The notes beneath the pieces were generated by a model that ran no database searches, was not told the origin of the DNA, and saw only the letters and a program-made list of their open reading frames with translations. The translations under genes were made by a program, and so were the position numbers. Source: Curvularia clavata (Eukaryota). Taken from it: a DNA stretch of 64,000 nt. The stretch covers positions 3,968,001 to 4,032,000 of the forward strand of contig CP089274.1 of NCBI GenBank assembly GCA_023920165.1. The letters are read 5' to 3'. This document shows, piece by piece, positions 1 to 64,000 of the stretch (its first letter is position 1; the number at the start of each line of letters is the position of its first letter).

Positions 1-507
1 TATCATCAAATCTCTTTGTATACTCGTCATTGAGGGCGCCACGGATGTCTTTAAGCAGCGTGGAGAGAACTTCACTCTTATGAGTGGCCCTGTCCAAGTC
101 AGGAGCGCACTTAAGAGATACTCAAGTCAACTCACTCTCTTAACCGGTCCCGGCGTGATAGATAATAGATGCAATCCTTGTCATACTTCGTGCAGTTGAT
201 GCAGCGTGGTCTAGTGCCAGAGCATTTCATTTCTGCACATGTTAGCTCACACAATATATGCACACGAAGCAACTAATAGGCGCGGTCGCAAGGACGGAAT
301 TCATTATTATGCCTACTTCGTTTCCGGCAGCTATTGCACTACAGATATGATTAGCATCATGATGTTGATTCGTGCAAGTACAATACTTACTGCCTTATCC
401 ACTATCTCGGAACGAATACGGAGAGGCCTCAGAAGAACCGTCTGCTGACCAGGCTGCTTGAGCCGAGGAATGGCTACTTTGGCGCCAAGGCCGCTGCTGC
501 TCTCCAT
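1..507 (-). CDS. Zn(II)2Cys6 transcription factor, 5' part (runs off the window start; start codon uncertain)
   Basis: Splicing three GT-AG introns gives ...AKVAIPRL...DKA|CNSCRKRK|MKCSGTRPRCINCTKYDKDCIYYLSRRDRLRE|ATHKSEVLSTLLKDIRG, a complete CX2CX6CX6CX2CX6C cluster followed by a helical segment. Confidence 0.75.
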
Positions 508-939
508 TATTGATAAGCTCCTTTTAGAGGTGGCTCGAGTCAGCTGGGCAGAGCTCGTATAATCGTGCAATAGGAGAAGATACCGGGGTGCCGGTGGAAG
601 CTAGTACGTGAGACGGGGCTATGACGATGGTATTATGCAGTTCATGATTGTAGACAGCAGACTGGAGGATGCAGCGCTCACAGCTTCTTATGACGAGTTC
701 TTGCGAAAGGATGACGTAGATCTGGTGGAGAAAGTGGCAAAGCTTGATCCACACAGATAAACGTCCAACCAATAATCCCGCAAAGTCTGCCGCACTCGGT
801 TTGTATGTTGTCGCGAGCCAAACGCTGGGGGACTTCAAACCTACTTAGCACTGCTCCGAATCTAAAGTGCGTCTCTAAGTAACGAGACACCTAGTATAAC
901 GAGACACTTTCCTTCCGGACCTTCGGCGTCAGGTCAGCA

Positions 940-1790
940 TTGTTGCGTAGAGTCAAGCTTAACACGTATCGATTCTGTAGCTGCTGCACTCCCAGCATAT
1001 CGGCCTCCAATGCTGGAAAGCGTGTTATTAATCGTGTTGTCGCTCGCTCTGTTAAGGCCGTCTCCTAACTTTCTTCTAACGCCTCCTGTTTTTTCCGCGG
1101 TAGTATAGATCTACAAAAAGCTTAGTGAGCTAGAAGGGAAGCAAAAGTAGCGAAAACTAAGATCGCAGCCTTATATGTAATGTTAGTTTAGGGTAGTTGA
1201 CATAAGTATATCCTAGCGGTTCCTCCGCGTCGACGGCAATTTCGTCAAAACGCTAGTAGACGTGCGCTTTTTATATCACTTGGCATATTACAGTAGCGTG
1301 CTAAGATGTCTACGTGCCACACTGCGCACTATAGCTAGGAACTGCAGCTCAAGGTACTCAGCCCTAGGCAGCTCTTAGCTTAGACTTATACTACCTTCAC
1401 TATAAAGCAATGATCTTTTCATTAAATATCTACGGAATAGTGCGCAAAGTATGCGTAGTTAGACAGTATCTTTACGTCTGCACGACTTACATCGTTGCGC
1501 ATCCTTCGTCGTTAACATGAGTCTCGCGAGACGCTACGATGGCAACCTAGTTAGGACTACTCTACCCACTAGTATCTGCTTACGTGCGCATTAACCTAAT
1601 ATACGTTCATATAGCGAACACTGTCTACCGCAAGTTATGAGGCTGGGCGGCGCAGGATGCTCGATATACCTAGCATCCGCTCAGCCTAGTCGCATGCACT
1701 GCTTCGACAGGCAGCCTTTACAGCAGCCTAGTGTAACGTCTGTCCTTGCGTCGCGGGACACCTTATGGCTGGAAGAGGGAAATTAGCTAG
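940..1790 (-). pseudogene. Degenerate, RIP-like sequence, possibly an intron-containing gene relic
   Basis: TAG/TAA/CTA-rich, no long ORF, intron-like gtaagt...ctaac...tag on the minus strand. Identity not recognised. Confidence 0.3.
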
Positions 1791-1906
1791 GCGAGGTTGA
1801 GAGAGTTGTGGCACCTCCCTGAGCGTGGGGATAGTGAAGATATGAGTGTCAGACGGGGAGTGCTAACGGATGGACGGGTGGAGTTTGGAGAGACAGAGAG
1901 AGGGGA

Positions 1907-1926
1907 GGGGGGGGGGGGGGGGGGGG
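1907..1926. repeat. Poly-G tract (~20 nt)
   Basis: Run of G read directly. Confidence 0.9.
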
Positions 1927-2410
1927 CGAGAGAAGACAACAGGTAACTCTTCACATCCAAGCCTTGGTGAGATCACAGTTAGTCTCTAGATATGAATTAC
2001 CTCTGTTGGTCCGAGAATTCTCCTCTACTCTTTTAAGCTGATACCTGAAAATATCGTGAAGATGGATGGCGCTCCCAATCCAACCAGGGAACTCTCGTAG
2101 CGCCGTCTCCTATCCATATCCACACCACCTACCGAGCCCTTCTCTCATCGTATCCTCGTCATTTACCTGTCAAATCCTTCCCCTTTCCTACTCAGTTCCT
2201 CTTCTCCCACTACATAAGGCAACCCGTAAACCCAAACGCCGACGCCAGCCCACACAACTTAAATCATGTCGCTTAAAGGTTGCCGCCCATAATTTCATGA
2301 ATGCACTTAGAGAAACCCCTCTCAAAAGAAGCCACCCGAAACAAACGAAATGCAATAAAAATCGTTGAATAAGAAAAACAGCCTCCCCATCTAATCCTCA
2401 CTTACCATCC

Positions 2411-3367
2411 TCAAAAATGTCCATAAAACTCCTTGTTCGCCGCCAACCTACTTGCCGCCATCTGCAAATACTGTGCTATCCTCTGGTCAGGACAATGTGT
2501 ATGTTAAACTAGTAAATCCTTGAGGGCCCTTACTTCAGCCTGGAGAAGATCTCTGTCTGCTTTCAGCAAGCGATTTTTGCGCTCAAATAGGCGGGATCGC
2601 TCAACGAGTAGCTCTTGTTCGTGTTTTTGTTTGCTGCGGCATTTGCTGGCCGCGCGCCGGTTCTTTTCGAGGTAGATGGCGCGCGCGGAACCCGGTTCGA
2701 CGTATTCGGTGTTCCGTCTTCGGTGCGTCGTGCTTATGCCGCTGCTAAAGGCGGTGACGGCAGCAGGGGTAGTGATGCTGGAGGACTGCTGCGACGAGGC
2801 GTCTTCTCCCTGGTACAGGCTGTCGCGGTGGGGGTATATGTCTTGACTGATGGGTGAGGCCGAACTGCTTGTGTCAAAATGTGACTTTGAGGGTGATGTA
2901 CTTGACGGGCTGTCATGGTAGCCAGTAGTTTGATTGGCAGGTGTAGATACGGGGGCCGAAAGAACAATTGGATTGACGTTTGCCGTTGGTATAGGGTTCG
3001 GGGTTATTGGTGGCTGCGAAGCCAACACTTTTTGTGGACCTTGCTGTACGATGGACCAAGGAGTTGAGTTCCATTCGTAGCTGGGCGTTGGCGGAGAATT
3101 TTTCTATTGCAAAGCTCGAAAACTATAGTTTATAAATTCTAGCGTTTCAGTCGTGTTGAAGCGGTTGTTGAAGAAGTGCCCATTTCCTGCTGACATTGCA
3201 GAAATGGCCTGGGCGTATGGAACAGATTCCACGAATGAACGGTTGTGCAGAGGAAACAAGACGGTAGTCGTCATGTCGGCTCCTTGAGGCTGATCCGGAT
3301 CAAAGTCAGGCTAGGAAAATCCCAAGCAAAGACGAAACGCACTTGTGGTTTGTAACGTGTTGGTCAT
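2411..3367 (-). pseudogene. ATF/CREB-like (Atf21/AtfB-type) bZIP transcription factor with in-frame nonsense codons
   Basis: Basic region and zipper RAIYLEKNRRAASKCRSKQK...L..ERS..FE..NR.LK....LL..EV..LK. The frame continues past TAA(2504) into HTHCPDQRIAQYLQMAA and upstream to ATG 3367 across two TAG codons (~3104, ~3311). Confidence 0.75.
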
Positions 3368-3624
3368 GCAAAGATATCAGCGTGGGAAAGACTACCAATA
3401 AGCTGCTGAAAATGAGAATGCTTTCTGTAAGATGCGGTTGGCTTGGATGCTGTTAAGTCGGCGGAAGGGTTATATTACGGTTAAGACGACTGCCGTTATA
3501 GTCTGAAGCTTCGTCATGCTAGGGACAAAGACCCATCTGTTCACTAACGGTCGGGCCAAGAATAAGTAATAAGACTGCAAGGATAGCAGGTTCTATGACA
3601 TAGCGCTGTATCTTATTAGCTATT

Positions 3625-4106
3625 TTCGGCCTACCGGTTTTTCGCTGCACAGAGACGGACGTTGATTAAGGAGCAGGTGCGCGTAACTAATTATAATGAT
3701 TTTAGATAAGGATTCTATGCTATATCTACAACTAACTTACTCTACTAAACGCATATATGCTCGGTAACTCTCTATTCTGTACGAAGCAAGCGCCTCTTAC
3801 TAGGTTATATCCTAGGACGGAACTAGCTACCTGTATAGGCTGCATATACTATGTAGATAGACTTGCCACTATTATACTATATCTCCACACATCGACTATA
3901 ATATAGAAAGTTCTTTCTTAGGTTCACAGCGACGCGGTAAACTATGCCGTTGGCACCAGGATGTCTGGAACTGTTGGGTCGGTGTTGATATCCAGCCTAT
4001 TACATCAGGTACAATAAATGAAGGGAAAGGCGCATCCTCTTATGTGCAGCGGCATAAGCTGCAATAGACTGCGACCAGGACTAGAACTATGTGGAAAACG
4101 GCAGAA
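3625..4106 (+). repeat. ~480-bp direct repeat, copy 1
   Basis: Aligns by eye with 7036-7519 (shared gctgcacagagacggacgttgattaaggagcag...gactgcgaccaggactagaacta). Differences are mostly C/T and G/A transitions. Confidence 0.9.
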
Positions 4107-5278
4107 GTGGGAAATAGTTTGCAGGTACTGGTTTCGCAGAAAAAACGATGAAACATACATTTGAGGTGCTGTCCTCTAAGACGTAGGAACAGGCGTCGCA
4201 GGCGATTTTGTATTAGGTGAGTTAGCTCTGTTTGCAGAGTCCAACTATGCGACAGCAGCGTTACTATACCCTGTCAGACACCCTATAAGGTGCCTTTTAA
4301 CATTGATAGTTGCCGAGTGGGTAGGCTTGCGTGGTAAGGATGCGAGCTAGTGCGCTGAATGAAGCTAGAGCGATCAGGGAAAGCTTGCGCGAACCAAGAC
4401 AGGGGCTGGTATAGAACATCAGAGCGGAATCCATGCATGCATGATAAGGTGATCCTACAAAAGCGCACCAACACAAGAAAATGGTGTGTGCGTCTCGCAT
4501 GAGCCGAAGGCACGTACGCATTAGGTTGCAGGACTAGGAATGAACGAATGTCACACTCTCTAGTGCGTAAAGAAATTGTACGTAGGATTGACTGATTATT
4601 GTCTGTGTCATTTCATCTGCTTATATAGATGCTATCGGACAATATACGGTCAATTGGTAGATGGTATCATTACTAAGTTCATGCTTTCGACAGCTGCGCA
4701 GTTTGCAACAACGAACCTACTAACTCTTTCTTTAGTACATTATCTGTATCTGATAGGGCGATCAAGTCTAGTAGGCGAAAAACCCATATCTAGTGCAACA
4801 ACGTATTGGGGTACATCTAGCGAAGAGGAATTATGGCATGCAATAAATGCAGAGCTCTGAAGAGAAAAGTACCAATTATCGCTTGGTCCTTGTTGTCGAG
4901 AGCTTACCTAATAATCACTAGTGTAGTGGTGGTCGACCAAAATGTGACTATTGTCGCTCTAAAGATCAGGACTGCAGCTATACTGAGTCTGAGAACTCGC
5001 TAATCTATTATCAACGGCGCCTCAAGCAGATCACTCGCGAGCTAGACCAGATCAAGTCAATTTTGTACCCGCTCGCTACCGCACGCAACCGAGAAGCTGC
5101 CACTGCATGGGCTGTAGAGCTTGGAAAACATGGGTTTCAGTATTGCACAGCCGCAGATATAGAGCGCTCCCTTTCTGTGAGTCATATTACTGGCATCCCT
5201 AACTAAACACGAGTTGCTCACAGATTCAATGACAGTCATCGGCAAAAGACCTACAGTGTACAACGGCCTACCCTGCGA

Positions 5279-6262
5279 GTGAAGCCGAGCACATCCAACT
5301 CGACTCGACGAAGAAGCCAACTTCTTGTCTTATCCTCACCAATATGTAAACGCCCGCACTGTTCCATATCTGCGAAACTGCTAACTAGCCGTAGTTCTCA
5401 AGATCCCCAACTTCCCTCGACAGCTAGTGTTTCCAACGCGCCTGATAATGTTCAAGAGCAGGGGGGACCATTCAGCCCAGTATGCGACAGCAGCTACTGC
5501 CAACGAAGCCCCGGAGAGGAGCAGCTGGTCTCAAGAGAGGAGAATGCTGAATCACTATCCTACCAGACCGCCCAAGCTGTGGTCTCACAATGGGTCACCC
5601 AAGAATCGCCTTACGAGCTGAAATCACAAACTAGACTAAGATGTGAGAGTTTGGCGGAGCTACAGCTGAGCGAAACTGAAGAAAGCTTCGACGAGAGGCG
5701 GGCATCAGCCTCCGCGAGTGGCCAGCAGGTCACATGCTCCTCGCCGACGACCGTCTTCTACCGAGGTTTCCAGATTGTAGTGTTGGAGGGCTTTTCTCAA
5801 TACGCGGATATGCTAGTCCGTAACCAAAAGACCGCCATTAATCAGGGTTTAATATACAGGGTAGACGAACCAACCCAGACATACATTGCGGGCTGGCTGG
5901 GCCTGCCAGTTCAGATGGCTTGCATCCAGCTAGTGTTGCCCTCGGGCAGCACTCAGAATCTAGAGGAGATACCTGCTATCCCTATTTGCCTGGTCAAGAA
6001 GCACGATTTGGTAAGAGCAGGGCTAGTCCTAGTCCCTCTACGTACGTGTTGGTGGCTCTCGCGCAGTGGATCGAGATGGATAGACCTGACCTTGCTAGAC
6101 GAGAGCTATAGGCAGTTTCTAGAGGAGTACGTGATCTCTGTATTTTTAGAGGACCCTCTTGTTAACGATCAACAGCTTAGCTTGCGTCGCATCCGCTTGA
6201 ATGCAATGGACCAGTACGTGGCAAATGTAGCGGAACATGGCCGGTCGTGTGATGGGTGTTAG
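5279..6262 (+). CDS. Hypothetical protein (last exon of a probable multi-exon gene)
   Basis: 327-codon open frame with intron-like segments at ~5177-5223 and ~5345-5394 (gt...ctaac...ag). No recognisable domain. Confidence 0.4.
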   Translation: MKPSTSNSTRRRSQLLVLSSPICKRPHCSISAKLLTSRSSQDPQLPSTASVSNAPDNVQEQGGPFSPVCDSSYCQRSPGEEQLVSREENAESLSYQTAQAVVSQWVTQESPYELKSQTRLRCESLAELQLSETEESFDERRASASASGQQVTCSSPTTVFYRGFQIVVLEGFSQYADMLVRNQKTAINQGLIYRVDEPTQTYIAGWLGLPVQMACIQLVLPSGSTQNLEEIPAIPICLVKKHDLVRAGLVLVPLRTCWWLSRSGSRWIDLTLLDESYRQFLEEYVISVFLEDPLVNDQQLSLRRIRLNAMDQYVANVAEHGRSCDGC

Positions 6263-7035
6263 ACGAGCAAGAGGCACTTCTATAGCATAAACCGTCGTCG
6301 ACTAGGTTAGACTAGGGACAATGCGTTTAGGATCACGTGTTTCATCGCCGAGCGCCGCACCCTATTGCATTCAGCCTCTTCGTACCCCCGAATCACGAGA
6401 TTTGGCATAACTACAGTATTAGGACGTAATTCTTCGGGCAATCACATTCTATAAAAGATATATTTTCACATATTTAATTGGATACGCTACTTGTTATCGG
6501 CGGAGAGGCCTGTCAGATAAGTGTGTATTCACCTATCGAACACAAGAAGAAACATAAAGAAGAAGAACTACTATGCAAGGCGCCTTTTGTAAGTAGTTGT
6601 GTTTATGAAAATATTGTATTATGTATTAAATAATGTTGCAGAAAGTAGGTTTAACAACGACGTTATTCGTCAGTGGACAGCTACGTGACTTTACATGGCG
6701 TCTTGGGCTTACACCTTTCTCTTTTTGTCCTGCTTGCTCGCCTAATCATGCACCTAGCTCTTATGTACGTGATTTTTTTTAGTAAGGTCTGATCGTACAC
6801 TCGACTCTTATTCACGTAACCTTTGGTAAGATATGAGGCGAAGCCCATTATAGTTTCAGCGTTTATTACGAAAGATTCATATACGCCACTTATACTGCTG
6901 TAATTTTGCTATTCAAGCCTTGCGTTAGATAGAGGTAGATCTAGAGAATATATGAATGTGTGCCTAAATCTCAGAGTCTCTGCGGCTTGGTCATAATGTG
7001 TTCGAACAATGTTAGTGGTTAGTTGCGCAGGGTTG

Positions 7036-7519
7036 TTCGGCCCATTAGGTTTTTTGCTGCACAGAGACGGACGTTGATTAAGGAGCAGATGCCCGTAACT
7101 AATCATAATAATTTTAGATAAGGATTGCATGCTATATCCACAATTAACCTACTCTATTAAACGCATACATGCTCAGTAACTCTCTATTCTGTACGAAGCA
7201 AGCGCCTCTTGCCAGATTATATCCTAGGACGGAACTAGCTGCCTGTATAGGCTGCATATACTATGCAGGCAGATTTGCCACTAATATGCTATATCTCTAT
7301 ATATCGGCTGTTGTATAAAACGTTCTTTCTTAGGTTCACAGCGACGCGGTAAACTATGCCGTTGGCACTAGGATGTCTAGAACTGTTGGGTCGGTGTTGA
7401 TATCCAGCCTATTACATCAGGTACAATAAATGAAGGGAAAGGCGGCATCCTCTCATGTGCAGCGGCATAAGCTGCAATAGACTGCGACCAGGACTAGAAC
7501 TATGCGGAAAACGACAGAA
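7036..7519 (+). repeat. ~480-bp direct repeat, copy 2
   Basis: See copy 1. Confidence 0.9.
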
Positions 7520-8317
7520 CCAATCTGCCGACCCGCTTGAATGCTAGCAACTCTAGATACCGCGGGCTTGGAATATGACGTCAGTGCGGGGTTGAGAAAT
7601 GCTAAGACGTCAAAGAGCGAAGAGTGGGACCGTGATGGAGCCATGACCACATCTGCCGCCAGCATGACCGCTCTTGTTCAGAAGCCTACGATAAGAACCT
7701 GCTTATCCGTTTTATGACGCTATTCTAAATATAAGAAATAAACAAAGAGGCATGATCGTAGCCGCTACTATTCGGTGTTCCTTTATTGAGTAACGAAGGG
7801 TCCGTTTGTCAATTTGGATGTTGTGTTGAGATATTTTGCATGTGTATAGAGATGGGGATTACTAATAAAAGGCGAGGTACTCTGGAGTTAACACCAACAT
7901 TACATTTTCTCTTTACCTGAATCCCGTCAGTTTCCTGGTGGTTTGTCTACTTGGTGAGCCAATCGTTAATATTAATTTCGGCAAAGATCTCGATTGCCTA
8001 TCACATGGAAAATGATGAAAATGGCGTATCACATAGAAAGAGATAGGGCCCACATATTGCTGTCTAAGAAATTGTTGGGAGAGGAAGGTTTCCGTAATCA
8101 CCAGTTGCAGATATCCCTCGTACAGTGGGCGCGGAACCAAATGCTTATTGGATCAAGGAAACGGTCATGTCAGACATATATCCGCTCGTACAGCATCAGG
8201 ACCATGGACCACTGAGCGAAAGTACATACAAATTACAACGATCACTTTTGGGAATACCGTCCTATACTAACGCCGTGCTTGGTGGAATATCAAAGCATAG
8301 TCGTGGTCATCTCCAAC

Positions 8318-10009
8318 ATGATAGGAACATCGATCTGGGACTACATTTTCATCCGGGCTTGCATATTTATCTTACACTGGATTGCCCCTCTTAGTGTCCT
8401 CTGGTGTCTAATCTCTCTCTTCTATCCTCGACTCCACATCTTCTGGATACTACAGGTCTGGGCTAGCCTCGAGACAGCGTTTTACTTCCTCGTATACCAC
8501 CCACGCAAAATCTATCTACAAAGAGCAGCAACCCATCCAACACCCATATCTCGCGAACAGCGTTGCGTGCTTTTCCAGCGCTGTCATCAGAATATTCCTG
8601 ACCCGGAGCGTTATCTATTGAAATGGTTTAGGGACGCTCCAGCATCTGAGATCAAGCGGGAGAATGTTAAGGATTTCTTTCGGTGGGCATTTCTAAACAC
8701 CGGAGAGCCTAACACAATGGAAGATGAAGAGCTAGAGGGGTATATTAAGATGATGGAAGAGCTGCTAGAGAGGAGATTAGAACCTGGGAGGGGAAAAGCA
8801 GACTGCTTTAGACTGACCCTTGACAAGGTTGATATGTTACATCGGAGCTTAACATGGTACCTGGTGAGTTCCGGCAGGGTGACGTGCGACAATTCATCGT
8901 TCCATGACCCAAGTTATGTCGCTAACCTTGTTTCGTCTTATAGTGTGTATCCATCGTCGACACGGTAGCGTCTGGCTATATGCGCTACCACTGCTTCAAC
9001 TTCTATCGGACTTCTCTCCTTCGATTTCCCACAGTCTTCCCCATGCGCCCCTTTACTCTTCTCACACCCCATCGCTCTTTGGCGAAAACCCTCACTTACT
9101 GGCACCGTCCACACACTTCCAAAACTAGACTTCCTGTTTTCTTTATCCACGGTATCGGCATTGGACTCTACCCCTACATAGATTTCTTGGCCGAAGTAAA
9201 TTCAGCGGATGAAACAGAGGGATCAGACGGAGAAATAGGTATCATCGCCGTGGAGATTATGTCCGTGAGCTTTAGGATTACGGGCGAGGCGCTAGGGAAA
9301 GAGGAAATGTGTCAGGAAATTGACTGCATATTGAAGGCACATGACTGGGAAAAGTTTGTGTTAGTATCGCATTCGTGAGTATTTTCTTCCCCTTTGTCTA
9401 TCGGCCTCATCCCTATTGTAGTACCAGAATTGATTATGTGCAAAGTTATGGGAGCGTAATTACTACGCATCTCCTTCATATGCCCCAGATCGCACAAAAA
9501 ATCGGGTCAATGCTATTTATTGACCCGGTGTCCTTTCTATTACATCTTCCAGATGTAGCATACAACTTTGTAGGATGTCCTGAAATTTCTTCTGATAACT
9601 CTGAACTCATTACCCCCCAAATTAGATTTGCCGCAAACCAATCCACGCCAATGAACACCAGCTTTATTACTTCGCCTCTAAAGACATGGGGGTCTCGCAC
9701 ACGCTCTTCCGCCGGTTCTTTTGGAGTCAGAACATTTTGTGGAAGGAGGATATCCAGAATTACCATGTAACTGTGGTGCTGGGTGGGAAAGACTTAATCG
9801 TCGACACGGAGGTTGTTAAAGCGTACCTAACGGAGAATAAGAGTGTGAGGCCCCAAAAGGGGAACTCGGAGGAAGGATTATGGAAGGGAGACGGGTTAGA
9901 TGTGCTGTGGTTTCCAGAATTAGATCATGCGCAGGTGTTTGATAAAAAATGTACGAGGCTGAAGTTGGTGAATATCGTTAGGAGCTATTGTGGTCGGAGT
10001 AGTACATAG
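8318..10009 (+). CDS. Membrane-anchored alpha/beta-hydrolase fold protein (4 exons)
   Basis: Exons ~8318-8863, 8944-9374, 9446-9569, 9625-10009. N-terminal hydrophobic helices, PVFFIHGIGIG oxyanion motif, spliced SHSYG nucleophile elbow, GGKD and LDHA near the C-terminus. Confidence 0.85.
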
Positions 10010-10412
10010 TGCTTAGGCTGATAGCTGCACATTAATCGAAGGTGGGCAGGTACGAATATCTCCCTGCGCTGGAGGAAGATAATGAAGGTCTACTTTGAGT
10101 CATCCATCATTATTACCACTGCTATTGCTGTTACCTCTTTTACAGTACCTGTATTTCCACCTATTCTAGAGCTTAGCTTCGTACGTTTACTTCCTGATTT
10201 TAGGAGGGTTTCTTTTTCTTTAGGGATTCTAGCTATCAATAGCGCCTTTTTGAGGCTAGAATAAGCATCTATTGACGTCAGTTTCAGGTTCGTTGACACT
10301 GAACCTAAGGCGACGCGCGGCCCGCTCCTCATTCTCTGCTCTCCACACCAACACCACCCACAGCGTCAACCCAACTTCTGTAGCCACCTTTACCTCAACG
10401 AAAACCCTCAAC

Positions 10413-12021
10413 ATGCGTGAAATCGTACGCATGCTCCCAACGTCAGATCTTCGCTGGATGCGCATCCTTATCCCGTGTTTTGCAGCAGGATCGATACGTT
10501 CAGAACAATAGCTAACGACGGCTTTTCAAACCATAGATTCACCTCCAGACAGGCCAATGCGTACGCTTGACCCCAACTCCCTCATTGAGACGGTAGCTTA
10601 CAGTTACTAGGGTAACCAAATTGGTGCTGCCTTCTGGCAAACCATCTCTGGCGAGCACGGCCTCGATAGCTCCGGTGTTTACAATGGCACCTCGGACCTC
10701 CAGCTTGAGCGCATGAACGTCTACTTCAACGAGGTACTGTATTTGGCCTTCACTGCATAAGATGAATGCTAATCAATGGCAGGCCTCCGGCAGTAAGTTC
10801 GTTCCCCGTGCCGTCCTCATCGACTTGGAGCCTGGTACCATAGACGCTGTCCGTGCCGGACAGCTCGGACAGCTCTTTCGCCCCGACAACTTCGTTTTCG
10901 GTCAATCTGGTGCTGGCAATAACTGGGCAAAGGGTCACTACACTGAGGGTGCCGAGTTGGTCGACCAGGTCCTTGATATCGTCCGCCGCGAGGCTGAGGG
11001 CTGCGACTGCATCCAGGGTTTCCAGATCACCCATTCCCTTGGTGGCGGTACTGGTGCTGGTATGGGTACGCTTCTGATCTCCAAGATCCGCGAGGAGTTC
11101 CCGGACCGTATGATGGCTACCTTCTCGGTTGTGCCTTCCCCTAAGGTCTCAGATACCGTTGTAGAGCCCTACAACGCCACACTCTCCATCCACCAGCTTG
11201 TTGAGAACTCCGACGAGACCTTCTGCATTGACAACGAGGTGTGTGGCAAGTCGACCTAGTGCTTTTGGAAGGAAGAAGCTCACTAGTTACAGGCCTTGTA
11301 CGACATCTGCACGAGGACTCTCAAGCTGAACAGTCCATCCTATGGTGACCTGAACCACCTTGTCTCCGCTGTTATGTCTGGTATCACCACCTGCTTGCGT
11401 TTCCCTGGCCAGCTCAACTCTGATCTGAGGAAACTGGCTGTTAACATGGTTCCCTTCCCTCGTCTCCACTTCTTCATGGTCGGTTTCGCCCCTTTGACCA
11501 GCCGTAGCGCCAATTCCTTCCGTGCCGTCACAGTCCCCGAGCTCACGCAGCAGATGTTCGACCCCAAGAACATGATGACTGCCTCAGACTTCCGTAACGG
11601 CCGTTACCTGACCTGCTCTGCTTACTTCCGCGGTAAAATCTCCATGAAGGAGATTGAGGACCAGATGCGCAATATCCAAAATAAGAACTCCATGTACTTC
11701 GTTGAGTGGATCCCCAACAACGTCCAGACCGCTCTCTGCTCGGTCCCGCCGCAAGGCCTTAAGATGTCCGCTACCTTTGTCGGGAACTCCACCTCCATCC
11801 AAGAACTCTTCAAGCGTGTCGGTGATCAGTTCACTGCCATGTTCAGGCGCAAGGCTTTCTTGCATTGGTATACTGGCGAGGGTATGGATGAAATGGAATT
11901 CACTGAGGCTGAATCCAACATGAACGACTTAGTCTCCGAGTATCAGCAGTACCAGGAGGCTTCTATCTCTGATGCCGAGGACGAGTACAATGAGGAGGCC
12001 CCTCTTGAGGCTGAGGAGTAG
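10413..12021 (+). CDS. tub2: Beta-tubulin (divergent copy), 5 exons
   Basis: Exons 10413-10424, 10537-10560, 10611-10733, 10783-11238, 11293-12021. MREI start, GGGTGAG signature, acidic tail. No stops. Confidence 0.97.
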
Positions 12022-12429
12022 ATCGTCCTCGTAGCAGGAAGATGACCGTGGCTATCGCATGCGGCGATGCTCGCGCCACGACGCCGCTCTTGGAGTAGTT
12101 GGTTCAACGCTATCGTTACCGAATACTTTTTACCTTGATCCCTTAATTCCAAAACATGTCCTCATAACAGGGGCGAAGTAAGTTACTCAAGCTTCAGGGA
12201 AGAGAATTCGATAGGGACAATGGTACTCCACTCAACCAGGTTTAACAAATTTTGTCACCACATAGGGCGCTGAGTTACAGAATTCAATAATACATTAATA
12301 TAGTCTCTGATTAGGGAAACGTATAAACCTAGTTTCCTATTATCCCAGCATAAGTGACACGTCATCAAGTGCCGTGTTTCTGCAAATTCTTTCCTAGATC
12401 TAGCTAGATTCCAAACCGTACTCTTGATC

Positions 12430-12900
12430 CTATTGTGTATTTTTGCATTTGTCGGTAGCCATCTGTTGGTGGAGGTGGCTAGCTTCTTTAGCTTTGTGTC
12501 CCTCATTTACATCTTTCTCTTGCTCACCAGAATCGTCCTTAATATTGCTGGTAGCGGGAACAGGAGATGAAGGATGGTGTATGTCCTTGCGAAGAGGGTG
12601 CTCTGTGCCGGTTTGTATCCGACCAATGTCAGATCCTTTTTGCGCATGCGAAAGAAAAAAATCGCCCGAATCGAAGTATTTGCGTCTCTGCAATGGATTC
12701 GAGTCAGCTAATACACAACGTACTAGCAAATATAGCGCGAAAATACCTTAAGTTAGTAATTAAGCAGATCCTCCCTTACTAGAAGCTTTCTATATTAGCG
12801 AAGCAAATAAATATTCTACTTAGTAAGAGGCTTCTATAGCGTAAGCATCTATATATAAAGTAGTAAGAGTAGATATACTTTAGAGCTATCCTAAGAATTA
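12430..12900 (-). pseudogene. Endosulfine/ARPP-19 (Igo1/2-like) family gene with RIP-destroyed 5' exons
   Basis: Last exon RRKYFDSGDF carries the Greatwall/Rim15 site motif. The upstream exon reads LLR*YRKLLVREDLLNY*LK, consistent with a mutated YGKLP...DLL..QLK. Confidence 0.8.
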
Positions 12901-13026
12901 GAATAGTTTATTCTAAGAGTGCTAGAGATGATAGAATATAGTAATATTAGGGAATATAGTAGAGTTAGAAAAGATAGAAATAGCTTATAGCTAAAGAATA
13001 TTAAAAGTATTATATAAATTAGAGTA

Positions 13027-14695
13027 ACGTACCTCACGGGTTCGCGGTCCACACGGGTTCGCGGTCCACTTTTGCCAAGACCCCACCAAAACCACCACAT
13101 TATGGCCTAATACAGCCCAACTTTAGCCAGTTTAATGCAAAAAAATATAAAATACTATTCAGAGCCTACTTCTGCTTCATTCTTACACGTTCGCGCGTTA
13201 TGCCTAGTCCTATTGCACCGTCCACACCGCCGTTGAGACGGTTCACCCACTTTAGCGCGCTTCTGCTTCTTTAACTTCTTCCTATCACTACGCACCCCAA
13301 AGTCCTGGAGAGCAGTCAAGCGCGCCCTATCTTCAACTATTAAGGTCCTCTCTGCCTGAATCTGCTTTCTTTTATGCGATTTTCGTCGCGTGGCGGCTGC
13401 GTTAGCTGCTTTAAGCTTACTAATCCGTTTTTGTGCCAATACTAGCTTATGCGCGATAATAGCTGCCCTCTTTAAGACCTTCTTAAAAGCCTCCACTATA
13501 GACGTTAGTGAGCTGTCTAGGTGCCTCTGAATCCTCTGCTTTATTAGCGTCGATTGCGACCCTATTTCAAGGGTATTCCTCAGGGTTTGCGACAGCTAGG
13601 GCTAGATATCAATAGGTAGGGGTGATAGAGTGCGCAATTGGACATTAAGGGCGGATATAACCCGTTCTAGATTAAATAGGACTAATCCAGCGCCTTAAAA
13701 CCCTCCTTAGACATTACTAGCTATAAATAATGCGTCAAAAGCCCGCCTAAAGCAAGGTAGGAACTCTTGTTTAGTAATGTGGTTGATCTGGGTGCGCATG
13801 AGCGATTCGACTTGGCGCCCATAGGCCTGCTTTAAAGGGGCAAAACAGCCTATATCAAGCGGCTATAAGAGGTGAGACGAGTGTAGAGGCATATAAAGAG
13901 TAACAATTTTGTTATCTTTGCAGTATTTTTGGAAATCTAGCGAGTTATAGCTCTCATGGCCGTCAATAAAGAGTAGATGGTGGGTACCTACTACCTTCTT
14001 CTTTGTATGCTCATCAAAGTGCTTTAGCCACGCAAGACCAAGCTCATTGGTCGTCCAGCCGTTCTCAGAGACTCCAATAACCCAGTTCTAGGGTATATCT
14101 CTATCTTTATACCAGCTTGAGAGGTAGTGGCGCGCCTTAAGTATGATAAAGGGCGGAATCGTCCACCTGGTCGCATTAATGCCCTAGATAACCGTCGCCC
14201 ACTCTCTATTGCCAGGCTAGATAGTCTTTAGCCGTCCACGTCTCTCTAAAGCTGTAACAACTACTCTAGGGGTAATCTAGCCTATTATAAAGCCTATCTT
14301 GTTAAAGTTGTATATATCGTCATCTTAGATACTATACTTGGCTTTCATATTGGCTACTAGGCTAAACTAGTCTTGAATAGCCTTAGGATCCTCACAGAGT
14401 GCTCTCTTGTAGTTATACTTGCGATTAAACTTTACTTTAAGCTTAGGGCGGCGCTTAACGAACGTACTAGGCTAGTTTTGGCCAACCTGGCCCAAATTGC
14501 GCTTAGCGCGCAAGAAATTGGCCATATTAGCTACATCTGCGAGCCTAGGGGGAAATCCACGTGAACTAAGATCAAGAATATGCTCAACAACCACCTCCTC
14601 CTCAAGCTTAGTTAGATTTATTGTTTTAGACCTGCGATCTGCTTGTGAATCCCATCTATTGCGTCTTTAACGTAGTGTTGTTCGAGAGATATTAT
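13027..14695 (-). mobile_element. pogo/Fot1 (Tc1/mariner) DNA transposon, RIP-degraded, 5' end missing
   Basis: TA then terminal ACGTACCTCACGGGTTCGCGGTCCACACGGGTTCGCGGTCCAC with an internal direct repeat. Transposase relics include CENP-B HTH (LEEEVVVEHILDL..RGFPP), DDE region (FIDGHES, PLDIGCFAPLK) and C-terminal RRCGRC...HNARTC. Many TAG/TAA. Confidence 0.92.
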
Positions 14696-14904
14696 TGTCA
14701 GGACCTGGTCCAAATTGGGACATGTTGGTCCAATTCCCTCCTTCTTCACGCTAGTTAGTCAGCTAGGGCTTACCTAAGGCTATAAAGCCTCCACGATCGC
14801 TAGAGGTGCTCGATAGCGATTCGTCTCGTGAATACATGGCTGTTAAAGCATAGTTCTCTCTCATCTATCTCGTGCTGTACCTTCACGCCACTAACAGTCT
14901 AACA
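14696..14904 (+). repeat. 5' LTR (209 bp)
   Basis: TGTCAG...CTAACA, TATAAA at 14781, identical by eye to 21819-22027. Confidence 0.97.
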
Positions 14905-14936
14905 TTCGAATCGCTCTCCTCAAGTACACCTACGAG

Positions 14937-16169
14937 ATGTCAGAGAGAGCCATGCCGAACCCAGGTAGTCGCCAAACTCGGAGCCGCCCAAGGTCAACTC
15001 GAAACACGGTAGTAGGGGACTCACAGCCCACTCTAACTAGAGACTCAACCCAGCCATCTTCAAGTGAACTATCCGAGCCTGCCGTCACGGAGGCAGATCA
15101 GGCCGAACTGGCACAGAGAAGCCCAATTCAGGGCAGCCCAGCTCGACTTGAACCACCTCAGACCACCATTGCTCAACAGCTAGACGAACTGCGCGCTTGG
15201 AGGCAACGAGCGCTTGACGAGCAAGAACTGAAACGTCTCCAGGAAATCAAGCGTCGGTTCGACCAAGGTGACACGACAGCACTGACAGAGGACCTATATG
15301 AACCACACCGTGCGGTGGGGATACAACTAGAACCAAACGTGGGAGCTCCACGACCAGAAAAACCAACACAGTTCACAAGCCGCGATCGTGCCGAGTACAA
15401 TCGCTGGGAACGCGAATGTGAGGCAACGTTTAGGGGAAGCCCTAAAACGTTCCAAACAGAGGCAGTCAAGATCGATTTTGGGCTTAGGTATATCACTGAC
15501 CCCCTACGCTCCACATGGGACGCCTATTATCACGACTACTGTAGAAAAGACACGAATTGGACACCCACGTGGCTAGACCTGAAGACTGTAATGGTGGATT
15601 CACTGGGACCACCAGAACAGCGGAAGCTTGAAGCCCACCGAGCTCTCAAACACATCAGACAGGACTGGTCTCAGGACCCAAACGACCTGTTGGCCAAATT
15701 GGACACACTTTGGTCCGAATTGGGCAATGCCTACTCGGAAGAGCAGAGAGTGAGGGACTTTATGGGCGCTTTGACAATGACAATACAGAAAGAGTTGCTT
15801 TTACTCGAACCAGGTCAAAGAAGCACAATCTCAGACCTAAACGCGCGAGCGCGACTTATCTGGGACAGAACGAAAAGAGAGAAGCCTAGCAACGCTAGAA
15901 CAACGCAGAACAAGCAAGCCAGGAGCGGCACACCACCAAAGAACACAAGAGGGTACGAAAAAACCCTGAAAAAACAAAGACGGAACCCTGCGGATACAAA
16001 AGGTTCATACGCGGCAAACAAGGTTCGAGGACGCGACGCAGAGGGCAAAATTGTCTGTTACAACTGCGGGGAACCCGGACACATCAGCAGGAACTGTAGT
16101 AAGCACAAACAAAGCCAAGCGGCACCTGAGGAACCCAAACTGGAAAAAGGCAAGGGGCGGAGAACCTAG
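14937..16169 (+). CDS. gag: Gag
   Basis: 410 aa with CYNCGEPGHISRNC zinc knuckle. Confidence 0.95.
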   Translation: MSERAMPNPGSRQTRSRPRSTRNTVVGDSQPTLTRDSTQPSSSELSEPAVTEADQAELAQRSPIQGSPARLEPPQTTIAQQLDELRAWRQRALDEQELKRLQEIKRRFDQGDTTALTEDLYEPHRAVGIQLEPNVGAPRPEKPTQFTSRDRAEYNRWERECEATFRGSPKTFQTEAVKIDFGLRYITDPLRSTWDAYYHDYCRKDTNWTPTWLDLKTVMVDSLGPPEQRKLEAHRALKHIRQDWSQDPNDLLAKLDTLWSELGNAYSEEQRVRDFMGALTMTIQKELLLLEPGQRSTISDLNARARLIWDRTKREKPSNARTTQNKQARSGTPPKNTRGYEKTLKKQRRNPADTKGSYAANKVRGRDAEGKIVCYNCGEPGHISRNCSKHKQSQAAPEEPKLEKGKGRRT

Positions 16170-19100
16170 TAGCCCTACTCTCCGCCCATATTGCAAGGCT
16201 AGAGCTAGAAGAGGACTTGAAGACACTTCGCGAAGCAATGTTCAGCAAACCTAGCCCACTATTGACCATAACGGTGCAAATTGGCCAAGATCCACTCGAA
16301 GCGCTGATAGATGGAGGGTCTCAACTAAATCTACTCTCAATCCACCAAGCTAAGGATCACGATTTAACAATAACTCCTATACCGAATTTAGTGGCAGAAG
16401 CCTTAAGCGGCGTGGAGTTTGAGATTTATGGCACTACAGAGGTGACCATGAAAGTCACAGACACAAGAGGGAGGACTAAAGTCCAGAATATACCTTTTGT
16501 GGTGACAGAAATGAAGCATTACCCAGTATGCTTAGGTATGCCCTGGGTCGACTTCTACAAGCCCAAAATAAGCCTCCGGTCGCGTCGAGTGCTATTTAGG
16601 GGCGTGAAATATGTAGATAGGGCTTCATATGAGAAAATCGCGACAGAAAGCGCCGAAGAGTTTGAGAAAACACTCCGAACGCCCACGACGGACGTTTACG
16701 CGCTCAAAGTGTCCACTGTGATGGGTTGGGACCCAAGCGACGAGGAAGAGGACTGGGAGGGGTTGGAGAAGCCCAAGAACGCCCAGGTTGGCCCTGATCA
16801 AGCCAAGTTGCCTCAGTTGCCACCACAGTACGAGGACTTTGCGGATTTGGCCTCGGAAGAGGATGCCAAGTGCCTTGCTGAGCATGGCCCGCACGATTTG
16901 GTGATATCCTTGAAAGAAGGCACCACGCCACCACATCAGCCGCTATATGGGCTCTCGAAGAGCGAGTTAGCGCTACTCCGGGATTACTTGCGTGAGTATC
17001 TCGCGAGAGGGTGGATTAGACATTCGAAGTCGCCAGCAGGCGCACCAATACTCTTCGCGAAGAAGAAAGACGGCACGATGAGGTTATGTGTGGACTATAG
17101 AGGTCTAAACAACATAACGCTCAAAAACCGTCACCCTTTACCCTTGATTACGGAGTCCTTGGATAGATTGGCTGAGGCAAAATTCTATACCAAGCTAGAC
17201 GTCCGAGAAGCATATCATAGGGTGAGGATTAAGGAGGGAGACGAGTGGAAGACAGCCTTCCGCACCAGATACGGCCATTTCGAGTATACTGTGATGCCTT
17301 TTGGCCTTACAAACGCTCCTGCACAATTTCAGGCGTACATACACCATATCCTTGCAGGATTGGTAGATGTGAGTTGTATTGTGTATTTGGACGATATCCT
17401 GGTGTTCTCCAACACAGAAGAGGAGCACGAGAGACACGTGCGCGAAGTCTTAAACAGATTGCGCGAAGCCAAGCTGTATTTGAAGACTTCGAAGTGTGAA
17501 TGGCACACCCAACACACTGAGTTCCTTGGCTACACAGTTAGCCCCGAGGGTATAAGTATCGACCCAGATCGGGCCAAAACGGCCCAAGAATGGCCAGAAC
17601 CGCGTACAGTGCGCGATGTCCGCGTGTTTCTAGGCTTCATGAACTACTATCGTCGATTCATTGCTAACTTCTCCAGAATCGCACTGCCTTTAACTGAGTT
17701 ACTGAAAAAGGAGCCGAACGCCGCCAAAGGGGGCAAAGCTCAGCGAAAAGAGGAAAGCGTACTGCTAATTCTAGACGAAAACGCCAAGAGCGCGTTTAAG
17801 ACGCTAAAAAACTCCTTTACGGCAGTACCTATCCTAACCCACTTTAATCCAGACAATCAGACTAGAGTACAGGTCGATGCGTCGGGAGGAGCGATTGCTG
17901 GCATCCTAAGCCAGTACGTGCCCAAAGAGGCTTGCTGGAGACCCGTAGACTTCTACTCGCGCAAATTAATCGCCGCGGAGTACAACTATGACACGCATGA
18001 CCAAGAGCTACTAGCTATCGTCGCTAGTCTCCAACACTGGCGAAGATATCTTGATGGGATACACTTTGATCTAATTACTGACCATCGAAACCTGAAGTGG
18101 TTCATGGAAACCAAAACACTGAATCACCGCCAGGTACGGTCTTACTTAGCCCTATCAGGTTTTGATTTCACAATTGTACACCAACCTGGGAAAACAAACC
18201 CCGCCGACGGCCCATCGCGCAGACCCGACTACATAAAAGCCGCCCAAGAGCCAAAGCAGAAGAATAATAGCGCATATGTGCCATCGCTACGCCATCTGCT
18301 CAAATTCAATGCCGAAGGGACTGCTATAGCTGCAGCTGCCACCACACGATCACAAGGACGGCAGAATACAGCAGCGAAGCAACATGAAGACCAGAGGCAT
18401 GCAGCATTGGCTCAAGAGGCCGACTCAGAGACGGACGAATACACTTCGGACTCATGTAGCTCAGAAGAAGACGACGTGGCCAAACCAAGTCCACAAAGGC
18501 TCAAACAGGGCCACTCTGGCCCAACCGTGCCCAAGACGGCACAGGAAAAAGCAGCAGCATTAAAACAAGGTCACGACGACCCGCTTTCTGGACATTTTGG
18601 CGCAAGACGCACATTAGAGAAACTAACGCGCCACTACAAGTGGGCTGGCATGAGGAAAGACGTGGAAGACTACTGCAAATCATGCCTTATCTGTCAAAAA
18701 TCTACCCCGAAACGGCACCTGCCATACGGGCCCCTTGCACCATTACCACCACCCAATAGAGCCTGGGAGGAAGTAACAATGGACTTTATAACTGAATTGC
18801 CACCAAGCAAACTGCAAGGCGTAGTATACGACGCAATCCTCGTGATAGTCGACAGACTGACCAAAATGGCCCATTACGTGCCAGCACGGTCCAATTGGGA
18901 CGGAGTAGACCTAGCTCAGGCATGGTTGCGCGAAGTAATCCGTCTCCATGGCGTACCACGCCGAATCATATCAGATAGAGGCCCTTTAATGAACTCCACC
19001 CATTGGAAGACCTTTCTTCACTACCTTAACTCGAAACGTGTACTTACTTCGGCATACCACCCACAAACAGATGGCCGGACTGAACGCCAAAATCAGACTC

Positions 19101-19870
19101 TAGAACAGTACCTCCGCTGCTACTGTTCCCTAGAGCAGGACGACTGGGCATTATGGATCTCAGTAGGGGAATACGCGTACAATGACAGTGTACATTCGAC
19201 TACCAAGGTCACCCCCTTCCAAGCATGCAACGGCATACACCCAAGAGGCGCAGAATGGCCCAAAGACGCCCAAACTGGGGGCGAAAACCCCCTAGCGGCA
19301 AGTACTGCCTCAAGAATAATCGAAATACAACAAGAGTGCAAGAACAATATTCTAAAAGCGCAAGAGTACCAAAAACGGCACGCAGATAAGAAAAGACAAC
19401 CCATTCCTTTTAAGGTAGGGGATAAAGTACTGCTATCTAATAAGCATATTAAATCCCTGCGACCAAAGAAGAAGATCGACTGGAAATACGTTGGCCCAGG
19501 CACAATAACTGAGCAAATCGGCCCATCAGCATTTAAAGTAGATATGCCTGGCCTAAAAAACGTACACCCAGTGTTCCATGCATCCTTACTAGAGCAGTAT
19601 CACCCCCCAGGTGATATACCACATCCTGAAGTCCCAACACAACACGAACTAGGCGAGACAGGCGACGATGTCTACCTCGTGGACAAAATAGTGGGACATA
19701 GGAAGAACAAGGACGATCAGTGGGAATACTTAGTGAAATGGACTGGATACCCCGACTCTGAAAACACATGGGAGCCAGCCGCCAATGTTACCCAGAAAAC
19801 GCTTCAAGAGTTCTGGAACAAATCAAATCAGGTCCCTCGACGCAGACGCGGGCCAAAACGGGCCAAATAG
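16130..19870 (+). CDS. pol: Pol (protease-RT-RNase H-integrase-chromodomain), probably via -1 frameshift
   Basis: LIDGGS protease, YLDD RT, DAS RNase H, H..GHFG/C..C integrase and YLVKWTGY...NTWEP chromodomain. The pol frame (-1 to gag) is open from 16130 and overlaps the gag end at GGAAAAA (16142-16148). Confidence 0.96.
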   Translation, partial: GTQTGKRQGAENLVALLSAHIARLELEEDLKTLREAMFSKPSPLLTITVQIGQDPLEALIDGGSQLNLLSIHQAKDHDLTITPIPNLVAEALSGVEFEIYGTTEVTMKVTDTRGRTKVQNIPFVVTEMKHYPVCLGMPWVDFYKPKISLRSRRVLFRGVKYVDRASYEKIATESAEEFEKTLRTPTTDVYALKVSTVMGWDPSDEEEDWEGLEKPKNAQVGPDQAKLPQLPPQYEDFADLASEEDAKCLAEHGPHDLVISLKEGTTPPHQPLYGLSKSELALLRDYLREYLARGWIRHSKSPAGAPILFAKKKDGTMRLCVDYRGLNNITLKNRHPLPLITESLDRLAEAKFYTKLDVREAYHRVRIKEGDEWKTAFRTRYGHFEYTVMPFGLTNAPAQFQAYIHHILAGLVDVSCIVYLDDILVFSNTEEEHERHVREVLNRLREAKLYLKTSKCEWHTQHTEFLGYTVSPEGISIDPDRAKTAQEWPEPRTVRDVRVFLGFMNYYRRFIANFSRIALPLTELLKKEPNAAKGGKAQRKEESVLLILDENAKSAFKTLKNSFTAVPILTHFNPDNQTRVQVDASGGAIAGILSQYVPKEACWRPVDFYSRKLIAAEYNYDTHDQELLAIVASLQHWRRYLDGIHFDLITDHRNLKWFMETKTLNHRQVRSYLALSGFDFTIVHQPGKTNPADGPSRRPDYIKAAQEPKQKNNSAYVPSLRHLLKFNAEGTAIAAAATTRSQGRQNTAAKQHEDQRHAALAQEADSETDEYTSDSCSSEEDDVAKPSPQRLKQGHSGPTVPKTAQEKAAALKQGHDDPLSGHFGARRTLEKLTRHYKWAGMRKDVEDYCKSCLICQKSTPKRHLPYGPLAPLPPPNRAWEEVTMDFITELPPSKLQGVVYDAILVIVDRLTKMAHYVPARSNWDGVDLAQAWLREVIRLHGVPRRIISDRGPLMNSTHWKTFLHYLNSKRVLTSAYHPQTDGRTERQNQTLEQYLRCYCSLEQDDWALWISVGEYAYNDSVHSTTKVTPFQACNGIHPRGAEWPKDAQTGGENPLAASTASRIIEIQQECKNNILKAQEYQKRHADKKRQPIPFKVGDKVLLSNKHIKSLRPKKKIDWKYVGPGTITEQIGPSAFKVDMPGLKNVHPVFHASLLEQYHPPGDIPHPEVPTQHELGETGDDVYLVDKIVGHRKNKDDQWEYLVKWTGYPDSENTWEPAANVTQKTLQEFWNKSNQVPRRRRGPKRAK

Positions 19871-20159
19871 GGCCAATAGGAGCCAAATTAGCACATGTAC
19901 CTTCACCTACTTTTTTTCCCCAAAGGGTTTTATAGGTGTTTAACGGCATAAGCTGATTAGGGCAACCTGGCCCAAATTGGTCCATGTTGAACTGACATTG
20001 CACAACAAAAACCAAGGAATGGAAAAGTAAAGAAAAGAGAATTTCAATTATCACCTCCATCCTAATGCCCTGGGTATCTCATATGAAAGGGAAGAAAACC
20101 ACCATAGCCCATACTGACCCAATTTGGGCCAAAACGGACAAAACTAGACCCAACCACCC

Positions 20160-21225
20160 TTAATCACCGGCAACTGCGGCCTCGTACTCCTTGTTAAGCC
20201 TTGCCTTGGCTTTTTCCAAGTTCTTGATGTCATTGGTGATCTTCCTCTTGGCTTGACCCTTGGCCCCCTCCTTCTCGGACATTTTTTGCAAAATCTCTTC
20301 ATCAATGTCATTGATGCGCTTCTGAAGCTCATCAGTGACATCCTCGGCAACCTTGACCTAAAGAACCAAGTTAGTCCAAATTGGGGCAATTTGGCGTAAA
20401 TAGGGGGGAAAAGGATCACAAACCTCCTTCTTGCGCCCACCAGAGCCATACTTGGACTTCTTGACCCTTGCCTCGACCAAAGTTTCCACCTCGATCTCAT
20501 GAGCCTTCCTCTTGACCTCTTCATCCTTCTTGGAGCGGCCAAGGGCAGAAGTCTTCACACCAGAGCGGGGATCATCTTCCTCCTCGATGGCACCAGAGGA
20601 AAGAGACAGATGAGTAGCATGAGGCTCAAACCTACACAAATTAGTCCAATTTGGGCCAGATTTAGGAAAATTGGATCACTTACTTCTTGAGTGACTCAAC
20701 AATAGGCTTGCTGAACATACTAAGCCTAGTAACGGCCACCTCGTACATTTCCCTGCGCTCAGCACGAACTTCAGCCTCATTGGCACCCTCGGGGATATCT
20801 TTGTCAATGGCATGGAAGGCATCCTCAACCTTCCCAATGAGCTGGCCAAGTCTCACCCAGTCGGGGGAGAACTTGTCGGGAGGAGGCACCTAACCACTCA
20901 TTTAGCTCCAAATTGGACCAAATCAGAGCAAAACAGGGCAACTTACCGCAAAACAGACACGGTTGATGTAAGAGCAGCGAAGACACTTCATCACCTGCCT
21001 AGGCATACCGCCAGACTCCGGTTCAACCTTGTAGCCAGACCAAGCCTCAGCTACCTCAGGATTGTCGATGTCCAACATAACGCAACCCGCTCTGCCAAAA
21101 GTAACGGGCTCATTATCCCTGAAGGCGTTCAGACAGCACACACAAGCGTAGTAAGACCTCTGGCCCTTGCGTACGAACAGGTTTGACACCGTACTGCGGT
21201 TGACGGATCCAAGTGCGTTCGTCAT
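20160..21225 (-). CDS. Antisense, 3-intron accessory gene of the Gypsy element (~296 aa; Cys-rich N-terminus, charged coiled-coil C-terminus)
   Basis: Exons 21225-20947, 20889-20684, 20631-20424, 20357-20160. All introns are GT-AG with CTAA(C/T/A) branch-like sites, and the phases join into one uninterrupted ORF ending TAA. Confidence 0.85.
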
Positions 21226-21818
21226 GGTTCAAGTGGGTCTTGAAGGCCCCAATTTGGGGGTGTTTGGGACGAATCGGTCGAATCTGTCGCGAAATGGATC
21301 GTATGGGAGGAAACAGCCTAAAAAGAAAAGTCAGCAGAAAACTCCAAGTCCAGGGGAAGAACCTCAGAAAAAGGCAACAAAACCAAGGTCGACTGCAAAC
21401 TGGCCCAAATTGGGCCAAACTGTTGCAAACAGACCGTGGGTGGAAGGTGTCGGGCCCAAACTGAGAAGACCCACAAAATGGGAGTCTACTTACCAAAGTG
21501 GGGTTGGTGGACTGTGGGGTGTACTGGGCTTAGTCAAAAACTGGCTATTGTATCCCTGGATCCGCACTAAATTAGCGCGTCACGTGACTCTTGGCGCTGC
21601 CCAGGAGTACCCTGATGGGCCGGGTTGGCCCAAAGTGGGGCAGTCGGCTAGGCAGCAGCGCAAAACTCCGCTATTATGACGTCATAGCCCTGGGGCGGTG
21701 AGCAAGTAAAATACACCCTCCAACCCACACGGCGGCATCACCCAGTAATCGCTCAAACTGGGCGGCAAGCATGATAAGTTGCGCAGCTGGGACAGCTGCA
21801 CCCTAAGAAGGGAGGTAT

Positions 21819-22027
21819 TGTCAGGACCTGGTCCAAATTGGGACATGTTGGTCCAATTCCCTCCTTCTTCACGCTAGTTAGTCAGCTAGGGCTTACCTAA
21901 GGCTATAAAGCCTCCACGATCGCTAGAGGTGCTCGATAGCGATTCGTCTCGTGAATACATGGCTGTTAAAGCATAGTTCTCTCTCATCTATCTCGTGCTG
22001 TACCTTCACGCCACTAACAGTCTAACA
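21819..22027 (+). repeat. 3' LTR (209 bp)
   Basis: Identical to the 5' LTR, preceded by a PPT. Confidence 0.97.
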
Positions 22028-22987
22028 GCTATAAATAGTAAAGAAAAAAAGAAATAAACTTATAGGATTGCACTTTTTCTTCTACTAAATGTAATAAAGA
22101 CACTTCTTAGAGAAATCAGACGGGTAGGCATAAGCAATATCGAACTAACGGCGCGCTAAGGTGCGGATAGCTTGCAGATAGATGAAGCGATACGCATCTA
22201 GTAGCGCACTAGACAGACAACGAAGAGGCATAGTAAAAACAAGTGCGTTAAGTTATAATTAACTTATTTTAATTAAAAAGCGTAGAAGAGAAAACTTGGC
22301 GGCAATACTATATTATTATTAATATACATACTAGGAGAGCAAATAGTCTTAGCACATGTAATCTAGATAGCCGTTAGACCCTAACTACAAACAAATCACC
22401 AGCGACTTAGAGCTCCGATCAAAGCGTCCAGGCCTGTCTAGCAGATGAAAGCAAATGGCCTAGCGGCCAGGCAGCAAGGTAGCAGCGCCACGTAAGTACC
22501 GGAATAGTTACTAAAGCTCAGACACAGAGGCTTAAGTAAAGGACATGCACGGCCACGGGAGCCATACCAAAACTAGAGCATCCTATTGTCTAGAGTAGCG
22601 CAGTGTGGGGAAAATCTAGAGGAAATCAGAAATAAAAGACCCTATAGTGCAGGGAAGAAGAATGACAACCAGAACAGATAGCTGTGGGACCAGCTATCTA
22701 CTAGGAGAGGGGGTAATATAACTATATATAGACTAAAATATACCCTAGCTAAGGCAGCTTATTAAGATCTGATTAAGAGCTGGGTTAGACCTGATGAAGA
22801 CCCGCACCTAGATATAAGTACTAGGTACCTTCTATAGATGTTTGGTAGATTTTTAATATCTTTTTATACCAGGCCTATAAGTGTCTACTAAATCTAAGGT
22901 GTTTCTGCTGTCCCACGCACTTCCATATGCATTTGAGTGACACTTCCCACCGGAACCGATTCGACTAGTCTTGCTCGCGCCGTTACA
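22028..22987 (+). mobile_element. 3' end of an older RIP-degraded LTR retrotransposon (PPT ~22703-22713, LTR ~22717-22987)
   Basis: aggagaggggg purine tract, then tataac (RIP-like TGTAAC) ... gttaca end. It interrupts the next pogo element. Confidence 0.6.
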
Positions 22988-23386
22988 GCTAGCGCCGCGC
23001 GTAGCTAGTAGCTTATTAGCTATATCGCGTATAGTAGCGTAGGTAGGCGCAAATCCGCGCTAATCTAGATTAAGTATATAGCTAATAATCACCTTCTTTT
23101 CTATCTGAGTAAGCTTTTTTAAGTTAGGCTGGCAATCGCGTCTGGTACGCTTTCTAGCGCGTTGATTATGTAATATTAATTTAGGTATATTAAAGATTGA
23201 AGCTGCGCGCTGGCCTGTTTGAATTTAATTAGAATTAAGAGACTGTATAGTAAGCTGGATATCTGATTTGTTTGAGAGTAATTGAGTAGCGGGGCGTGGA
23301 GCCATAATGGAGGCAAGTATGATAGGGTAAGAAAGTTGGTGAGGTGCGCGACTCGCTTGTCTGCGCGACTCGCTTATCCACTACGT
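22988..23386 (-). mobile_element. 5' end of a second, different pogo/Fot1 transposon, RIP-degraded
   Basis: Terminal ACGTAGTGGATAAGCGAGTCGCGCAGACAAGCGAGTCGCGC next to TA. Translation MAPRP...RAASIFNIP...KKLTQIEKEVIISYILNLD*RGFAP is the psq/CENP-B HTH. Confidence 0.85.
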
Positions 23387-24270
23387 TAATAAAATTGGAG
23401 TTTACTGAAGTGATTCAGTCGTATCACGTCGTAGTGACACGATTATACAAACATGGGTCGACGCCTTCAGATCACCTAAAGTACCTCCGTTTCTCAAACA
23501 CTCCAAGTAAAAAAAGTGCGGTAGTTGCTTCATGTTACCCTGGCATGCACGTGTGCACAAATCATATTTTCCTCTTTTATCCCCTTCTCCATATGTTGCT
23601 CAGCCAAATCCTTATTTGATCTGAGAGTCCTGCGAATTTTGCTGCGAAAATGATTTGGGATGGACTGTTGTGTAAGATATAGCGTACATCATCGGATCCG
23701 AGGATCGTGCTAGAGTTATCTAGGAACTTAAAACTGATATAGCGTATTACATATATCAATTCTTTCTTGTTATACTTTCAAGTTTATGGTACAGCCAGTT
23801 GTCTAACTATCGAGCAGGATAACTCATGTGAGGCCAAGCCAGTGCGAGTCAGCCTTCCTGCTTGCAGTTGCAAGGTCTTGCTGCAGCTGTGGCTTTCGCA
23901 TTCCAATGAATGTTCATCGGTCGCTTAGTATTTTATTACATAATATAGTTCGTAACATGGTCTCGCAGCTAATCAACCGTTTCGTTTAATCTTATGCTGT
24001 TAGGCTCCGCCGATCCTGGTCCAAGACTCACCGGTGGTTGCTTAACCCCGCAGTATCCGAACTTAAGAGCTAGACACCCACTTCTGACCTCTTCTCACGA
24101 TTCCTCATATAATGAGATCCATTCTTAGAATCTCTATAAGAATTGAATCATTGCTACATGTCACGAAGTTGCGTGACATGATCTAACCGGTGAGCCCTTA
24201 CCAACGACCATTGGTGACCGAAACTTCATTCCATCCTTTCAGGAGCGAAACGATACTTGATGAAAAGGCG

Positions 24271-27200
24271 ATGTCGCGTGAGGGTTCAATTATTATCGAT
24301 TTGCCGAGAGCGATACCAAGACGTCGTGGCGCGGGTGCTATGGCTGAAAAAGACAGCTCTGAAGAGAGTTCAGACTACTTCAATGCAGCTTCCAGTGACG
24401 AGGAGACTGACTTTGATTTGGACACGAAATTCCCTTTTTATTCATCATCAATTCCAATTTTGACTGCAGACTCAGTGAATTGTTTCGTAGATGAGAAACT
24501 CGAAGAAGCGGAATTGCCAAGCGAACCACGCACAACATCATTCCAGCCAGGCCCTAGCTTCGAGATCTATAAAGTCGAATATTCGCGATATCTTGATGAT
24601 GAATACGGAACGGACGAGGTCCGTGCAGAGCTAGGGCACAGCCCAAATTCAACCACCGCAACGAAAAGAGATGGTGCTTTGTTTAGATGGATACATTTGA
24701 AGCAAGATCCCATGGATTTTGGCGCATTTCAAAATGCCGCGAGGTCTTTGCCAGATCTCACAGAAGAAGAAGCTGACGAAACCATGAAATTGCTTCAGAA
24801 CAGTCAAAAACAAGTCCAGAAGCGTTTCAGAACAAAAGACGGACAACCGGGTCGTATATTTGGTCCACAGGTATTATCGAAGAAGATACGAAACGACGTT
24901 GTAAATCCCAGAGATGGATGCTTCTTCTTTAGCTTACCGTATTTCTGTCTACGGAAGTATACGAAACTCAGCATTCCCAGTCAGAGCAATCTTCAAGCCA
25001 CCAGAACTCTACTGCAAATTAGCGATTCTTCAACGCCAAAAGGTCGGGATTTGGAGCAAGCTGTCTGCCATCTGGCTGAGATTCCGGGTAACCAGTGCTT
25101 TCATTTATCTAGCTTGTGGTGTCTAGCGATTAAAGACAGTAAGTTTCAAGCGTAACAGAAACAGACTGATTAGCGCTTACTTGACTCTTCAGAATACCTC
25201 TTAACATGCTCTCTCCACTCCGGAGCAGAACTCTCTGGGGAACTGCTTGACATCTTAAAACAACCTCCTTCTCAGCCCTCGGTCGCATTATCAGAACGAC
25301 CCCTGCTATTACAAGTTTCATTCGAGGGCGCTCTTTATTTGATCCCCCTTGACGAATGTGACTCTTGGTTTGTACGTAGTCCGCCCACTGATATCTATGC
25401 TGAGTGAACAACTACTAAGATTAGACAGAAACTCACCCAGAGATTCTCGGGATTTCGCAACAACTTTGACGACTTGTACAATGTGAAAATGGGAGGACAT
25501 CGGATCCAACCAAGCCAGTGGCATATTGTCATAAGACAAGCAAGGAAGCAGCCAATGCGAACACGGATCACTGTTTCACCTAGGTATCACTGGTCGTCTC
25601 GGCCTCCGATGTTTATTAACGAATTAAGGAAACTCTCGTCGCCTCGCCCTCTGATCAAGGCCTTGTCGCGAAGTGATGACGTATCCAACATGGACCCCTC
25701 GCGGTCGTTCACACCGTGCCCAAGTGTGCCATCGAGTTCTTCCCTCGCGAGTTTAGAAAATAACGAAAGCGCTCGAGAAGAGCAGGCCGGCGAATGCCCA
25801 TTGGGCAGGATTGATCATTCCAGCTCTCAACTGAAAGCGTCCCTTTCACCAAATTTGGTTGCACTCGATCCTCTCAAACAGAAATCGCCTGCTAGCCCGA
25901 TCTCCTTGGAACATTACTTGGAAGATTTTCATGCCTTGCGATGGATAGCTCTGCAGTTCCCTGATCCCAGCAAAAGACATGATTCGATTCCAAAGATCTC
26001 AAAACTAGAGGCCATGCAACCCCCTGAGTTGTATGACAAAAAGGTAGACTTCTATCTTGAGGAGTTGCATAAATATATGCAGTTCAAGGTTGGCGTAGTA
26101 ACCCAAACAAGATATCAGAGTTGCGCAACGAAATCGCTGAAGGATGTAGAGAAAGTAGTAGCCGAGATTGTCACAACAGGCCTTGGTAATGCAGAAGTTC
26201 TGAATTTGAAGCAAAAAATTGTCACCGCTGCAAAGTCAAATTTTCTCATCTTCCTGCCGCTCGACCAGAAAGGCTCTATTGTTTCAAAGTACTGGGGCGC
26301 CGTATGTTCATCAATCACTGTGAGTGAACTCTAATTAGGCAGGTATACTCCAAAAGCACTGCCTTACTGATTATCTGTAGGCAAAAAAGACACGGAATAC
26401 CGCAGAGATGAGGGAAACAGTGCACACACTGATGAGGGCAGCTCGGCTTTGCATCGATATGCAGGCACAGCTATCAAAAGGGAAAGGTCCAAACCCTACT
26501 GAGACCAATCTACCAGTGTACTTTGTGAGAGCCTGGTTCGATTTGTTGATCTGCCAATTGAACCTGACCCAAGGAAATATATCCATTGCGCGAAAAAGGG
26601 CTTTGAGCTTTGAGCAGAACATTGACGCAGGCATCGAAGTTGTGATGATGCATTACGAAGGCAAAACTTTGCCTGAACTACGAGCTCTTGTTCCCTCCGA
26701 ACTATCGGTTTTTTTTGCTCACCGGGTTCTCCAAGATATGACGGGAGACTTTCCAAATGTATTGGATACTTACCGGAAATATTCCATACGTCTAGTATGC
26801 AAAGTCTTACGCCATACACTTTGCTCTTGCTAATTATCAATCTTTAAGGAGACTTTAGTCAAGAAAGACCCGTTGAATCGATACCAGCAGACGAGAGTCG
26901 CCAAATTTCTTGAGGAACTATATATTATCCAGATGCAACTCAGCGAACAACTCAATGTCATCAAGAAACTTGAACAGGGCCCGCTTGCCCGACGAGAACA
27001 TGAGTATCGCGCAGCATTCTCCCAACGGTACCATATAAAACTTCTCAAGCAATGTGAAGACCATCTGTCCAAGACAAAAGACTCTCTCTCCGAACTTCAA
27101 CTCATAGGAAAGAGTTTAGAAATTCCGGTAAGCACATTGCCATCCTCTCTCCTCTCCAGCAAAGACTGACCCGCGCAAAGTGGAGGGAATATATGCAGTC

Positions 27201-27420
27201 AAAAAAGCAACGACAAGAACGAGCTATGTACATCTCTACAATCGTCGCCATGATCATTCTGCCCATATCTACGGTTTCCAACATTTTCGCAATGAATATC
27301 AAAGACATTCGAGACATGAACAATGGGCAATGGGTTTTATGGGCTGTCGCAATACCCGTGACTGCTGTTGTCGTTATTGGTTCACTTTTTAGCGCTGGAG
27401 CGTTGTCTTATCGCCAGTAG
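24271..27420 (+). CDS. Large fungal protein with C-terminal CorA-like two-TM domain (6 exons; start uncertain)
   Basis: Exons ~24271-25138, 25193-25371, 25429-26319, 26381-26794, 26850-27127, 27181-27420. C-terminal MYISTIVAMIILPISTVSNIFAMNIKDIRDM..QWVLWAVAIPVT. Confidence 0.75.
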
Positions 27421-27915
27421 GAGTCAACAGCTCTGCTGATTGTCCTGACTATGATCTCCGTCTAGTTCTCCGTTCGCTACGTTGTGAGTTATATTGATCT
27501 CGGCGAATTGCTCGTAGCTCCGATAGTTAACTAGTATAATCTCAATGTTAACACTAGCCCTCAAGATTAGAATGAGGGAATCTGCTTTACGGGGAGTTAC
27601 AATCAATGAAACCAATTACGGATAGTGGACGGTGCGGGGCCGTCCTGTACGTATGTTATGAAGCTATTTGTTACTAGATCGATAAAATTCGACTCTTATA
27701 GCGTCAACTGCATGGGCTTCACTGTTGCGAGATAAACTTTATAGGGTATGTAAAGATATTCATTGCCAGTGACAACACTATAAAATACTCGATTATTTAT
27801 GTACATTACAAACAAGAATAGTAAAAATTAACAAGAGTAGAAGCAGTCGAAGCAATCCAAGTAAAAATGTATTTTATGATCATTTCCAGTGGCATTTTTG
27901 GTGTAGTTCCATCTC

Positions 27916-28335
27916 TTAGAGACGGGGAACAGCATTGCCAGCGCTCTCCAAGGTCGAATCTTCCATACCACCAACATCAGCGCCAAGGTTAGCTGCACCA
28001 GAGGTCGAAGCGCCGTCAATGTTGTCGAGAGCACCAGTCAAAGCGGAGGTAGAAGATCCGACGCCCGCAGCATTGGCCACATTCTGGGCGCCATTGGAGA
28101 TCTTATCCAGCTGACGGCGGCGTGGAGTGGCTGGTAGAGGAGTACCACCCTTGATACTACTGATCGTGGCTGCTAGGTTGTTCTCAGCGTTCTCGATGCC
28201 GTGACCAACACCATTATCGGTATCGGTGAAGATGCTATCGGCAGCCTGGCCCTCACCGGCAAGCTGAGGTGTAGGAAGGGCTGTGGCCATAGTGAAGATG
28301 GCGAGGGCAAGCATGATCTTCTTCGCGGAAGGCAT
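27916..28335 (-). CDS. Small secreted Ala/Gly/Asn-rich protein (139 aa)
   Basis: Signal peptide MPSAKKIMLALAIFTMATA-LP, internal RRR-Q basic site, no Cys. Confidence 0.85.
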   Translation of the reverse strand: MPSAKKIMLALAIFTMATALPTPQLAGEGQAADSIFTDTDNGVGHGIENAENNLAATISSIKGGTPLPATPRRRQLDKISNGAQNVANAAGVGSSTSALTGALDNIDGASTSGAANLGADVGGMEDSTLESAGNAVPRL

Positions 28336-30032
28336 ATTGCTTATTGGTTGGTGAGAGGATTTTGGGAAATTTCTTGAGAATAGTGTCTGGAGATTGAGAA
28401 GAGAAGAGCGCTTGAGATGCTGATAATGGTTGTTCAGTTGTTGGATGATTGATCACAGAGGCTTGCGAGGTCTTTTTATACACTTTCAGAAAGTCTTTAC
28501 TACTACCCCGCAACTGTTTGATGATGTTACTCTTTGGGAACGAGATGATCTTCGAACGCCCTCAGCTCGGAAAAAGGGTCGAGAACATTTCTGGTCTCCT
28601 GAAAGATGACGTTGCGAAAGGTTGGCATGTCGTCTAACTAACATTGAAGCAGTGATCTGCAAGGCGGCATGGTGGTATGACAACAAATCATAGCCGTTGA
28701 TGGTAATGGTTGCTTACAGCTACAGTGTTGAGAGAATTAGGCAAACCCTTCCCAAGTAGCCACCAAAAATCTGAGATGATCCAGCCTCCCGCCGCTGATG
28801 AAATGTCAGTCCCCAGATCGTCGGAAGATCTCCCGGCTCCAGGGACTCGCGCCATTCTCTTGGAATACTTTGACGCTTTCAGCTAGAGCCGGTATCTAGC
28901 GCACCCGGATTTAGAACTAAGCTTCCCAAGCTTTCACCTAAGCTTCATCAAGCATGAGCTCTAAGCACACTATCTAATGACGAACGATTGCCTGTTTAGC
29001 ATTCGCTTCGTTGAGTTCGAGCTAAACCAAGGCGATGGGCTTCATTCAGCGTGGCGACTGCAGCCGAACTTTCCGGCCGAGTAGTGCGACTTACCAGGTT
29101 GGATCAGGGTCCGTGACGCCATTTTCGAGCAATTTTGGTTTGTCTTCGTACTCAGAAATCTGTTTACAAGAGAAACTTCTGGGCATTTTAATGAAATAAA
29201 TCTGACACGAAACCCAGCTTGACAGTGCTGTAAACGAGTCGAGGACTTTTGCGACAGCACTCAACGTGTCACGCTGTTTGATGTTAGGACAATCCGTGGG
29301 GATCGCTGACGGTAGACCCTGGCAGACCACTCCACCCAACGTACATTTAGAGATGTTCTGAATTACGTGGCTCCCTGCTGGTGAAGTATGTGGCTGCTTT
29401 ACGACCCTCAACTGGCCTCCCTGCATATGCACTGTCCACGGAGAACCGGCTCATATGTATTTAGGACATACGCTAGGGGAAACTACGGCCACGAAAGACG
29501 CCGTGACTGGCGGATATACTCTTCACCCCCACCAACAAAGAGCTCATTACAGTATAGTTGCAAAATGCTCTCTGCGATAACTATCAAAATGCTAGCGTTG
29601 ATTGTGCATGGCCCAGTGTGGAAGTTGACAGCACCGACGAGACAGCATGGGTATGATAGATTGAAACAATATCTGGTCCGACGATGGTTGACTCCCATCA
29701 CAGGGCTAGATGCACTCACCAAAACATACTACAGAATCATGCATTATGACGCCTAAGCTTGAGTATACAGAATCCAAAATAAGGGAGGTACTTAGATTAG
29801 CAGGATACTGCGGCTAATGAAAAGGAGTAGGAGAATGCATCATGACGATGTGGCAGGGTTATTTGCCAAGGGTAAAGATAAATGGCTACCTACTGATGCT
29901 ATCTGATTAGTCTATTGGCTCCTAAAGTGTCTTCCCACAAGTACTTGGAAATTTGGTTGCTATGCGATCAGCTCTTTGGCTTTTTCATCTCAGGTTCTCT
30001 TCGCACTGTATCGTGGGCTTTAGTAGTGCAAC

Positions 30033-32186
30033 CTACGCCGCGACGACAGTTGCCATTTTCTCCTCGCGACCGAGCTTGACTTTCTAGCTTGCGCATTAGC
30101 AGTGTTAGACAAATAAAAGAAACCAGCTACCGTGAACATCACTCACCAAGAGTGGTAAAGAGCACACCACGCTTAATGCAGCAGCCGCAAGGAAGAACGC
30201 CCACACAGTGGTCATAGCACTGGCGATTTCCGGAATTACGAGAGCCTTTTCCGCTTCAGAGAGTGCTTGGAAAGCCTTGCTACTGGATCCCGCGATGAGG
30301 CTCCCAATCTCCATTTCAGAAACGTTTGGAAGAGCTTTACCCACCCTCTCGACAGCTACGTTGTGGAAAAGGCTACCGCTGATGGCAAGAAAGAGGACCA
30401 TACCAAGGTCTTGGGCTGAATTAATGTAACACGTATTAGCTGTTGGATTTGCGGAGGTAGTTATTGAATGCATGTTCCATGGAGGCTTACAGATTGTCAT
30501 AGCACCAACCGCATTGGCTATTTCATGAATGGGGACGAGAGACTGCACGATAGCAAAGCCGGCAACAATGTAGCTTCCTGTTCCAGCTCCTATGAGAACA
30601 TTGTATCCATAAACTTTGGCGTTAGAAGTGTCATCATCTACAGTGTCTGCAAGAGGTATTAGCTAAGAGGTCGCCAGTTTAAAAAAAAGACTGCCAGGGA
30701 GCTTTACACATGAGAGCTGTGCCAATAAGAGTGACCAAGCTGCCTCCAATGTACCAAACAGGTATTAAGCCATACCTAGGCATCAGGAAACCGTTCACCA
30801 TGGAGGTAAAAACCATGAACATAATCAATGGGAGTAGACGAACACCGGCCTCAAGTGCATCGTCGCCCTGAATGTCATTAGTCTTCATAAGATGACTTCC
30901 AGCCAGAGGTCTGTCACCTTGATGAATTGAAAATATAGCGGTATGTAGTAAGTCATAGCGAGGATGATTCCAGATGATAGAAAAACTTGTAGCTGCATGT
31001 TGATCAATGTGGGTTGCTCGAAGAAATGCAATGGGTAGAGGCGATTCTCTTTAGTGACTAATGGGTGCAGTTTCAACAGGACGATGAAGGCGACAAGCAG
31101 AATGGCTGTGACAGTCCATAGCGCAATAACGGTTCCGGAGTTGAAGGGGTAAATGACTCCGCCAAAGGTCAGTACGGCAGTCAGGCAGGCAGAGCCAGCA
31201 AGAAAAATGACAGCATTGATCCAGTCGATGAGACGAAGCTTTTCTGTGAGTTTCTTGGAAGGATAAGGATCAAAGGTGGGAAATAGAAGGAGATATACGG
31301 GCGCAAAGGCAGCGCCAATGGGAAGATTGACATAGAATCCCTAGTGTATGATAGTAAGTATCAAACCAAAAGACTAGGGGGTAGGCGATGAATATGTACC
31401 CATCTCCAAGTAGCAGTGCTCGCAGCAAAAGCTCCACCAACCTATTACCAAACGATAAGCATAAGACTGGTAAGGTGAAAAGACATTGGTCATACTACTG
31501 GGCCCAGGACACTGCCTATCCCCCAGACGACAGTGCTCCCGGCAAGATATGCTGGCTTTTCTCGGTCATTGGAAAGAACCGATACGTATGTCAGAGTACC
31601 TGAATACATGCCAGAACCGCCAATGCCGGCGACAACACGGCCAATGATTAGGGCCGTCATGTTTGGAGCAGCTCCACAAAGAGCGCTGCCAGCTTCGAAC
31701 AGGAAAATGTTGAAAATGTAGACCCGCTTGATGTTGAAGACACCATAGATCTTACCCCAGAGCAGAATGAACATGGTTCCAAGCGCAAAGCCGGTTCCGA
31801 TCCATGATAGCAATTCTAGGTGGCCGAAATCGTGGATAATGGCTGGTTGGATGTTGGCGACAATGGTGTTGTCAAGGGCAAAGAGGAGCGTCGTAGACAG
31901 CATGGCAGAATAAGCAGTGGCCCACTGATAGATACACAAATATCGAATTAGTATGGGTTATGCATATGAGATGGTGCACGCTGGTATGCGTACATGATTG
32001 TGTTGGATGTAGGTCACTTACCTTCCAACCGTGGATATCACGAGGACTATGCTTGCTGATTATAATGTCACCATTACTGCGGCCAGCAGGCTTGCCTGAT
32101 GTACTATGATGAATTGAATCAGCTGCTTCAACATGCTTCTCGCCATCGAGTTTGCTCTGACTTGGCGATGAACTCCCATATATCAT
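30033..32186 (-). CDS. MFS drug/toxin:H+ antiporter, 14-TM (DHA2) type, multi-exon
   Basis: LFALDNTIVA, GSALCGAAPNM.ALIIGRVVAGIGGSG, GSVLGP, YINLPIG and YYIPLYFQF motifs with GT-AG introns. Confidence 0.92.
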
Positions 32187-32350
32187 ATTGGGCGAGTTCG
32201 GTCGACTTTTTGATTGGATAGAATTTCGACTGGTAAGTTTAACTGAAGGCTGATATCAGAATCGGTTCGCAGGTCCAAAGAAAACACTGAATGGATAGAG
32301 GTTGAGTCGAGGAAATTGCAGTGGGTTTATACCATTAGGAAAGGGTAGAG

Positions 32351-32390
32351 GCGGAGGCGGACACGGACGGACACGGACACGGACACGGAG
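32351..32390. promoter_or_regulatory. CGGA direct-repeat array upstream of the MFS gene (candidate Zn2Cys6 binding sites)
   Basis: Seven CGGA in ~40 bp (32352, 32358, 32364, 32368, 32374, 32380, 32386). Minus-strand TATAAA at 32326-32331. Confidence 0.55.
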
Positions 32391-32477
32391 GCCGAGACCC
32401 CATCCACAACCTCAACATTGTGGGTTGGATATGTTGATCAAATGTTCTTAGAGAATACTAGATCAATTCTCTTCTTA

Positions 32478-34765
32478 CTACAGAGCCAAAGTGCCAAAGC
32501 TGTTTTTATCGTTACATTCCTGTAGCTTGGCCTCAACGTCGCCCACAGATCGGTGCCAATGCCCGTCTGATTCTTCGATGTGGTCTAGAGCTGCAAAGAG
32601 CAGTCTCAAAGAAGCCACAACACCATTCATATTCTCGCGGGCTCCTTCATGTACAAGTTCTCGATACAACGCCTTCAACGCCATGGTCAAAGGCCAGGCT
32701 ATGAAAATGGCCTGAAGCATGATGATGTCGCTATTCGCGTTCCGTGGTGACGGCAAATTGAGGCCCACCGCGTTGCATATCTGGAACGCAGCAGCGGTAG
32801 CTCGGCGTTGGCTTTCTGCAACCATCAATGGCGGTAGCCCCTGTTCATCATTCTTCTTTATGGCCGAGTCATGCGAAAAGATCTCAGTAGCGCGCAGATT
32901 CAGGTAGAGACTGAAAGCTACTGGATCTTCGCGGATGGATGTGGCATTGAGATGACGCTTCAGAATTTTGAATAGATCATCGGTCCTCTTGACTAGAGCG
33001 CAGTAGTCATCCCAGAAGCCTGGCTTGTTGCGATTTTGTCCATTGTCAAAGCAGCGTAAGGCTAACTCAACCATCAAAACGCAGCCTGCGTAAGAACTAA
33101 GCTCGGTTCCAGGTTCGGTATTGATACCTAGCAGCGACGGCATCTTCAGAGGCTCTAGGTCTGATCGCAGCAGTCCTGGCGATGGCAAGTTGATTCGGAG
33201 ATTCTGAACACAAAGTCAGCTGTGCCGCAAATACAGTTGACGTTGCAGATTGATACGCACCTTGGTATCTTCCAGCTGATACTCCCAACCTGTGCGCGTT
33301 CTCACATAGCTTTGGAGTATATACAACCCCCAGAATGTCCGTCGCCGTTCCTCCAGAAGAACTGGATCCTCTGTGTGCGGTAAAGCTACATGAGGACCGC
33401 TTTGAGTCTCATCATTGTGTATTCCCTGATCACTTTCGTCTGCGTCCATCTGATTTAGTTTCAAAAGCTTGCAAAGCATAGCGGCACGTCCAAGCGTCAG
33501 CCAGCTTCTTTCCAGTTTTCGGCTCATAGCCTCAAAGCGGCCTATCAACAGTAAAGCTTGGAGAAGATTTAGATCATTCAGACAATCCTCTTGTTCACAC
33601 CTTTCGGCATAGTTGCGCGCTAGTTTGTAACACGTTAAATGTCGATTATGATCTGGAGGAGAGTGAGAGCATCCTGCAAGAGCAACAGCATAAATCAAGG
33701 CGCTTATTGCAGGGCTATGAGCATGCACTTTTTCGGCCATGAACCTGTCTCTGTTGATAAATGGGAAAGAGAAATAGGCGAGTTCGAAGTAATGACTATG
33801 CAGCAGAGGTAGATCTGTTGGGGACAGGTCTTCATCTGAGCCGTTTGAGGGCGCTGGCTGAGATTGATTGAGGAGCATGTTGTCCAACGGTTCAAGCGCC
33901 ATGAATGGCTGGTCTGCCCAGGAGAACGACATATTTGAGTCCGCTCCCTCGGCAAAAGAAGTGAAAATATCAGGATCGAGAGCTGAGTCGTGGGTGAAGG
34001 CATTGTTTGTGGCATTTGTTTCTCTTACATTATCCAGGTCTCTTGGGATGTTGTTTTCTGATATTTCCAAAGATGGTAACTGAGGCTGGGAAGCAGTTGT
34101 TCCTGGTAGCTGACACTGTGAGCTTCGTCGCGAGCATGAGTTTGATGCAAAAGGATCTGGCGTTTCAATTCACCTTGTCCAAGCAGCCGACTCGATGCCT
34201 TCTGGCAATGACTGGGAACGTACTGAAGGATGTGATATCTGCGTGCTCAGGGCCAGCTGGGCTTCGGTCTTAGCTAGCCGCTCCTGAAGCTGCTTCACCT
34301 GCTCGTCGCGAGTGCGACGCTGGTGTGAATGATCATAGCTACATGGTTGACTGAGACGAGCGCATCGCCTAGACAGCGAAGAAAACAATTAGCATGATAC
34401 CCTTGAGCTCGAGATGGCTAGAAGACTTCGAGCAATTTAGGGGAACCAACCTGCATTTTGGAAGAGCTCTGTCGCAACGAACTTTACGCTCCCTAACCGT
34501 TAAGCGGTTAGCGATCTGAACAACCCATTTTGTCTCATCAAGTGTAAATCAGCTGAATTTCGGAAGCATCATACCAAACCCTGCATTTTGGGAATCATCT
34601 GGCTATTGGAGTGAAAGAGAAGGCAGAGACTTGTTCATTTGTAGAAAGCTGCGTGCACGCCTGCTGATGATTTGTACACGGCAGAACACATTGCTGGAGG
34701 ACTTGCCTGCATATTTCACAAGCATATTGTGCTGTGGAACCCGTGCCAGCAGATGACGATCTCAT
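32478..34765 (-). CDS. Zn(II)2Cys6 transcription factor with fungal-specific TF (MHR) domain
   Basis: Spliced CEICR|ERKVRCDRALPKCR|RCARLSQPC; middle region LQALLLIGRFE...EERRRTFWGLYI. The first intron has a GC donor (gcaagt, 34706). Confidence 0.88.
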
Positions 34766-35597
34766 TATGTTGAAGCATGTAGTCCGCGTGATTTCGCGTG
34801 GTTCAATGGTCTGCGTCGAGCTTCAGTTATGTATATATTTGATCGCCAGATATTCCAGCTTTACGTTGAATCTTGGGGGTTTTAGTCGCCAGGTACTGCG
34901 GAGAAGTGTTAAATGAACAATAGTGTATTGATGATGAAGGCGTGCATGAATAGTTATCAGCAGGTATCTCCAGGCTACCTGCGTTACAGGGCCACTCTAC
35001 CTATACCCTTTTGAGACTGAAGTGCGGCGCGGATGGTATATCATGCTGTGACTACTACATTTCAATATCCCTTGGGATTATCTCGGCATCTTCGCAACAA
35101 ATCAATAAAACAGATGGAATGATGAGATACGTAGCTGAAAAGACTGGCGACAACAGTACAACTAGCAACGTATCTTTGAGCGTTTAGTGGTGGCGACAGT
35201 GACTTGACCCATGCATGCACCGTATAGCGCTGGAGTTGATCAAAGATAGTGTTCTGGACAACTACATCGCACATGGGGAGACCCCTGGCCGTCTTCTGGT
35301 CTCTGAGAAGTCATTGTTACTTGTACCATCATTCCACAGCGAGGCTGCGTTCATCTGGAAGCGTCATGTTGCACGCGACTGATCGGCGGCGAGCGCCAAG
35401 AGTCGGAGCGGAGCTAAGTAATCGCGGGAGCTCTGTGCACCTTCGTAATCCATAGCTGCCTCCCAAACAGAGCCACATCATCGCCGCACTGCAACCAACC
35501 TCTCACCTGCGGATATCACCTTCGATCGCTGGGATATACCTCCGCTTGCATTCATCAGCTATTTATCACATACAGCCACTCTCCGTACATCGCCACA

Positions 35598-37111
35598 ATG
35601 TCTACACTAGAGGATCTCGACGATCTTGAGCGCCACGAGAAGGAAGAGAGAAAGGATGACGACAAGAAAGACGGGGACAAGGATGGGAAGAAGGCTGACG
35701 GTGATGCCGACATGAAGGATGCAGAGCCAGAAGAGGAGCAGCTGGACGAGGAGATTCTAAACTCAAGCACACGAGACATCATCGCGCGAAGGCGGTTACT
35801 GGAGAACGACATGCGCATCATGAAGAGCGAGTTCCAGCGGCTCACACATGAGAAGGCATCCATGAACGAGAAGATCAAGGACAACTTGGATAAGATCGAG
35901 AACAACAGGTATGCTATCTCCGTGCCGGGGGTCGGCCCCGCAGCGTGTCCACCAAACACCACCATTCGGACAAAAGATTGACTTTCTGCAGGCAACTGCC
36001 CTATCTCGTCGGAAACGTTGTTGAAATCCTCGATCTGGACGTCACAGCGGAGGCGGCTGAGGAGGGTGCAAACATCGATCTAGACGCCACCCGTGTCGGC
36101 AAGTCGGCCGTCATCAAGACATCTACACGGCAGACGATATTCTTGCCCCTCATTGGTTTGGTCGACCACGAGAAGCTGAAACCTGGAGATCTGATTGGTG
36201 TGAACAAGGACTCTTACCTAGTTCTAGATACACTTCCAGCAGAGTACGATAGTCGAGTGAAGGCTATGGAAGTCGATGAGAAGCCAACGGAGAAGTACAC
36301 TGATGTCGGAGGTCTGGACAAGCAAATCGAGGAACTTGTGGAGGCGGTAGTATGGCCAATGAAGGAGGCGGAGCGATTCAAGAAGATCGGCATCAAGGCT
36401 CCCAAGGGTAAGCATAGTGCCAGACCACCCTAGGACAACGGCTAACATGGCACAGGTGCATTGATGTACGGCCCTCCGGGTACGGGAAAGACGCTTCTGG
36501 CTCGAGCATGCGCCGCGCAAACCGACGCCACGTTCCTCAAGCTTGCCGGCCCGCAACTTGTGCAGATGTTCATTGGTGATGGCGCAAAGCTAGTCCGCGA
36601 CTGCTTTGCTCTAGCGAAAGAAAAGGCACCCTCAATCATTTTCATCGACGAGTTGGACGCAGTTGGTACGAAGCGTTTCGACTCGGAGAAGTCTGGAGAC
36701 AGAGAGGTGCAACGAACCATGTTGGAGCTTCTCAACCAGCTGGACGGTTTCGCGTCGGATGACCGCGTCAAGGTCTTGGCTGCTACCAACCGAGTCGATG
36801 TCTTGGATCCCGCCCTGCTCCGTTCCGGACGTTTGGACAGGAAGATTGAGTTCCCGCTGCCAAACGAGGAGGCTCGTGCACAGATTATGCGCATTCACTC
36901 AAGGAAAATGACTGTCGACGACGGTGTCAACTGGCAGGAGTTGGCACGCAGTACTGACGAGTTTGGTGGTGCTCAGCTGAAGGCTGTGTGTGTCGAGGCT
37001 GGTATGATTGCTCTCCGAACGGGCCATCAGAAGATCAGCCACGAGCACTACGTGGATGCCATTGCTGAAGTGCAGGCCAAGAAGAAGGATACAGTCAACT
37101 TCTACGCATAA
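35598..37111 (+). CDS. RPT5: 26S proteasome AAA-ATPase subunit 6A
   Basis: [37 protein letters not shown]-terminal FYA (HbYX). Two introns. Confidence 0.96.
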
Positions 37112-38222
37112 GGTGAGATTGGATGGTGGTGGTTTAGCTGTTTGCATGCATGTGCTCTCATGCCCAGCTTGTAATAATATTCAGGCCTCATCACGGTACC
37201 ATAGTCGAAATGACGATCATGAACGAATCAAGGCTGGGTCTTTCATCATGTGACATGTCGGGTTCTTTGAGATACGATGTAATGGTGCTAGAGAAGCGCG
37301 TGCGGTACGTTGGCTCTTCCAAGACACTTCATTGAGTCAGATTCCGGTATGGCTAGTATGTGATAGAGTGGCGCGCAGCACGCGGCAGGAAAGAGACGGC
37401 CTGCGCCTCAATCATGCCTTGCCCATATCGAACCCTCCGTATAGTCCAACCGCAGATGGCGCCCACGGTACTTTACGTTTGTCACTTTGGGCTTCAACGG
37501 TACGTGATAATCCGATCAACGTCTTGCCGCTGGATGTGGGAGGTTGGGAAATGCCGACATGGCCCGGATCATCAAGAGCTAGATAAGTCCGAGTTACTCG
37601 CATCCAAGGTAACAAGGCCGAAGAGTATTGGGCTTTGCTCATGCGTTCGAGGATTGACCACGTTCCTGCATGTCCATCAGTGGTTCTAGCACGCCCTCTC
37701 TCGCCCGCTCTGATTGGCTCCCGGCCCAGCGACGGACCTCAACCGTCCAACCTCAACACCAAGCACGCTTCACCCACGCGCAACAATGTCTCGACATGAT
37801 AGGTCAGCTGACGCATCGCCTCCCCACGGCCTATCCTCAGACCTGGAGAAACCTTCGGTCCCCTCAGACCCTGCATGCTCGCTTCTAGCGGCTGATTACG
37901 TTGGGGCTGTCCTGGGGTTCCAGTACCATGCCTAGCATCAATGGAAGATTGCCTCACGCCGCTCTGGCACACCTCACACCATGTGGCGGGCTCCATTGGC
38001 TGAAAGGCCTCAGAGGCCGGGAGGGCCATACCTTTCACAGTAGGTGGCGTGCCTGCAATCATGTGGAGATGCATTGTGACGAACCGAAGTCGGAATGATG
38101 CTTCGGAATGCTTTTCATATAACCCCTCCATGACGGTGGGGGACTTTGTTTTGCTTGATAGTACATTTTCATTCTTCTCTGCTTTGATCTCTGCTGGCCT
38201 GCTTCGCTGCAAAGTCGCAACT

Positions 38223-41109
38223 ATGCTGGACTTTTCAGCTTTCGTTCCGCGTGACCCCTTCCACCAGCTCACGGTCACTCTGTGTATCGTTGGCCTCTTC
38301 CTCGCTGCTGTGTTTGCTATTGCTCTCCGTCCAAAGAGCAAAGGACATGAGCCTAGCACCGTTGAAGCATACCTAAAGTTCATCTATGGTTGCTTCTTGA
38401 AGCCTCACACCGGTGATGGATCTGGAAGCCAGCAAGATGCTCTCGTATGGCGAATCTATACAATGCCTCACTGTAGCTAACCGCACAACAGGAGAGCTTC
38501 TACAAAGCACAGGCTGAAGTATACGATGCTACCCGCACCAGGCTCCTCCGCGGTCGCGAGGAAATGCTGGGATTGGTCGCCGCACAACTCAAGCACCGCA
38601 CTGAAGCCGGCCTGATTTCTCAGCGCCCTGTCTGGGTCGATGTAGGCAGATACTCACACTAGAAGTGGTACGGATGCTAACTAAAACAGATTGGTGGGGG
38701 AACTGGATTCAAGTGAGTGTACATGTGCTGGTCTTACCACACGCCTTCTAACGGACTCCTAGCGTCGAGCAAATGAACGCTTACGTCCCTGTGGCAAGCT
38801 TCTTCCGTTCAGTTTGTAAGTTGTAGAGGCTGAGTTCATCGAGTACTGCTAACCATCATAGACGTCGTGGACCTCTCACCGAGTCTTTGCGAGATGGCAC
38901 GCAAGCGCTTCGCCCGCCTAGGCTGGACCAACGTCAAAGTCATTTGCCAGGATGCACGTGCTTTCCGTCTGCACGAGCATGAGCCTCAGGCCTACGAACG
39001 CAAGGAAATGATCTCCAAAGGCCAGACTGTTCGCGACCTCGACGAGAACGCTGATGCAGGAGGTGCTGAGCTTGTCACTATGAGCTACTCCCTGAGCATG
39101 ATCCCCGAGTTCTATCCTGTCATTGACTCCGTGGGCAGCCTCTTGAGCCCCAATGGCGTCTTTGGTGTCGTCGACTTCTATGTACAAGACCAAGTGGACT
39201 TCCGGGGCAGGAACTACATTGGCGGTGCCATTGACCGTCACTGCATGTGGCTTTCCCGAGTCTTCTGGAGGGAGTGGTTTGCTATCGACAGAATTTCGCT
39301 TGGCCCTGCTCGAAGAGTAAGTTAGTTACGAAGGATCGGTGACACTTGCTAATTACATCAGGACTACCTCGAGTTTAAACACGGTACTATTCTCAGCATG
39401 AACGCCCGCAATAACTTCTTCAACACTGGTATCAAGCTCCCATACTACATCTGGATTGGATGCTCAAAGGATCACGGTGCTTCGACGCAGAAGCTCGCCA
39501 AGATTGATGCCGCTGCCACTGAATCCCCATACCTCAATGCGCTCGATCTTCAAACTGGAGCTGCACCGGCCGATGCTGAGGTTCATTCCAAGGCGTACGA
39601 ATCCGCAGTCATCAACCTCCAATCTAGCTTGCCTCTACCATCTGCATGGTACCAAAACCATCACTGGCGCATTCACTACGACTCATCCCTTCCCAAACAC
39701 ACTCGGTTCAACAACTCGTACATCTACGCCTTTACTTGGGAGGACGATGTGGCTGATATGCGACTCCTGAAGCCCACATCTAACGACGTCGTTTTGGCCA
39801 TTGGCTCCGCTGGTGACAACATCCTCGCTTTCTGCCTCGAGAACTGCCGTCGCGTTCACGCTGTCGACCTCAATCCCTCACAAAACCATCTTCTCGAGCT
39901 CAAGGTTGCAGCCTTCACAGCACTTGGCTATCAAGATGTTTGGAAACTCTTCGGAGAGGGCAAGCACCCAGACTTCCATGACATGCTCATCCAGAAGCTC
40001 AGCCCACATCTCTCATCGGAAGCCTTCCAGTTCTGGCTACAGAATGGTCCATCTGTCTTCTCTGCTAAATCCTCCAAGGGTCTCTACTACTCTGGCGGCT
40101 CAGGAAACGCCATCGCGATTGCCGGCTGGCTCTTCCGCATCCTTGGTATGACCTCTGATGTCAAGGCCCTCTGCGCAGCCCAAACCCTCAATGAGCAGCG
40201 TGAGATCTGGCAACGCAGCATCAAAACCGTGCTTCACTCCAAGATCCTAACCTACGCCGTCCTCGGTAACGAGAAGTGGCTTTGGAAAGCCCTCGGTGTT
40301 CCACCAGCCCAACGCGACGTCATCGAAGCCGACTTCAAGAAGACACAAGACTACGACGAAGCCAAGGCGACAAAACCCAAGGACACCGCCGCAGACTACA
40401 TGGCCTTCCACGAAGAGCCTTCCGACGAGGAACTCAAAAGTTCCAGCGGCAACGCCATCTACGAATACGTACTCAACACCTTCGAGCCTGTCGTCAACAC
40501 CACTCTCCTCAGTACCTCAAACCACTACTACCTCCTCACTCTCCTGGGCCACTACACCCCAACCTCTCACCCCACCTACCTCTCCCCCAAGTCTCACGTG
40601 AAGCTCTCCAAGCCCGGTGCCTTCAACGGCCTGCGCATCCACACGGACGAAATCTCCGAAGTGATTTCGCGCATGCGACCAGGCACCCTCACCATTGTCG
40701 TCGTAATGGACAGCATGGACTGGTTCCCTCCAAACGGTACACAAGCGCTTCGCCAGATCCGGGCGCTCAACCGAGCGCTCAAGGTTAAAGGCCGCGTTAT
40801 GCTGCGTAGTGCGGGCTTGGAACCGTGGTACATCAAGTGCTTTGCCGAGTGTGGCTTTGCGACAAAGAGGGTTGCGGTTAGGCTACCTGGCACGTGTATT
40901 GATCGGTATGTATCTCCTCTGCTTGCAATGTCTTTAAGTGGATGTGTATGCTAACGTATCACAGGGTCAACATGTACGCCTCCACATGGATTTGTACAAA
41001 GGAGGTGGAGCTCGTTAAGGAGATGACCAGTCCTAAGGTGAATGCGGGGCTGAGAAAGGCGTCGCTGGCTGAGTTGAAGCTTGAGGCTCCTGCTATGCGT
41101 GTTGAGTAG
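38223..41109 (+). CDS. BTA1: Betaine lipid (DGTS) synthase, fused methyltransferase + DUF3419 domains
   Basis: ESFYKAQAEVYDATRTRLLRGRE, WVDIGGGTG, SYSLSMIP, YIYAFTWED, VDLNPSQNHLLELK, MDSMDWF, DRVNMYAS. Multi-exon. Confidence 0.92.
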
Positions 41110-41591
41110 ACGTCTTCGTCCTCTGCGCATCGTCTTTTCTTTTGTTTCCTTGTACGTCGCTTGGCGGTTGATTCGTTGCTTTTATTCTTCCCCGAGTTGT
41201 TTTTTCTCTCTTCCACGTTTGATACCTAGAATGCACTGCCATGTCTTTGTCTCAGGCTTGTTGGTAGTAGCAATTGATGAGCGAGCAATTATCTTGCAAC
41301 AGATGCCTTGAAATTAATACTCTTTTTGAGCAATTGGTGAGCTACATGCCGCTATCTATCCGATTGCGTACAACAGCATCATTGTATCATCCAACCATTA
41401 TCGTATCAATTGGCTACACCTTAGCCCAAGAACAAATCCCTCCTATCCGCCCAAAACGAGGCTTTCCAAGTCTATTGCGCCCAAAGGAAAAGCGCCGGTG
41501 TCAAGATGCAAGCCGAAGACGGCAAATCCCTCCCAAAAAGCTGTACAGTCTGGTGAAAATCAAAATGGACGGTGCGAGCCGGGAGGGCTGT

Positions 41592-42433
41592 TTAATTGGC
41601 AGCGCCCGAGTAGCGCGTCTTTCCGACGGTGAAGGGAACATAGCGATATTTGATCATGTGCTGGATTTGTCGTCGCACTGCATTGGTTAGCCGGTGTTAT
41701 GTGGTTTTTCGTAAATGAGCAAACATACTCGTGAGGCCAAACAGAATCAACCAGTACACGACCAAGACGGGCCAGAAAACGGGCAGGTTGAAGATCTCGA
41801 ACCAGCTGCAGAAGAAGCCAATGGTGATGGCCTTTGTGGTCGAGTACCAGAACTTGAACTCAGGGAGCCTGCGAACGAAGGGGCGGAACTCCTGGTCCTC
41901 TTTTGTAGGCAGGCCGGAGGCATTGCCGTCTTCCATACCCTCATCTTGTTCGAGCGCTGGATCGAATTTGGGCGAGAGGAACGCGAGGAACAGGTTCAGG
42001 AGGTAGATGCCAAGAGAGTAGGCGACTGTGTATGTGGTTAGTGGGGTATTGCAAGCAGATACATCGCCACAGCGAAGTCTTCAGAGGTTACGGCAGGAGT
42101 TTGGGATAAGAAAAGAGTAGATACATACCGATGTACCATCCCTGGGCAAGAAATATGCGCAGAGCGAAGAGGAGGAAAAGAACTCCTGTTCCTCCCCATC
42201 GGTACGTGGTGTATGGTGTGGACTTGTCAAGATATGCTTGGAACATCTGCGCGAGACATTAGCAGATGCGCAGACTTGAGAAAACCGTCGCATAAACTAT
42301 GCACATGGACGCTCCATCTCGTCGCAAGTGCAAATCGGATGCGCGATGTCTGGTGGGGATGACCTACTCGTCCATACTTTGTGGTTTGCGCTGTAACGGC
42401 AGAGAAGGGGGTATCGGGTTCTGGGGCGTCCAT
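41592..42433 (-). CDS. RER1: Golgi-to-ER retrieval receptor Rer1
   Basis: AYSLGIYLLNLFLAFLSPKFDP, EFRPFVRRLPEFKFW, MRRQIQHMIKYRYVPF. Confidence 0.95.
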
Positions 42434-42815
42434 GGCTACGTCGCTTCGTAATCGTTCGTGCGTATCAAATGCTGTATCGTGAGAGAGGAAGAACGGACAA
42501 TGGGCGTGGTCGGAATGGCGCGTCTGCACAAGGGGCAAGTTGTTGAGTCGTGTCAAAATCACGAACCTGTGTTGCAAGGTAAGGCTGTGGCTGAGGGCTG
42601 CACCTGGGGTTCGCGCTAGTCCCAAAATAGCGTGGAAGCGCAACTGGCAGCTTCCAGACATGACAGGCTTTGGCGGGCGCTTTACCGAGGTGGCCGATGC
42701 TACCCACTTCAGGGCAAGCTATGAGCTCACTCGCCTTTGCATGTGCTCTTCCCAGTACTCCTGCAATATATAAGAGCTGGACTCGACGGATACCGTTCAA
42801 TTGACTATATTCAAG

Positions 42816-43779
42816 ATGCAGGCATTCCGATCAGCACCAAGAGTAGCCTCGCAATTCCGTTCCATCGGTCTACCCAGACTTGTGAGGGGGTACGCTACCG
42901 ACAAGTCCTACGAGCATGTGCTCGTGTCGGTGCCAAAGGACGGCGTTGGTTTGAGTAAGTTACAAGGACCTCTTAGTTTCATCACTCAATTGTTCTACCG
43001 CATCAACAAAAGTGCGTTATTACAAAAATGGGTATTAACAACGTCCAGTCCAGCTCAACCGTCCCAAGGCCCTCAATGCCCTCTGCACCCCTCTGATCCT
43101 CGAGATCAACCAGGCCCTGCGCGGATTCCAGAATGACAAATCCATTGGTGCTGTCGTTCTCACTGGCTCGGAAAAGGCCTTTGCGGCAGGCGCAGACATC
43201 AAAGAGATGAAGGATCTTACGTTTAGTGACGCATACGGAAACGACTTTATAGAATCCTGGTCAGACCTCGTTACGTTCATGAAGAAGCCGCTCATCACAG
43301 CTGTCAACGGGTATGCGCTAGGTGGAGGCTGCGAGCTCGCGATGATGGGCGACATCATGTACGCAGGACCCAAGGCAGTTTTCGGACAGCCAGAGATCAA
43401 GTTGGGCGTCATACCTGGCGCGGGTGGATCTCAGCGTCTAACAAAGGCAATTGGCAAGTCACGGGCCATGGAGATTATTCTCACAGGCGACAACATCTCT
43501 GCACAACAGGCGAGTGAATGGGGTCTTGTTGCAAAGGTATTCGAAACACCAGAGGCTTGTGTCGACGGCGCTATTGCGACGGCAGCCAAGATCGCGTCGT
43601 ACAGCCAGATCGCAGTCAAGGCCGCGAAGGAGGTAGTGAACAAGAGCCAGGAGCTCGGTATTCGGGAAGGCGTCGAATATGAGAGGAGGGTATTCCATGG
43701 CCTATTTGGAAGCCAGGACCAGAAGATCGGCATGAGTGCTTTCGCAGCCAAGGAGAAGCCTACCTGGACAAATAAATGA
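42816..43779 (+). CDS. Mitochondrial short-chain enoyl-CoA hydratase
   Basis: Arg/Ser-rich presequence, LNRPKALNAL, AFAAGADIKEM, GGGCELAM, FGQPEIKLG. One intron. Confidence 0.93.
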
Positions 43780-44103
43780 GGGGCATAGTGGAGATGACGT
43801 AGAGGCAGTCGCCGAGAGAATACAAGTGTGTTCTTCATCTTCTTCCACATGGTAAATATGAACTAAATTAATCAACAAAAGATGGAATTGACGAAAATGC
43901 ATCCTGTCTCAATCCAGCTAGACGTGCCTCGATAAGCCAGGTCGCGTAGCTTATCGCAGCGCTGACACCACATGACCACCTGTGCATACGCGTGCGTGCG
44001 TGCATGACATAACGCGAGGCTTGTGGGGAAACTCTCGGACGCTACCTCATCTGACATGCCTCGACTCCACAATGTATCCTCCCTCCCCAACCCATCTTCC
44101 ACC

Positions 44104-46050
44104 ATGGAAGCTGTACCACCGTGGCTACGAGACGCACTTAGGTTCGCTTTGACAGCGACCGCATCGACCCCAGAACCTTGGTCCCAGCATGAATACGATA
44201 ACTTTAAACCCGCTAGCGGAGGCGACCTTGTCGATCCGGATGACCCAGGAAAGGACCCGCGCTTTAGGAAACTAGTCGAGGCCATCCTATTTGGGCGGAG
44301 GTTGTTGAACACATACAATCTCGTCCTGGTGGGCGTCTTGTTACTCTTTACAATATGGCACTGGACCGAAAAGTTGGTCTTGCACCAACGAAGACGACAA
44401 GCGGCTATCAAGGCAAGCAATAGCGAACCCACCAGCGCAGAAGATGCAGAGGCTTGGAGCAGCTCAAGCAGCACTGTAGGAGGCAGTGTGACACCTCCAG
44501 ATGGAAATGCAGTGAAAATAACAAGCAGCGCCGATGAATCCAGCCCCCTTCTTCCCTCGCGACGACCACAGCCTAGGAGCGTTGGAGTATGGCGACCCTA
44601 CTATATGCTTAAAGCTGCTCTTCAATACCAGCCGCCCCAGCTACCCGTCGTCCATAGGGTCCTTCCCACCAACGCCGTCTCGCTTCTCGTCCTGGCATGG
44701 ACTGGTCTGATCCTCTTCTACAACTTCTATCGCATGCCCTTGTCCTTCAACTACATATTCGTATTTGGCGACCGATGCGGCCTCGTATTCGTCACCAATT
44801 TGCCTCTACTGTACCTCTTGGCTGCGAAGAATCAACCTATCACGTTCTTGACAGGCTATTCCTACGAGAGTCTAAACATCTTCCATCGAAGAGTTGGAGA
44901 AGTCATGTGTTTGGAGGCTTTCGTACACTTTCTAGGCATATTCGCTACGTGGTACGGGCTGCTGCGGCATTTGGGCTTCACACTTGCCAAATTCCTGTTC
45001 AACCGCGTAGTCCTGTTAGGTCTGGCCGCACTGATTGCGTATGAGCTGATCTATTTCACGAGTCTGGGCAGCTTCCGACAAAGATGGTATGAGATCTTCC
45101 TAGCACTTCACATCGTGCTCCAAGTGGCTGGACTTGTATTCTTGTGGTTCCATCACCACACATCGAGGCCGTATGTTGGCATCTCCCTTGGCATCTTCCT
45201 AATCGATCGGCTTGTGTATCGGCTGTGGCTGAAGTCGAGTACACATCCTGCGACTCTGACGGTACTTGAAGATGAGGAGACCGTCCTCGTCTCCGCAAAC
45301 TGGGAGGTCTCCTCGCAAAAGCCTGCGCTGGCACCGAAGAACATGAACCAAGGCTGGAATCCCAACGAACACATCTTCCTCTCTGTACCCGCCTTATCCC
45401 GGAAACACGCTATACAATCTCATCCTTTTACTATATTTTCTGCTGCCCCAACAGTATCCAAAAATGATTCCCAACCAAACCACGCCTGGTTCACCCTCCT
45501 CATTCGCGCCCAAGCCAAAGCAGGCTTTACCCACACGCTCCTCGAACACGCTCGCACCACCTCACAAACTCGAATCCGCCTTGACGGCCCTTATGGCTCC
45601 TCCCACGCTCTCGATATGCTCGAAGCTTCCTCAACTGCTGTCCTCATCGCCGGTGGTTCTGGAATCGCTGTTGCGTACCCACTGCTTTACTCTCTTCTTT
45701 GCCCTTCCTCCACCGACCCTGAAGCCGCTGCCATTCGCACAAAAAGGAAGGTCAAGTTACTATGGATAACGCATGCGCCCGCACACCGTCTCTGGATCCC
45801 TGAAAACAAGCTTGAAGAACTCGAGAATTGGGGCTTAGATGTGCTCATCCCACCGCCAACTAGTCTGGCCGGACGACCGAATGTGCGTCATATCTTGCGT
45901 GAGTGGGTGGAGCGAGAAATGAACGGGGGTAGAACAGGTATTGTAGTCAGTGGACCTGACGGCTTGGTGAGAGATGTAAGGAATACGTGTACGAGCTTGA
46001 TCTGGAGAGGTAGAGATGTAGATGTTCAAGTAGAGAAGTTTGGATGGTAA
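44104..46050 (+). CDS. Ferric reductase-like transmembrane oxidoreductase
   Basis: TM His pairs (FHRRVG, LH), HPFT FAD motif, DGPYG, IAGGSG, SGP, terminal EKFGW. An upstream ATG at 44056 is possible. Confidence 0.9.
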   Translation: MEAVPPWLRDALRFALTATASTPEPWSQHEYDNFKPASGGDLVDPDDPGKDPRFRKLVEAILFGRRLLNTYNLVLVGVLLLFTIWHWTEKLVLHQRRRQAAIKASNSEPTSAEDAEAWSSSSSTVGGSVTPPDGNAVKITSSADESSPLLPSRRPQPRSVGVWRPYYMLKAALQYQPPQLPVVHRVLPTNAVSLLVLAWTGLILFYNFYRMPLSFNYIFVFGDRCGLVFVTNLPLLYLLAAKNQPITFLTGYSYESLNIFHRRVGEVMCLEAFVHFLGIFATWYGLLRHLGFTLAKFLFNRVVLLGLAALIAYELIYFTSLGSFRQRWYEIFLALHIVLQVAGLVFLWFHHHTSRPYVGISLGIFLIDRLVYRLWLKSSTHPATLTVLEDEETVLVSANWEVSSQKPALAPKNMNQGWNPNEHIFLSVPALSRKHAIQSHPFTIFSAAPTVSKNDSQPNHAWFTLLIRAQAKAGFTHTLLEHARTTSQTRIRLDGPYGSSHALDMLEASSTAVLIAGGSGIAVAYPLLYSLLCPSSTDPEAAAIRTKRKVKLLWITHAPAHRLWIPENKLEELENWGLDVLIPPPTSLAGRPNVRHILREWVEREMNGGRTGIVVSGPDGLVRDVRNTCTSLIWRGRDVDVQVEKFGW

Positions 46051-47105
46051 AGATTTGTTGAATTGGACTTAGACAGATATGTTGTTTATAGATGTCTCTC
46101 GTTTTAGGGATAAATTGAGAAAGGCGGCGACGCTATTTGATTCTTTCAAATCATGTTTCTCTTGACAGTGTTTTGTAGAAACGAGTTTAGTGCTTCAGTA
46201 CTGATTTTGCACACGTGCAACTTTGTGTCGTAAATAGCTGGAATATAGCGTGGTATCATTATCACAACTTCTAACAAGCACTTAGAGTGTTTGCAGTCCT
46301 TTGAGTTGACGATTATGAGGAGTTCCTCTGCACCTTGATTCTTTTTCTCTCTTCCAACACACAGAGTATAATTCTGACATGGTACATCACTGCAAACCTC
46401 GTTAATCGACACAACAACTTCCAGACTTTCTAAGACTTTTCAAGTCCATACCAACAACCAAAAAACATTGCATTTTCGCCGTTTTTCCACAGGCTTTTTC
46501 ATGTCAGTAATAACCTCCATGAATAATTCATTCAAAAACACGCAATGAAGTAGCTGCGCAATATTCTTTCTAAAACATGATATTTTCGCTGCGATAATAG
46601 AGAGCATAAGCATCCCATCTGTACATAGAAAAGACATGAAAAAACAATATATCGAAAACGAATGCTATAACTATATATTGAGTACAGAAGGCGATCTCTC
46701 ATGTATGAAAACGCCATTTGCATATCCCATCAGTCTCAAGTATACGACCTAGTATATTACGATGTCTACGCATGTATAGTTGTCCGCACTGTTCTGATTA
46801 TACTACTACTATACATGTCTACGATCTCTCTTCGCTCCCAGTATTCAGCTTACGATAGTATCTTTACCGTCCGAGCAAAAAGAAAACCCCCTCCATCACA
46901 TATCAAAACCTTGCAGCCGAAAAATCATGTACCTATTTTGATTTCTATCGAAATCCAATTACAACAAGATATTTATCACATCAACCCCACTATACTACGC
47001 CCTCGAGGTCACGTAGCAATTTTCCTTTCGATAATCTACACTCAATCTCATTTCATCATCCACACAGCTCACAAATTCTACAGAAAAAAAAAAGTCAACC
47101 TTTCT

Positions 47106-47111
<6 letters not shown>

Positions 47112-47148
<37 letters not shown>
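47112..47148. repeat. (CT)n microsatellite
   Basis: Read directly. Confidence 0.9.
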
Positions 47149-47152
<4 letters not shown>

Positions 47153-48237
47153 ATACGTAACTCCACCCACACCAGCTATCGCCCGTGCCCATATTCATAT
47201 ACGCACAAACAAGCCATTACCCCATCGCCGCACAAATACCGACCAACGCACGCGCCTACATACTCGGGTCCTCGATCTAGTGGGGAAACACCGTATACAC
47301 ATCTCCGCACGCTTATCTGCGGGGGAAAAAAGCTACATAATAGAGTTGCTCACCTACCAACGGGCGGGAGCCTGTGTGTAGTACACTGCGTGTTCGCGTG
47401 TTCGCGTGTGCGTTAGTTTGCGCTTCGCTTGCCTTTTCCCGAGAGAGGGCGCGTGCATGCTTGCGGATGTGCTGTTAGTTTGAAGGAGTCTCGTATCGCA
47501 CGCATGTATGTGAGATTTGCTTTCTTATTGTGCACTTGTGGTTCGGGTATTGTTAATCGATGATTAGCAAGGGCATGATATGATTGTGCAATACAAAGTC
47601 AATGGGCTCTTTGCTATTTTCTCAACCTCCGCAATGGGGAAACGAATTAGCACGTGCCTGACGTTTCTTCCTTACAGCGATCAGGCAGTCAGCACGGAAG
47701 CAAGATGCGCAAATGCATGTTCCAGATTCTAAATGCCATTGTAGTCCGATCGCATCTATTGCTGTTCTCGGAACATGTTTTTACCGCCGGACGATCGCAT
47801 GAAACAAAGTCGGCGACATGTGCCCACACGACAGTTTCTCATGCTTCAACAACACCATTCGTGAGCCCATGTTTCGTACGACGTCGCGTTTGGTACCGCG
47901 TACCTGTTGTCGGGGAAGAATAAGCCCTCCCCCATGTCGATAACTAAAACACGGAGGATGAAACCGATAAGCGAAACCGAGGTTCGTCGATCAAATGGCT
48001 ATTGTGATCGGAGGTTTCTTTCCCGTGTGCTTCCTTCCCAACAAACTTGTTGCAAGCGGGAAGGGAGGGGGAGGGGAAGGGGGAAAAATGTTCCTTGTCG
48101 GAGCCATGACCCAAGCTTTCGCCAAACAAAAACATGAAACGCCCGGCAAGCCCCATCACGGCTCATGCATCAAGGTTACCCAGGGCACCTCTCCCGCTTC
48201 ACTCCTTGTCCTTCCTTGTAGGTTGGGGATCCCACCA

Positions 48238-51200
48238 TCAAAGGTACAGACTGGCGCAGTTGCAAATGTCCCTGTTTCAGAGTTCCCGTCAGCACAGATC
48301 CACTAACACACAACCCTCATTACGACAACAAACCCTTGACCCGTGGAACTCGGAACGAAATTCCGGTAATAGAAAGAAGCACACATACCGTTTGATAAGT
48401 TCCTGACATGTCCCCATCTTCTGGAACAAAGTCGGATCGCCGATAATCCGAGCAGCGTTCTTGACCTCACGACATGTCTCATCCAACCGAGTAATGACGC
48501 GGACAATGGTCCCCTCCATGACGTCTGTCAAGTCCGTGATCCTGTTGAACGACATACCGCGTGCCCACTCGTACACGACCTCAACCATGCCAAAGCGGGG
48601 CTTGCTTACGAAGTCGTTTGAGTCATCTGCCGACAGAATGACCTGATGTTTCGTCTGGATCTCGTTGACCTTTTCTGAGATTTGGATAATCTTAGCTACG
48701 CCGCGTTCCAGACTGGCTGTCAGAGTGGGCTCTATGTCGGTCTTTTCCTGGAAGACAAAGGCCGACAGTAGCGCGACGATCTCTTCGGGCTCATACTCGG
48801 CGAGTACGTTTTCCAAAACGAGCTCGGTGAGGACCAGCTCATCAGCCGAGTGGATCTAAGAATTGTCAGTATGTACATGACTCGGAAAGAGCGGAGTAGG
48901 CGACCGGCATACCTCGCATGCGACTTTGCCCTTCAACTCTACCCGGGACCCTTCGTCAATAAAGCCAAGATCTTTGAGCACCTGTATACGTTGCTCGTAA
49001 TCAGGCAGGAGCTGCAGATTCTGGTCAGACATGAGTTGCCGTAACGCATGGATGTTTTCTTTGATGAGCCATTGGTCGTGCTCCATGGCAAACTACAGCG
49101 ATTAGCATCCTACATACATATGCAGCTATTCGACTCGTGTTGCTTACATGTTTTAGGAAGTTGGGGCATTTCAAACACTCTTTGCTGACCGCATTCATGC
49201 CCTCCCTTTTACGAGCCTCCTCGAGTTCTCGGAACTTGAGACTATTGATGCGGCTGTAATCGTATTCATCCCAGTCTTCATAGTCCCATGACCCACACAA
49301 GGGTAGGAATTGGTCTTGTGCGAGCTTTAGTGTATCTTGTGTATTTTTAGCGTTGTATCACGGCCTTGACGCGGTCACTTACCTTTCTTCCGGTTAAGGT
49401 TCTGAACAGAGTCAGGAACATCAATGGTGGTCTTGGTAAAGCATTCGATGTCATTCAAGGGGACAAAGGCAGTCTTCAAAATTAGATCGCCGGGTTTGTT
49501 CGGTAACTTTCGGAACAATTGCGCAAAGGGGCCAAGATATGGAAGCAAGTCGTCGGGCTTGCGGTCTTGGTGTTGCGCAACTTCGAGGACCTTCACCGTG
49601 GGCTCGTTGCCGCGGCTTGTACCGTCCTGCATGAGCATGCCTGCTGTGCGTTTATTGTCCTGGTGGCCGCAGGTTAGGTCGCATCTGAGAACTGGGGTGG
49701 AAAAATTACCTTCTTATAAACGATTAGTCGATTCTTGCTGAAGACTCGCCGGCCGACAGGATTAATGAGAAGACTCAAATGCATCTCGTTGGTCAGTCTC
49801 TTGTAGTCTTCGCATGACTGGTGGCAGGCCTCTAGGTCAATATCGCAGATGTCACAAGGTTCGCGCTTGATCTTCTCCAATTCGGCTTCTGAGAGCTTGA
49901 CTTTGCCTTGGTGCTCTGGCAGCAATGCCTGAGTCGCATTCTCACTGAAGCTTCGCTTGATCATCTCCTCAATCTTCAATGCCTCTACACGCAAGAGGTT
50001 CAACATCATGTTGTATGTAAGACGGAACTGTGACCTGAGTTTGGTTGGTTCGCCAAGCATCATTTGTCGTAGTCTTGCTGCTGGTGGTGCCTCGTCGGCC
50101 CCAGGTGCGCAAATGATGACAGTACCAACAGTGTCTAGACCTCGACGTCCTGCACGACCAGCCATCTGTGTGTATTCACCAGGAAGCAGGTCGCGGAATT
50201 CTCGGCCATCGTGTTTTCGGAAGCCAGAAAAGACGACTGTTCTAGTAGGCAGGTTCAGGCCCATGGCAAAAGTCTCGGTTGCAAACAGGACTTTGACCAG
50301 CGTTTTGGCGAAGAGTATTTCCACAACCTCCTTTACGATGGGCAACATGCCACCATGGTGAACCGCGATGCCACGACCGAGCAATTCTCTCAGTCGCTTG
50401 ATTTGTGGGAGTTCGCGGTCTTCGCGGCTCAATCTAGCCAGTGACTTTTCGATTGTCATGTGGATCGCACTCTTCTCCGCGGCAGTGCAGTAATCGATGT
50501 TTGAAAGTGCTTCAGCATTCTCTTCGCAACGCTTCTTTGAGAACACGAAGATACAAGCCGGCAACAGATCTTTGTTTCGAAGATGTTGAATAAGATGCAC
50601 CCATATGTTTCGATCCTGTGCAGCTGTTGTGCGACCACCACCACGGCCTGTCCTGGCAATGTTTCCACGACCTCTGGCTGCAGGTGGACCCCCACCGCGG
50701 GAATTGCCACCTCGGCCACCTCCTTGCTGGCCTCTTCCCCGTTGATTCTGCCCTCCTCTACCAGGCGGGCCTCCGCGCCCGCCACCGCCTCTACCACCTT
50801 GGGTCTCTGTGGTAGGCGCCTTGACCTTGTCCTTGCCCGAAAGAATGTCGTTTGCATCTTTCCATCCGTTGTCAAGGAATTTCTTGTCTGCGGTAACAAT
50901 CTTGTGAATGTCTTTTCCAGCCCAGAGATAGTGCTCCAGGGGGATAGGCCGCTTAGGAGTGGATATAACGTATATATCTTTCTTCTTAGTGCGACCTACC
51001 CAAGAGGCAAACTCATAAGTGTTTGGAACAGTGGCTGATAACAGAATGAGCGTTACATGCTCTGGAAGCATGATAATGACTTCTTCCCATACAACGCCAC
51101 GCTCCAAATCGTTCACGTAATGCACTTCGTCGAAGATGACAAATTCCACATCTCTTATCAAGTCAGCTCCACGATACAGCATGCTTCTGAGAATTTCAGT

Positions 51201-52418
51201 GGTCATGATGAGACAGCTGGCTTCGGGCTTGATCTGCACATCTCCCGTTAAGATGCCGACATCGTCAAAAGTTTGGCGGAAGTCCCGGAACTTTTGGTTA
51301 CTAAGAGCCTTGATTGGAGAGGTGTAGATGGCTTTTGTCATGTGCTTGGCAGCGAGTGCAATGGCATATTCTGCAACCACGGTCTTGCCAGCAGAGGTGT
51401 GCGCAGCTACAAAGACTGAATCACCATTCTCCAGATGATAGACTGCCTCTTTCTGGAAGGTATCCAGCTCGAAAGGATACTCGCGCGCCATTTCGGGCAC
51501 AAGCTCACGAAAATTGGTGATGTCGCGGTTGATGTCAACCATGTGGGCCCACTCTCGCCCGCCTTTCCTTCCGGCTCCCATGGAAAGGGGACCATGCGGA
51601 GCCAGTGCGGGAAACTCTACTGGCAAGAGGGCATCAATTTCTTCTTCTCCAGGGGTCTGGCTGTCATCGGGCACGTCAGTGCCGTTCGCACCAGTGTTGT
51701 TGATGTCATCCTCGTCGTCAGCTCTTGTTTCATCAGTGGGAGCAGGTGCCTCTCCCAGCGTGTCTTCCACCTCTTTTTCGATGCTGGTGTCCGTAGTAGG
51801 TTTCTTCTGCAAGTCTAGGCCACGCGTGAACCCTGGGGGAACTTCAAGGAGACCACCTTCAGCGCTGAAATTGATCACCCGGTCAAGGCCTCCAGCCTTC
51901 TTCCTGGTGGCGTTTTCTTGCTGCTGAATTGCCTCGTCTTCAATCGCCGCGATTGCCTCGACCCCTTCTAAGCCACCGGGTGCGAAGGGAAAAAAGCCGG
52001 CGGCACCACGAACGAATTCCGCTCTGTTAGCCGGCTTTCGGAGGAGCGAGGTCGAATTCTTAGCGGTCGCAGAGTTGGCAGGCACTGTAACCTCCTTGTA
52101 CCCGGTGACTCGACCCTCGAGGCCCTCACGCGTGAAGCGAATAATAGTCCGGGTTTGGGTTGGAGCGATTTGAAACAGGCTGCGATAGTTTGTTGGGGCA
52201 TCCCAGCGCTGCTGAAGCTGATTGAGCCATGGTGCATTGAAAGACCTCGAGGGCGTCAAGAACTCTTGCTCAAGCTCCTTTTTGATGACCTCTTTGGTTT
52301 TCCGTTGACGCTTGGGGGGTTGTTGTTTGCCGGCTAATGAGTCTATCCAGCCAGCCTCTTCGTCGAGCTTACTGCTGCTCAGCCGCAGCTCCTCTAGTTG
52401 CCCAGACAAAGCCTCCAT
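48238..52418 (-). CDS. SKI2: Ski2-like DEVH-box RNA helicase
   Basis: AHTSAGKT, DEVH, SAT, QMAGRAGRRG, RG-rich insert, DSHCT C-terminus ending ...ASLYL. Multi-exon. Confidence 0.95.
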
Positions 52419-52899
52419 GTTTGCGAGTCGAGAGCAAACGTGGTTGGGGGCGCCTATTGTTTGTGGTGTGTTTGAGAAAATGGATGACGTTGATTGAAAT
52501 GCCAAGCCTAGCATGGAACGAGGCGGGGCGCCCTAGGTAGGTACCCCACTGAGCACGAAAACTACACGTTCACACGCTCATATTCAGCATTTTACCGTTG
52601 GCTCTACCTCTACCTCTACCTTTACTTTTACCTTTCAACATACGGAGTGCATCTTGCCCTGCACAATTGCGGTAAAAAAAAATTTCCCTCTGCTATATGC
52701 CGTGTGTATTATTGATCCATACCTAAAACGGCCACTGGAAGGCACTTGCTCATAGTCGCCGAAACTCTATTGTTGCTGATGATTGCGTGGATTGTATTTC
52801 ATAAAAACGCTGTACGCGTGCCACCCCTTCATACCTCATGAGAATCCCTTGAACGCCTCGCTATGCAATTCACAACATAAAAACGCCTTAGACAATTAC

Positions 52900-53743
52900 T
52901 CAATCCCACATGTCATCCATATCTGCCATGGCTTCCATCTCGTCTGCAAAGGGGTCGTCTTGAGTGGGCACCGGCCGTGTAGGTAGCGTCTGTTTGAGTG
53001 TTGCAGTAGGCTCTTCACTTTGCGCCAGGAGAGCATCCAACTCGTCTTCGTTAGGCTCTTCATCTGCTGTATGTGCTGTCGCATCTGCTGCTGGGTTTCC
53101 CATGTCTCTCTGCTGTTCGGAACCATTCTCCACGCCGTCCATTTTTTCTATGCTTTGCTGTACAACGGATTCTTGTGCAGCCGCATCCACCTCCTCCTCG
53201 CTATCGGGTTCCGCAGCGCGCCGTGGCTTTCCTTCGTCGATCCAGTCTTTCCGCATAATCTGCATGCGCTTTGTGTGTCCGACCTTCTCCACAATGGCTA
53301 GTGCGTCTGCAAACTTGGCTCGAGGGTACAGGTCATCGAGCCAGAGTTGATACATGTTTAGCATACGGGCAATGTCTCCATACTGTAAATTGGTCAAGAC
53401 TGTGGATCGTGAATGCAGGCTCTCCAGCGCATACCTCGTGTCCCTTTCCCTTGAAGCGCAGGCGGTCTTTGGATATCTTGCGAAGACGAGGAATGCCAGG
53501 GTCAGATAGCAGTCGCTGGTCGTCTAATTTTGGTGCAGGCTCGCGCTTCTTGGTGATGACAATCTCCTCGTCAACACCCAAGTCGCCATTGGTGCCTTGG
53601 TGCCTGTTCTTTCTCCATGACTCTGGCTGCGTAGGTGGCTCAGTGGATGGAACCACCTTTTCAGGCTCGACAACATCCCTGAGGATATCATCGAGGTCAT
53701 CGTCGAAGTCGTCGTTGTGTGTTTGTGGGCCTGCTGGAGCCAT
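52900..53743 (-). CDS. CSM3: Replication fork protection complex subunit Csm3/Swi3/Tipin
   Basis: KLDDQRLLSDPGIPRL, FKGKGHE|YGDIARMLNMYQLWLDDLYPRAKFAD...VEKVGH. One intron. Confidence 0.9.
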
Positions 53744-54096
53744 TGTGCGGTTATGGGCGATATCTGTTCACAGAGCAATGGTTCAACCACAATGGCATAA
53801 ATGGGTGGAACGCGACGCGCTTGACGCGTTCAGCCACATGCACGGACCCATGACGCTAAGCTTTGAGTACCTGTGGCGCATGTTTGTCTAGCCATTCAAC
53901 ACCCGAGTGCACTACTTCGTTCTTTGTGACTTGAACTTGACATCCAAAATTCTTCGCGCTTGCTTAATTTTTGCGCCTGCAGTCCTGTTCGTCAGGCCGC
54001 CGTATCACCACTGCTATCTAGTCGTGCAGTCACATTTGCGCCATCCATTGTTCCAGACCGCAATTGAAACCAGGACGCGACAAATATCTTCCCTCA

Positions 54097-56381
54097 ATGA
54101 CCGCTCCTGGTCTCCTGCCCGCAGATGCGGTGGCTCCGAGAATCGACTATCTATTACGCCGCGCACGTATTGTCAAGCCTGTTTCTACTATCGATCCTCC
54201 GCTACAGGTCTCAGAGCTTGTGCCAGAGGGTGAGCCACTCCTGGGTGAAATCGAAGGCGGGCAGGAAGTGCAGATGCTTGCTGTTGAGAGGGCAGCAAAG
54301 AGCATTTTCTACGCCAATCTTGTCAGTCACCGCCATTTTCTTGTTGTCGCCATGTGAAAGCTGCTTACCTGTCTGTCCAGGGATCCACTCGGATTGAAGA
54401 GCCCGCTTTTGTCACCATTTGGAACCTGCTCGATATCCTACAGTACTGTGGCGACCGAGGTACCTCCCGAGTCCATCTTCCTTGCCAGCCTGCGACTAAC
54501 AGCCTGCAGAGTTATGCTCCCGTCAACTTGGCCTCGTTCTCATCGAGGAGCTCCTGGACAGCCTATCCATCTCAGGATGTCGAAGGGTATTTAACTATCT
54601 CGAGTCCAGGAGAGAAAGTATTATCGCAGTATGTCTTCTTCACCGTTCTTTGTGGTCGTCCCACTCACCGACTTCTAGATCCATAACAGAAACAAGGATC
54701 TCGTCATCTTGAGGCTATGCAACGAGTTGTTGCGCCGCACTTCACGCGCCGAAGACCCGGTATTCTGTGGGCGCGTCTACATTTTCATGTTTCAGAGCTT
54801 TCCCTTGGGCGATAAAAGCTCGGTCAATCTACGGGGCAATTTCCACGTCGAGAACATTACCACTTTTGAAGATTTTCTGAAGGATTCGCACACAGACGAT
54901 GATTCGATGCAAATTGACGCCGATGAAACTATTTCCGGGACTGTCAGAGATGAATCCAGATCAGAAGCAGCAAAGACGCCGCAGGCTGGGGACCTTGATA
55001 AAACCAGGGACGGTAAACCTACCACTCTTGACGTCGACACACTCTATCCAGTGTTCTGGTCCCTACAACATTCGTTCTCGAACCCGCCCAGACTGTTCGA
55101 ACAAGACAACTTCCGACAGTTTCAACAGGGTCTAGAGGCAACCCTAGCCAAATTCAAAGAGGTTCCCAAAGTGATCCAAGCTGGCGACTCTGAGCGCAAA
55201 AAGGGACAACAGTCGGGAGAAGGGGATGATTACGACACATTTGCCAACTCATTCAACCCAAAATACCTCACAAGCCGTGACCTGTTCAGACTCGAGGTAC
55301 GTGACTTTGCCACTGCCAATGCTGCGCTATGACTGAACAATTTCCAGCTCAGCGACCTCGCCTTCCAACGTCATATCCTGGTCCAAGCACTGATCCTCAT
55401 TGATTTCCTTCTGACCCTTACCGAGAGCTCAAAGAGTAAGCTGTTTTATCAGAATGCACAGAAGGCGATGCAGTACAATTTCACCCTTGGTACCGAACAG
55501 GTAAGTCATGTCCGGCACTGCACTGCCTCGTTGCTCATACCAGTCCCCTCCCCCCATTTCCAGTCACGCACCCATTCTCGCTACTGCATCTCTGGTCATC
55601 AGAGAGCCGGCTGACGTGCGAGCACAGACCGAGTGGGCATTGGGCATCAAAAACGCCATTGCAAATTACCTGCAGGAGGGACCGGATGGCAAATTCTACT
55701 ACCGGATGGTGGATACGGTACTTTCGCGCGACAAGAATTGGGTAAGGTGGAAGATGGAGAACTGCCAGCCATTCACCCGAGACCGGGTACCCACGACGGA
55801 CTTTCAGCAAGCCAAGTCTGGGGCGCAGAGAGCCGTGGTGAGCAAGAAGGCTCCTCGGCCTATGAATGTCCCCAGCACGTTTGACTTTCTCTCCAACAAC
55901 GATGCTGAAAAGGGGCTGTCCCAGCTGCGGCAGAGGAATAGGTACGTGCTCTGTTTCTCTCTTGCTTGTTCCGGTAAACAAGTCCATTGCAAGCTTCTTA
56001 CACTTTTGATTCAGGTTCAATGTGCCAAACGCAGAGACGTATGCCAAAAAGTTGCAAATGACGGACCTGGACATGGACATGGCTGATGGCGACGAGGAGA
56101 AGCAGCAATTGGAGGAGAAGAAATCCAGTCACGTCTGGCGGGGGCTTCGTTTGGCGTCCAAGACGCAGCTCAGCTCGTTTGACAAAGTCGAGCATGGCAA
56201 AGGCCTCGAGGCTCTTCAGCCGGCGAGGGCTTCGACTGAGGCCACGGGCCCTGAGGTTGCAGCACCACCCACCAGTTCTGGTTCGGATGAGCAGGGGTCT
56301 GTTCCGCAGAGCGAGCATCAGAGCGTCGAGGAGCTGCGGGCCGGCGAACACAGTCAAGTGACGGCAGATTCAGCAGCGTAG
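54097..56381 (+). CDS. HPR1: THO complex subunit 1 (Hpr1/THOC1)
   Basis: LRLCNELLRRTSRAEDPVFCGRV.IF.FQSFPLGDKSSVNLRG, PKYLTSRDLF, VLSRDKNWVRWK. Multi-exon. Confidence 0.9.
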
Positions 56382-58727
56382 TAGTACTAGCTAGTAGTGG
56401 GCAGGGGCAGCAAACCGCCCGGTTGACCAATTGAGGCATGCAATATCTGAGGGCCACGAGCTTTTCCCTTTAGAGTGAGGTGCAGTATGGGGAGCATTGC
56501 GGCGCCTTTCTCACTTTGTTCGTCACGTTGTTCTCTGGTTGGAATCTTCCATCTGCAAGCACAAGCACAAGCGGCACAAGCGAAGAGAACATGGGGGGGT
56601 TTAGTCAGGCGTCTTGTGTTGCGGGCCCACTTCACTGTCAGCATATCGATAGATAGATGGATGATCGGACAAAAAGCATCCACATGCACAGGGTGATGAG
56701 CGACTCGACTAACTTGTCGCCAACGGGTGTGGCCTGCCCCCCTCTTTCATCATTGTTCAGCCAGCGCGCCACGATTTGGCGGCTAGAAGGAGCCATGATT
56801 GGGGCGCAGGCAAGGCGGGCAAGGCAGGCGGTGGAGATGAAAAGGACCGCGTTTGATGAAATTCAACGACGGAGAGCAATCTATCAGCGCGCGTGGCAAA
56901 AAAGTGCCCCGTCCCGGGTACCGCTTTGACGTAAGGGACGGGAGACGGAGGGAAAGGAAGTCTGGGTCTCTCTTTGATTGGAAGTTCTAGGTCTTTGGGG
57001 AAAGAAATGAGATGCGAAAGAAGCAGCCTTGCCGTTGACTACCGGGGTGGGGCCGTCTTTGAGTTCAGGCTCATTGGGGGGAGGGGGGGAGAGAAAAAAA
57101 AAGTTGTGGGCGAGCATGGGAGGGGGGTGAGGGCGATAGCAGCTGTGTGTGTGTGTGTTGTCGGCGCGAGAGAATCCACCCTCGGTGTGCATGGCCTTCC
57201 GAAATGAAGGGACCTGTCCTACCTGACACTACCGCTCAGCGGGCATCCGAGGCTGTCAAGGCTGAGGTGCGGAAGTGCGTAGCGTAGCGTAGCGTAGCGC
57301 GGGTGACACAGTGCCCTGACTTTGTGTGAGAGGGCAGCTCTTAGGGAGCCTAGGCAAGCAATTGTGTACCTCGCATGGCGTGTGAGTGGCATGGCAGCAA
57401 ATCTGGAGGCAGAGGCAGCATGACGAGTGACGAGTGACTGGCATGTGCTGCCGACAGCAAGCCAGGGGGACCCATGGGCCCATCAAACCTACAGCGAGCG
57501 CCTTTTGGAGCGGACCGGTGGAAAATATGGGCGCGGTTTGGCTGGTCCCCCTGGTGTGTTGTTGCTCCTGTCATTTCGAAACCCGCCCTCATCCGCCAGC
57601 CGGGCAGTCTTGGCGGTGTTTTGGAAGTGGGACGGTAACGCCGTGGTCGGCACCGGTGGATTGCGTAGGCCAGCCCGGGCGACAGAACAGAGCAGAAACA
57701 TGCCAAACGACCCAAACGCTGGTGGTTACCTAGGTGCTTCAACGCGCGGGAAAAAACAAGTGGCAGCGGGCGCGGGTGGCTATGTGACGGCGCGAGGCGG
57801 CGGGCGGGCGTGATTGGGTACAGTGGGGAAGATGCAATCGAGGCCATGTACGGCCTGCGTCGTGGCTGTGGTATGGGATGGATGGTATGGAATGGTGTGG
57901 TCTGGTTTGGTTCCGGTACGTGTGGGTGCGTGGCAGCCGCCGCATCGGCTAGACGTTCATCTGCTTTGAACACGGACAATGTCGATCAGCACGGAACGGC
58001 GCAGCCATGGGTGGCTTGCGCATCGCGCGTTTTTCCCTGCAGAGGGCGCACCACAACATGACATGGACAGTCGTCACAGCCAGGCCAAGCAGCCTCATGG
58101 CACCGCGACGGGGCGTTTCACGGCGGCGGCGGCCACCAGGTGCTCGCCAGGCTGCTTGGTATTCGGCCGCTGTCACGACAAAAGTACCGACAGCCTACCA
58201 GCGTCACACGCGTCGCACTACAGCGAGAACCGACTTCGAGAAACAGGACAGGCGCCCTTTGTTCAGCTTTTTTCCCGGCGCGGGCCGAGCTTTTGGCCGT
58301 TAGATCGCAGTCCAGTCCAGCCTACTGCTACCACGCATACATACGCGCTGGCCCTATGTACTCACCACCCTGCATCGAGCAGGTGGCCAGCTCCTCCGCA
58401 CACTGCACTGCACTGCTGGCTAGGGCCTGTCCCCCCGGCCGCTCGGCTGAAGACGACGACGCCGCCGCCTTGTGCTTTATGCACCGTTGCATCGCGCGAC
58501 AGGCGGCTCCCACCACCAAGCCAGAGAGCATGCAAGACAAGGCTGATGCACCGCGTTCCTGACGCATACGCAATTTGCCCATCGCCCGACTCTTGACAGC
58601 TGCCACCATCGCGCCCTCTGCAAAGCCACCGGCCCCAAAAGGGCCATGCGAGGCCTACCACCCGCCGCGGCCATGGCCGTCGTGTCGCCATCATCATGGA
58701 TGCATCGTGTCTGTGTGTGCGTGCGTC

Positions 58728-58735
<8 letters not shown>

Positions 58736-58774
<39 letters not shown>
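58736..58774. repeat. (TG)n microsatellite
   Basis: Read directly. Confidence 0.9.
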
Positions 58775-58776
<2 letters not shown>

Positions 58777-60196
58777 TCCGACAGATGGCAGCATACTGCC
58801 GCTACCACAAGGTCCGACTACACGCTCCACCACCACCACCACCACCAAGCAACCATCACCACCACCACTACCTACCACACCAGCGACCACACTAGAGCGG
58901 CATTGACAACGACACCCCGCAACCAGCCGTGCAAGCGTTGCCGAGCCCTGTCACATCCCTGTCGCCTCTTACGGCGGGTTCCTTGGACCTCCCGCATCGC
59001 ATTTGGCCAGTAATGGCGCCGCCGCCTGCCTCGACCATCTGCTGCTTGACGCCACCATGCCCTCCTGGTCGTCGGCCATTTTTCTACACGGGCCATGGCC
59101 TATGCATGCGAGCATGCACCACCAGCCCACCATGTTCACCAAAGACAGGCATGCACCACGCCGCATCCACCGCCCTGCCATTCGCTCGTTCCCGCCCCGT
59201 CTCGACTGCCTACAGGGCCCACGTCCCGACCTACCGCATCCCTGTGCCCTGGTGTCCTTGGGGTCTGCCATGCCAGCACTAGGCCCTCGACCCTCGTTAG
59301 TCACGCTTCTCGTCGTGTAACAAGCTGCCTCCACGTCCCTCGTAGGATATCTTGTTTCCCTAAGAAGGACCACTGTCCATGCATCCTAGTCCCCTACCCC
59401 CCGGTCAAATGCCCTTTTCCTCATCCTTCGATTTTATCCGGATCGTCGACGTTAGGGCCCGTCAAGCCTTTTGGGTTCGACTGATCTGATCCCCCCCCCT
59501 CCCTGTCTTGCCTGTGCCCCATCGCTGATATAGCCTCCGACGGTTCCTGACGCTCCTCTACACAAAGGGCCCCTACCCCATCCATCGTTGAACCGCGGGA
59601 TCCAAACGCCTTCACTTCTACTAGTATAGAAGCAATCCTTCCCCCCGCTCTTCCACCTTCCCCCCCAATCCCAAATCTACCAAGCCATTCTGGGCTCGGC
59701 GTCTATCCTTCTTCTTACATCCACTACTGCCGCCCTTGGTAGCTTTTCTCTTTCAAGCTCCAAGTTGCTCCCACATTGCGCACCTCTCTTGACACAACAA
59801 AATCTCAAACAAGTCACCTCTGGGGGAGAGACTTGCACAATCACCCACCGTTGAGCTTACACCCTCCGCTGGATCGGCACAACGACATTGCGACAACCCT
59901 TCACCCTCTCGCTGATCACCCGCAACCAACCCCGCACACAAGGACAGGGCCACCGATCGACCACACATCACAAGGACCATCGGATCATTACTCCTTGTAG
60001 ACGATTCACTGTCTACACTGCTCCCAGAGAGTCTAAGCGACACAGTCCACTGCCACTCCACCTAGGAACAAAGGCAGCCAGGTAAGCAGTGGCGTCCTGT
60101 GTCCTGGTCTCTAAGCTAACGAGTACAAAAAGGACGCCCTAGCTCTACAGCTTCACCTACCTGTAAACCCCTACAAGACTATTCCCCAAAGCCCCA

Positions 60197-61941
60197 ATGG
60201 TTGACGGAAACTTTCTCATTCCTTTGTCTCCTCCTAGTTCGCCACACATGTCTGGTTACAGCACATCTGCCCCAGACAACGAGTGGCAATCGTCAGAAAT
60301 CAGGACACTGGAGCACACTCCACCGCACTCCGACAACGACATGGCAATGCTTCAGGCCGATGTCTCCGGACACAACTTTGACCTGAAGCGTCCCTCAATG
60401 CGATCACACAAGACCTTTCCCTATCTCCTTGACAGCAAGAACCACATCAACGCTGGCAATGACGCGCCGACTGGTCTTGATGAGATTGAGCAGCACGACG
60501 TTCCCAATGTGACATTTGGGGGCTCCGCTCCAGCTAGCCCAATCTCCCGCCTTACACCCCCTTCTACCAATGACGGCGTGACAGTGACCAAGGTTGAGGA
60601 GCAAGAACAAGAACACGAAGATGACCTCTTCTCTGACGACAAAGAAGACTGTTGTGAAGACGAGACCAAGGACGAGGACAGGCCGCCTATGTCTGCTGCT
60701 GAGATCCGAGCGGCTAAGCGGAAGATGAAGCGATTCAGGCTTACCCACAACCAAACCCGCTTCCTCATGAGCGAGTTTGCCCGCCAGGCACACCCAGATG
60801 CGGCCCATAGGGAACGGTTGGCTCGAGAGATTCCCGGTCTTAGCCCTCGCCAGGTCCAAGTCTGGTTCCAGAACAGGTAGGCAACGTAATGGTGCATCGA
60901 GTCAAGACGTTTGTTCTAACGTGATTACAGGCGAGCAAAGCTCAAGCGCTTGACAAGCGACGACCGCGAGCGCATGATGAGGTCTCGGGCACTCCCTGAT
61001 GACTTCGACATGGCTTCGGCCCTGCATGCTCCATTTGCCAACTCTCCAGGGCTCGGCACACCTCTGGCCTCGCCTGCGTCTTACAATCCAAGCTACCCAG
61101 AAAGCAACATGATGCGACCACTGAGCATCGACACCTTCCGAAGAGGGCCGCTCGACTCGCACATGTCACCTACAGGTATCAGCCCTGCCTTTGGTGGCTT
61201 CTCTTTCACACCCCCACAATCAGCAACAGATGCCATCTCGCCCGTGTCGACGCACGAGGGATCGCCATTTGGCTTCCACTCAGCACCCCTTGATACGAGC
61301 CCAAGGACATCAAACCCCTTCTCCATGCCCGTCAGTAACCCTCCAGCATACGCTGCAAGCCACAGCATACCTCGTCTTTCACTTCACGCCGACCGCATCT
61401 CAAGAAGCCGCGCAGAGTCTCTACAGTCGCCTCTGAGGACCAGCATGAGCTACACCAGCGTAGGTGAGCACACCAGCACCAGCAGCCCACATGGCCACCA
61501 GGATAGCCCAAGGTCGTCATATTCTAGCTCGATGATGCCATACGGTATTGGCTATTCTTGTAAGTACCTCAACAACAACAACAACGCATCTTCTGTTCTT
61601 GTCTAACAGTTTCAGACGCACCAGTCCCTGGCTTTGGGTCCTCCAACGGCAGAATGCGCTCCTTCTCTAACGGTGTTCCCCGACGCATCGAGCTGAGCAA
61701 CTTCACACCTCAGCGCAACGGGTCAACACCACAAACCGCTCACTTCCCCTCCTTCTCCAGCTCACCACTGGGTACCCAGAGCTTTTCGATGCCTCAGATG
61801 AGTGCACCACACCATCTGTCGACATTCCCCAATTCGTACATGCGCAGTGATTCTGCACACAACGACTCGTACTCAGCTCTCGGTGAAGTCCTCGAGAATG
61901 CCAGCCAACACAGTGACGACCACACCGGCAGCCCATATTAA
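60197..61941 (+). CDS. Homeobox transcription factor (3 coding exons)
   Basis: KRKMKRFRLTHNQTRFLMSEFARQAHPD...LSPRQVQVWFQNR|RAKLKR with Ser/Pro-rich C-terminus. Probable 5'-UTR intron at ~60082-60132. Confidence 0.92.
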
Positions 61942-62527
61942 CCAAGCCAACCAACGAATTTGTTGGGGCTTTGTATGTTTGCACCTGGAGTTTCAGGTGT
62001 ACATACCAGCGATGTCTTTACTAAAAGGAAAAAAAAACCGGAGGGTGGATGTATTCTTTTTTTCGCTCGACTGGTCTGATGACATGACGAATCTATCCTC
62101 CCTTGTTGTTCGTATATTTTTGTTGTTTTCTGCGGCGATACCAGTCTCGCTTTCTTTTCCCACGGGTCCTTTCTTTGGTCAGGGACTTGTCTTGGAAGTT
62201 ACTTCATACCAGGAACAGCAAACAACCGTCAAGTAGGTGGCAAGCACACTATTTCTTGACTGCTTTTCGTGTCTGTATTCATCTCTTACTTTTGTGTGTT
62301 TGGCTCGCTTTTTTTCTGTTTACAAGAGGCAAATATCGGTACAAATAACTTCTATTCTCTGTATATCTTAGACACACTTTACAATCCAACAACATCACTA
62401 CTACGATTTTCACTCTTGGTGCACAGTCTGTGATGTCTCTTCCTTTTTCTCCTTCTAAGCACTTTTACAAAGTTCTCAAAGTCCTCACTCTTGCCACCAG
62501 TCAGTGGGCCAGGCTACCTACCTGTTT

Positions 62528-62549
62528 CCCCCCCCCCCCCCCCCCCCCC
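62528..62549. repeat. Poly-C tract
   Basis: Read directly. Confidence 0.9.
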
Positions 62550-64000
62550 TCCCCCCTCGGTCCTAACCTTTACCCCTCTCCACTCCCCATATCCATCCGG
62601 CTCAACTCACTACACTGCACCCTCTTGGTCCCTGACTAACAAAAACCCACATCATCACGCCCTCACGCCTTGCACCCCGCAGCCCAGCCAGTCACCCCTT
62701 GCCTCAACCCGCCCGTGCACACCGATAGGCCCCCATGTGTTTTTTTGCCCCAGACCGAAATGCGGAGTTGCTTGCACATAGACGCTAGGCTAGTCGACTG
62801 GCTAAGTGTGTGGCGGCCGCCGCAGCATCGCCAAGACGGGTGTTTTGTCGTAGCGTCTGTACTGGCTTGTTTCGTTTCAACCAGCTGTGGAGTTAGTCCA
62901 GTCACTCTAGTTGGTTGGAGGCCATCAGTGTGGCTAGAGCTGCAAGGGCATACAAGACTAGGGTAATATCCAGCCAGCGAGGGTCAGGCCGAGGTAGACG
63001 GCTTGTGGTACGGGCTGTGTGTGGATGGTTTGGTTTTCTTTGGGGGTACGCAGGGTGCTTCTTTGAGCGGTTGGAGTATGAGCAAATGGGCTTGTTTGTT
63101 TGTGTCGTCGATCATTCGTGCCTTTTCATGGTCAGCGTGACTTGTCTGAATTCTCTTTCGCCCCTACCTAATACCATGGCAAAATGCAAACATACGAAAA
63201 TGGTTCAGGTACGCCCCGCGACAAAGCAATATCTCTCTTGCTTGCTTGCTTGCTGGATGGATGGCTAGCACATATCGAAAGACGGAATCCGAGCCTTCTT
63301 TTCCGCAGCCCTCTGACTCGCTAGCTCGTACATACCTCCCCTACTCTGTACGTACGTACGTACGTATGTGGGATACCAAGGTACATACATACATCATGTA
63401 CATACAACCACGCACCTTAGTCTGCACTTGCACTTGCACTTGCGCTCGCACTTACAAAGTGGAACCCATCAGAGTTCCGCCGGGCGCTTGCTCTTTCACC
63501 ATGGCGCCCATGCATTTGTCCGAAAACCCGGGGCAATCTTGGCACATGGGCTCTCTGATGACGATGGGGTGAGTAGAGTGGAGTCAAGTAAGCGGGTAAG
63601 CCAGGGCAGCATGGATGAATACATGGATGAATTGAACAGGACCACCCCCCGGGGCGGGTATGTATGTGTGCAGAGCTTAGCTTAGCTTGAGTTGACCGAT
63701 GGAAAAAATCTGCAGAGAAAGAATGAACATTATGGGGGGTTTTTCCGCGGTGAGCGCTGGGAAAAAGGTGAACGGGCAGAGGTCAGAGAAGCGAGTGTGG
63801 TGGAGATATGGTACTCGTTGTTGTTTTGCTACACAGTAGAAATGTATGGTACGTAGTCTTGTCAACTCCAGCAAAACAAAACACAAGAGAACGGGAGAAT
63901 CAGCCACCACCACCACCACCACCTCTCCCTGTGCCCTGAAAATTCTCCTCTGAATCCACTATGTAGTGTGCACACGCCATTAGGGAAAGAAAAAGGACTT

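Follow-up and report, generated by a model that had tools for sequence, protein, structure and literature searches.

The retrotransposon at positions 14696..22027 of the 64,000-nt stretch of Curvularia clavata DNA analysed here (the window) raises the question of what reads a short palindromic word, CCAAWTTGG, that recurs throughout its non-coding DNA. An initial annotation had proposed that the word is the target of a protein encoded antisense within the same element, in a two-part system analogous to that of the plant VANDAL transposons and their VANC proteins. We therefore consider in turn how specific the word is to the element, what the antisense gene encodes, whether the word appears to be selected, and which reader best accounts for it.

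An element-specific word in a young chromovirus

The element is a Ty3/gypsy chromovirus, an LTR retrotransposon, as indicated by its LTRs and by zf-CCHC, RVT_1, RT_RNaseH, Integrase_H2C2, rve and Chromo domains in that order (Table 1); pol also matches SH3_Tf2-1 in Pfam. The two LTRs, 212 nt each, are 100% identical, and the retrotransposon is young. We rejected the flank as an older copy of the same family, since it offers only a 23-nt match at 14477-14499, to part of the LTR-start-like module at 19957..19990, and at the protein level one 22-residue gag fragment (E 0.29).

Within the window we counted 11 exact copies of CCAAWTTGG, 10 of them inside the element. In 100 dinucleotide-preserving shuffles of the window the mean was 0.51 and the maximum 2, with none of the 100 reaching 11. 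The ten copies listed in the initial annotation (14710, 15694, 19972, 20119, 20376, 20646, 20908, 21249, 21405 and 21833) are all where it placed them, and the near-matches it named at 15715, 19863/19883 and 20386 are among the 11 one-mismatch sites of the element, as against 11 such sites across the other 56.7 kb of the window. Its by-eye impression of no exact copy elsewhere in the window needs correction, as one lies at 10616, in a beta-tubulin exon, where it codes for GNQIG (..GNQIGAAFW..) and is without the extended flanks described below. Among the ~20 host genes in the 56.7 kb outside the element, we found no non-coding copy. An unbiased comparison of k-mers between the element and the rest of the window returned CCAAATTGG (10 vs 1), GGCCCAA (10 vs 1) and GGGCCAA (10 vs 3) among its most enriched words.

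Nine of the ten exact copies are non-coding, as had been claimed, and are distributed over both LTRs, the antisense 3'UTR/post-pol spacer (two copies), the three CDS introns of the antisense gene (one in each, also as claimed), its 5'UTR and a putative 5'UTR intron. The sole coding copy, at 15694 in gag, is accompanied by the one-mismatch copy at 15715. The description of the motif as element-wide should be qualified, since pol contains no exact copy and only motif-like words, in the form of phased GSCCAA patches picked out by period-10 windows (~16276, 16771-16820, 17561-17600, 18477-18540, 18861-18900 and 19241-19290). The 5' LTR has its exact copy at 14710, followed by a TTGGTCCAA half-unit (14725), both ~50-75 bp upstream of TATAAA at 14784. 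CCAAWTTGG is specific to the element, and none of the antisense gene's non-coding features lacks it.

The nine-letter word sits at the centre of a larger, 17-bp site with dyad symmetry, TGGYCCAAWTTGGRCCA. In symmetrised counts over 9 independent sites, the flanking positions are T in 14/18, G in 13/18, G in 12/18 and Y in 16/18. The central base is A in six of these sites and T in three, so that there is no strand preference, and this together with the two-fold symmetry is compatible with a reader of double-stranded DNA. The 17-bp site can in turn be assigned to a degenerate unit of 10 bp, GGSCC-AAWTT, that repeats in short phased arrays. Such arrays account for most of the non-coding sequence in the 3' third of the element: they are found in the promoter, both UTRs and the introns of the antisense gene, at the start of U3 and in the final codons of pol. 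Self-matching at a lag of 10 reaches 0.375 in the non-coding 3' part vs 0.26 in shuffles (z 8.2), a signal absent from the exons, pol and the flank. The consensus of five aligned introns consists of splice signals and CCAAWTTGG repeats, and a perfect 15-nt palindrome, GGCCCAAATTGGGCC, occupies 21402-21416 inside the putative 5'UTR intron. As seen from the sense genomic RNA, its 3' 2 kb holds all distinct motif copies.

Table 1. Features of the element and its antisense gene (window coordinates)
Feature	Position	Strand	Remarks
5' LTR	14693..14904	+	TG at 14696, CA at 14904; 212-nt direct repeat
gag	14937..16169	+	Pfam zf-CCHC, E 1.7e-8; CCHC zinc knuckle
pol	16130..19870	+	protease, RT, RNase H, integrase, chromodomain
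Tandem array of four 10-bp units (GGGCCAAAAC and variants)	19849..19888	+	spans pol stop codon; Tandem Repeats Finder: period 10, 3.9 copies
LTR-start-like module ACCTGGCCCAAATTGGTCCATGTTG	19957..19990	+	exact motif at 19972
3'UTR exact motif	20119..20127	.	32 nt past antisense stop codon
Exon 4	20160..20357	-	stop codon included; Lys/Glu-rich, helical
Intron 3	20358..20423	-	GT..AG, 66 nt; exact motif 20376 directly 5' of branch point ACTAAC; one-mismatch copy 20386
Exon 3	20424..20631	-	LSSGA(I/V) start common to L001 and P0002
Intron 2	20632..20683	-	52 nt; exact motif 20646 directly 5' of branch point ACTAAT
Exon 2	20684..20889	-	
Intron 1	20890..20946	-	57 nt; exact motif 20908, one base 5' of branch-point-like GCTAAA
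Exon 1	20947..21225	-	ATG at 21225; 93-aa domain, six invariant cysteines
5'UTR	21226..21317	-	exact motif 21249, 23 nt before ATG
Putative 5'UTR intron	21318..21493	-	GTAAGT..TTTTTAG; splice sites set by eye
Antisense promoter region	21494..21815	-	one-mismatch motif at 21630
Polypurine tract	~21803-21813		within the interval 21494..21815
3' LTR	21816..22027	+	exact motif at 21833

The antisense gene and its predicted six-cysteine product

Between pol and the 3' LTR the element carries a conserved antisense ORF. A metagenome scan recovered one locus, L001, which represents a relative of the element with homologous LTRs and an exon 1 that is 46% identical. The gene appears to be real: the spliced model joins four exons in frame into 296 aa, an annotated Alternaria gaisen protein of 309 aa (P0002; E 4e-24) matches it along the entire length, and the positions of introns 1 and 2 are common to the element and L001, with the first 13 nt of intron 1 identical in the two. 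The putative 5'UTR intron, which holds one exact copy of the motif, is a feature absent from the initial annotation. In four sequencing runs the contigs behave like DNA, with no joints at intron borders and one contig spanning intron 3 unspliced; they contained no spliced or antisense RNA, which does not amount to evidence that the gene is silent. Another contig joins 19985 to 21919 and may represent a variant without the antisense gene, the shorter side of the joint being only 21 letters; such a variant, if real and if it kept the motif, would speak against a linkage of motif and gene.

Judged by sequence, the antisense product is one of a very small family of orphan proteins in which six cysteines are invariant; these are spaced C-x2-C-x16-C-x32-C-x2-C-x6-C in the exon-1 domain. 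Zn2Cys6 domains of the Gal4 type are spaced C-x2-C-x6-C-x5-12-C-x2-C-x6-8-C. The antisense product resembles them in being a fungal protein with six cysteines whose second half reads C-x2-C-x6-C. It differs from them in its C-x2-C-x16-C first half, its 32-residue linker, the absence of a Zn_clus match in 9/9 family members at E up to 5, and a target word without CGG triplets, and we rejected a Gal4-type identity on the grounds of spacing and the missing Zn_clus match.

Other searches placed the protein no further. Neither any antisense exon nor any of the 9 family members matched a Pfam family, and a profile search of the PDB gave no sequence match, the only entry returned being caspase-7 at E 0.6-1. 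Neither Foldseek (E<=0.001) nor VIA-align (Z>=2; 48,161 chains) found a match for the predicted structure of the exon-1 domain (pLDDT 74.1). A protein atlas gave nothing of use, placing the domain near bacterial clusters without names (0.92) at a recognition level under its threshold, and a search with the domain gave 7 matches, none with a Botrytis name and only two of the clusters named at all. Word-index searches found nothing for exon 1 at near lengths or for the exon-1 alignment at longer lengths, and returned only P0002 itself when queried with P0002. Prediction of an exon-1 homodimer with zinc returned 'no answer' (score 0.00), which counts neither for nor against binding. A 531-aa tandem-repeat protein (P0004) that matches residues 5-34 nine times was considered spurious and left out of the family alignment. 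The read-through tails of six family members, when back-translated, were compatible with a CCW5GG word in 2/6 cases, which is too weak to use. The antisense protein was absent from the viral contigs searched, and its two 16-17-residue matches in contigs of prokaryote genomes were spurious. Viral contigs scanned for GGCCCAAATTGGGCC gave 26 loci, 24 with a single CCAAWTTGG and 2 with two, and no array.

Recurrence in a relative and in coding DNA

Five features of the metagenome relative, with boundaries set by eye, each carry one site with <=1 mismatch: the antisense promoter (shuffle probability 0.0695), the 5'UTR intron (0.027), the 5'UTR (0.0035), intron 1 (0.006) and intron 2 (0.008). The DNA around these sites is essentially unalignable with the element. 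This one relative has the TTGGSCC core in common with the element, but its copies number 1 exact and 4 with one mismatch, with CTTGGG/TTGGGTT variants. Position is also retained, with CCGATTTGG 24 nt before the ATG of L001 vs the exact motif 23 nt before that of the element. The antisense promoters present their elements in the same order, which in our element is, on the gene strand, TGACGTCA (21677-21684), then TTTGGGCCAACCCGGCCC (21620-21637), then TCACGTGA (21580-21587). Lag-10 self-matching in L001 is 0.37. The homologous LTR of L001 contains no motif, making the U3 copies lineage-specific. In 14 distant gypsy elements (5.5-6.4 kb, with 32-40% pol identity), which are probably too short to hold the antisense gene, we found 0 copies in ~81 kb. 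Motif and antisense gene occur together in both elements that carry the motif (n=2), and the arrays may cluster around the gene simply since that is where the element's non-coding DNA is.

Coding DNA provides a second comparison. Synonymous shuffles of gag-pol predict 2.12 sites with <=1 mismatch and 4.15 half-sites, whereas the element has 7 (P=0.002) and 10 (P=0.003), respectively. Because of this excess and of the feature-by-feature sites in L001, the CCAAWTTGG word appears to be under selection. The presence of the same palindromic word in the antisense-gene features of the element and of a distant relative suggests a selected binding site. On these sequence comparisons, the cis side of a putative self-targeting system is well supported.

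Candidate readers of the word

Our leading guess, to which we assign a probability of about 0.35, is that the sites are targets of the element's own antisense product, which would mark or regulate its own family as VANC does. The reader would be a sequence-specific protein that recognises the sites in double-stranded DNA and occupies one face of the helix in dimeric or multimeric form. Most economically, it would be the antisense product, with its N-terminal six-cysteine domain and charged, predicted helical tail. With many sites over its own gene and LTR, only copies of its own family would be marked or regulated, and the outcome could be auto-regulation, trans-activation or anti-silencing, by the logic of VANC on VANDAL transposons. 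Both the assignment of the binder and the consequence of its binding are inferred.

En/Spm TnpA and the Ac transposase bind subterminal repeats, and foamy-virus Tas is a retroviral DNA-binding trans-activator. The proposed system would resemble these in having an element-encoded protein act on multiple short sites in its own element; it differs in that they are transposases or trans-activators with demonstrated binding, and the antisense product is a candidate from sequence.

A close parallel is VANC21, whose own transposon has arrays of a 9-bp motif in introns, between genes and in terminal non-coding DNA, and which is described as binding that motif (PMC5735166). As in VANDAL21, a short word is enriched in one transposable element family and lies in introns, upstream and in terminal non-coding DNA; in both systems related elements differ in the short tandem arrays that the word forms, and an accessory gene of the element carries arrays in its introns (PMC5735166). 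The differences are that ours is a fungal LTR retrotransposon and VANDAL a plant Mutator-like DNA transposon, that the accessory protein here is unrelated and has no family match (Pfam searches with all exons and 9 members returned no VANC homologue), and that our word is dyad-symmetric, unlike the VANC21 motifs, which are arrayed in one orientation (PMC5735166). For the VANC-like two-part system of the initial annotation, then, what stands is an element-specific word, present in every non-coding feature, that recurs in L001 with the same gene and in a layout like that of VANDAL21; what does not follow is an assignable binder, as the antisense protein has no Pfam, PDB or fold match. In the passages cited, the VANC proteins of plant DNA transposons are the only transposable element factors that we found to recognise motif arrays in their own elements (PMC5735166).

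The gene's position has precedents. Antisense ORFs between pol and the 3' LTR are described for Boty (brtn) in Botrytis/Sclerotinia and for the plant elements Grande, RIRE2 and Retand (PMC7264820, PMC8365987). Our gene can be likened to these, by position and orientation, as a conserved extra antisense gene in the pol-3' LTR interval of Ty3/gypsy elements, and differs from them in its motif arrays, of which the passages cited report none for those elements (PMC7264820, PMC8365987). In the portions of the literature on fungal retrotransposons that we consulted, we found no family-specific motif array and one antisense gene, Boty brtn, whose function is unassigned.

A second, unlikely reading is that the word is a site for a host transcription factor or chromatin remodeller, or acts through DNA shape, and in this way controls the antisense gene and the LTR at the level of transcription or chromatin. 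AAWTT alternating with GGSCC every 10 bp should curve or rotationally position DNA, and the A/T and G/C blocks are strictly phased at 10 bp; arrays of 2-5 units are nonetheless short for nucleosome positioning, and shape alone does not explain why the exact letters of CCAAWTTGG are conserved. Copies do occur in both promoters: upstream of TATA in U3, and in the antisense promoter of both elements, where a CRE-like palindrome lies on one side and an E-box palindrome on the other. With regard to particular factors, CCAAT, the promoter pentamer of the HAP/NF-Y complex, is present on one strand of every exact copy, but the ~2-fold enrichment of this pentamer is largely due to the motif itself and most L001 variants are without it. 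The CArG box of MADS/SRF proteins, CC(A/T)6GG, spans ten base pairs; words with that spacing are not enriched (CCW6GG, 1 inside and 1 outside the element; CCW5GG, 12 inside and 5 outside), and we rejected this candidate. CTGGCC, found 6 times inside vs 13 outside, is loosely like the VosA motif CTGGCCaaGGC given in PMC3876986, and the host remodeller Isw2 is reported to bind palindromic motifs in Magnaporthe retrotransposons (PMC11481914). Against any host site stands the count of 0 non-coding copies near ~20 host genes in 56.7 kb, although a rare host site would look alike.

Quite improbably, the word could instead be an RNA-level signal, with palindromes pairing in one of two RNAs: in the sense genomic RNA they would serve dimerisation, packaging or long-range folding, and in the antisense pre-mRNA they would control splicing. 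The latter is suggested by the CDS-intron words, which directly adjoin the branch point (introns 2 and 3) or stop one base short of it (intron 1). A minimum free energy fold of 19871-21960 pairs 19972 with 21833, 20646 with 20908, and 20119 with the one-mismatch site at 21630, yet this is no test, as any repeated palindrome pairs. Between 19972 and 21405, the seven successive copies have A,T,A,T,A,T,A as their central bases, one of 35 possible arrangements, so that neighbouring copies are perfect complements; the copies of L001 (T,T,T,A,A) show no such alternation. The 5'UTR and intron-1 variants of L001, CCGATTTGG and CCAAATCGG, are exact reverse complements, a coincidence with an estimated chance of ~1-in-8. 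Promoter and U3 copies fall outside any likely antisense transcript, no Rfam family matched (one sub-threshold snoRNA match lies in pol), and a palindrome is superfluous for a reader of single-stranded RNA.

Least probable is a functionless 10-bp minisatellite spread by slippage, reverse-transcription template switching or gene conversion wherever coding constraint is absent: its degenerate tandem structure, the resemblance of introns 2 and 3 to copies of each other, contigs in two runs that put a 21405-type array beside an LTR (21418 to 21850) and so hint at array exchange, and the gain or loss of U3 copies between lineages would fit, but slippage predicts few long arrays and not one site in each of seven features, and the sites recur feature by feature in L001 despite unalignable non-coding flanks, hold their place 23-24 nt before the ATG and exceed synonymous shuffles in coding DNA.

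Recognition by the antisense product has a small, concrete candidate protein on its trans side. In its boldest form, which we regard as doubtful, this reading would make the protein a regulator with a new six-cysteine DNA-binding domain that has its own introns, UTRs, promoter, LTR and coding DNA seeded with phased target arrays and either switches on its own copies alone or protects them from silencing, a retrotransposon counterpart of VANC and possibly the reason why the gene's introns exist. If the reader is a host factor or DNA shape, the element would still be a clean natural case of a selected 10-bp phased element in introns and coding DNA. If the link between protein and word is true, it would bring a new DNA-binding fold and a means of self/non-self discrimination by retrotransposons; it would also explain why LTR elements have antisense genes and, possibly, provide a sequence-specific tool for fungal chromatin.

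CCAAWTTGG in the retrotransposon and in the rest of the window

An intact Ty3/gypsy chromovirus occupies bases 14693-22027 of the window and carries a four-exon antisense gene between pol and the 3' LTR. The initial annotation had placed ten copies of CCAAWTTGG in this element and none outside it. All ten are present, and an eleventh had been overlooked at position 10616, in the first coding segment of beta-tubulin, where it forms the GNQIG codons without the flanks of the motif. Because this sole exact outside copy is coding, the other 56.7 kb, fungal DNA with many genes (among them a Fungal_trans factor, a Ski2 helicase, a ferric reductase and a homeodomain protein), contain no non-coding copy. 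The 11 copies in the window compare with a shuffle mean of 0.51, and 11 was reached in none of 100 shuffles. The element and the DNA outside it each hold 11 copies with one mismatch, which are therefore approximately 7.7-fold denser inside. A k-mer comparison that assumed no motif placed CCAAATTGG (10 inside vs 1 outside), GGCCCAA (10 vs 1), GGGCCAA (10 vs 3) and AAATTGGG (6 vs 0) at or near the top of the words enriched inside the element. The original observation holds up, and more strongly than first put.

Features of the element, its relative L001 and the window (window positions unless prefixed L001)
Feature	Position	Strand	Details
Beta-tubulin gene	10414-12021		several short introns
LTRs			two copies, 212 bp each; mutual identity 100%
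gag	14937-16169		CCHC knuckle present
pol	16130-19870		protease, RT, RNase H, integrase, C-terminal chromodomain
Period-10 array	19849-19887		Tandem Repeats Finder
Period-10 array	20919-20941		Tandem Repeats Finder
Period-10 array	21396-21422		Tandem Repeats Finder
Antisense exons	21225-20947, 20889-20684, 20631-20424, 20357-20160	minus	ATG at 21225
Putative 5'UTR intron	21493-21318	minus	GTAAGT..TTTTTAG, picked by eye
E-box-like palindrome, antisense promoter	21580-21587; L001 1209-1216		TCACGTGA; TCATGTGA in L001
CRE-like site, antisense promoter	21677-21684; L001 1033-1040		TGACGTCA; TGACGTAA in L001

The description of the motif as element-wide was partly right, because gag-pol shows motif-like words in excess over shuffles that preserve protein and codon usage: 7 sites with at most one mismatch vs 2.12 (P = 0.002) and 10 GGNCCAA/TTGGNCC half-sites vs 4.15 (P = 0.003); taken alone, the one exact copy is not significant (P = 0.09). 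The word is selected, or generated, also outside non-coding DNA, but with a strong concentration in the 3' 2.2 kb, and by our reckoning from Pfam domain borders the phased patches of pol lie mostly in inter-domain linkers. Fourteen IMG/VR gypsy elements (32-40% pol identity, 5.5-6.4 kb, ~81 kb in total) held no exact copy; these are distant elements, probably too short for an antisense gene, and the comparison says nothing on close relatives without one.

In two of four sequencing runs compared, the 5' flank (14400-14663) is present as a high-copy repeat: contig depth there is 408 (run X2) and 33 (run X8), against about 5-15 over most of the element in those runs; the element therefore sits inside a much more abundant repeat. 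A 64-aa ORF in this flank, perhaps pogo/Fot1-like in look, has no Pfam match. Within the same repeat, 14477-14499 resembles the motif-bearing post-pol module at 19957-19979 (23 nt, 91% identity, E 0.029 within the window) and falls in a minus-strand ORF reading ..NLGQVGQN, a likeness that could be chance, capture or a clue to target choice.

The element or close kin is widespread, and at least part of 19871-21815 occurs near-identically in 20 runs from 15 studies, under eight coded organism labels and six metagenome labels. When contigs were compared with 14400-22300, C>T and G>A changes prevailed in diverged copies (107/291 and 73/291 in X2; 23/41 and 15/41 in a further run, X11), an excess that resembles repeat-induced point mutation; loose contig ends are AT-rich versions of the element. 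One X2 contig joins 19985, in the post-pol module, to 21919, mid-LTR, skipping 1933 bp that comprise the whole antisense gene (shorter side 21 letters), and contigs of X2 and X8 join 21418, in the array at 21405, to LTR position 21850 with three other letters between. These joints may represent variant elements or LTR subtypes.

Dyad symmetry and 10-bp phasing of the motif

When counts from nine independent exact sites are symmetrised, CCAAWTTGG extends to TGGYCCAAWTTGGRCCA; the central base is A in six sites and T in three, with no strand preference. When the non-coding DNA is set out in rows of ten, AAWTT blocks alternate with GGSCC blocks, in register over 20-70 bp. Self-match in the non-coding 3' part is 0.375 at lag 10 vs 0.26 in shuffles (z 8.2) and 0.35 at lag 20 (z 6.3), and the lag-10 peak is absent from the antisense exons, pol and the flank. 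Among 109 sixty-bp windows with strong lag-10 signal in the 64 kb, 59 fall in the element and 34 in 19840-21700. The strongest outside the element are (CT)n and (GT)n microsatellites at 47110-47150 and 58730-58780.

Each of the three GT..AG introns in the antisense coding sequence (57, 52 and 66 nt) consists essentially of a 5' splice site, phased 10-bp repeat units, a branch point and a 3' splice site. The repeat run carries one exact word, as had been proposed for every intron, and sometimes one or two degenerate copies. In introns 2 and 3 this exact 9-mer adjoins the branch point (ACTAAT and ACTAAC); in intron 1 it stands one base ahead of GCTAAA, a branch-point-like sequence whose last base differs from the usual consensus. 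The 9-mer is thus the junction word in a 10-bp repeat of dyad symmetry. Exons 2, 3 and 4 of the antisense gene are near-equal in length (206, 208 and 198 nt; 20160-20889), so the intronic copies recur every 262-270 bp.

The antisense gene and a diverged relative

The spliced antisense frame is open over 296 codons. Searching exon 1 against 1.84 billion representative proteins gave seven matches at E <= 0.001: five are ORFs of ~92-104 aa that continue past exon 1 into the intron, another is a hypothetical Alternaria gaisen protein of full length (309 aa), and one, a tandem-repeat protein, was dropped as spurious. Since the spliced product aligns end to end with the A. gaisen protein (24% identity, E 4e-24) and six cysteines are invariant across the family (C-x2-C-x16-C-x32-C-x2-C-x6-C), the gene is conserved and probably real. 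We rejected a Gal4-type reading of these cysteines, whose spacing is unlike that of Gal4; Zn_clus matched none of nine members. Pfam gave no family for any antisense exon, exon 4 having only sub-threshold coiled-coil-type matches, and an AlphaFold model of the exon-1 domain (pLDDT 74.1, alignment of nine rows) had no PDB match by Foldseek or by exhaustive VIA-align search.

A single relative, the 2189-bp metagenome contig L001, allowed a feature-by-feature test. It encodes an exon-1 homologue (46% identity), an intron 1 whose first 13 nt are identical to the element's, an intron 2 and an exon 3 that likewise opens with LSSGA(V/I), and the homologous LTRs have in common the polypurine tract, the TGTCAGGA start and the AGTCTAACA end. 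The non-coding DNA can no longer be aligned, yet a lag-10 peak (0.37) is found there too. In L001, five sites match CCAAWTTGG with at most one mismatch vs 0.65 expected (five reached in 0/200 shuffles), one in each of promoter, 5'UTR intron, 5'UTR, intron 1 and intron 2 (mononucleotide shuffle probabilities 0.0695, 0.027, 0.0035, 0.006 and 0.008, with feature borders drawn from our own gene model). The element has at least one site in each of these features as well as in intron 3 and the 3'UTR region (per-feature probabilities 0.008-0.054, also mononucleotide). The 5'UTR site precedes the ATG by 24 nt in L001 and by 23 nt in the element. In both antisense promoters a CRE-like TGACGT(C/A)A is followed by TTTGGGCCAA...GGCCC and next by a CA(C/T)GTGA box, so that the E-box-like and CRE-like sites keep one order around the motif. 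The U3 copies are not common to L001, where the homologous LTR stretch differs in sequence.

Candidate readers of the sites

Because the dyad symmetry extends into the flanks, strand preference is absent and the repeats are phased at 10 bp, we propose that the motif is a selected cis-element that a symmetric protein, dimeric or multimeric, would recognise in double-stranded DNA while bound to one face of the helix. The cis-element would be tied to the antisense gene, because its constant association is with the non-coding parts of that gene, not with the LTR, and gene and motif co-occur in both elements. Phased AnTn tracts are curved, and DNA shape or a host factor might account for the arrays, which we regard as somewhat unlikely; for a host factor, CTGGCC loosely resembles the VosA motif (PMC3876986), and Isw2 is reported to bind palindromes in Magnaporthe retrotransposons (PMC11481914).

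Pairing between copies in genomic RNA or pre-mRNA seems doubtful. The MFE fold does pair copies with copies, but this is trivial for palindromes. Also in its favor, the plus-strand central base of the seven exact copies from 19972 to 21405 reads A,T,A,T,A,T,A, one of 35 arrangements, an alternation not seen in L001; there, the 5'UTR variant CCGATTTGG (1539-1547) and the intron-1 variant CCAAATCGG (1891-1899), which flank exon 1, are one complementary pair, being exact reverse complements. Neutral minisatellite turnover is improbable, weakened as it is by positional conservation and by the excess over synonymous shuffles.

Genes in antisense orientation between pol and the 3' LTR are on record from plants and, among fungi, from Boty ('brtn'), and the relevant sections of those papers assign them no function (PMC7264820, PMC8365987). 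Our literature search, which covered main texts, brought up no fungal retrotransposon for which a family-specific motif array is reported, and among the matches listed for the literal word all were unrelated. In Arabidopsis, arrays of the 9-bp motif of the anti-silencing protein VANC21 are present in the introns, the intergenic DNA and the terminal non-coding DNA of the transposon VANDAL21, and the motif evolves through tandem-repeat turnover (PMC5735166). The present motif likewise lies in non-coding DNA of its own element; for VANC21 the self-reading logic is shown. The interpretation offered by the initial annotation is plausible and was not contradicted by these results, and reading of the sites by the antisense gene's own product, with the same logic as for VANC21, would be the simplest closed model, to which we assign a probability of about 0.35.

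Follow-up and report, generated by a model that had tools for sequence, protein, structure and literature searches.

An antisense, spliced gene with a conserved six-cysteine domain between pol and the 3′ LTR of a fungal chromovirus

The antisense gene and its host element

The window analysed here (64,000 nt of Curvularia clavata DNA) contains one copy of an intact Ty3/Gypsy chromovirus (14693–22027, 7.3 kb) that encloses a gene on its opposite strand (Table 1). The two LTRs, 212 bp each, are 100% identical, and Pfam domains along the 1246-aa pol follow the order protease, reverse transcriptase, RNase H, integrase, then SH3 and chromodomain, which together place the element in Ty3/Gypsy. The chromodomain lies at the integrase C-terminus (PF00385 Chromo, E 9.3e-17, pol residues 1182–1231). 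The antisense gene (20160–21225, minus strand) is flanked by the pol stop (19870) on one side and by the polypurine tract and 3′ LTR (21816) on the other, in agreement with the preliminary description of an intact chromoviral Gypsy host carrying the gene between pol and the polypurine tract. A Pfam scan of the plus-strand ORFs at 20695–21186 and 21155–21679 gave no match.

Table 1 Features of the chromovirus and of its antisense gene (window positions)
Feature	Position	Strand	Description
5′ LTR	14693..14904	+	212-nt direct repeat, 100% match to 21816-22027; one CCAAATTGG at 14710-14718
gag (zf-CCHC)	14937..16169	+	open frame 14895-16169, ATG at 14937; Pfam zf-CCHC E 1.8e-08
pol	16130..19870	+	1246-aa open frame; RVT_1 6.8e-38, RT_RNaseH 9.6e-31, Integrase_H2C2 5.4e-19, Chromo 9.3e-17
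3′ UTR, minimum extent	20125..20159	-	X3 record 6 reaches 20125
Exon 4	20160..20357	-	K/E-rich coiled-coil-like tail and TAA; aligns with last exons of L001, L003, L004, L006
Intron 3	20358..20423	-	66 nt, GT-AG, ACTAAC branch site; CCAAATTGG at 20376-20384; absent from one RNA-library contig
Exon 3	20424..20631	-	conserved FxPxxxHLxLxxGA motif at start, basic NLS-like stretch at end
Intron 2	20632..20683	-	52 nt, GT-AG, ACTAAT branch site; CCAATTTGG at 20646-20654; outside RNA contig cover
Exon 2	20684..20889	-	variable middle region, partly acidic
Intron 1	20890..20946	-	57 nt, GT-AG; phase 0 in every model; CCAAATTGG at 20908-20916; outside RNA contig cover
Exon 1	20947..21225	-	start codon and 93-aa Cys6 domain (C28, C31, C48, C81, C84, C91)
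5′ UTR, minimum extent	21226..21403	-	RNA-library contig X3 record 9 spans 21174-21403
Candidate 5′-UTR intron	21318..21493	-	176 nt, GTAAGT...CTGAC...TAG; predicted from sequence
Candidate internal promoter	21494..21804	-	GTCACGTGAC (21579-21588) and ATGACGTCAT (21676-21685); read from sequence, putative function
Polypurine tract AAGAAGGGAGG	21805..21815	+	read from sequence; directly 5′ of 3′ LTR
3′ LTR	21816..22027	+	repeat comparison; CCAAATTGG at 21833-21841

Four minus-strand exons (21225–20947, 20889–20684, 20631–20424 and 20357–20160) join into 891 nt that encode 296 aa followed by TAA. The three introns (57, 52 and 66 nt) all run from GT to AG, and each holds a branch motif of the CTAAY/CTAAA type. 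The coordinates, frame and length of the four-exon model given in the preliminary description were thereby reproduced, as was its remark that a six-frame track displays the gene only as fragments: all frames are broken in the unspliced sequence, leaving pieces of just 101, 69, 105 and 65 aa. A spliced-ORF finder recovered the 296 aa from the real minus strand compared to 151 aa from the plus strand of the same region, and first-order Markov shuffles (n=200) gave a median of 78 aa, a 95th percentile of 139 aa and a maximum of 181 aa. Upstream of the ATG, a single strong donor with a fitting branch site and acceptor is seen in the window element and in each of three related metagenome elements treated below (L001, L003 and L004), consistent with a further intron in the 5′ UTR; against this candidate, X3 record 9 runs unspliced across the acceptor. 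A 56-nt alternative intron (21174 to 21119) is a further candidate.

To assess splicing in RNA, contigs from runs X1, X2, X3 and X6 were examined, X3 being a root metatranscriptome. X3 record 6 aligned to 20125–20359, and its next 25 letters match 20426–20450 with 2 mismatches, which gives the join 20357|20424 with intron 3 exactly missing. Removal of intron 3 is thus read from one 260-nt contig of depth 4.1 with 25 letters beyond the junction. The X3 contigs leave 20360–21063 uncovered, and thus junctions 20947/20889 and 20684/20631 fall outside their cover; of the three coding junctions predicted earlier, one (20424/20357) was seen in RNA, so that a spliced contig was observed for a single minus-strand GT–AG intron of the three. 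Introns 2 or 3 are retained in contigs of X1, X2 and X6, and since X2 is labelled RNA-Seq cDNA, unspliced RNA or DNA is also present. Coding differences from the window are synonymous in 4 of 4 cases for X6 and change a residue in 5 of 11 cases for X3.

Short GT…AG pairs are common, and the plus strand also yields 151 aa with the same finder, as would be expected had the ORF been pieced together by chance from convenient pairs. Against this reading, however, stand a length of 296 aa where shuffles peak at 181 aa, homologues down to E 5.6e-23, intron positions conserved across elements and the existence of a spliced RNA contig. We consider chance assembly refuted by the homologues, the same-place genes in other elements, the intron positions and the shuffles, and give it a vanishingly small probability.

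Relatives of the gene in proteins and other elements

An exhaustive phmmer search with exon 1 across 1.84 billion representatives (E≤0.001) returned seven matches, six of which span the whole domain (best E 5.6e-23) and belong to clusters of 1–2 members; the seventh, P0004, was rejected as a spurious repeat protein. The six cysteines are kept in 6/6 true protein homologues. P0002, a spliced gene model of 309 aa from Alternaria gaisen, carries the annotation “hypothetical protein”, lies on a 351-kb contig and also shows weak collinearity with exon 3 (E 0.002) and with exon 4 (E 0.013). Homologues called from unspliced DNA all read through the intron 1 boundary, directly past a conserved C-x-A(V), and P0010 and P0011 resemble decayed copies with the G-to-A-type changes expected for repeats. 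Across 12 aligned sequences with 23–46% identity to the window, the invariant residues are N15, C28, C31, G44, G47, C48, C81, R83, C84 and C91. The protein homologue search found no longer protein containing the exon-1 domain, and no homologue of 542–2000 aa was found for alignment A1, a query poorly suited to this purpose. A pattern search for loci with alignment A2 gave 240 matches with no relative among them, exon 1 had no match in viral contigs, and an ESM Atlas search with P0002 reached a best score of 0.76, below the usable level.

Elements related to the host were collected by scanning with the pol C-terminus, which gave 36 metagenome loci. The exon-1 profile matched a minus-strand ORF 1.1–1.7 kb past pol in L001 (E 2e-21), L003 (8e-19) and L004 (4.5e-23), the next best match being at 0.13. 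These three metagenome elements, whose pol is 65–72% identical to that of the window, comprise every locus with pol at least 65% identical and >600 nt downstream of pol, and in each of them the gene occupies the corresponding position and strand; in L003 it is flanked by 99%-identical LTRs. A further locus, L002, is 97% identical to L001, with an alignment that ends short of exon 4. Scripted models for the window, L001, L003 and L004 each contain four exons encoding 286–297 aa, with homologous introns in phases 0, 2 and 0.

A more distant clade (L008, L009 and L010; pol 46–48%) holds a diverged form of the gene with the same six-cysteine order. Its L009 model again has intron phases 0, 2 and 0, and exon 3 opens with the shared motif; for L010 the splice-finder gave no model of this type. 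The exon-3 motif FxPxxxHLxLxxGA was found in both L004 and L009, the position and phase 2 of intron 2 are homologous in L001, L003, L004 and L009, and L006 carries exons 3–4. The antisense gene thus occurs in several related elements rather than in one copy only: in L001, L003 and L004, in diverged form in L008, L009 and L010, and as exons 3–4 in L006. The full-length proteins are 21–30% identical among themselves, and the sequence beyond the cysteine framework, as judged from these alignments, is weakly constrained.

A measure of selection across element copies had been proposed in the preliminary description; comparing L010 with L009 within the pol 46–48% clade, we obtained pN/pS of 0.13 for exon 1, with 11/7/41 differences at the three codon positions over 80 codons, and 0.21 for the last exon. 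These ratios show, at the level of sequence comparison, a protein under purifying selection, as the conserved intron–exon structure also indicates. Frame, intron positions and the six cysteines are kept in diverged members (the L001, L003, L004 and L009 models and the 12-sequence alignment), and on this comparative footing the gene is shown to be an old, stable component of a fungal chromovirus clade.

Recent capture of an ordinary host gene by a single element copy, named in the preliminary description as an outcome that would overturn its reading, could draw on the fact that the sole named homologue is the “hypothetical protein” gene model on the 351-kb contig of Alternaria gaisen. It is contradicted by the equally placed and oriented gene in L001, L003 and L004, by the diverged form in L008, L009 and L010 and by exons 3–4 in L006, in carrier elements whose pol is just 46–72% identical to that of the window; the same gene in diverged elements is not a host gene captured by one copy. 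Nor did the search reveal a large host family (six true matches among the 1.84 billion representatives, in clusters of 1–2), and P0010 and P0011 look like decayed repeat copies. We therefore judge host capture highly improbable and hold with great confidence that the antisense gene is real, conserved, element-borne and protein-coding.

Protein architecture and the Zn2Cys6 question

The 296-aa product would begin with a 93-aa N-terminal domain around six invariant cysteines, with a helix predicted at each C-x2-C, and continue through a variable acidic middle and a basic NLS-like patch to a K/E-rich, coiled-coil-like tail. The six cysteines singled out earlier are indeed the conserved ones, but the N-terminus contains seven in total (28, 30, 31, 48, 81, 84 and 91), C30 being an extra, non-conserved residue. 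The C-terminus is charged as described (29 K+R and 28 E+D in the last 130 aa) and bears an NLS-like patch of the (S/T)P(K/R)KR type, found at the exon 3/4 border in 4/5 full-length sequences, while the label “coiled-coil-like” for the tail denotes sub-threshold Pfam matches to coiled-coil families only.

Pfam returned nothing for exons 1–3 at E≤0.1, and a PDB profile search with alignment A3 gave just chance caspase rows (E≥0.6). Of two structural models of the domain, the first (pLDDT 68) had no Foldseek match and a best VIA Z of 2.4. The second, an AlphaFold2 model of the exon-1 domain (pLDDT 81.5), places helices at 29–36 and 82–86, one starting at each C-x2-C. This model is metal-free, and a missing match to it does not amount to a different fold: Foldseek found nothing in the PDB at E≤0.001, VIA-align found 0 of 48,161 chains at Z≥2, and BFVD held no neighbour. 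Modelling, as suggested at the outset, has thus provided a domain model, but no fold neighbour.

Zn(2)-Cys(6) clusters follow the spacing C-x2-C-x6-C-x5-12-C-x2-C-x6-8-C. The window protein reads C-x2-C-x16-C-x32-C-x2-C-x6-C, in which the second half alone fits, and its relatives share the same expanded pattern. Likeness to the Zn2Cys6 family (PF00172; GAL4, LEU3) extends to the cysteine order (C-x2-C ... C ... C-x2-C-x6-C), an exactly canonical second-half spacing with a basic residue within C-x2-C (R83), a helix starting at each C-x2-C in the predicted model, a coiled-coil-like region downstream (sub-threshold matches) and confinement of the family to fungi. In contrast, the first loop has 16 residues rather than the canonical 6, the linker between halves has 32 rather than 5–12, the tail lies ~140 residues from the cluster instead of adjoining it, and there is no fungal-specific transcription-factor middle domain. 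Zn_clus (PF00172) matched 0/8 members at E≤10, none reaching its gathering score.

In the distant chromoviruses L014, L015 and L016, the same place is occupied by antisense ORFs whose cysteine spacing is fully canonical and which continue into a coiled-coil-like stretch (sub-threshold); these reach 11.9 bits at most against a Zn_clus cut-off of 21, and LEU3 scores E 2. Alignment of the expanded group with the canonical-spacing group by hhalign was limited to 19 columns, all in the second half (E 0.0019, probability 15%). The earlier reading of the N-terminus as a Zn2Cys6 cluster with enlarged loops thus finds support in the second-half spacing and in the canonical-spacing ORFs of distant chromoviruses, but not in Zn_clus, PDB or fold matches; membership in the family is unproven, yet not baseless. 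The Cys6 domain probably binds zinc.

Known antisense genes and a proposed role

HTLV-1 HBZ, a small nuclear bZIP protein, is encoded by an antisense, spliced transcript; it combines a basic region with a coiled coil and modulates transcription of its own element. On paper, the fungal gene would resemble it, its spliced message likewise being antisense and coming from the 3′ side of the element. The two have no sequence or fold relation, HBZ being a bZIP without a cysteine cluster. The HBZ promoter is located in the 3′ LTR; the fungal element has an LTR of just 212 bp and an internal candidate promoter. The antisense promoter of HTLV is cited in the review PMC7264820, which also covers plants, whose aORF-3R genes (maize Grande gene23, rice RIRE2, Silene Retand and Phaseolus PvRetro13) are described there as family-wide, of functions not known, and share the position and orientation of the fungal gene; for Grande, the same review gives an own promoter and reports GENE23 as nuclear. 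Plant aORF-3R genes differ in belonging to another kingdom and to mostly non-chromovirus lineages, and the fungal gene in its Cys6 domain and its short introns of fungal type, three or perhaps four in number, whose positions are conserved. No plant protein matched exon 1 in the phmmer search of 1.84 billion representatives.

The closest published counterpart is brtn of Boty (Zhao et al. 2011, Virology 417:248), which passages of PMC8365987, PMC7264820 and PMC4227169 present as an antisense extra gene. Going by these passages, brtn is likewise an extra gene of a fungal chromodomain Gypsy element, located after pol and before the 3′ LTR on the strand opposite to gag-pol, with function not known. 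An antisense gene in this position of a fungal chromovirus had therefore, on the same accounts, already been published, and the novelty claimed in the preliminary description was overstated. BLAST matches to a BRTN protein are reported in PMC5987419, which suggests that its sequence is publicly available; no protein of that name is among the seven matches of our exhaustive exon-1 search. Figure S1 of PMC8365987, going by its mention in the text, draws brtn and other extra ORFs and may bear on their frequency in Botrytis. Our topic search of the literature for antisense ORFs in fungal Gypsy elements gave no match (brtn being known from citing papers), and a search on Zn2Cys6, chromodomain and antisense returned nothing on point. 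The fungal antisense gene joins a kind already known from fungi (brtn) and from plants (Grande, RIRE2 and Retand).

Introns antisense to genomic RNA survive retrotransposition, which is the basis of antisense-intron retrotransposition reporters. Because such introns cannot be spliced from the genomic RNA, they are retained through each round of reverse transcription. In the mechanism that we propose, transcription would start at an internal promoter on the inner side of the 3′ LTR, and the protein would bind zinc via its six cysteines, enter the nucleus, self-associate through its tail and bind nucleic acid of its own element, tuning sense or antisense transcription. It would thereby act as an accessory regulator comparable to the antisense or accessory factors of retroviruses. 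As Pfam, PDB and fold searches gave no match, we infer zinc binding, nuclear localisation, self-association and DNA binding alike. An element-borne, nuclear, zinc-dependent nucleic-acid-binding accessory regulator is, on sequence grounds, the best explanation and one we moderately favour; the narrower proposal of a sequence-specific DNA-binding regulator of the element is more tentative, and we place it somewhat short of even.

Palindromes offer a possible target for such a regulator. They are enriched within the element and occur in the U3 part of each LTR as well as in every intron and UTR of the antisense gene, with further sites at 21249 and 21405 beyond those of Table 1. The element palindrome is GGCCCAAWTTGGGCC-like here and GGCCCATWATGGGCC-like in L003, and both GTCACGTGAC and ATGACGTCAT of the candidate promoter are missing from the upstream regions of the gene in L001, L003 and L004. 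One could speculate that a fungal chromovirus clade encodes its own antisense, intron-protected, Zn2Cys6-derived transcription factor, which as a dimer binds lineage-specific palindromes throughout the element. We regard this full scenario as unlikely; if true, the retrotransposon would contain a closed circuit of a factor and its sites evolving together, with the factor as an autoregulator comparable to Tat or HBZ.

The protein might instead assist replication rather than regulate transcription: as a zinc-dependent chaperone of RNA or cDNA, in packaging, or by helping the pre-integration complex into the nucleus. Such a role would suit a Cys6 domain with no detectable tie to any DNA-binding fold, given that Cys-rich zinc modules such as the gag zf-CCHC also bind RNA, and it would fit the conserved NLS-like patch; nuclear import is raised as a possible role for plant antisense aORFs in a passage of PMC7264820. 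A zinc knuckle is already supplied by gag, however, and the canonical Zn2Cys6 ORFs of distant elements, with their adjoining coiled-coil-like stretch (sub-threshold), have the layout of a DNA-binding domain, so that we hold a replication factor to be a rather improbable alternative to the accessory regulator.

A still less probable proposal is that the antisense RNA itself is functional, the protein being secondary: the RNA would pair with the 3′ part of the genomic RNA, feed RNAi or lower sense expression, and so control copy number. The mRNA is fully complementary to at least ~1.1 kb of the 3′ region of the genomic RNA, and a dsRNA role for antisense aORF transcripts is discussed in a passage of PMC7264820. 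But a role of the RNA alone would not preserve a 286–307-aa frame with six invariant cysteines or phases 0/2/0 across proteins 21–30% identical, nor would it yield a pN/pS of 0.13 with an excess of third-position differences. Antisense RNA may nevertheless act alongside the protein.

Catalogues of antisense extra genes in LTR retrotransposons of plants and Botrytis go back ~25 years. According to PMC7264820, no function is known for antisense aORFs. Such genes are hidden by gene calling and repeat masking, and the database contains little beyond exon-1 fragments and one “hypothetical protein”. The family described here offers experimental handles in a compact domain with six invariant cysteines, in a conserved intron–exon structure, in relatives with canonical Zn2Cys6 spacing and in over-represented LTR palindromes as candidate binding sites. 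Furthermore, the element looks young and intact and its host is a fungus, in which such genes are mutable.

A spliced antisense gene in an intact chromovirus

The host element, 7,335 bp long, is an intact and apparently young Ty3/Gypsy chromovirus, as judged by its 212-nt direct repeats (LTRs, 14693–14904 and 21816–22027), which are 100% identical, by the two open frames between them, gag (with a zinc knuckle) followed by a 1246-aa pol (protease, reverse transcriptase, RNase H, integrase, SH3 and chromodomain), and by a polypurine tract (21805–21815) that adjoins the 3′ LTR. The antisense gene fills the 1.9 kb from the pol stop (19870) to this tract. No second copy of the element was found within the 64-kb window. 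The immediate flanks, GATAT (14688–14692) and GCTAT (22028–22032), are equal at four of five positions and would represent an imperfect target-site duplication if the LTR boundaries coincide with those of the repeat. DNA beside the element is AT-rich (GC 0.41–0.43 in 12–14 kb and 22–24 kb), and the remainder of the window is ordinary fungal nuclear DNA, with host genes for a tubulin, a bZIP factor, a Fungal_trans factor, a DUF3419 protein, a ferric reductase and a Ski2-type helicase; the tubulin gene, 2.7 kb upstream of the element, lies in two ORF pieces and therefore contains an intron.

The minus-strand frame begins with an ATG at 21225 and stays open up to a GTAAGT at 20946; removal of three introns, each with a CTAAY/CTAAA-type branch motif close to its 3′ end, joins four exons into 891 nt (296 codons, TAA stop at 20160). 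Left unspliced, the region is broken in all frames, and the six-frame list holds only pieces of 101, 69, 105 and 65 aa. The re-derived exon junctions are identical to those of the preliminary description; the six cysteines it listed for a Zn2Cys6-like N-terminus are all present, and its list was one short, as the protein has seven (28, 30, 31, 48, 81, 84 and 91). A spliced-ORF finder, taking every ATG as a start and allowing at most three GT–AG introns of 44–120 nt with a branch motif, returned 296 aa on the real minus strand compared to 151 aa on the opposite, plus strand, while 200 first-order Markov shuffles gave a median of 78 aa, a 95th percentile of 139 aa and a maximum of 181 aa. Introns antisense to the genomic RNA cannot be spliced from that RNA and are therefore copied faithfully.

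Coordinates and counts of features in the window and in related metagenome loci
Feature	Position	Strand	Details
Intron 1	20946–20890	minus	57 nt, GT...AG
Intron 2	20683–20632	minus	52 nt, GT...AG
Intron 3	20423–20358	minus	66 nt, GT...AG
Gene model, window			296 aa; introns 57/52/66 nt
Gene model, L001			286 aa; introns 79/72/58 nt
Gene model, L003			297 aa; introns 67/115/68 nt
Gene model, L004			293 aa; introns 50/55/52 nt
Candidate 5′-UTR intron, window	21318–21493	minus	
Candidate 5′-UTR intron, L001	4791–4924		
Candidate 5′-UTR intron, L003	10674–10834		
Candidate 5′-UTR intron, L004	6809–6912		
Canonical-spacing ORF, L015	6302–6997	minus	
Canonical-spacing ORF, L014	5547–6155	minus	
Canonical-spacing ORF, L016	2333–2923	minus	
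CCAAWTTGG, in element	14710, 15694, 19972, 20119, 20376, 20646, 20908, 21249, 21405, 21833		
CCAAWTTGG, outside element	10616		
CCCA-N3-TGGG, window's element			5 (0.11 expected)
CCCA-N3-TGGG, L003			7, mostly CCCATWATGGG
CCCA-N3-TGGG, L004			3
CCCA-N3-TGGG, L001			0
CCCA-N3-TGGG, other 56.7 kb of window			0
CCCA-N3-TGGG, nine other loci			1
Promoter-region palindrome	21579–21588		GTCACGTGAC, E-box-like
Promoter-region palindrome	21676–21685		ATGACGTCAT, CRE-like
Host-gene ORF	10717–12021	plus	
Host-gene ORF	2504–3103	minus	
Host-gene ORF	33216–34169	minus	
Host-gene ORF	39353–40954	plus	
Host-gene ORF	44008–46050	plus	
Host-gene ORF	49674–52532	minus	

Conservation in related elements and proteins

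JGI metagenome contigs were searched with the last 389 residues of pol, yielding 36 loci, and a profile of exon 1, which encodes the 93-aa Cys6 domain, was run on all their six-frame ORFs. The profile matched three of the 36 loci, L004 (E 4.5e-23), L001 (2e-21) and L003 (8e-19), with the next best match at E 0.13. Each match is a minus-strand ORF lying 1.1–1.7 kb downstream of pol, and these three are every locus in which pol is at least 65% identical to that of the window and is followed by more than 600 nt; at L002, L007, L011 and L012 pol is equally close and the sequence ends soon after it. The L003 gene is enclosed by 179-nt LTRs that are 99% identical, and L001 and L004 are unit-length contigs with terminal repeats. 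Scripted gene models consist of four exons and three GT–AG introns in the window and all three loci, with intron phases 0, 2, 0 at homologous alignment positions in each, and the four proteins are 21–30% identical in pairwise comparison versus 65–72% for the pol segment. Residues M1, N15, C28, C31, G44, G47, C48, C81, R83, C84 and C91 are invariant across 12 exon-1 sequences. Frame and cysteines, on whose fate in diverged family members the preliminary description had made its proposal depend, are both conserved in L001, L003 and L004, which leaves the proposal unrefuted.

Exon 1 (93 aa) was also the query of an exhaustive phmmer search, which covered 1.84 billion cluster representatives and returned seven proteins at E<=0.001. 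One, P0004, is a repeat protein in which nine stretches matched query residues 5–34 alone, and was set aside as spurious. The remaining six span the whole domain (E 5.6e-23 to 5.7e-4); five are 92–104 aa long and stop a few residues past a conserved C-x-A-V, the short products expected of a gene caller that runs on from exon 1 into its intron. P0002, the sixth, comes from Alternaria gaisen as a spliced gene model of 309 aa, named only “hypothetical protein”, whose later parts match exon 3 (E 0.002) and exon 4 (E 0.013) weakly and collinearly; no alignment of P0002 to exon 2 was obtained. A word-index search with the profile added solely P0010 and P0011, truncated or frame-shifted versions of the database protein P0003 with G-to-A-type replacements (D to N, E to K, A to T). 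This pattern is as expected for decaying repeat copies and suggests that in some genome the P0003 lineage of the gene has several copies and is decaying.

Six-frame ORFs of at least 50 aa from the 36 loci were screened with a regular expression for six ordered cysteines, which matched ten ORFs, eight of them on the minus strand just downstream of pol (L001, L003, L004, L009, L010, L014, L015 and L016). The ninth, on L008, is the same gene as in L009; the tenth, on the plus strand of L011, is unrelated. L009 and L010 (pol 46–48%) show C-x2-C-x14-C ... C-x2-C-x7-C, and the L009 model has intron phases 0, 2, 0 and an exon 3 that opens with KPLADHLYAHSG, a motif that also begins exon 3 in the window (FEPHATHLSLSSGA), L004 and P0002. 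Although hhalign alone links this pair to the window group only weakly (E 0.016), their genes are taken as homologues because place, strand, intron phases and motif agree together with that match. Differences between L010 and L009 in exon 1 fall 11/7/41 by codon position over 80 codons, and pN/pS is 0.13 in exon 1 and 0.21 in the last exon, which shows purifying selection on the minus-strand frame. A function of the antisense RNA alone, which may coexist with a role of the protein, is improbable.

Two other loci conform less fully to the family: L006 (pol 58%) stops 1.1 kb on and retains exons 3 and 4, and L013 (pol 54%) carries an AT-rich, decayed remnant of the gene. L014, L015 and L016 (pol 37–40%) have an uninterrupted, intron-free ORF at the same place and strand, directly after pol, which in L015 sits within an LTR pair (121–276 / 7263–7418). 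Its cysteines follow C-x2-C-x6-C-x8-C-x2-C-x6/7-C, the canonical Zn2Cys6 spacing, and lead directly into a coiled-coil-like stretch (coiled-coil family matches sub-threshold only). Pfam Zn_clus matches two of these three ORFs weakly (best E 0.24, 11.9 bits against a cut-off of 21), LEU3 is matched weakly (E 2), and hhalign weakly aligns the window group with the canonical-spacing group over 19 columns of the second half (E 0.0019, probability 15%). The element owns a conserved, selected, spliced antisense gene.

RNA contigs and close copies

A run search listed 19 sequencing runs, 7 of them with part of the stretch, and four (X1, X2, X3 and X6), all as Logan contigs, were compared with the window. 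Record 6 of X3, a root metatranscriptome, is a 260-nt contig (depth 4.1) that lies on 20125–20359 with 8 other letters and continues with 25 letters found nowhere nearby, which fit a single place in the window, 20426–20450, with two mismatches. Since CT stands at both 20358–20359 and 20424–20425, the join can be placed at 20357/20424; on this 25-letter far side, shorter than the limit for automatic joint calls, it would be the exact removal of intron 3, so that one RNA contig bears out the junction proposed there. X3 has no contigs over 20360–21063, the stretch with the other two junctions. Contigs of X1, X2 and X6 retain intron 2 or intron 3, a pattern that DNA or pre-mRNA would give, and those of X1 and X6 connect the upstream region of the gene to the LTR as in the window. 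Coding differences are all synonymous in X6 (4 of 4), and in X3 six are synonymous and five are not.

Record 3 of X1 (21077–21177) has 14 other letters over 101 nt, and the 9 listed are all C-to-T/G-to-A; they destroy C28, C30 and C31. Because of these changes and its AT-rich flanks, unlike those of the window, it looks like a RIP-mutated dead element copy in organism A. Record 15 of X6 goes from 21418 straight to 21850 except for three other letters; it is a rearranged or deleted copy in organism C that has lost the sequence upstream of the gene, the polypurine tract and 34 nt at the start of the LTR.

Record 7 of X3 (84 nt, depth 2) lies on 21064–21118 and continues with letters matching 21175–21203, skipping 56 nt (21119–21174) with a GT start and AG end on the minus strand; record 8 crosses the same 56 nt unspliced. 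If this were an extra intron in exon 1, C28, C30 and C31 would be lost and the frame shifted, and the skip may reflect alternative splicing or an assembly artefact. Upstream of the start codon, the window, L001, L003 and L004 each have one strong GT(A/G)AGT donor and a branch site, with an acceptor 40–120 nt before the start codon, which suggests a 5′-UTR intron of 104–176 nt conserved in four elements; record 9 of X3 runs unspliced across the acceptor of the window's candidate, which counts against that intron.

Protein features, palindromes and a possible role

Exons 1–3 match no Pfam family, and exon 4 and the P0002 tail have only sub-threshold matches, to coiled-coil families. AlphaFold2 modelled the 93-aa domain without metal from 12 aligned sequences at pLDDT 81.5 and pTM 0.67 (pLDDT 68.3 with 8 sequences), as four helices, two of which begin at the two C-x2-C pairs. 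Foldseek (PDB, BFVD) and VIA-align (48,161 chains) found no fold neighbours of the domain, a result that is proof neither of a new fold nor of its absence. Zinc binding is the natural reading of the domain, because the six invariant cysteines form two C-x2-C-helix units, which may make up a binuclear, Zn2Cys6-like cluster that has long loops. At the exon 3/4 border, four of five full-length sequences have an (S/T)P(K/R)KR patch, where the window has GRKKEVK.

Against 0.5 expected, the window has 11 copies of the palindrome CCAAWTTGG, and 10 of these belong to the element. Each LTR has a copy near its 5′ end, gag has one, and every one of the three coding introns has one directly ahead of its branch site; the UTRs of the antisense gene account for the other four, two past the stop codon and two ahead of the start codon. 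Most copies widen to a GGCCCAAWTTGGGNC-like palindrome, and CCCA-N3-TGGG, counted in the table, is a looser version of the motif. In the related elements the sites differ: L003 has GGCCCATWATGGGCC-like ones, also in its LTRs and introns, L004 has TGGGCCATATGGCCCA, and L001 has repeated GMCCCATT half-sites only. These palindromes are candidate sites of the antisense protein or of a host factor, or candidate RNA signals, and may belong to the mechanism. The two perfect palindromes in the candidate promoter are absent upstream of the gene in L001, L003 and L004.

We propose that an internal promoter between 21494 and 21804 would drive the antisense gene, and that its product would be a self-associating nuclear zinc protein that binds nucleic acid of its own element and so regulates that element. 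Binding to DNA is tentatively favoured because of the Cys6 motif and adjoining coiled-coil-like stretch of the distant relatives, and because of the palindromes; action in replication or in nuclear import of the cDNA complex is unlikely, if somewhat less so than a role of the RNA alone.

The antisense gene belongs to an already known kind, which it resembles in orientation and in its place between pol and the 3′ LTR. The review PMC7264820 lists such ORFs in maize Grande, rice RIRE2, Silene Retand and Phaseolus PvRetro13. Its one fungal entry is Boty, from Botrytis and Sclerotinia; the brtn gene of Boty, described by Zhao et al. 2011 (cited in PMC7264820), is compared here by description only. 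BLAST hits to BRTN are reported in PMC5987419, which suggests that BRTN has been deposited publicly; the exhaustive exon-1 search returned no protein so named, and no account of a zinc-cluster antisense gene in fungal retrotransposons came up in literature searches. Compared to the known examples, the gene in the window is more tractable, owing to its conserved multi-intron structure, its invariant Cys6 domain and its relatives with canonical zinc-cluster spacing.
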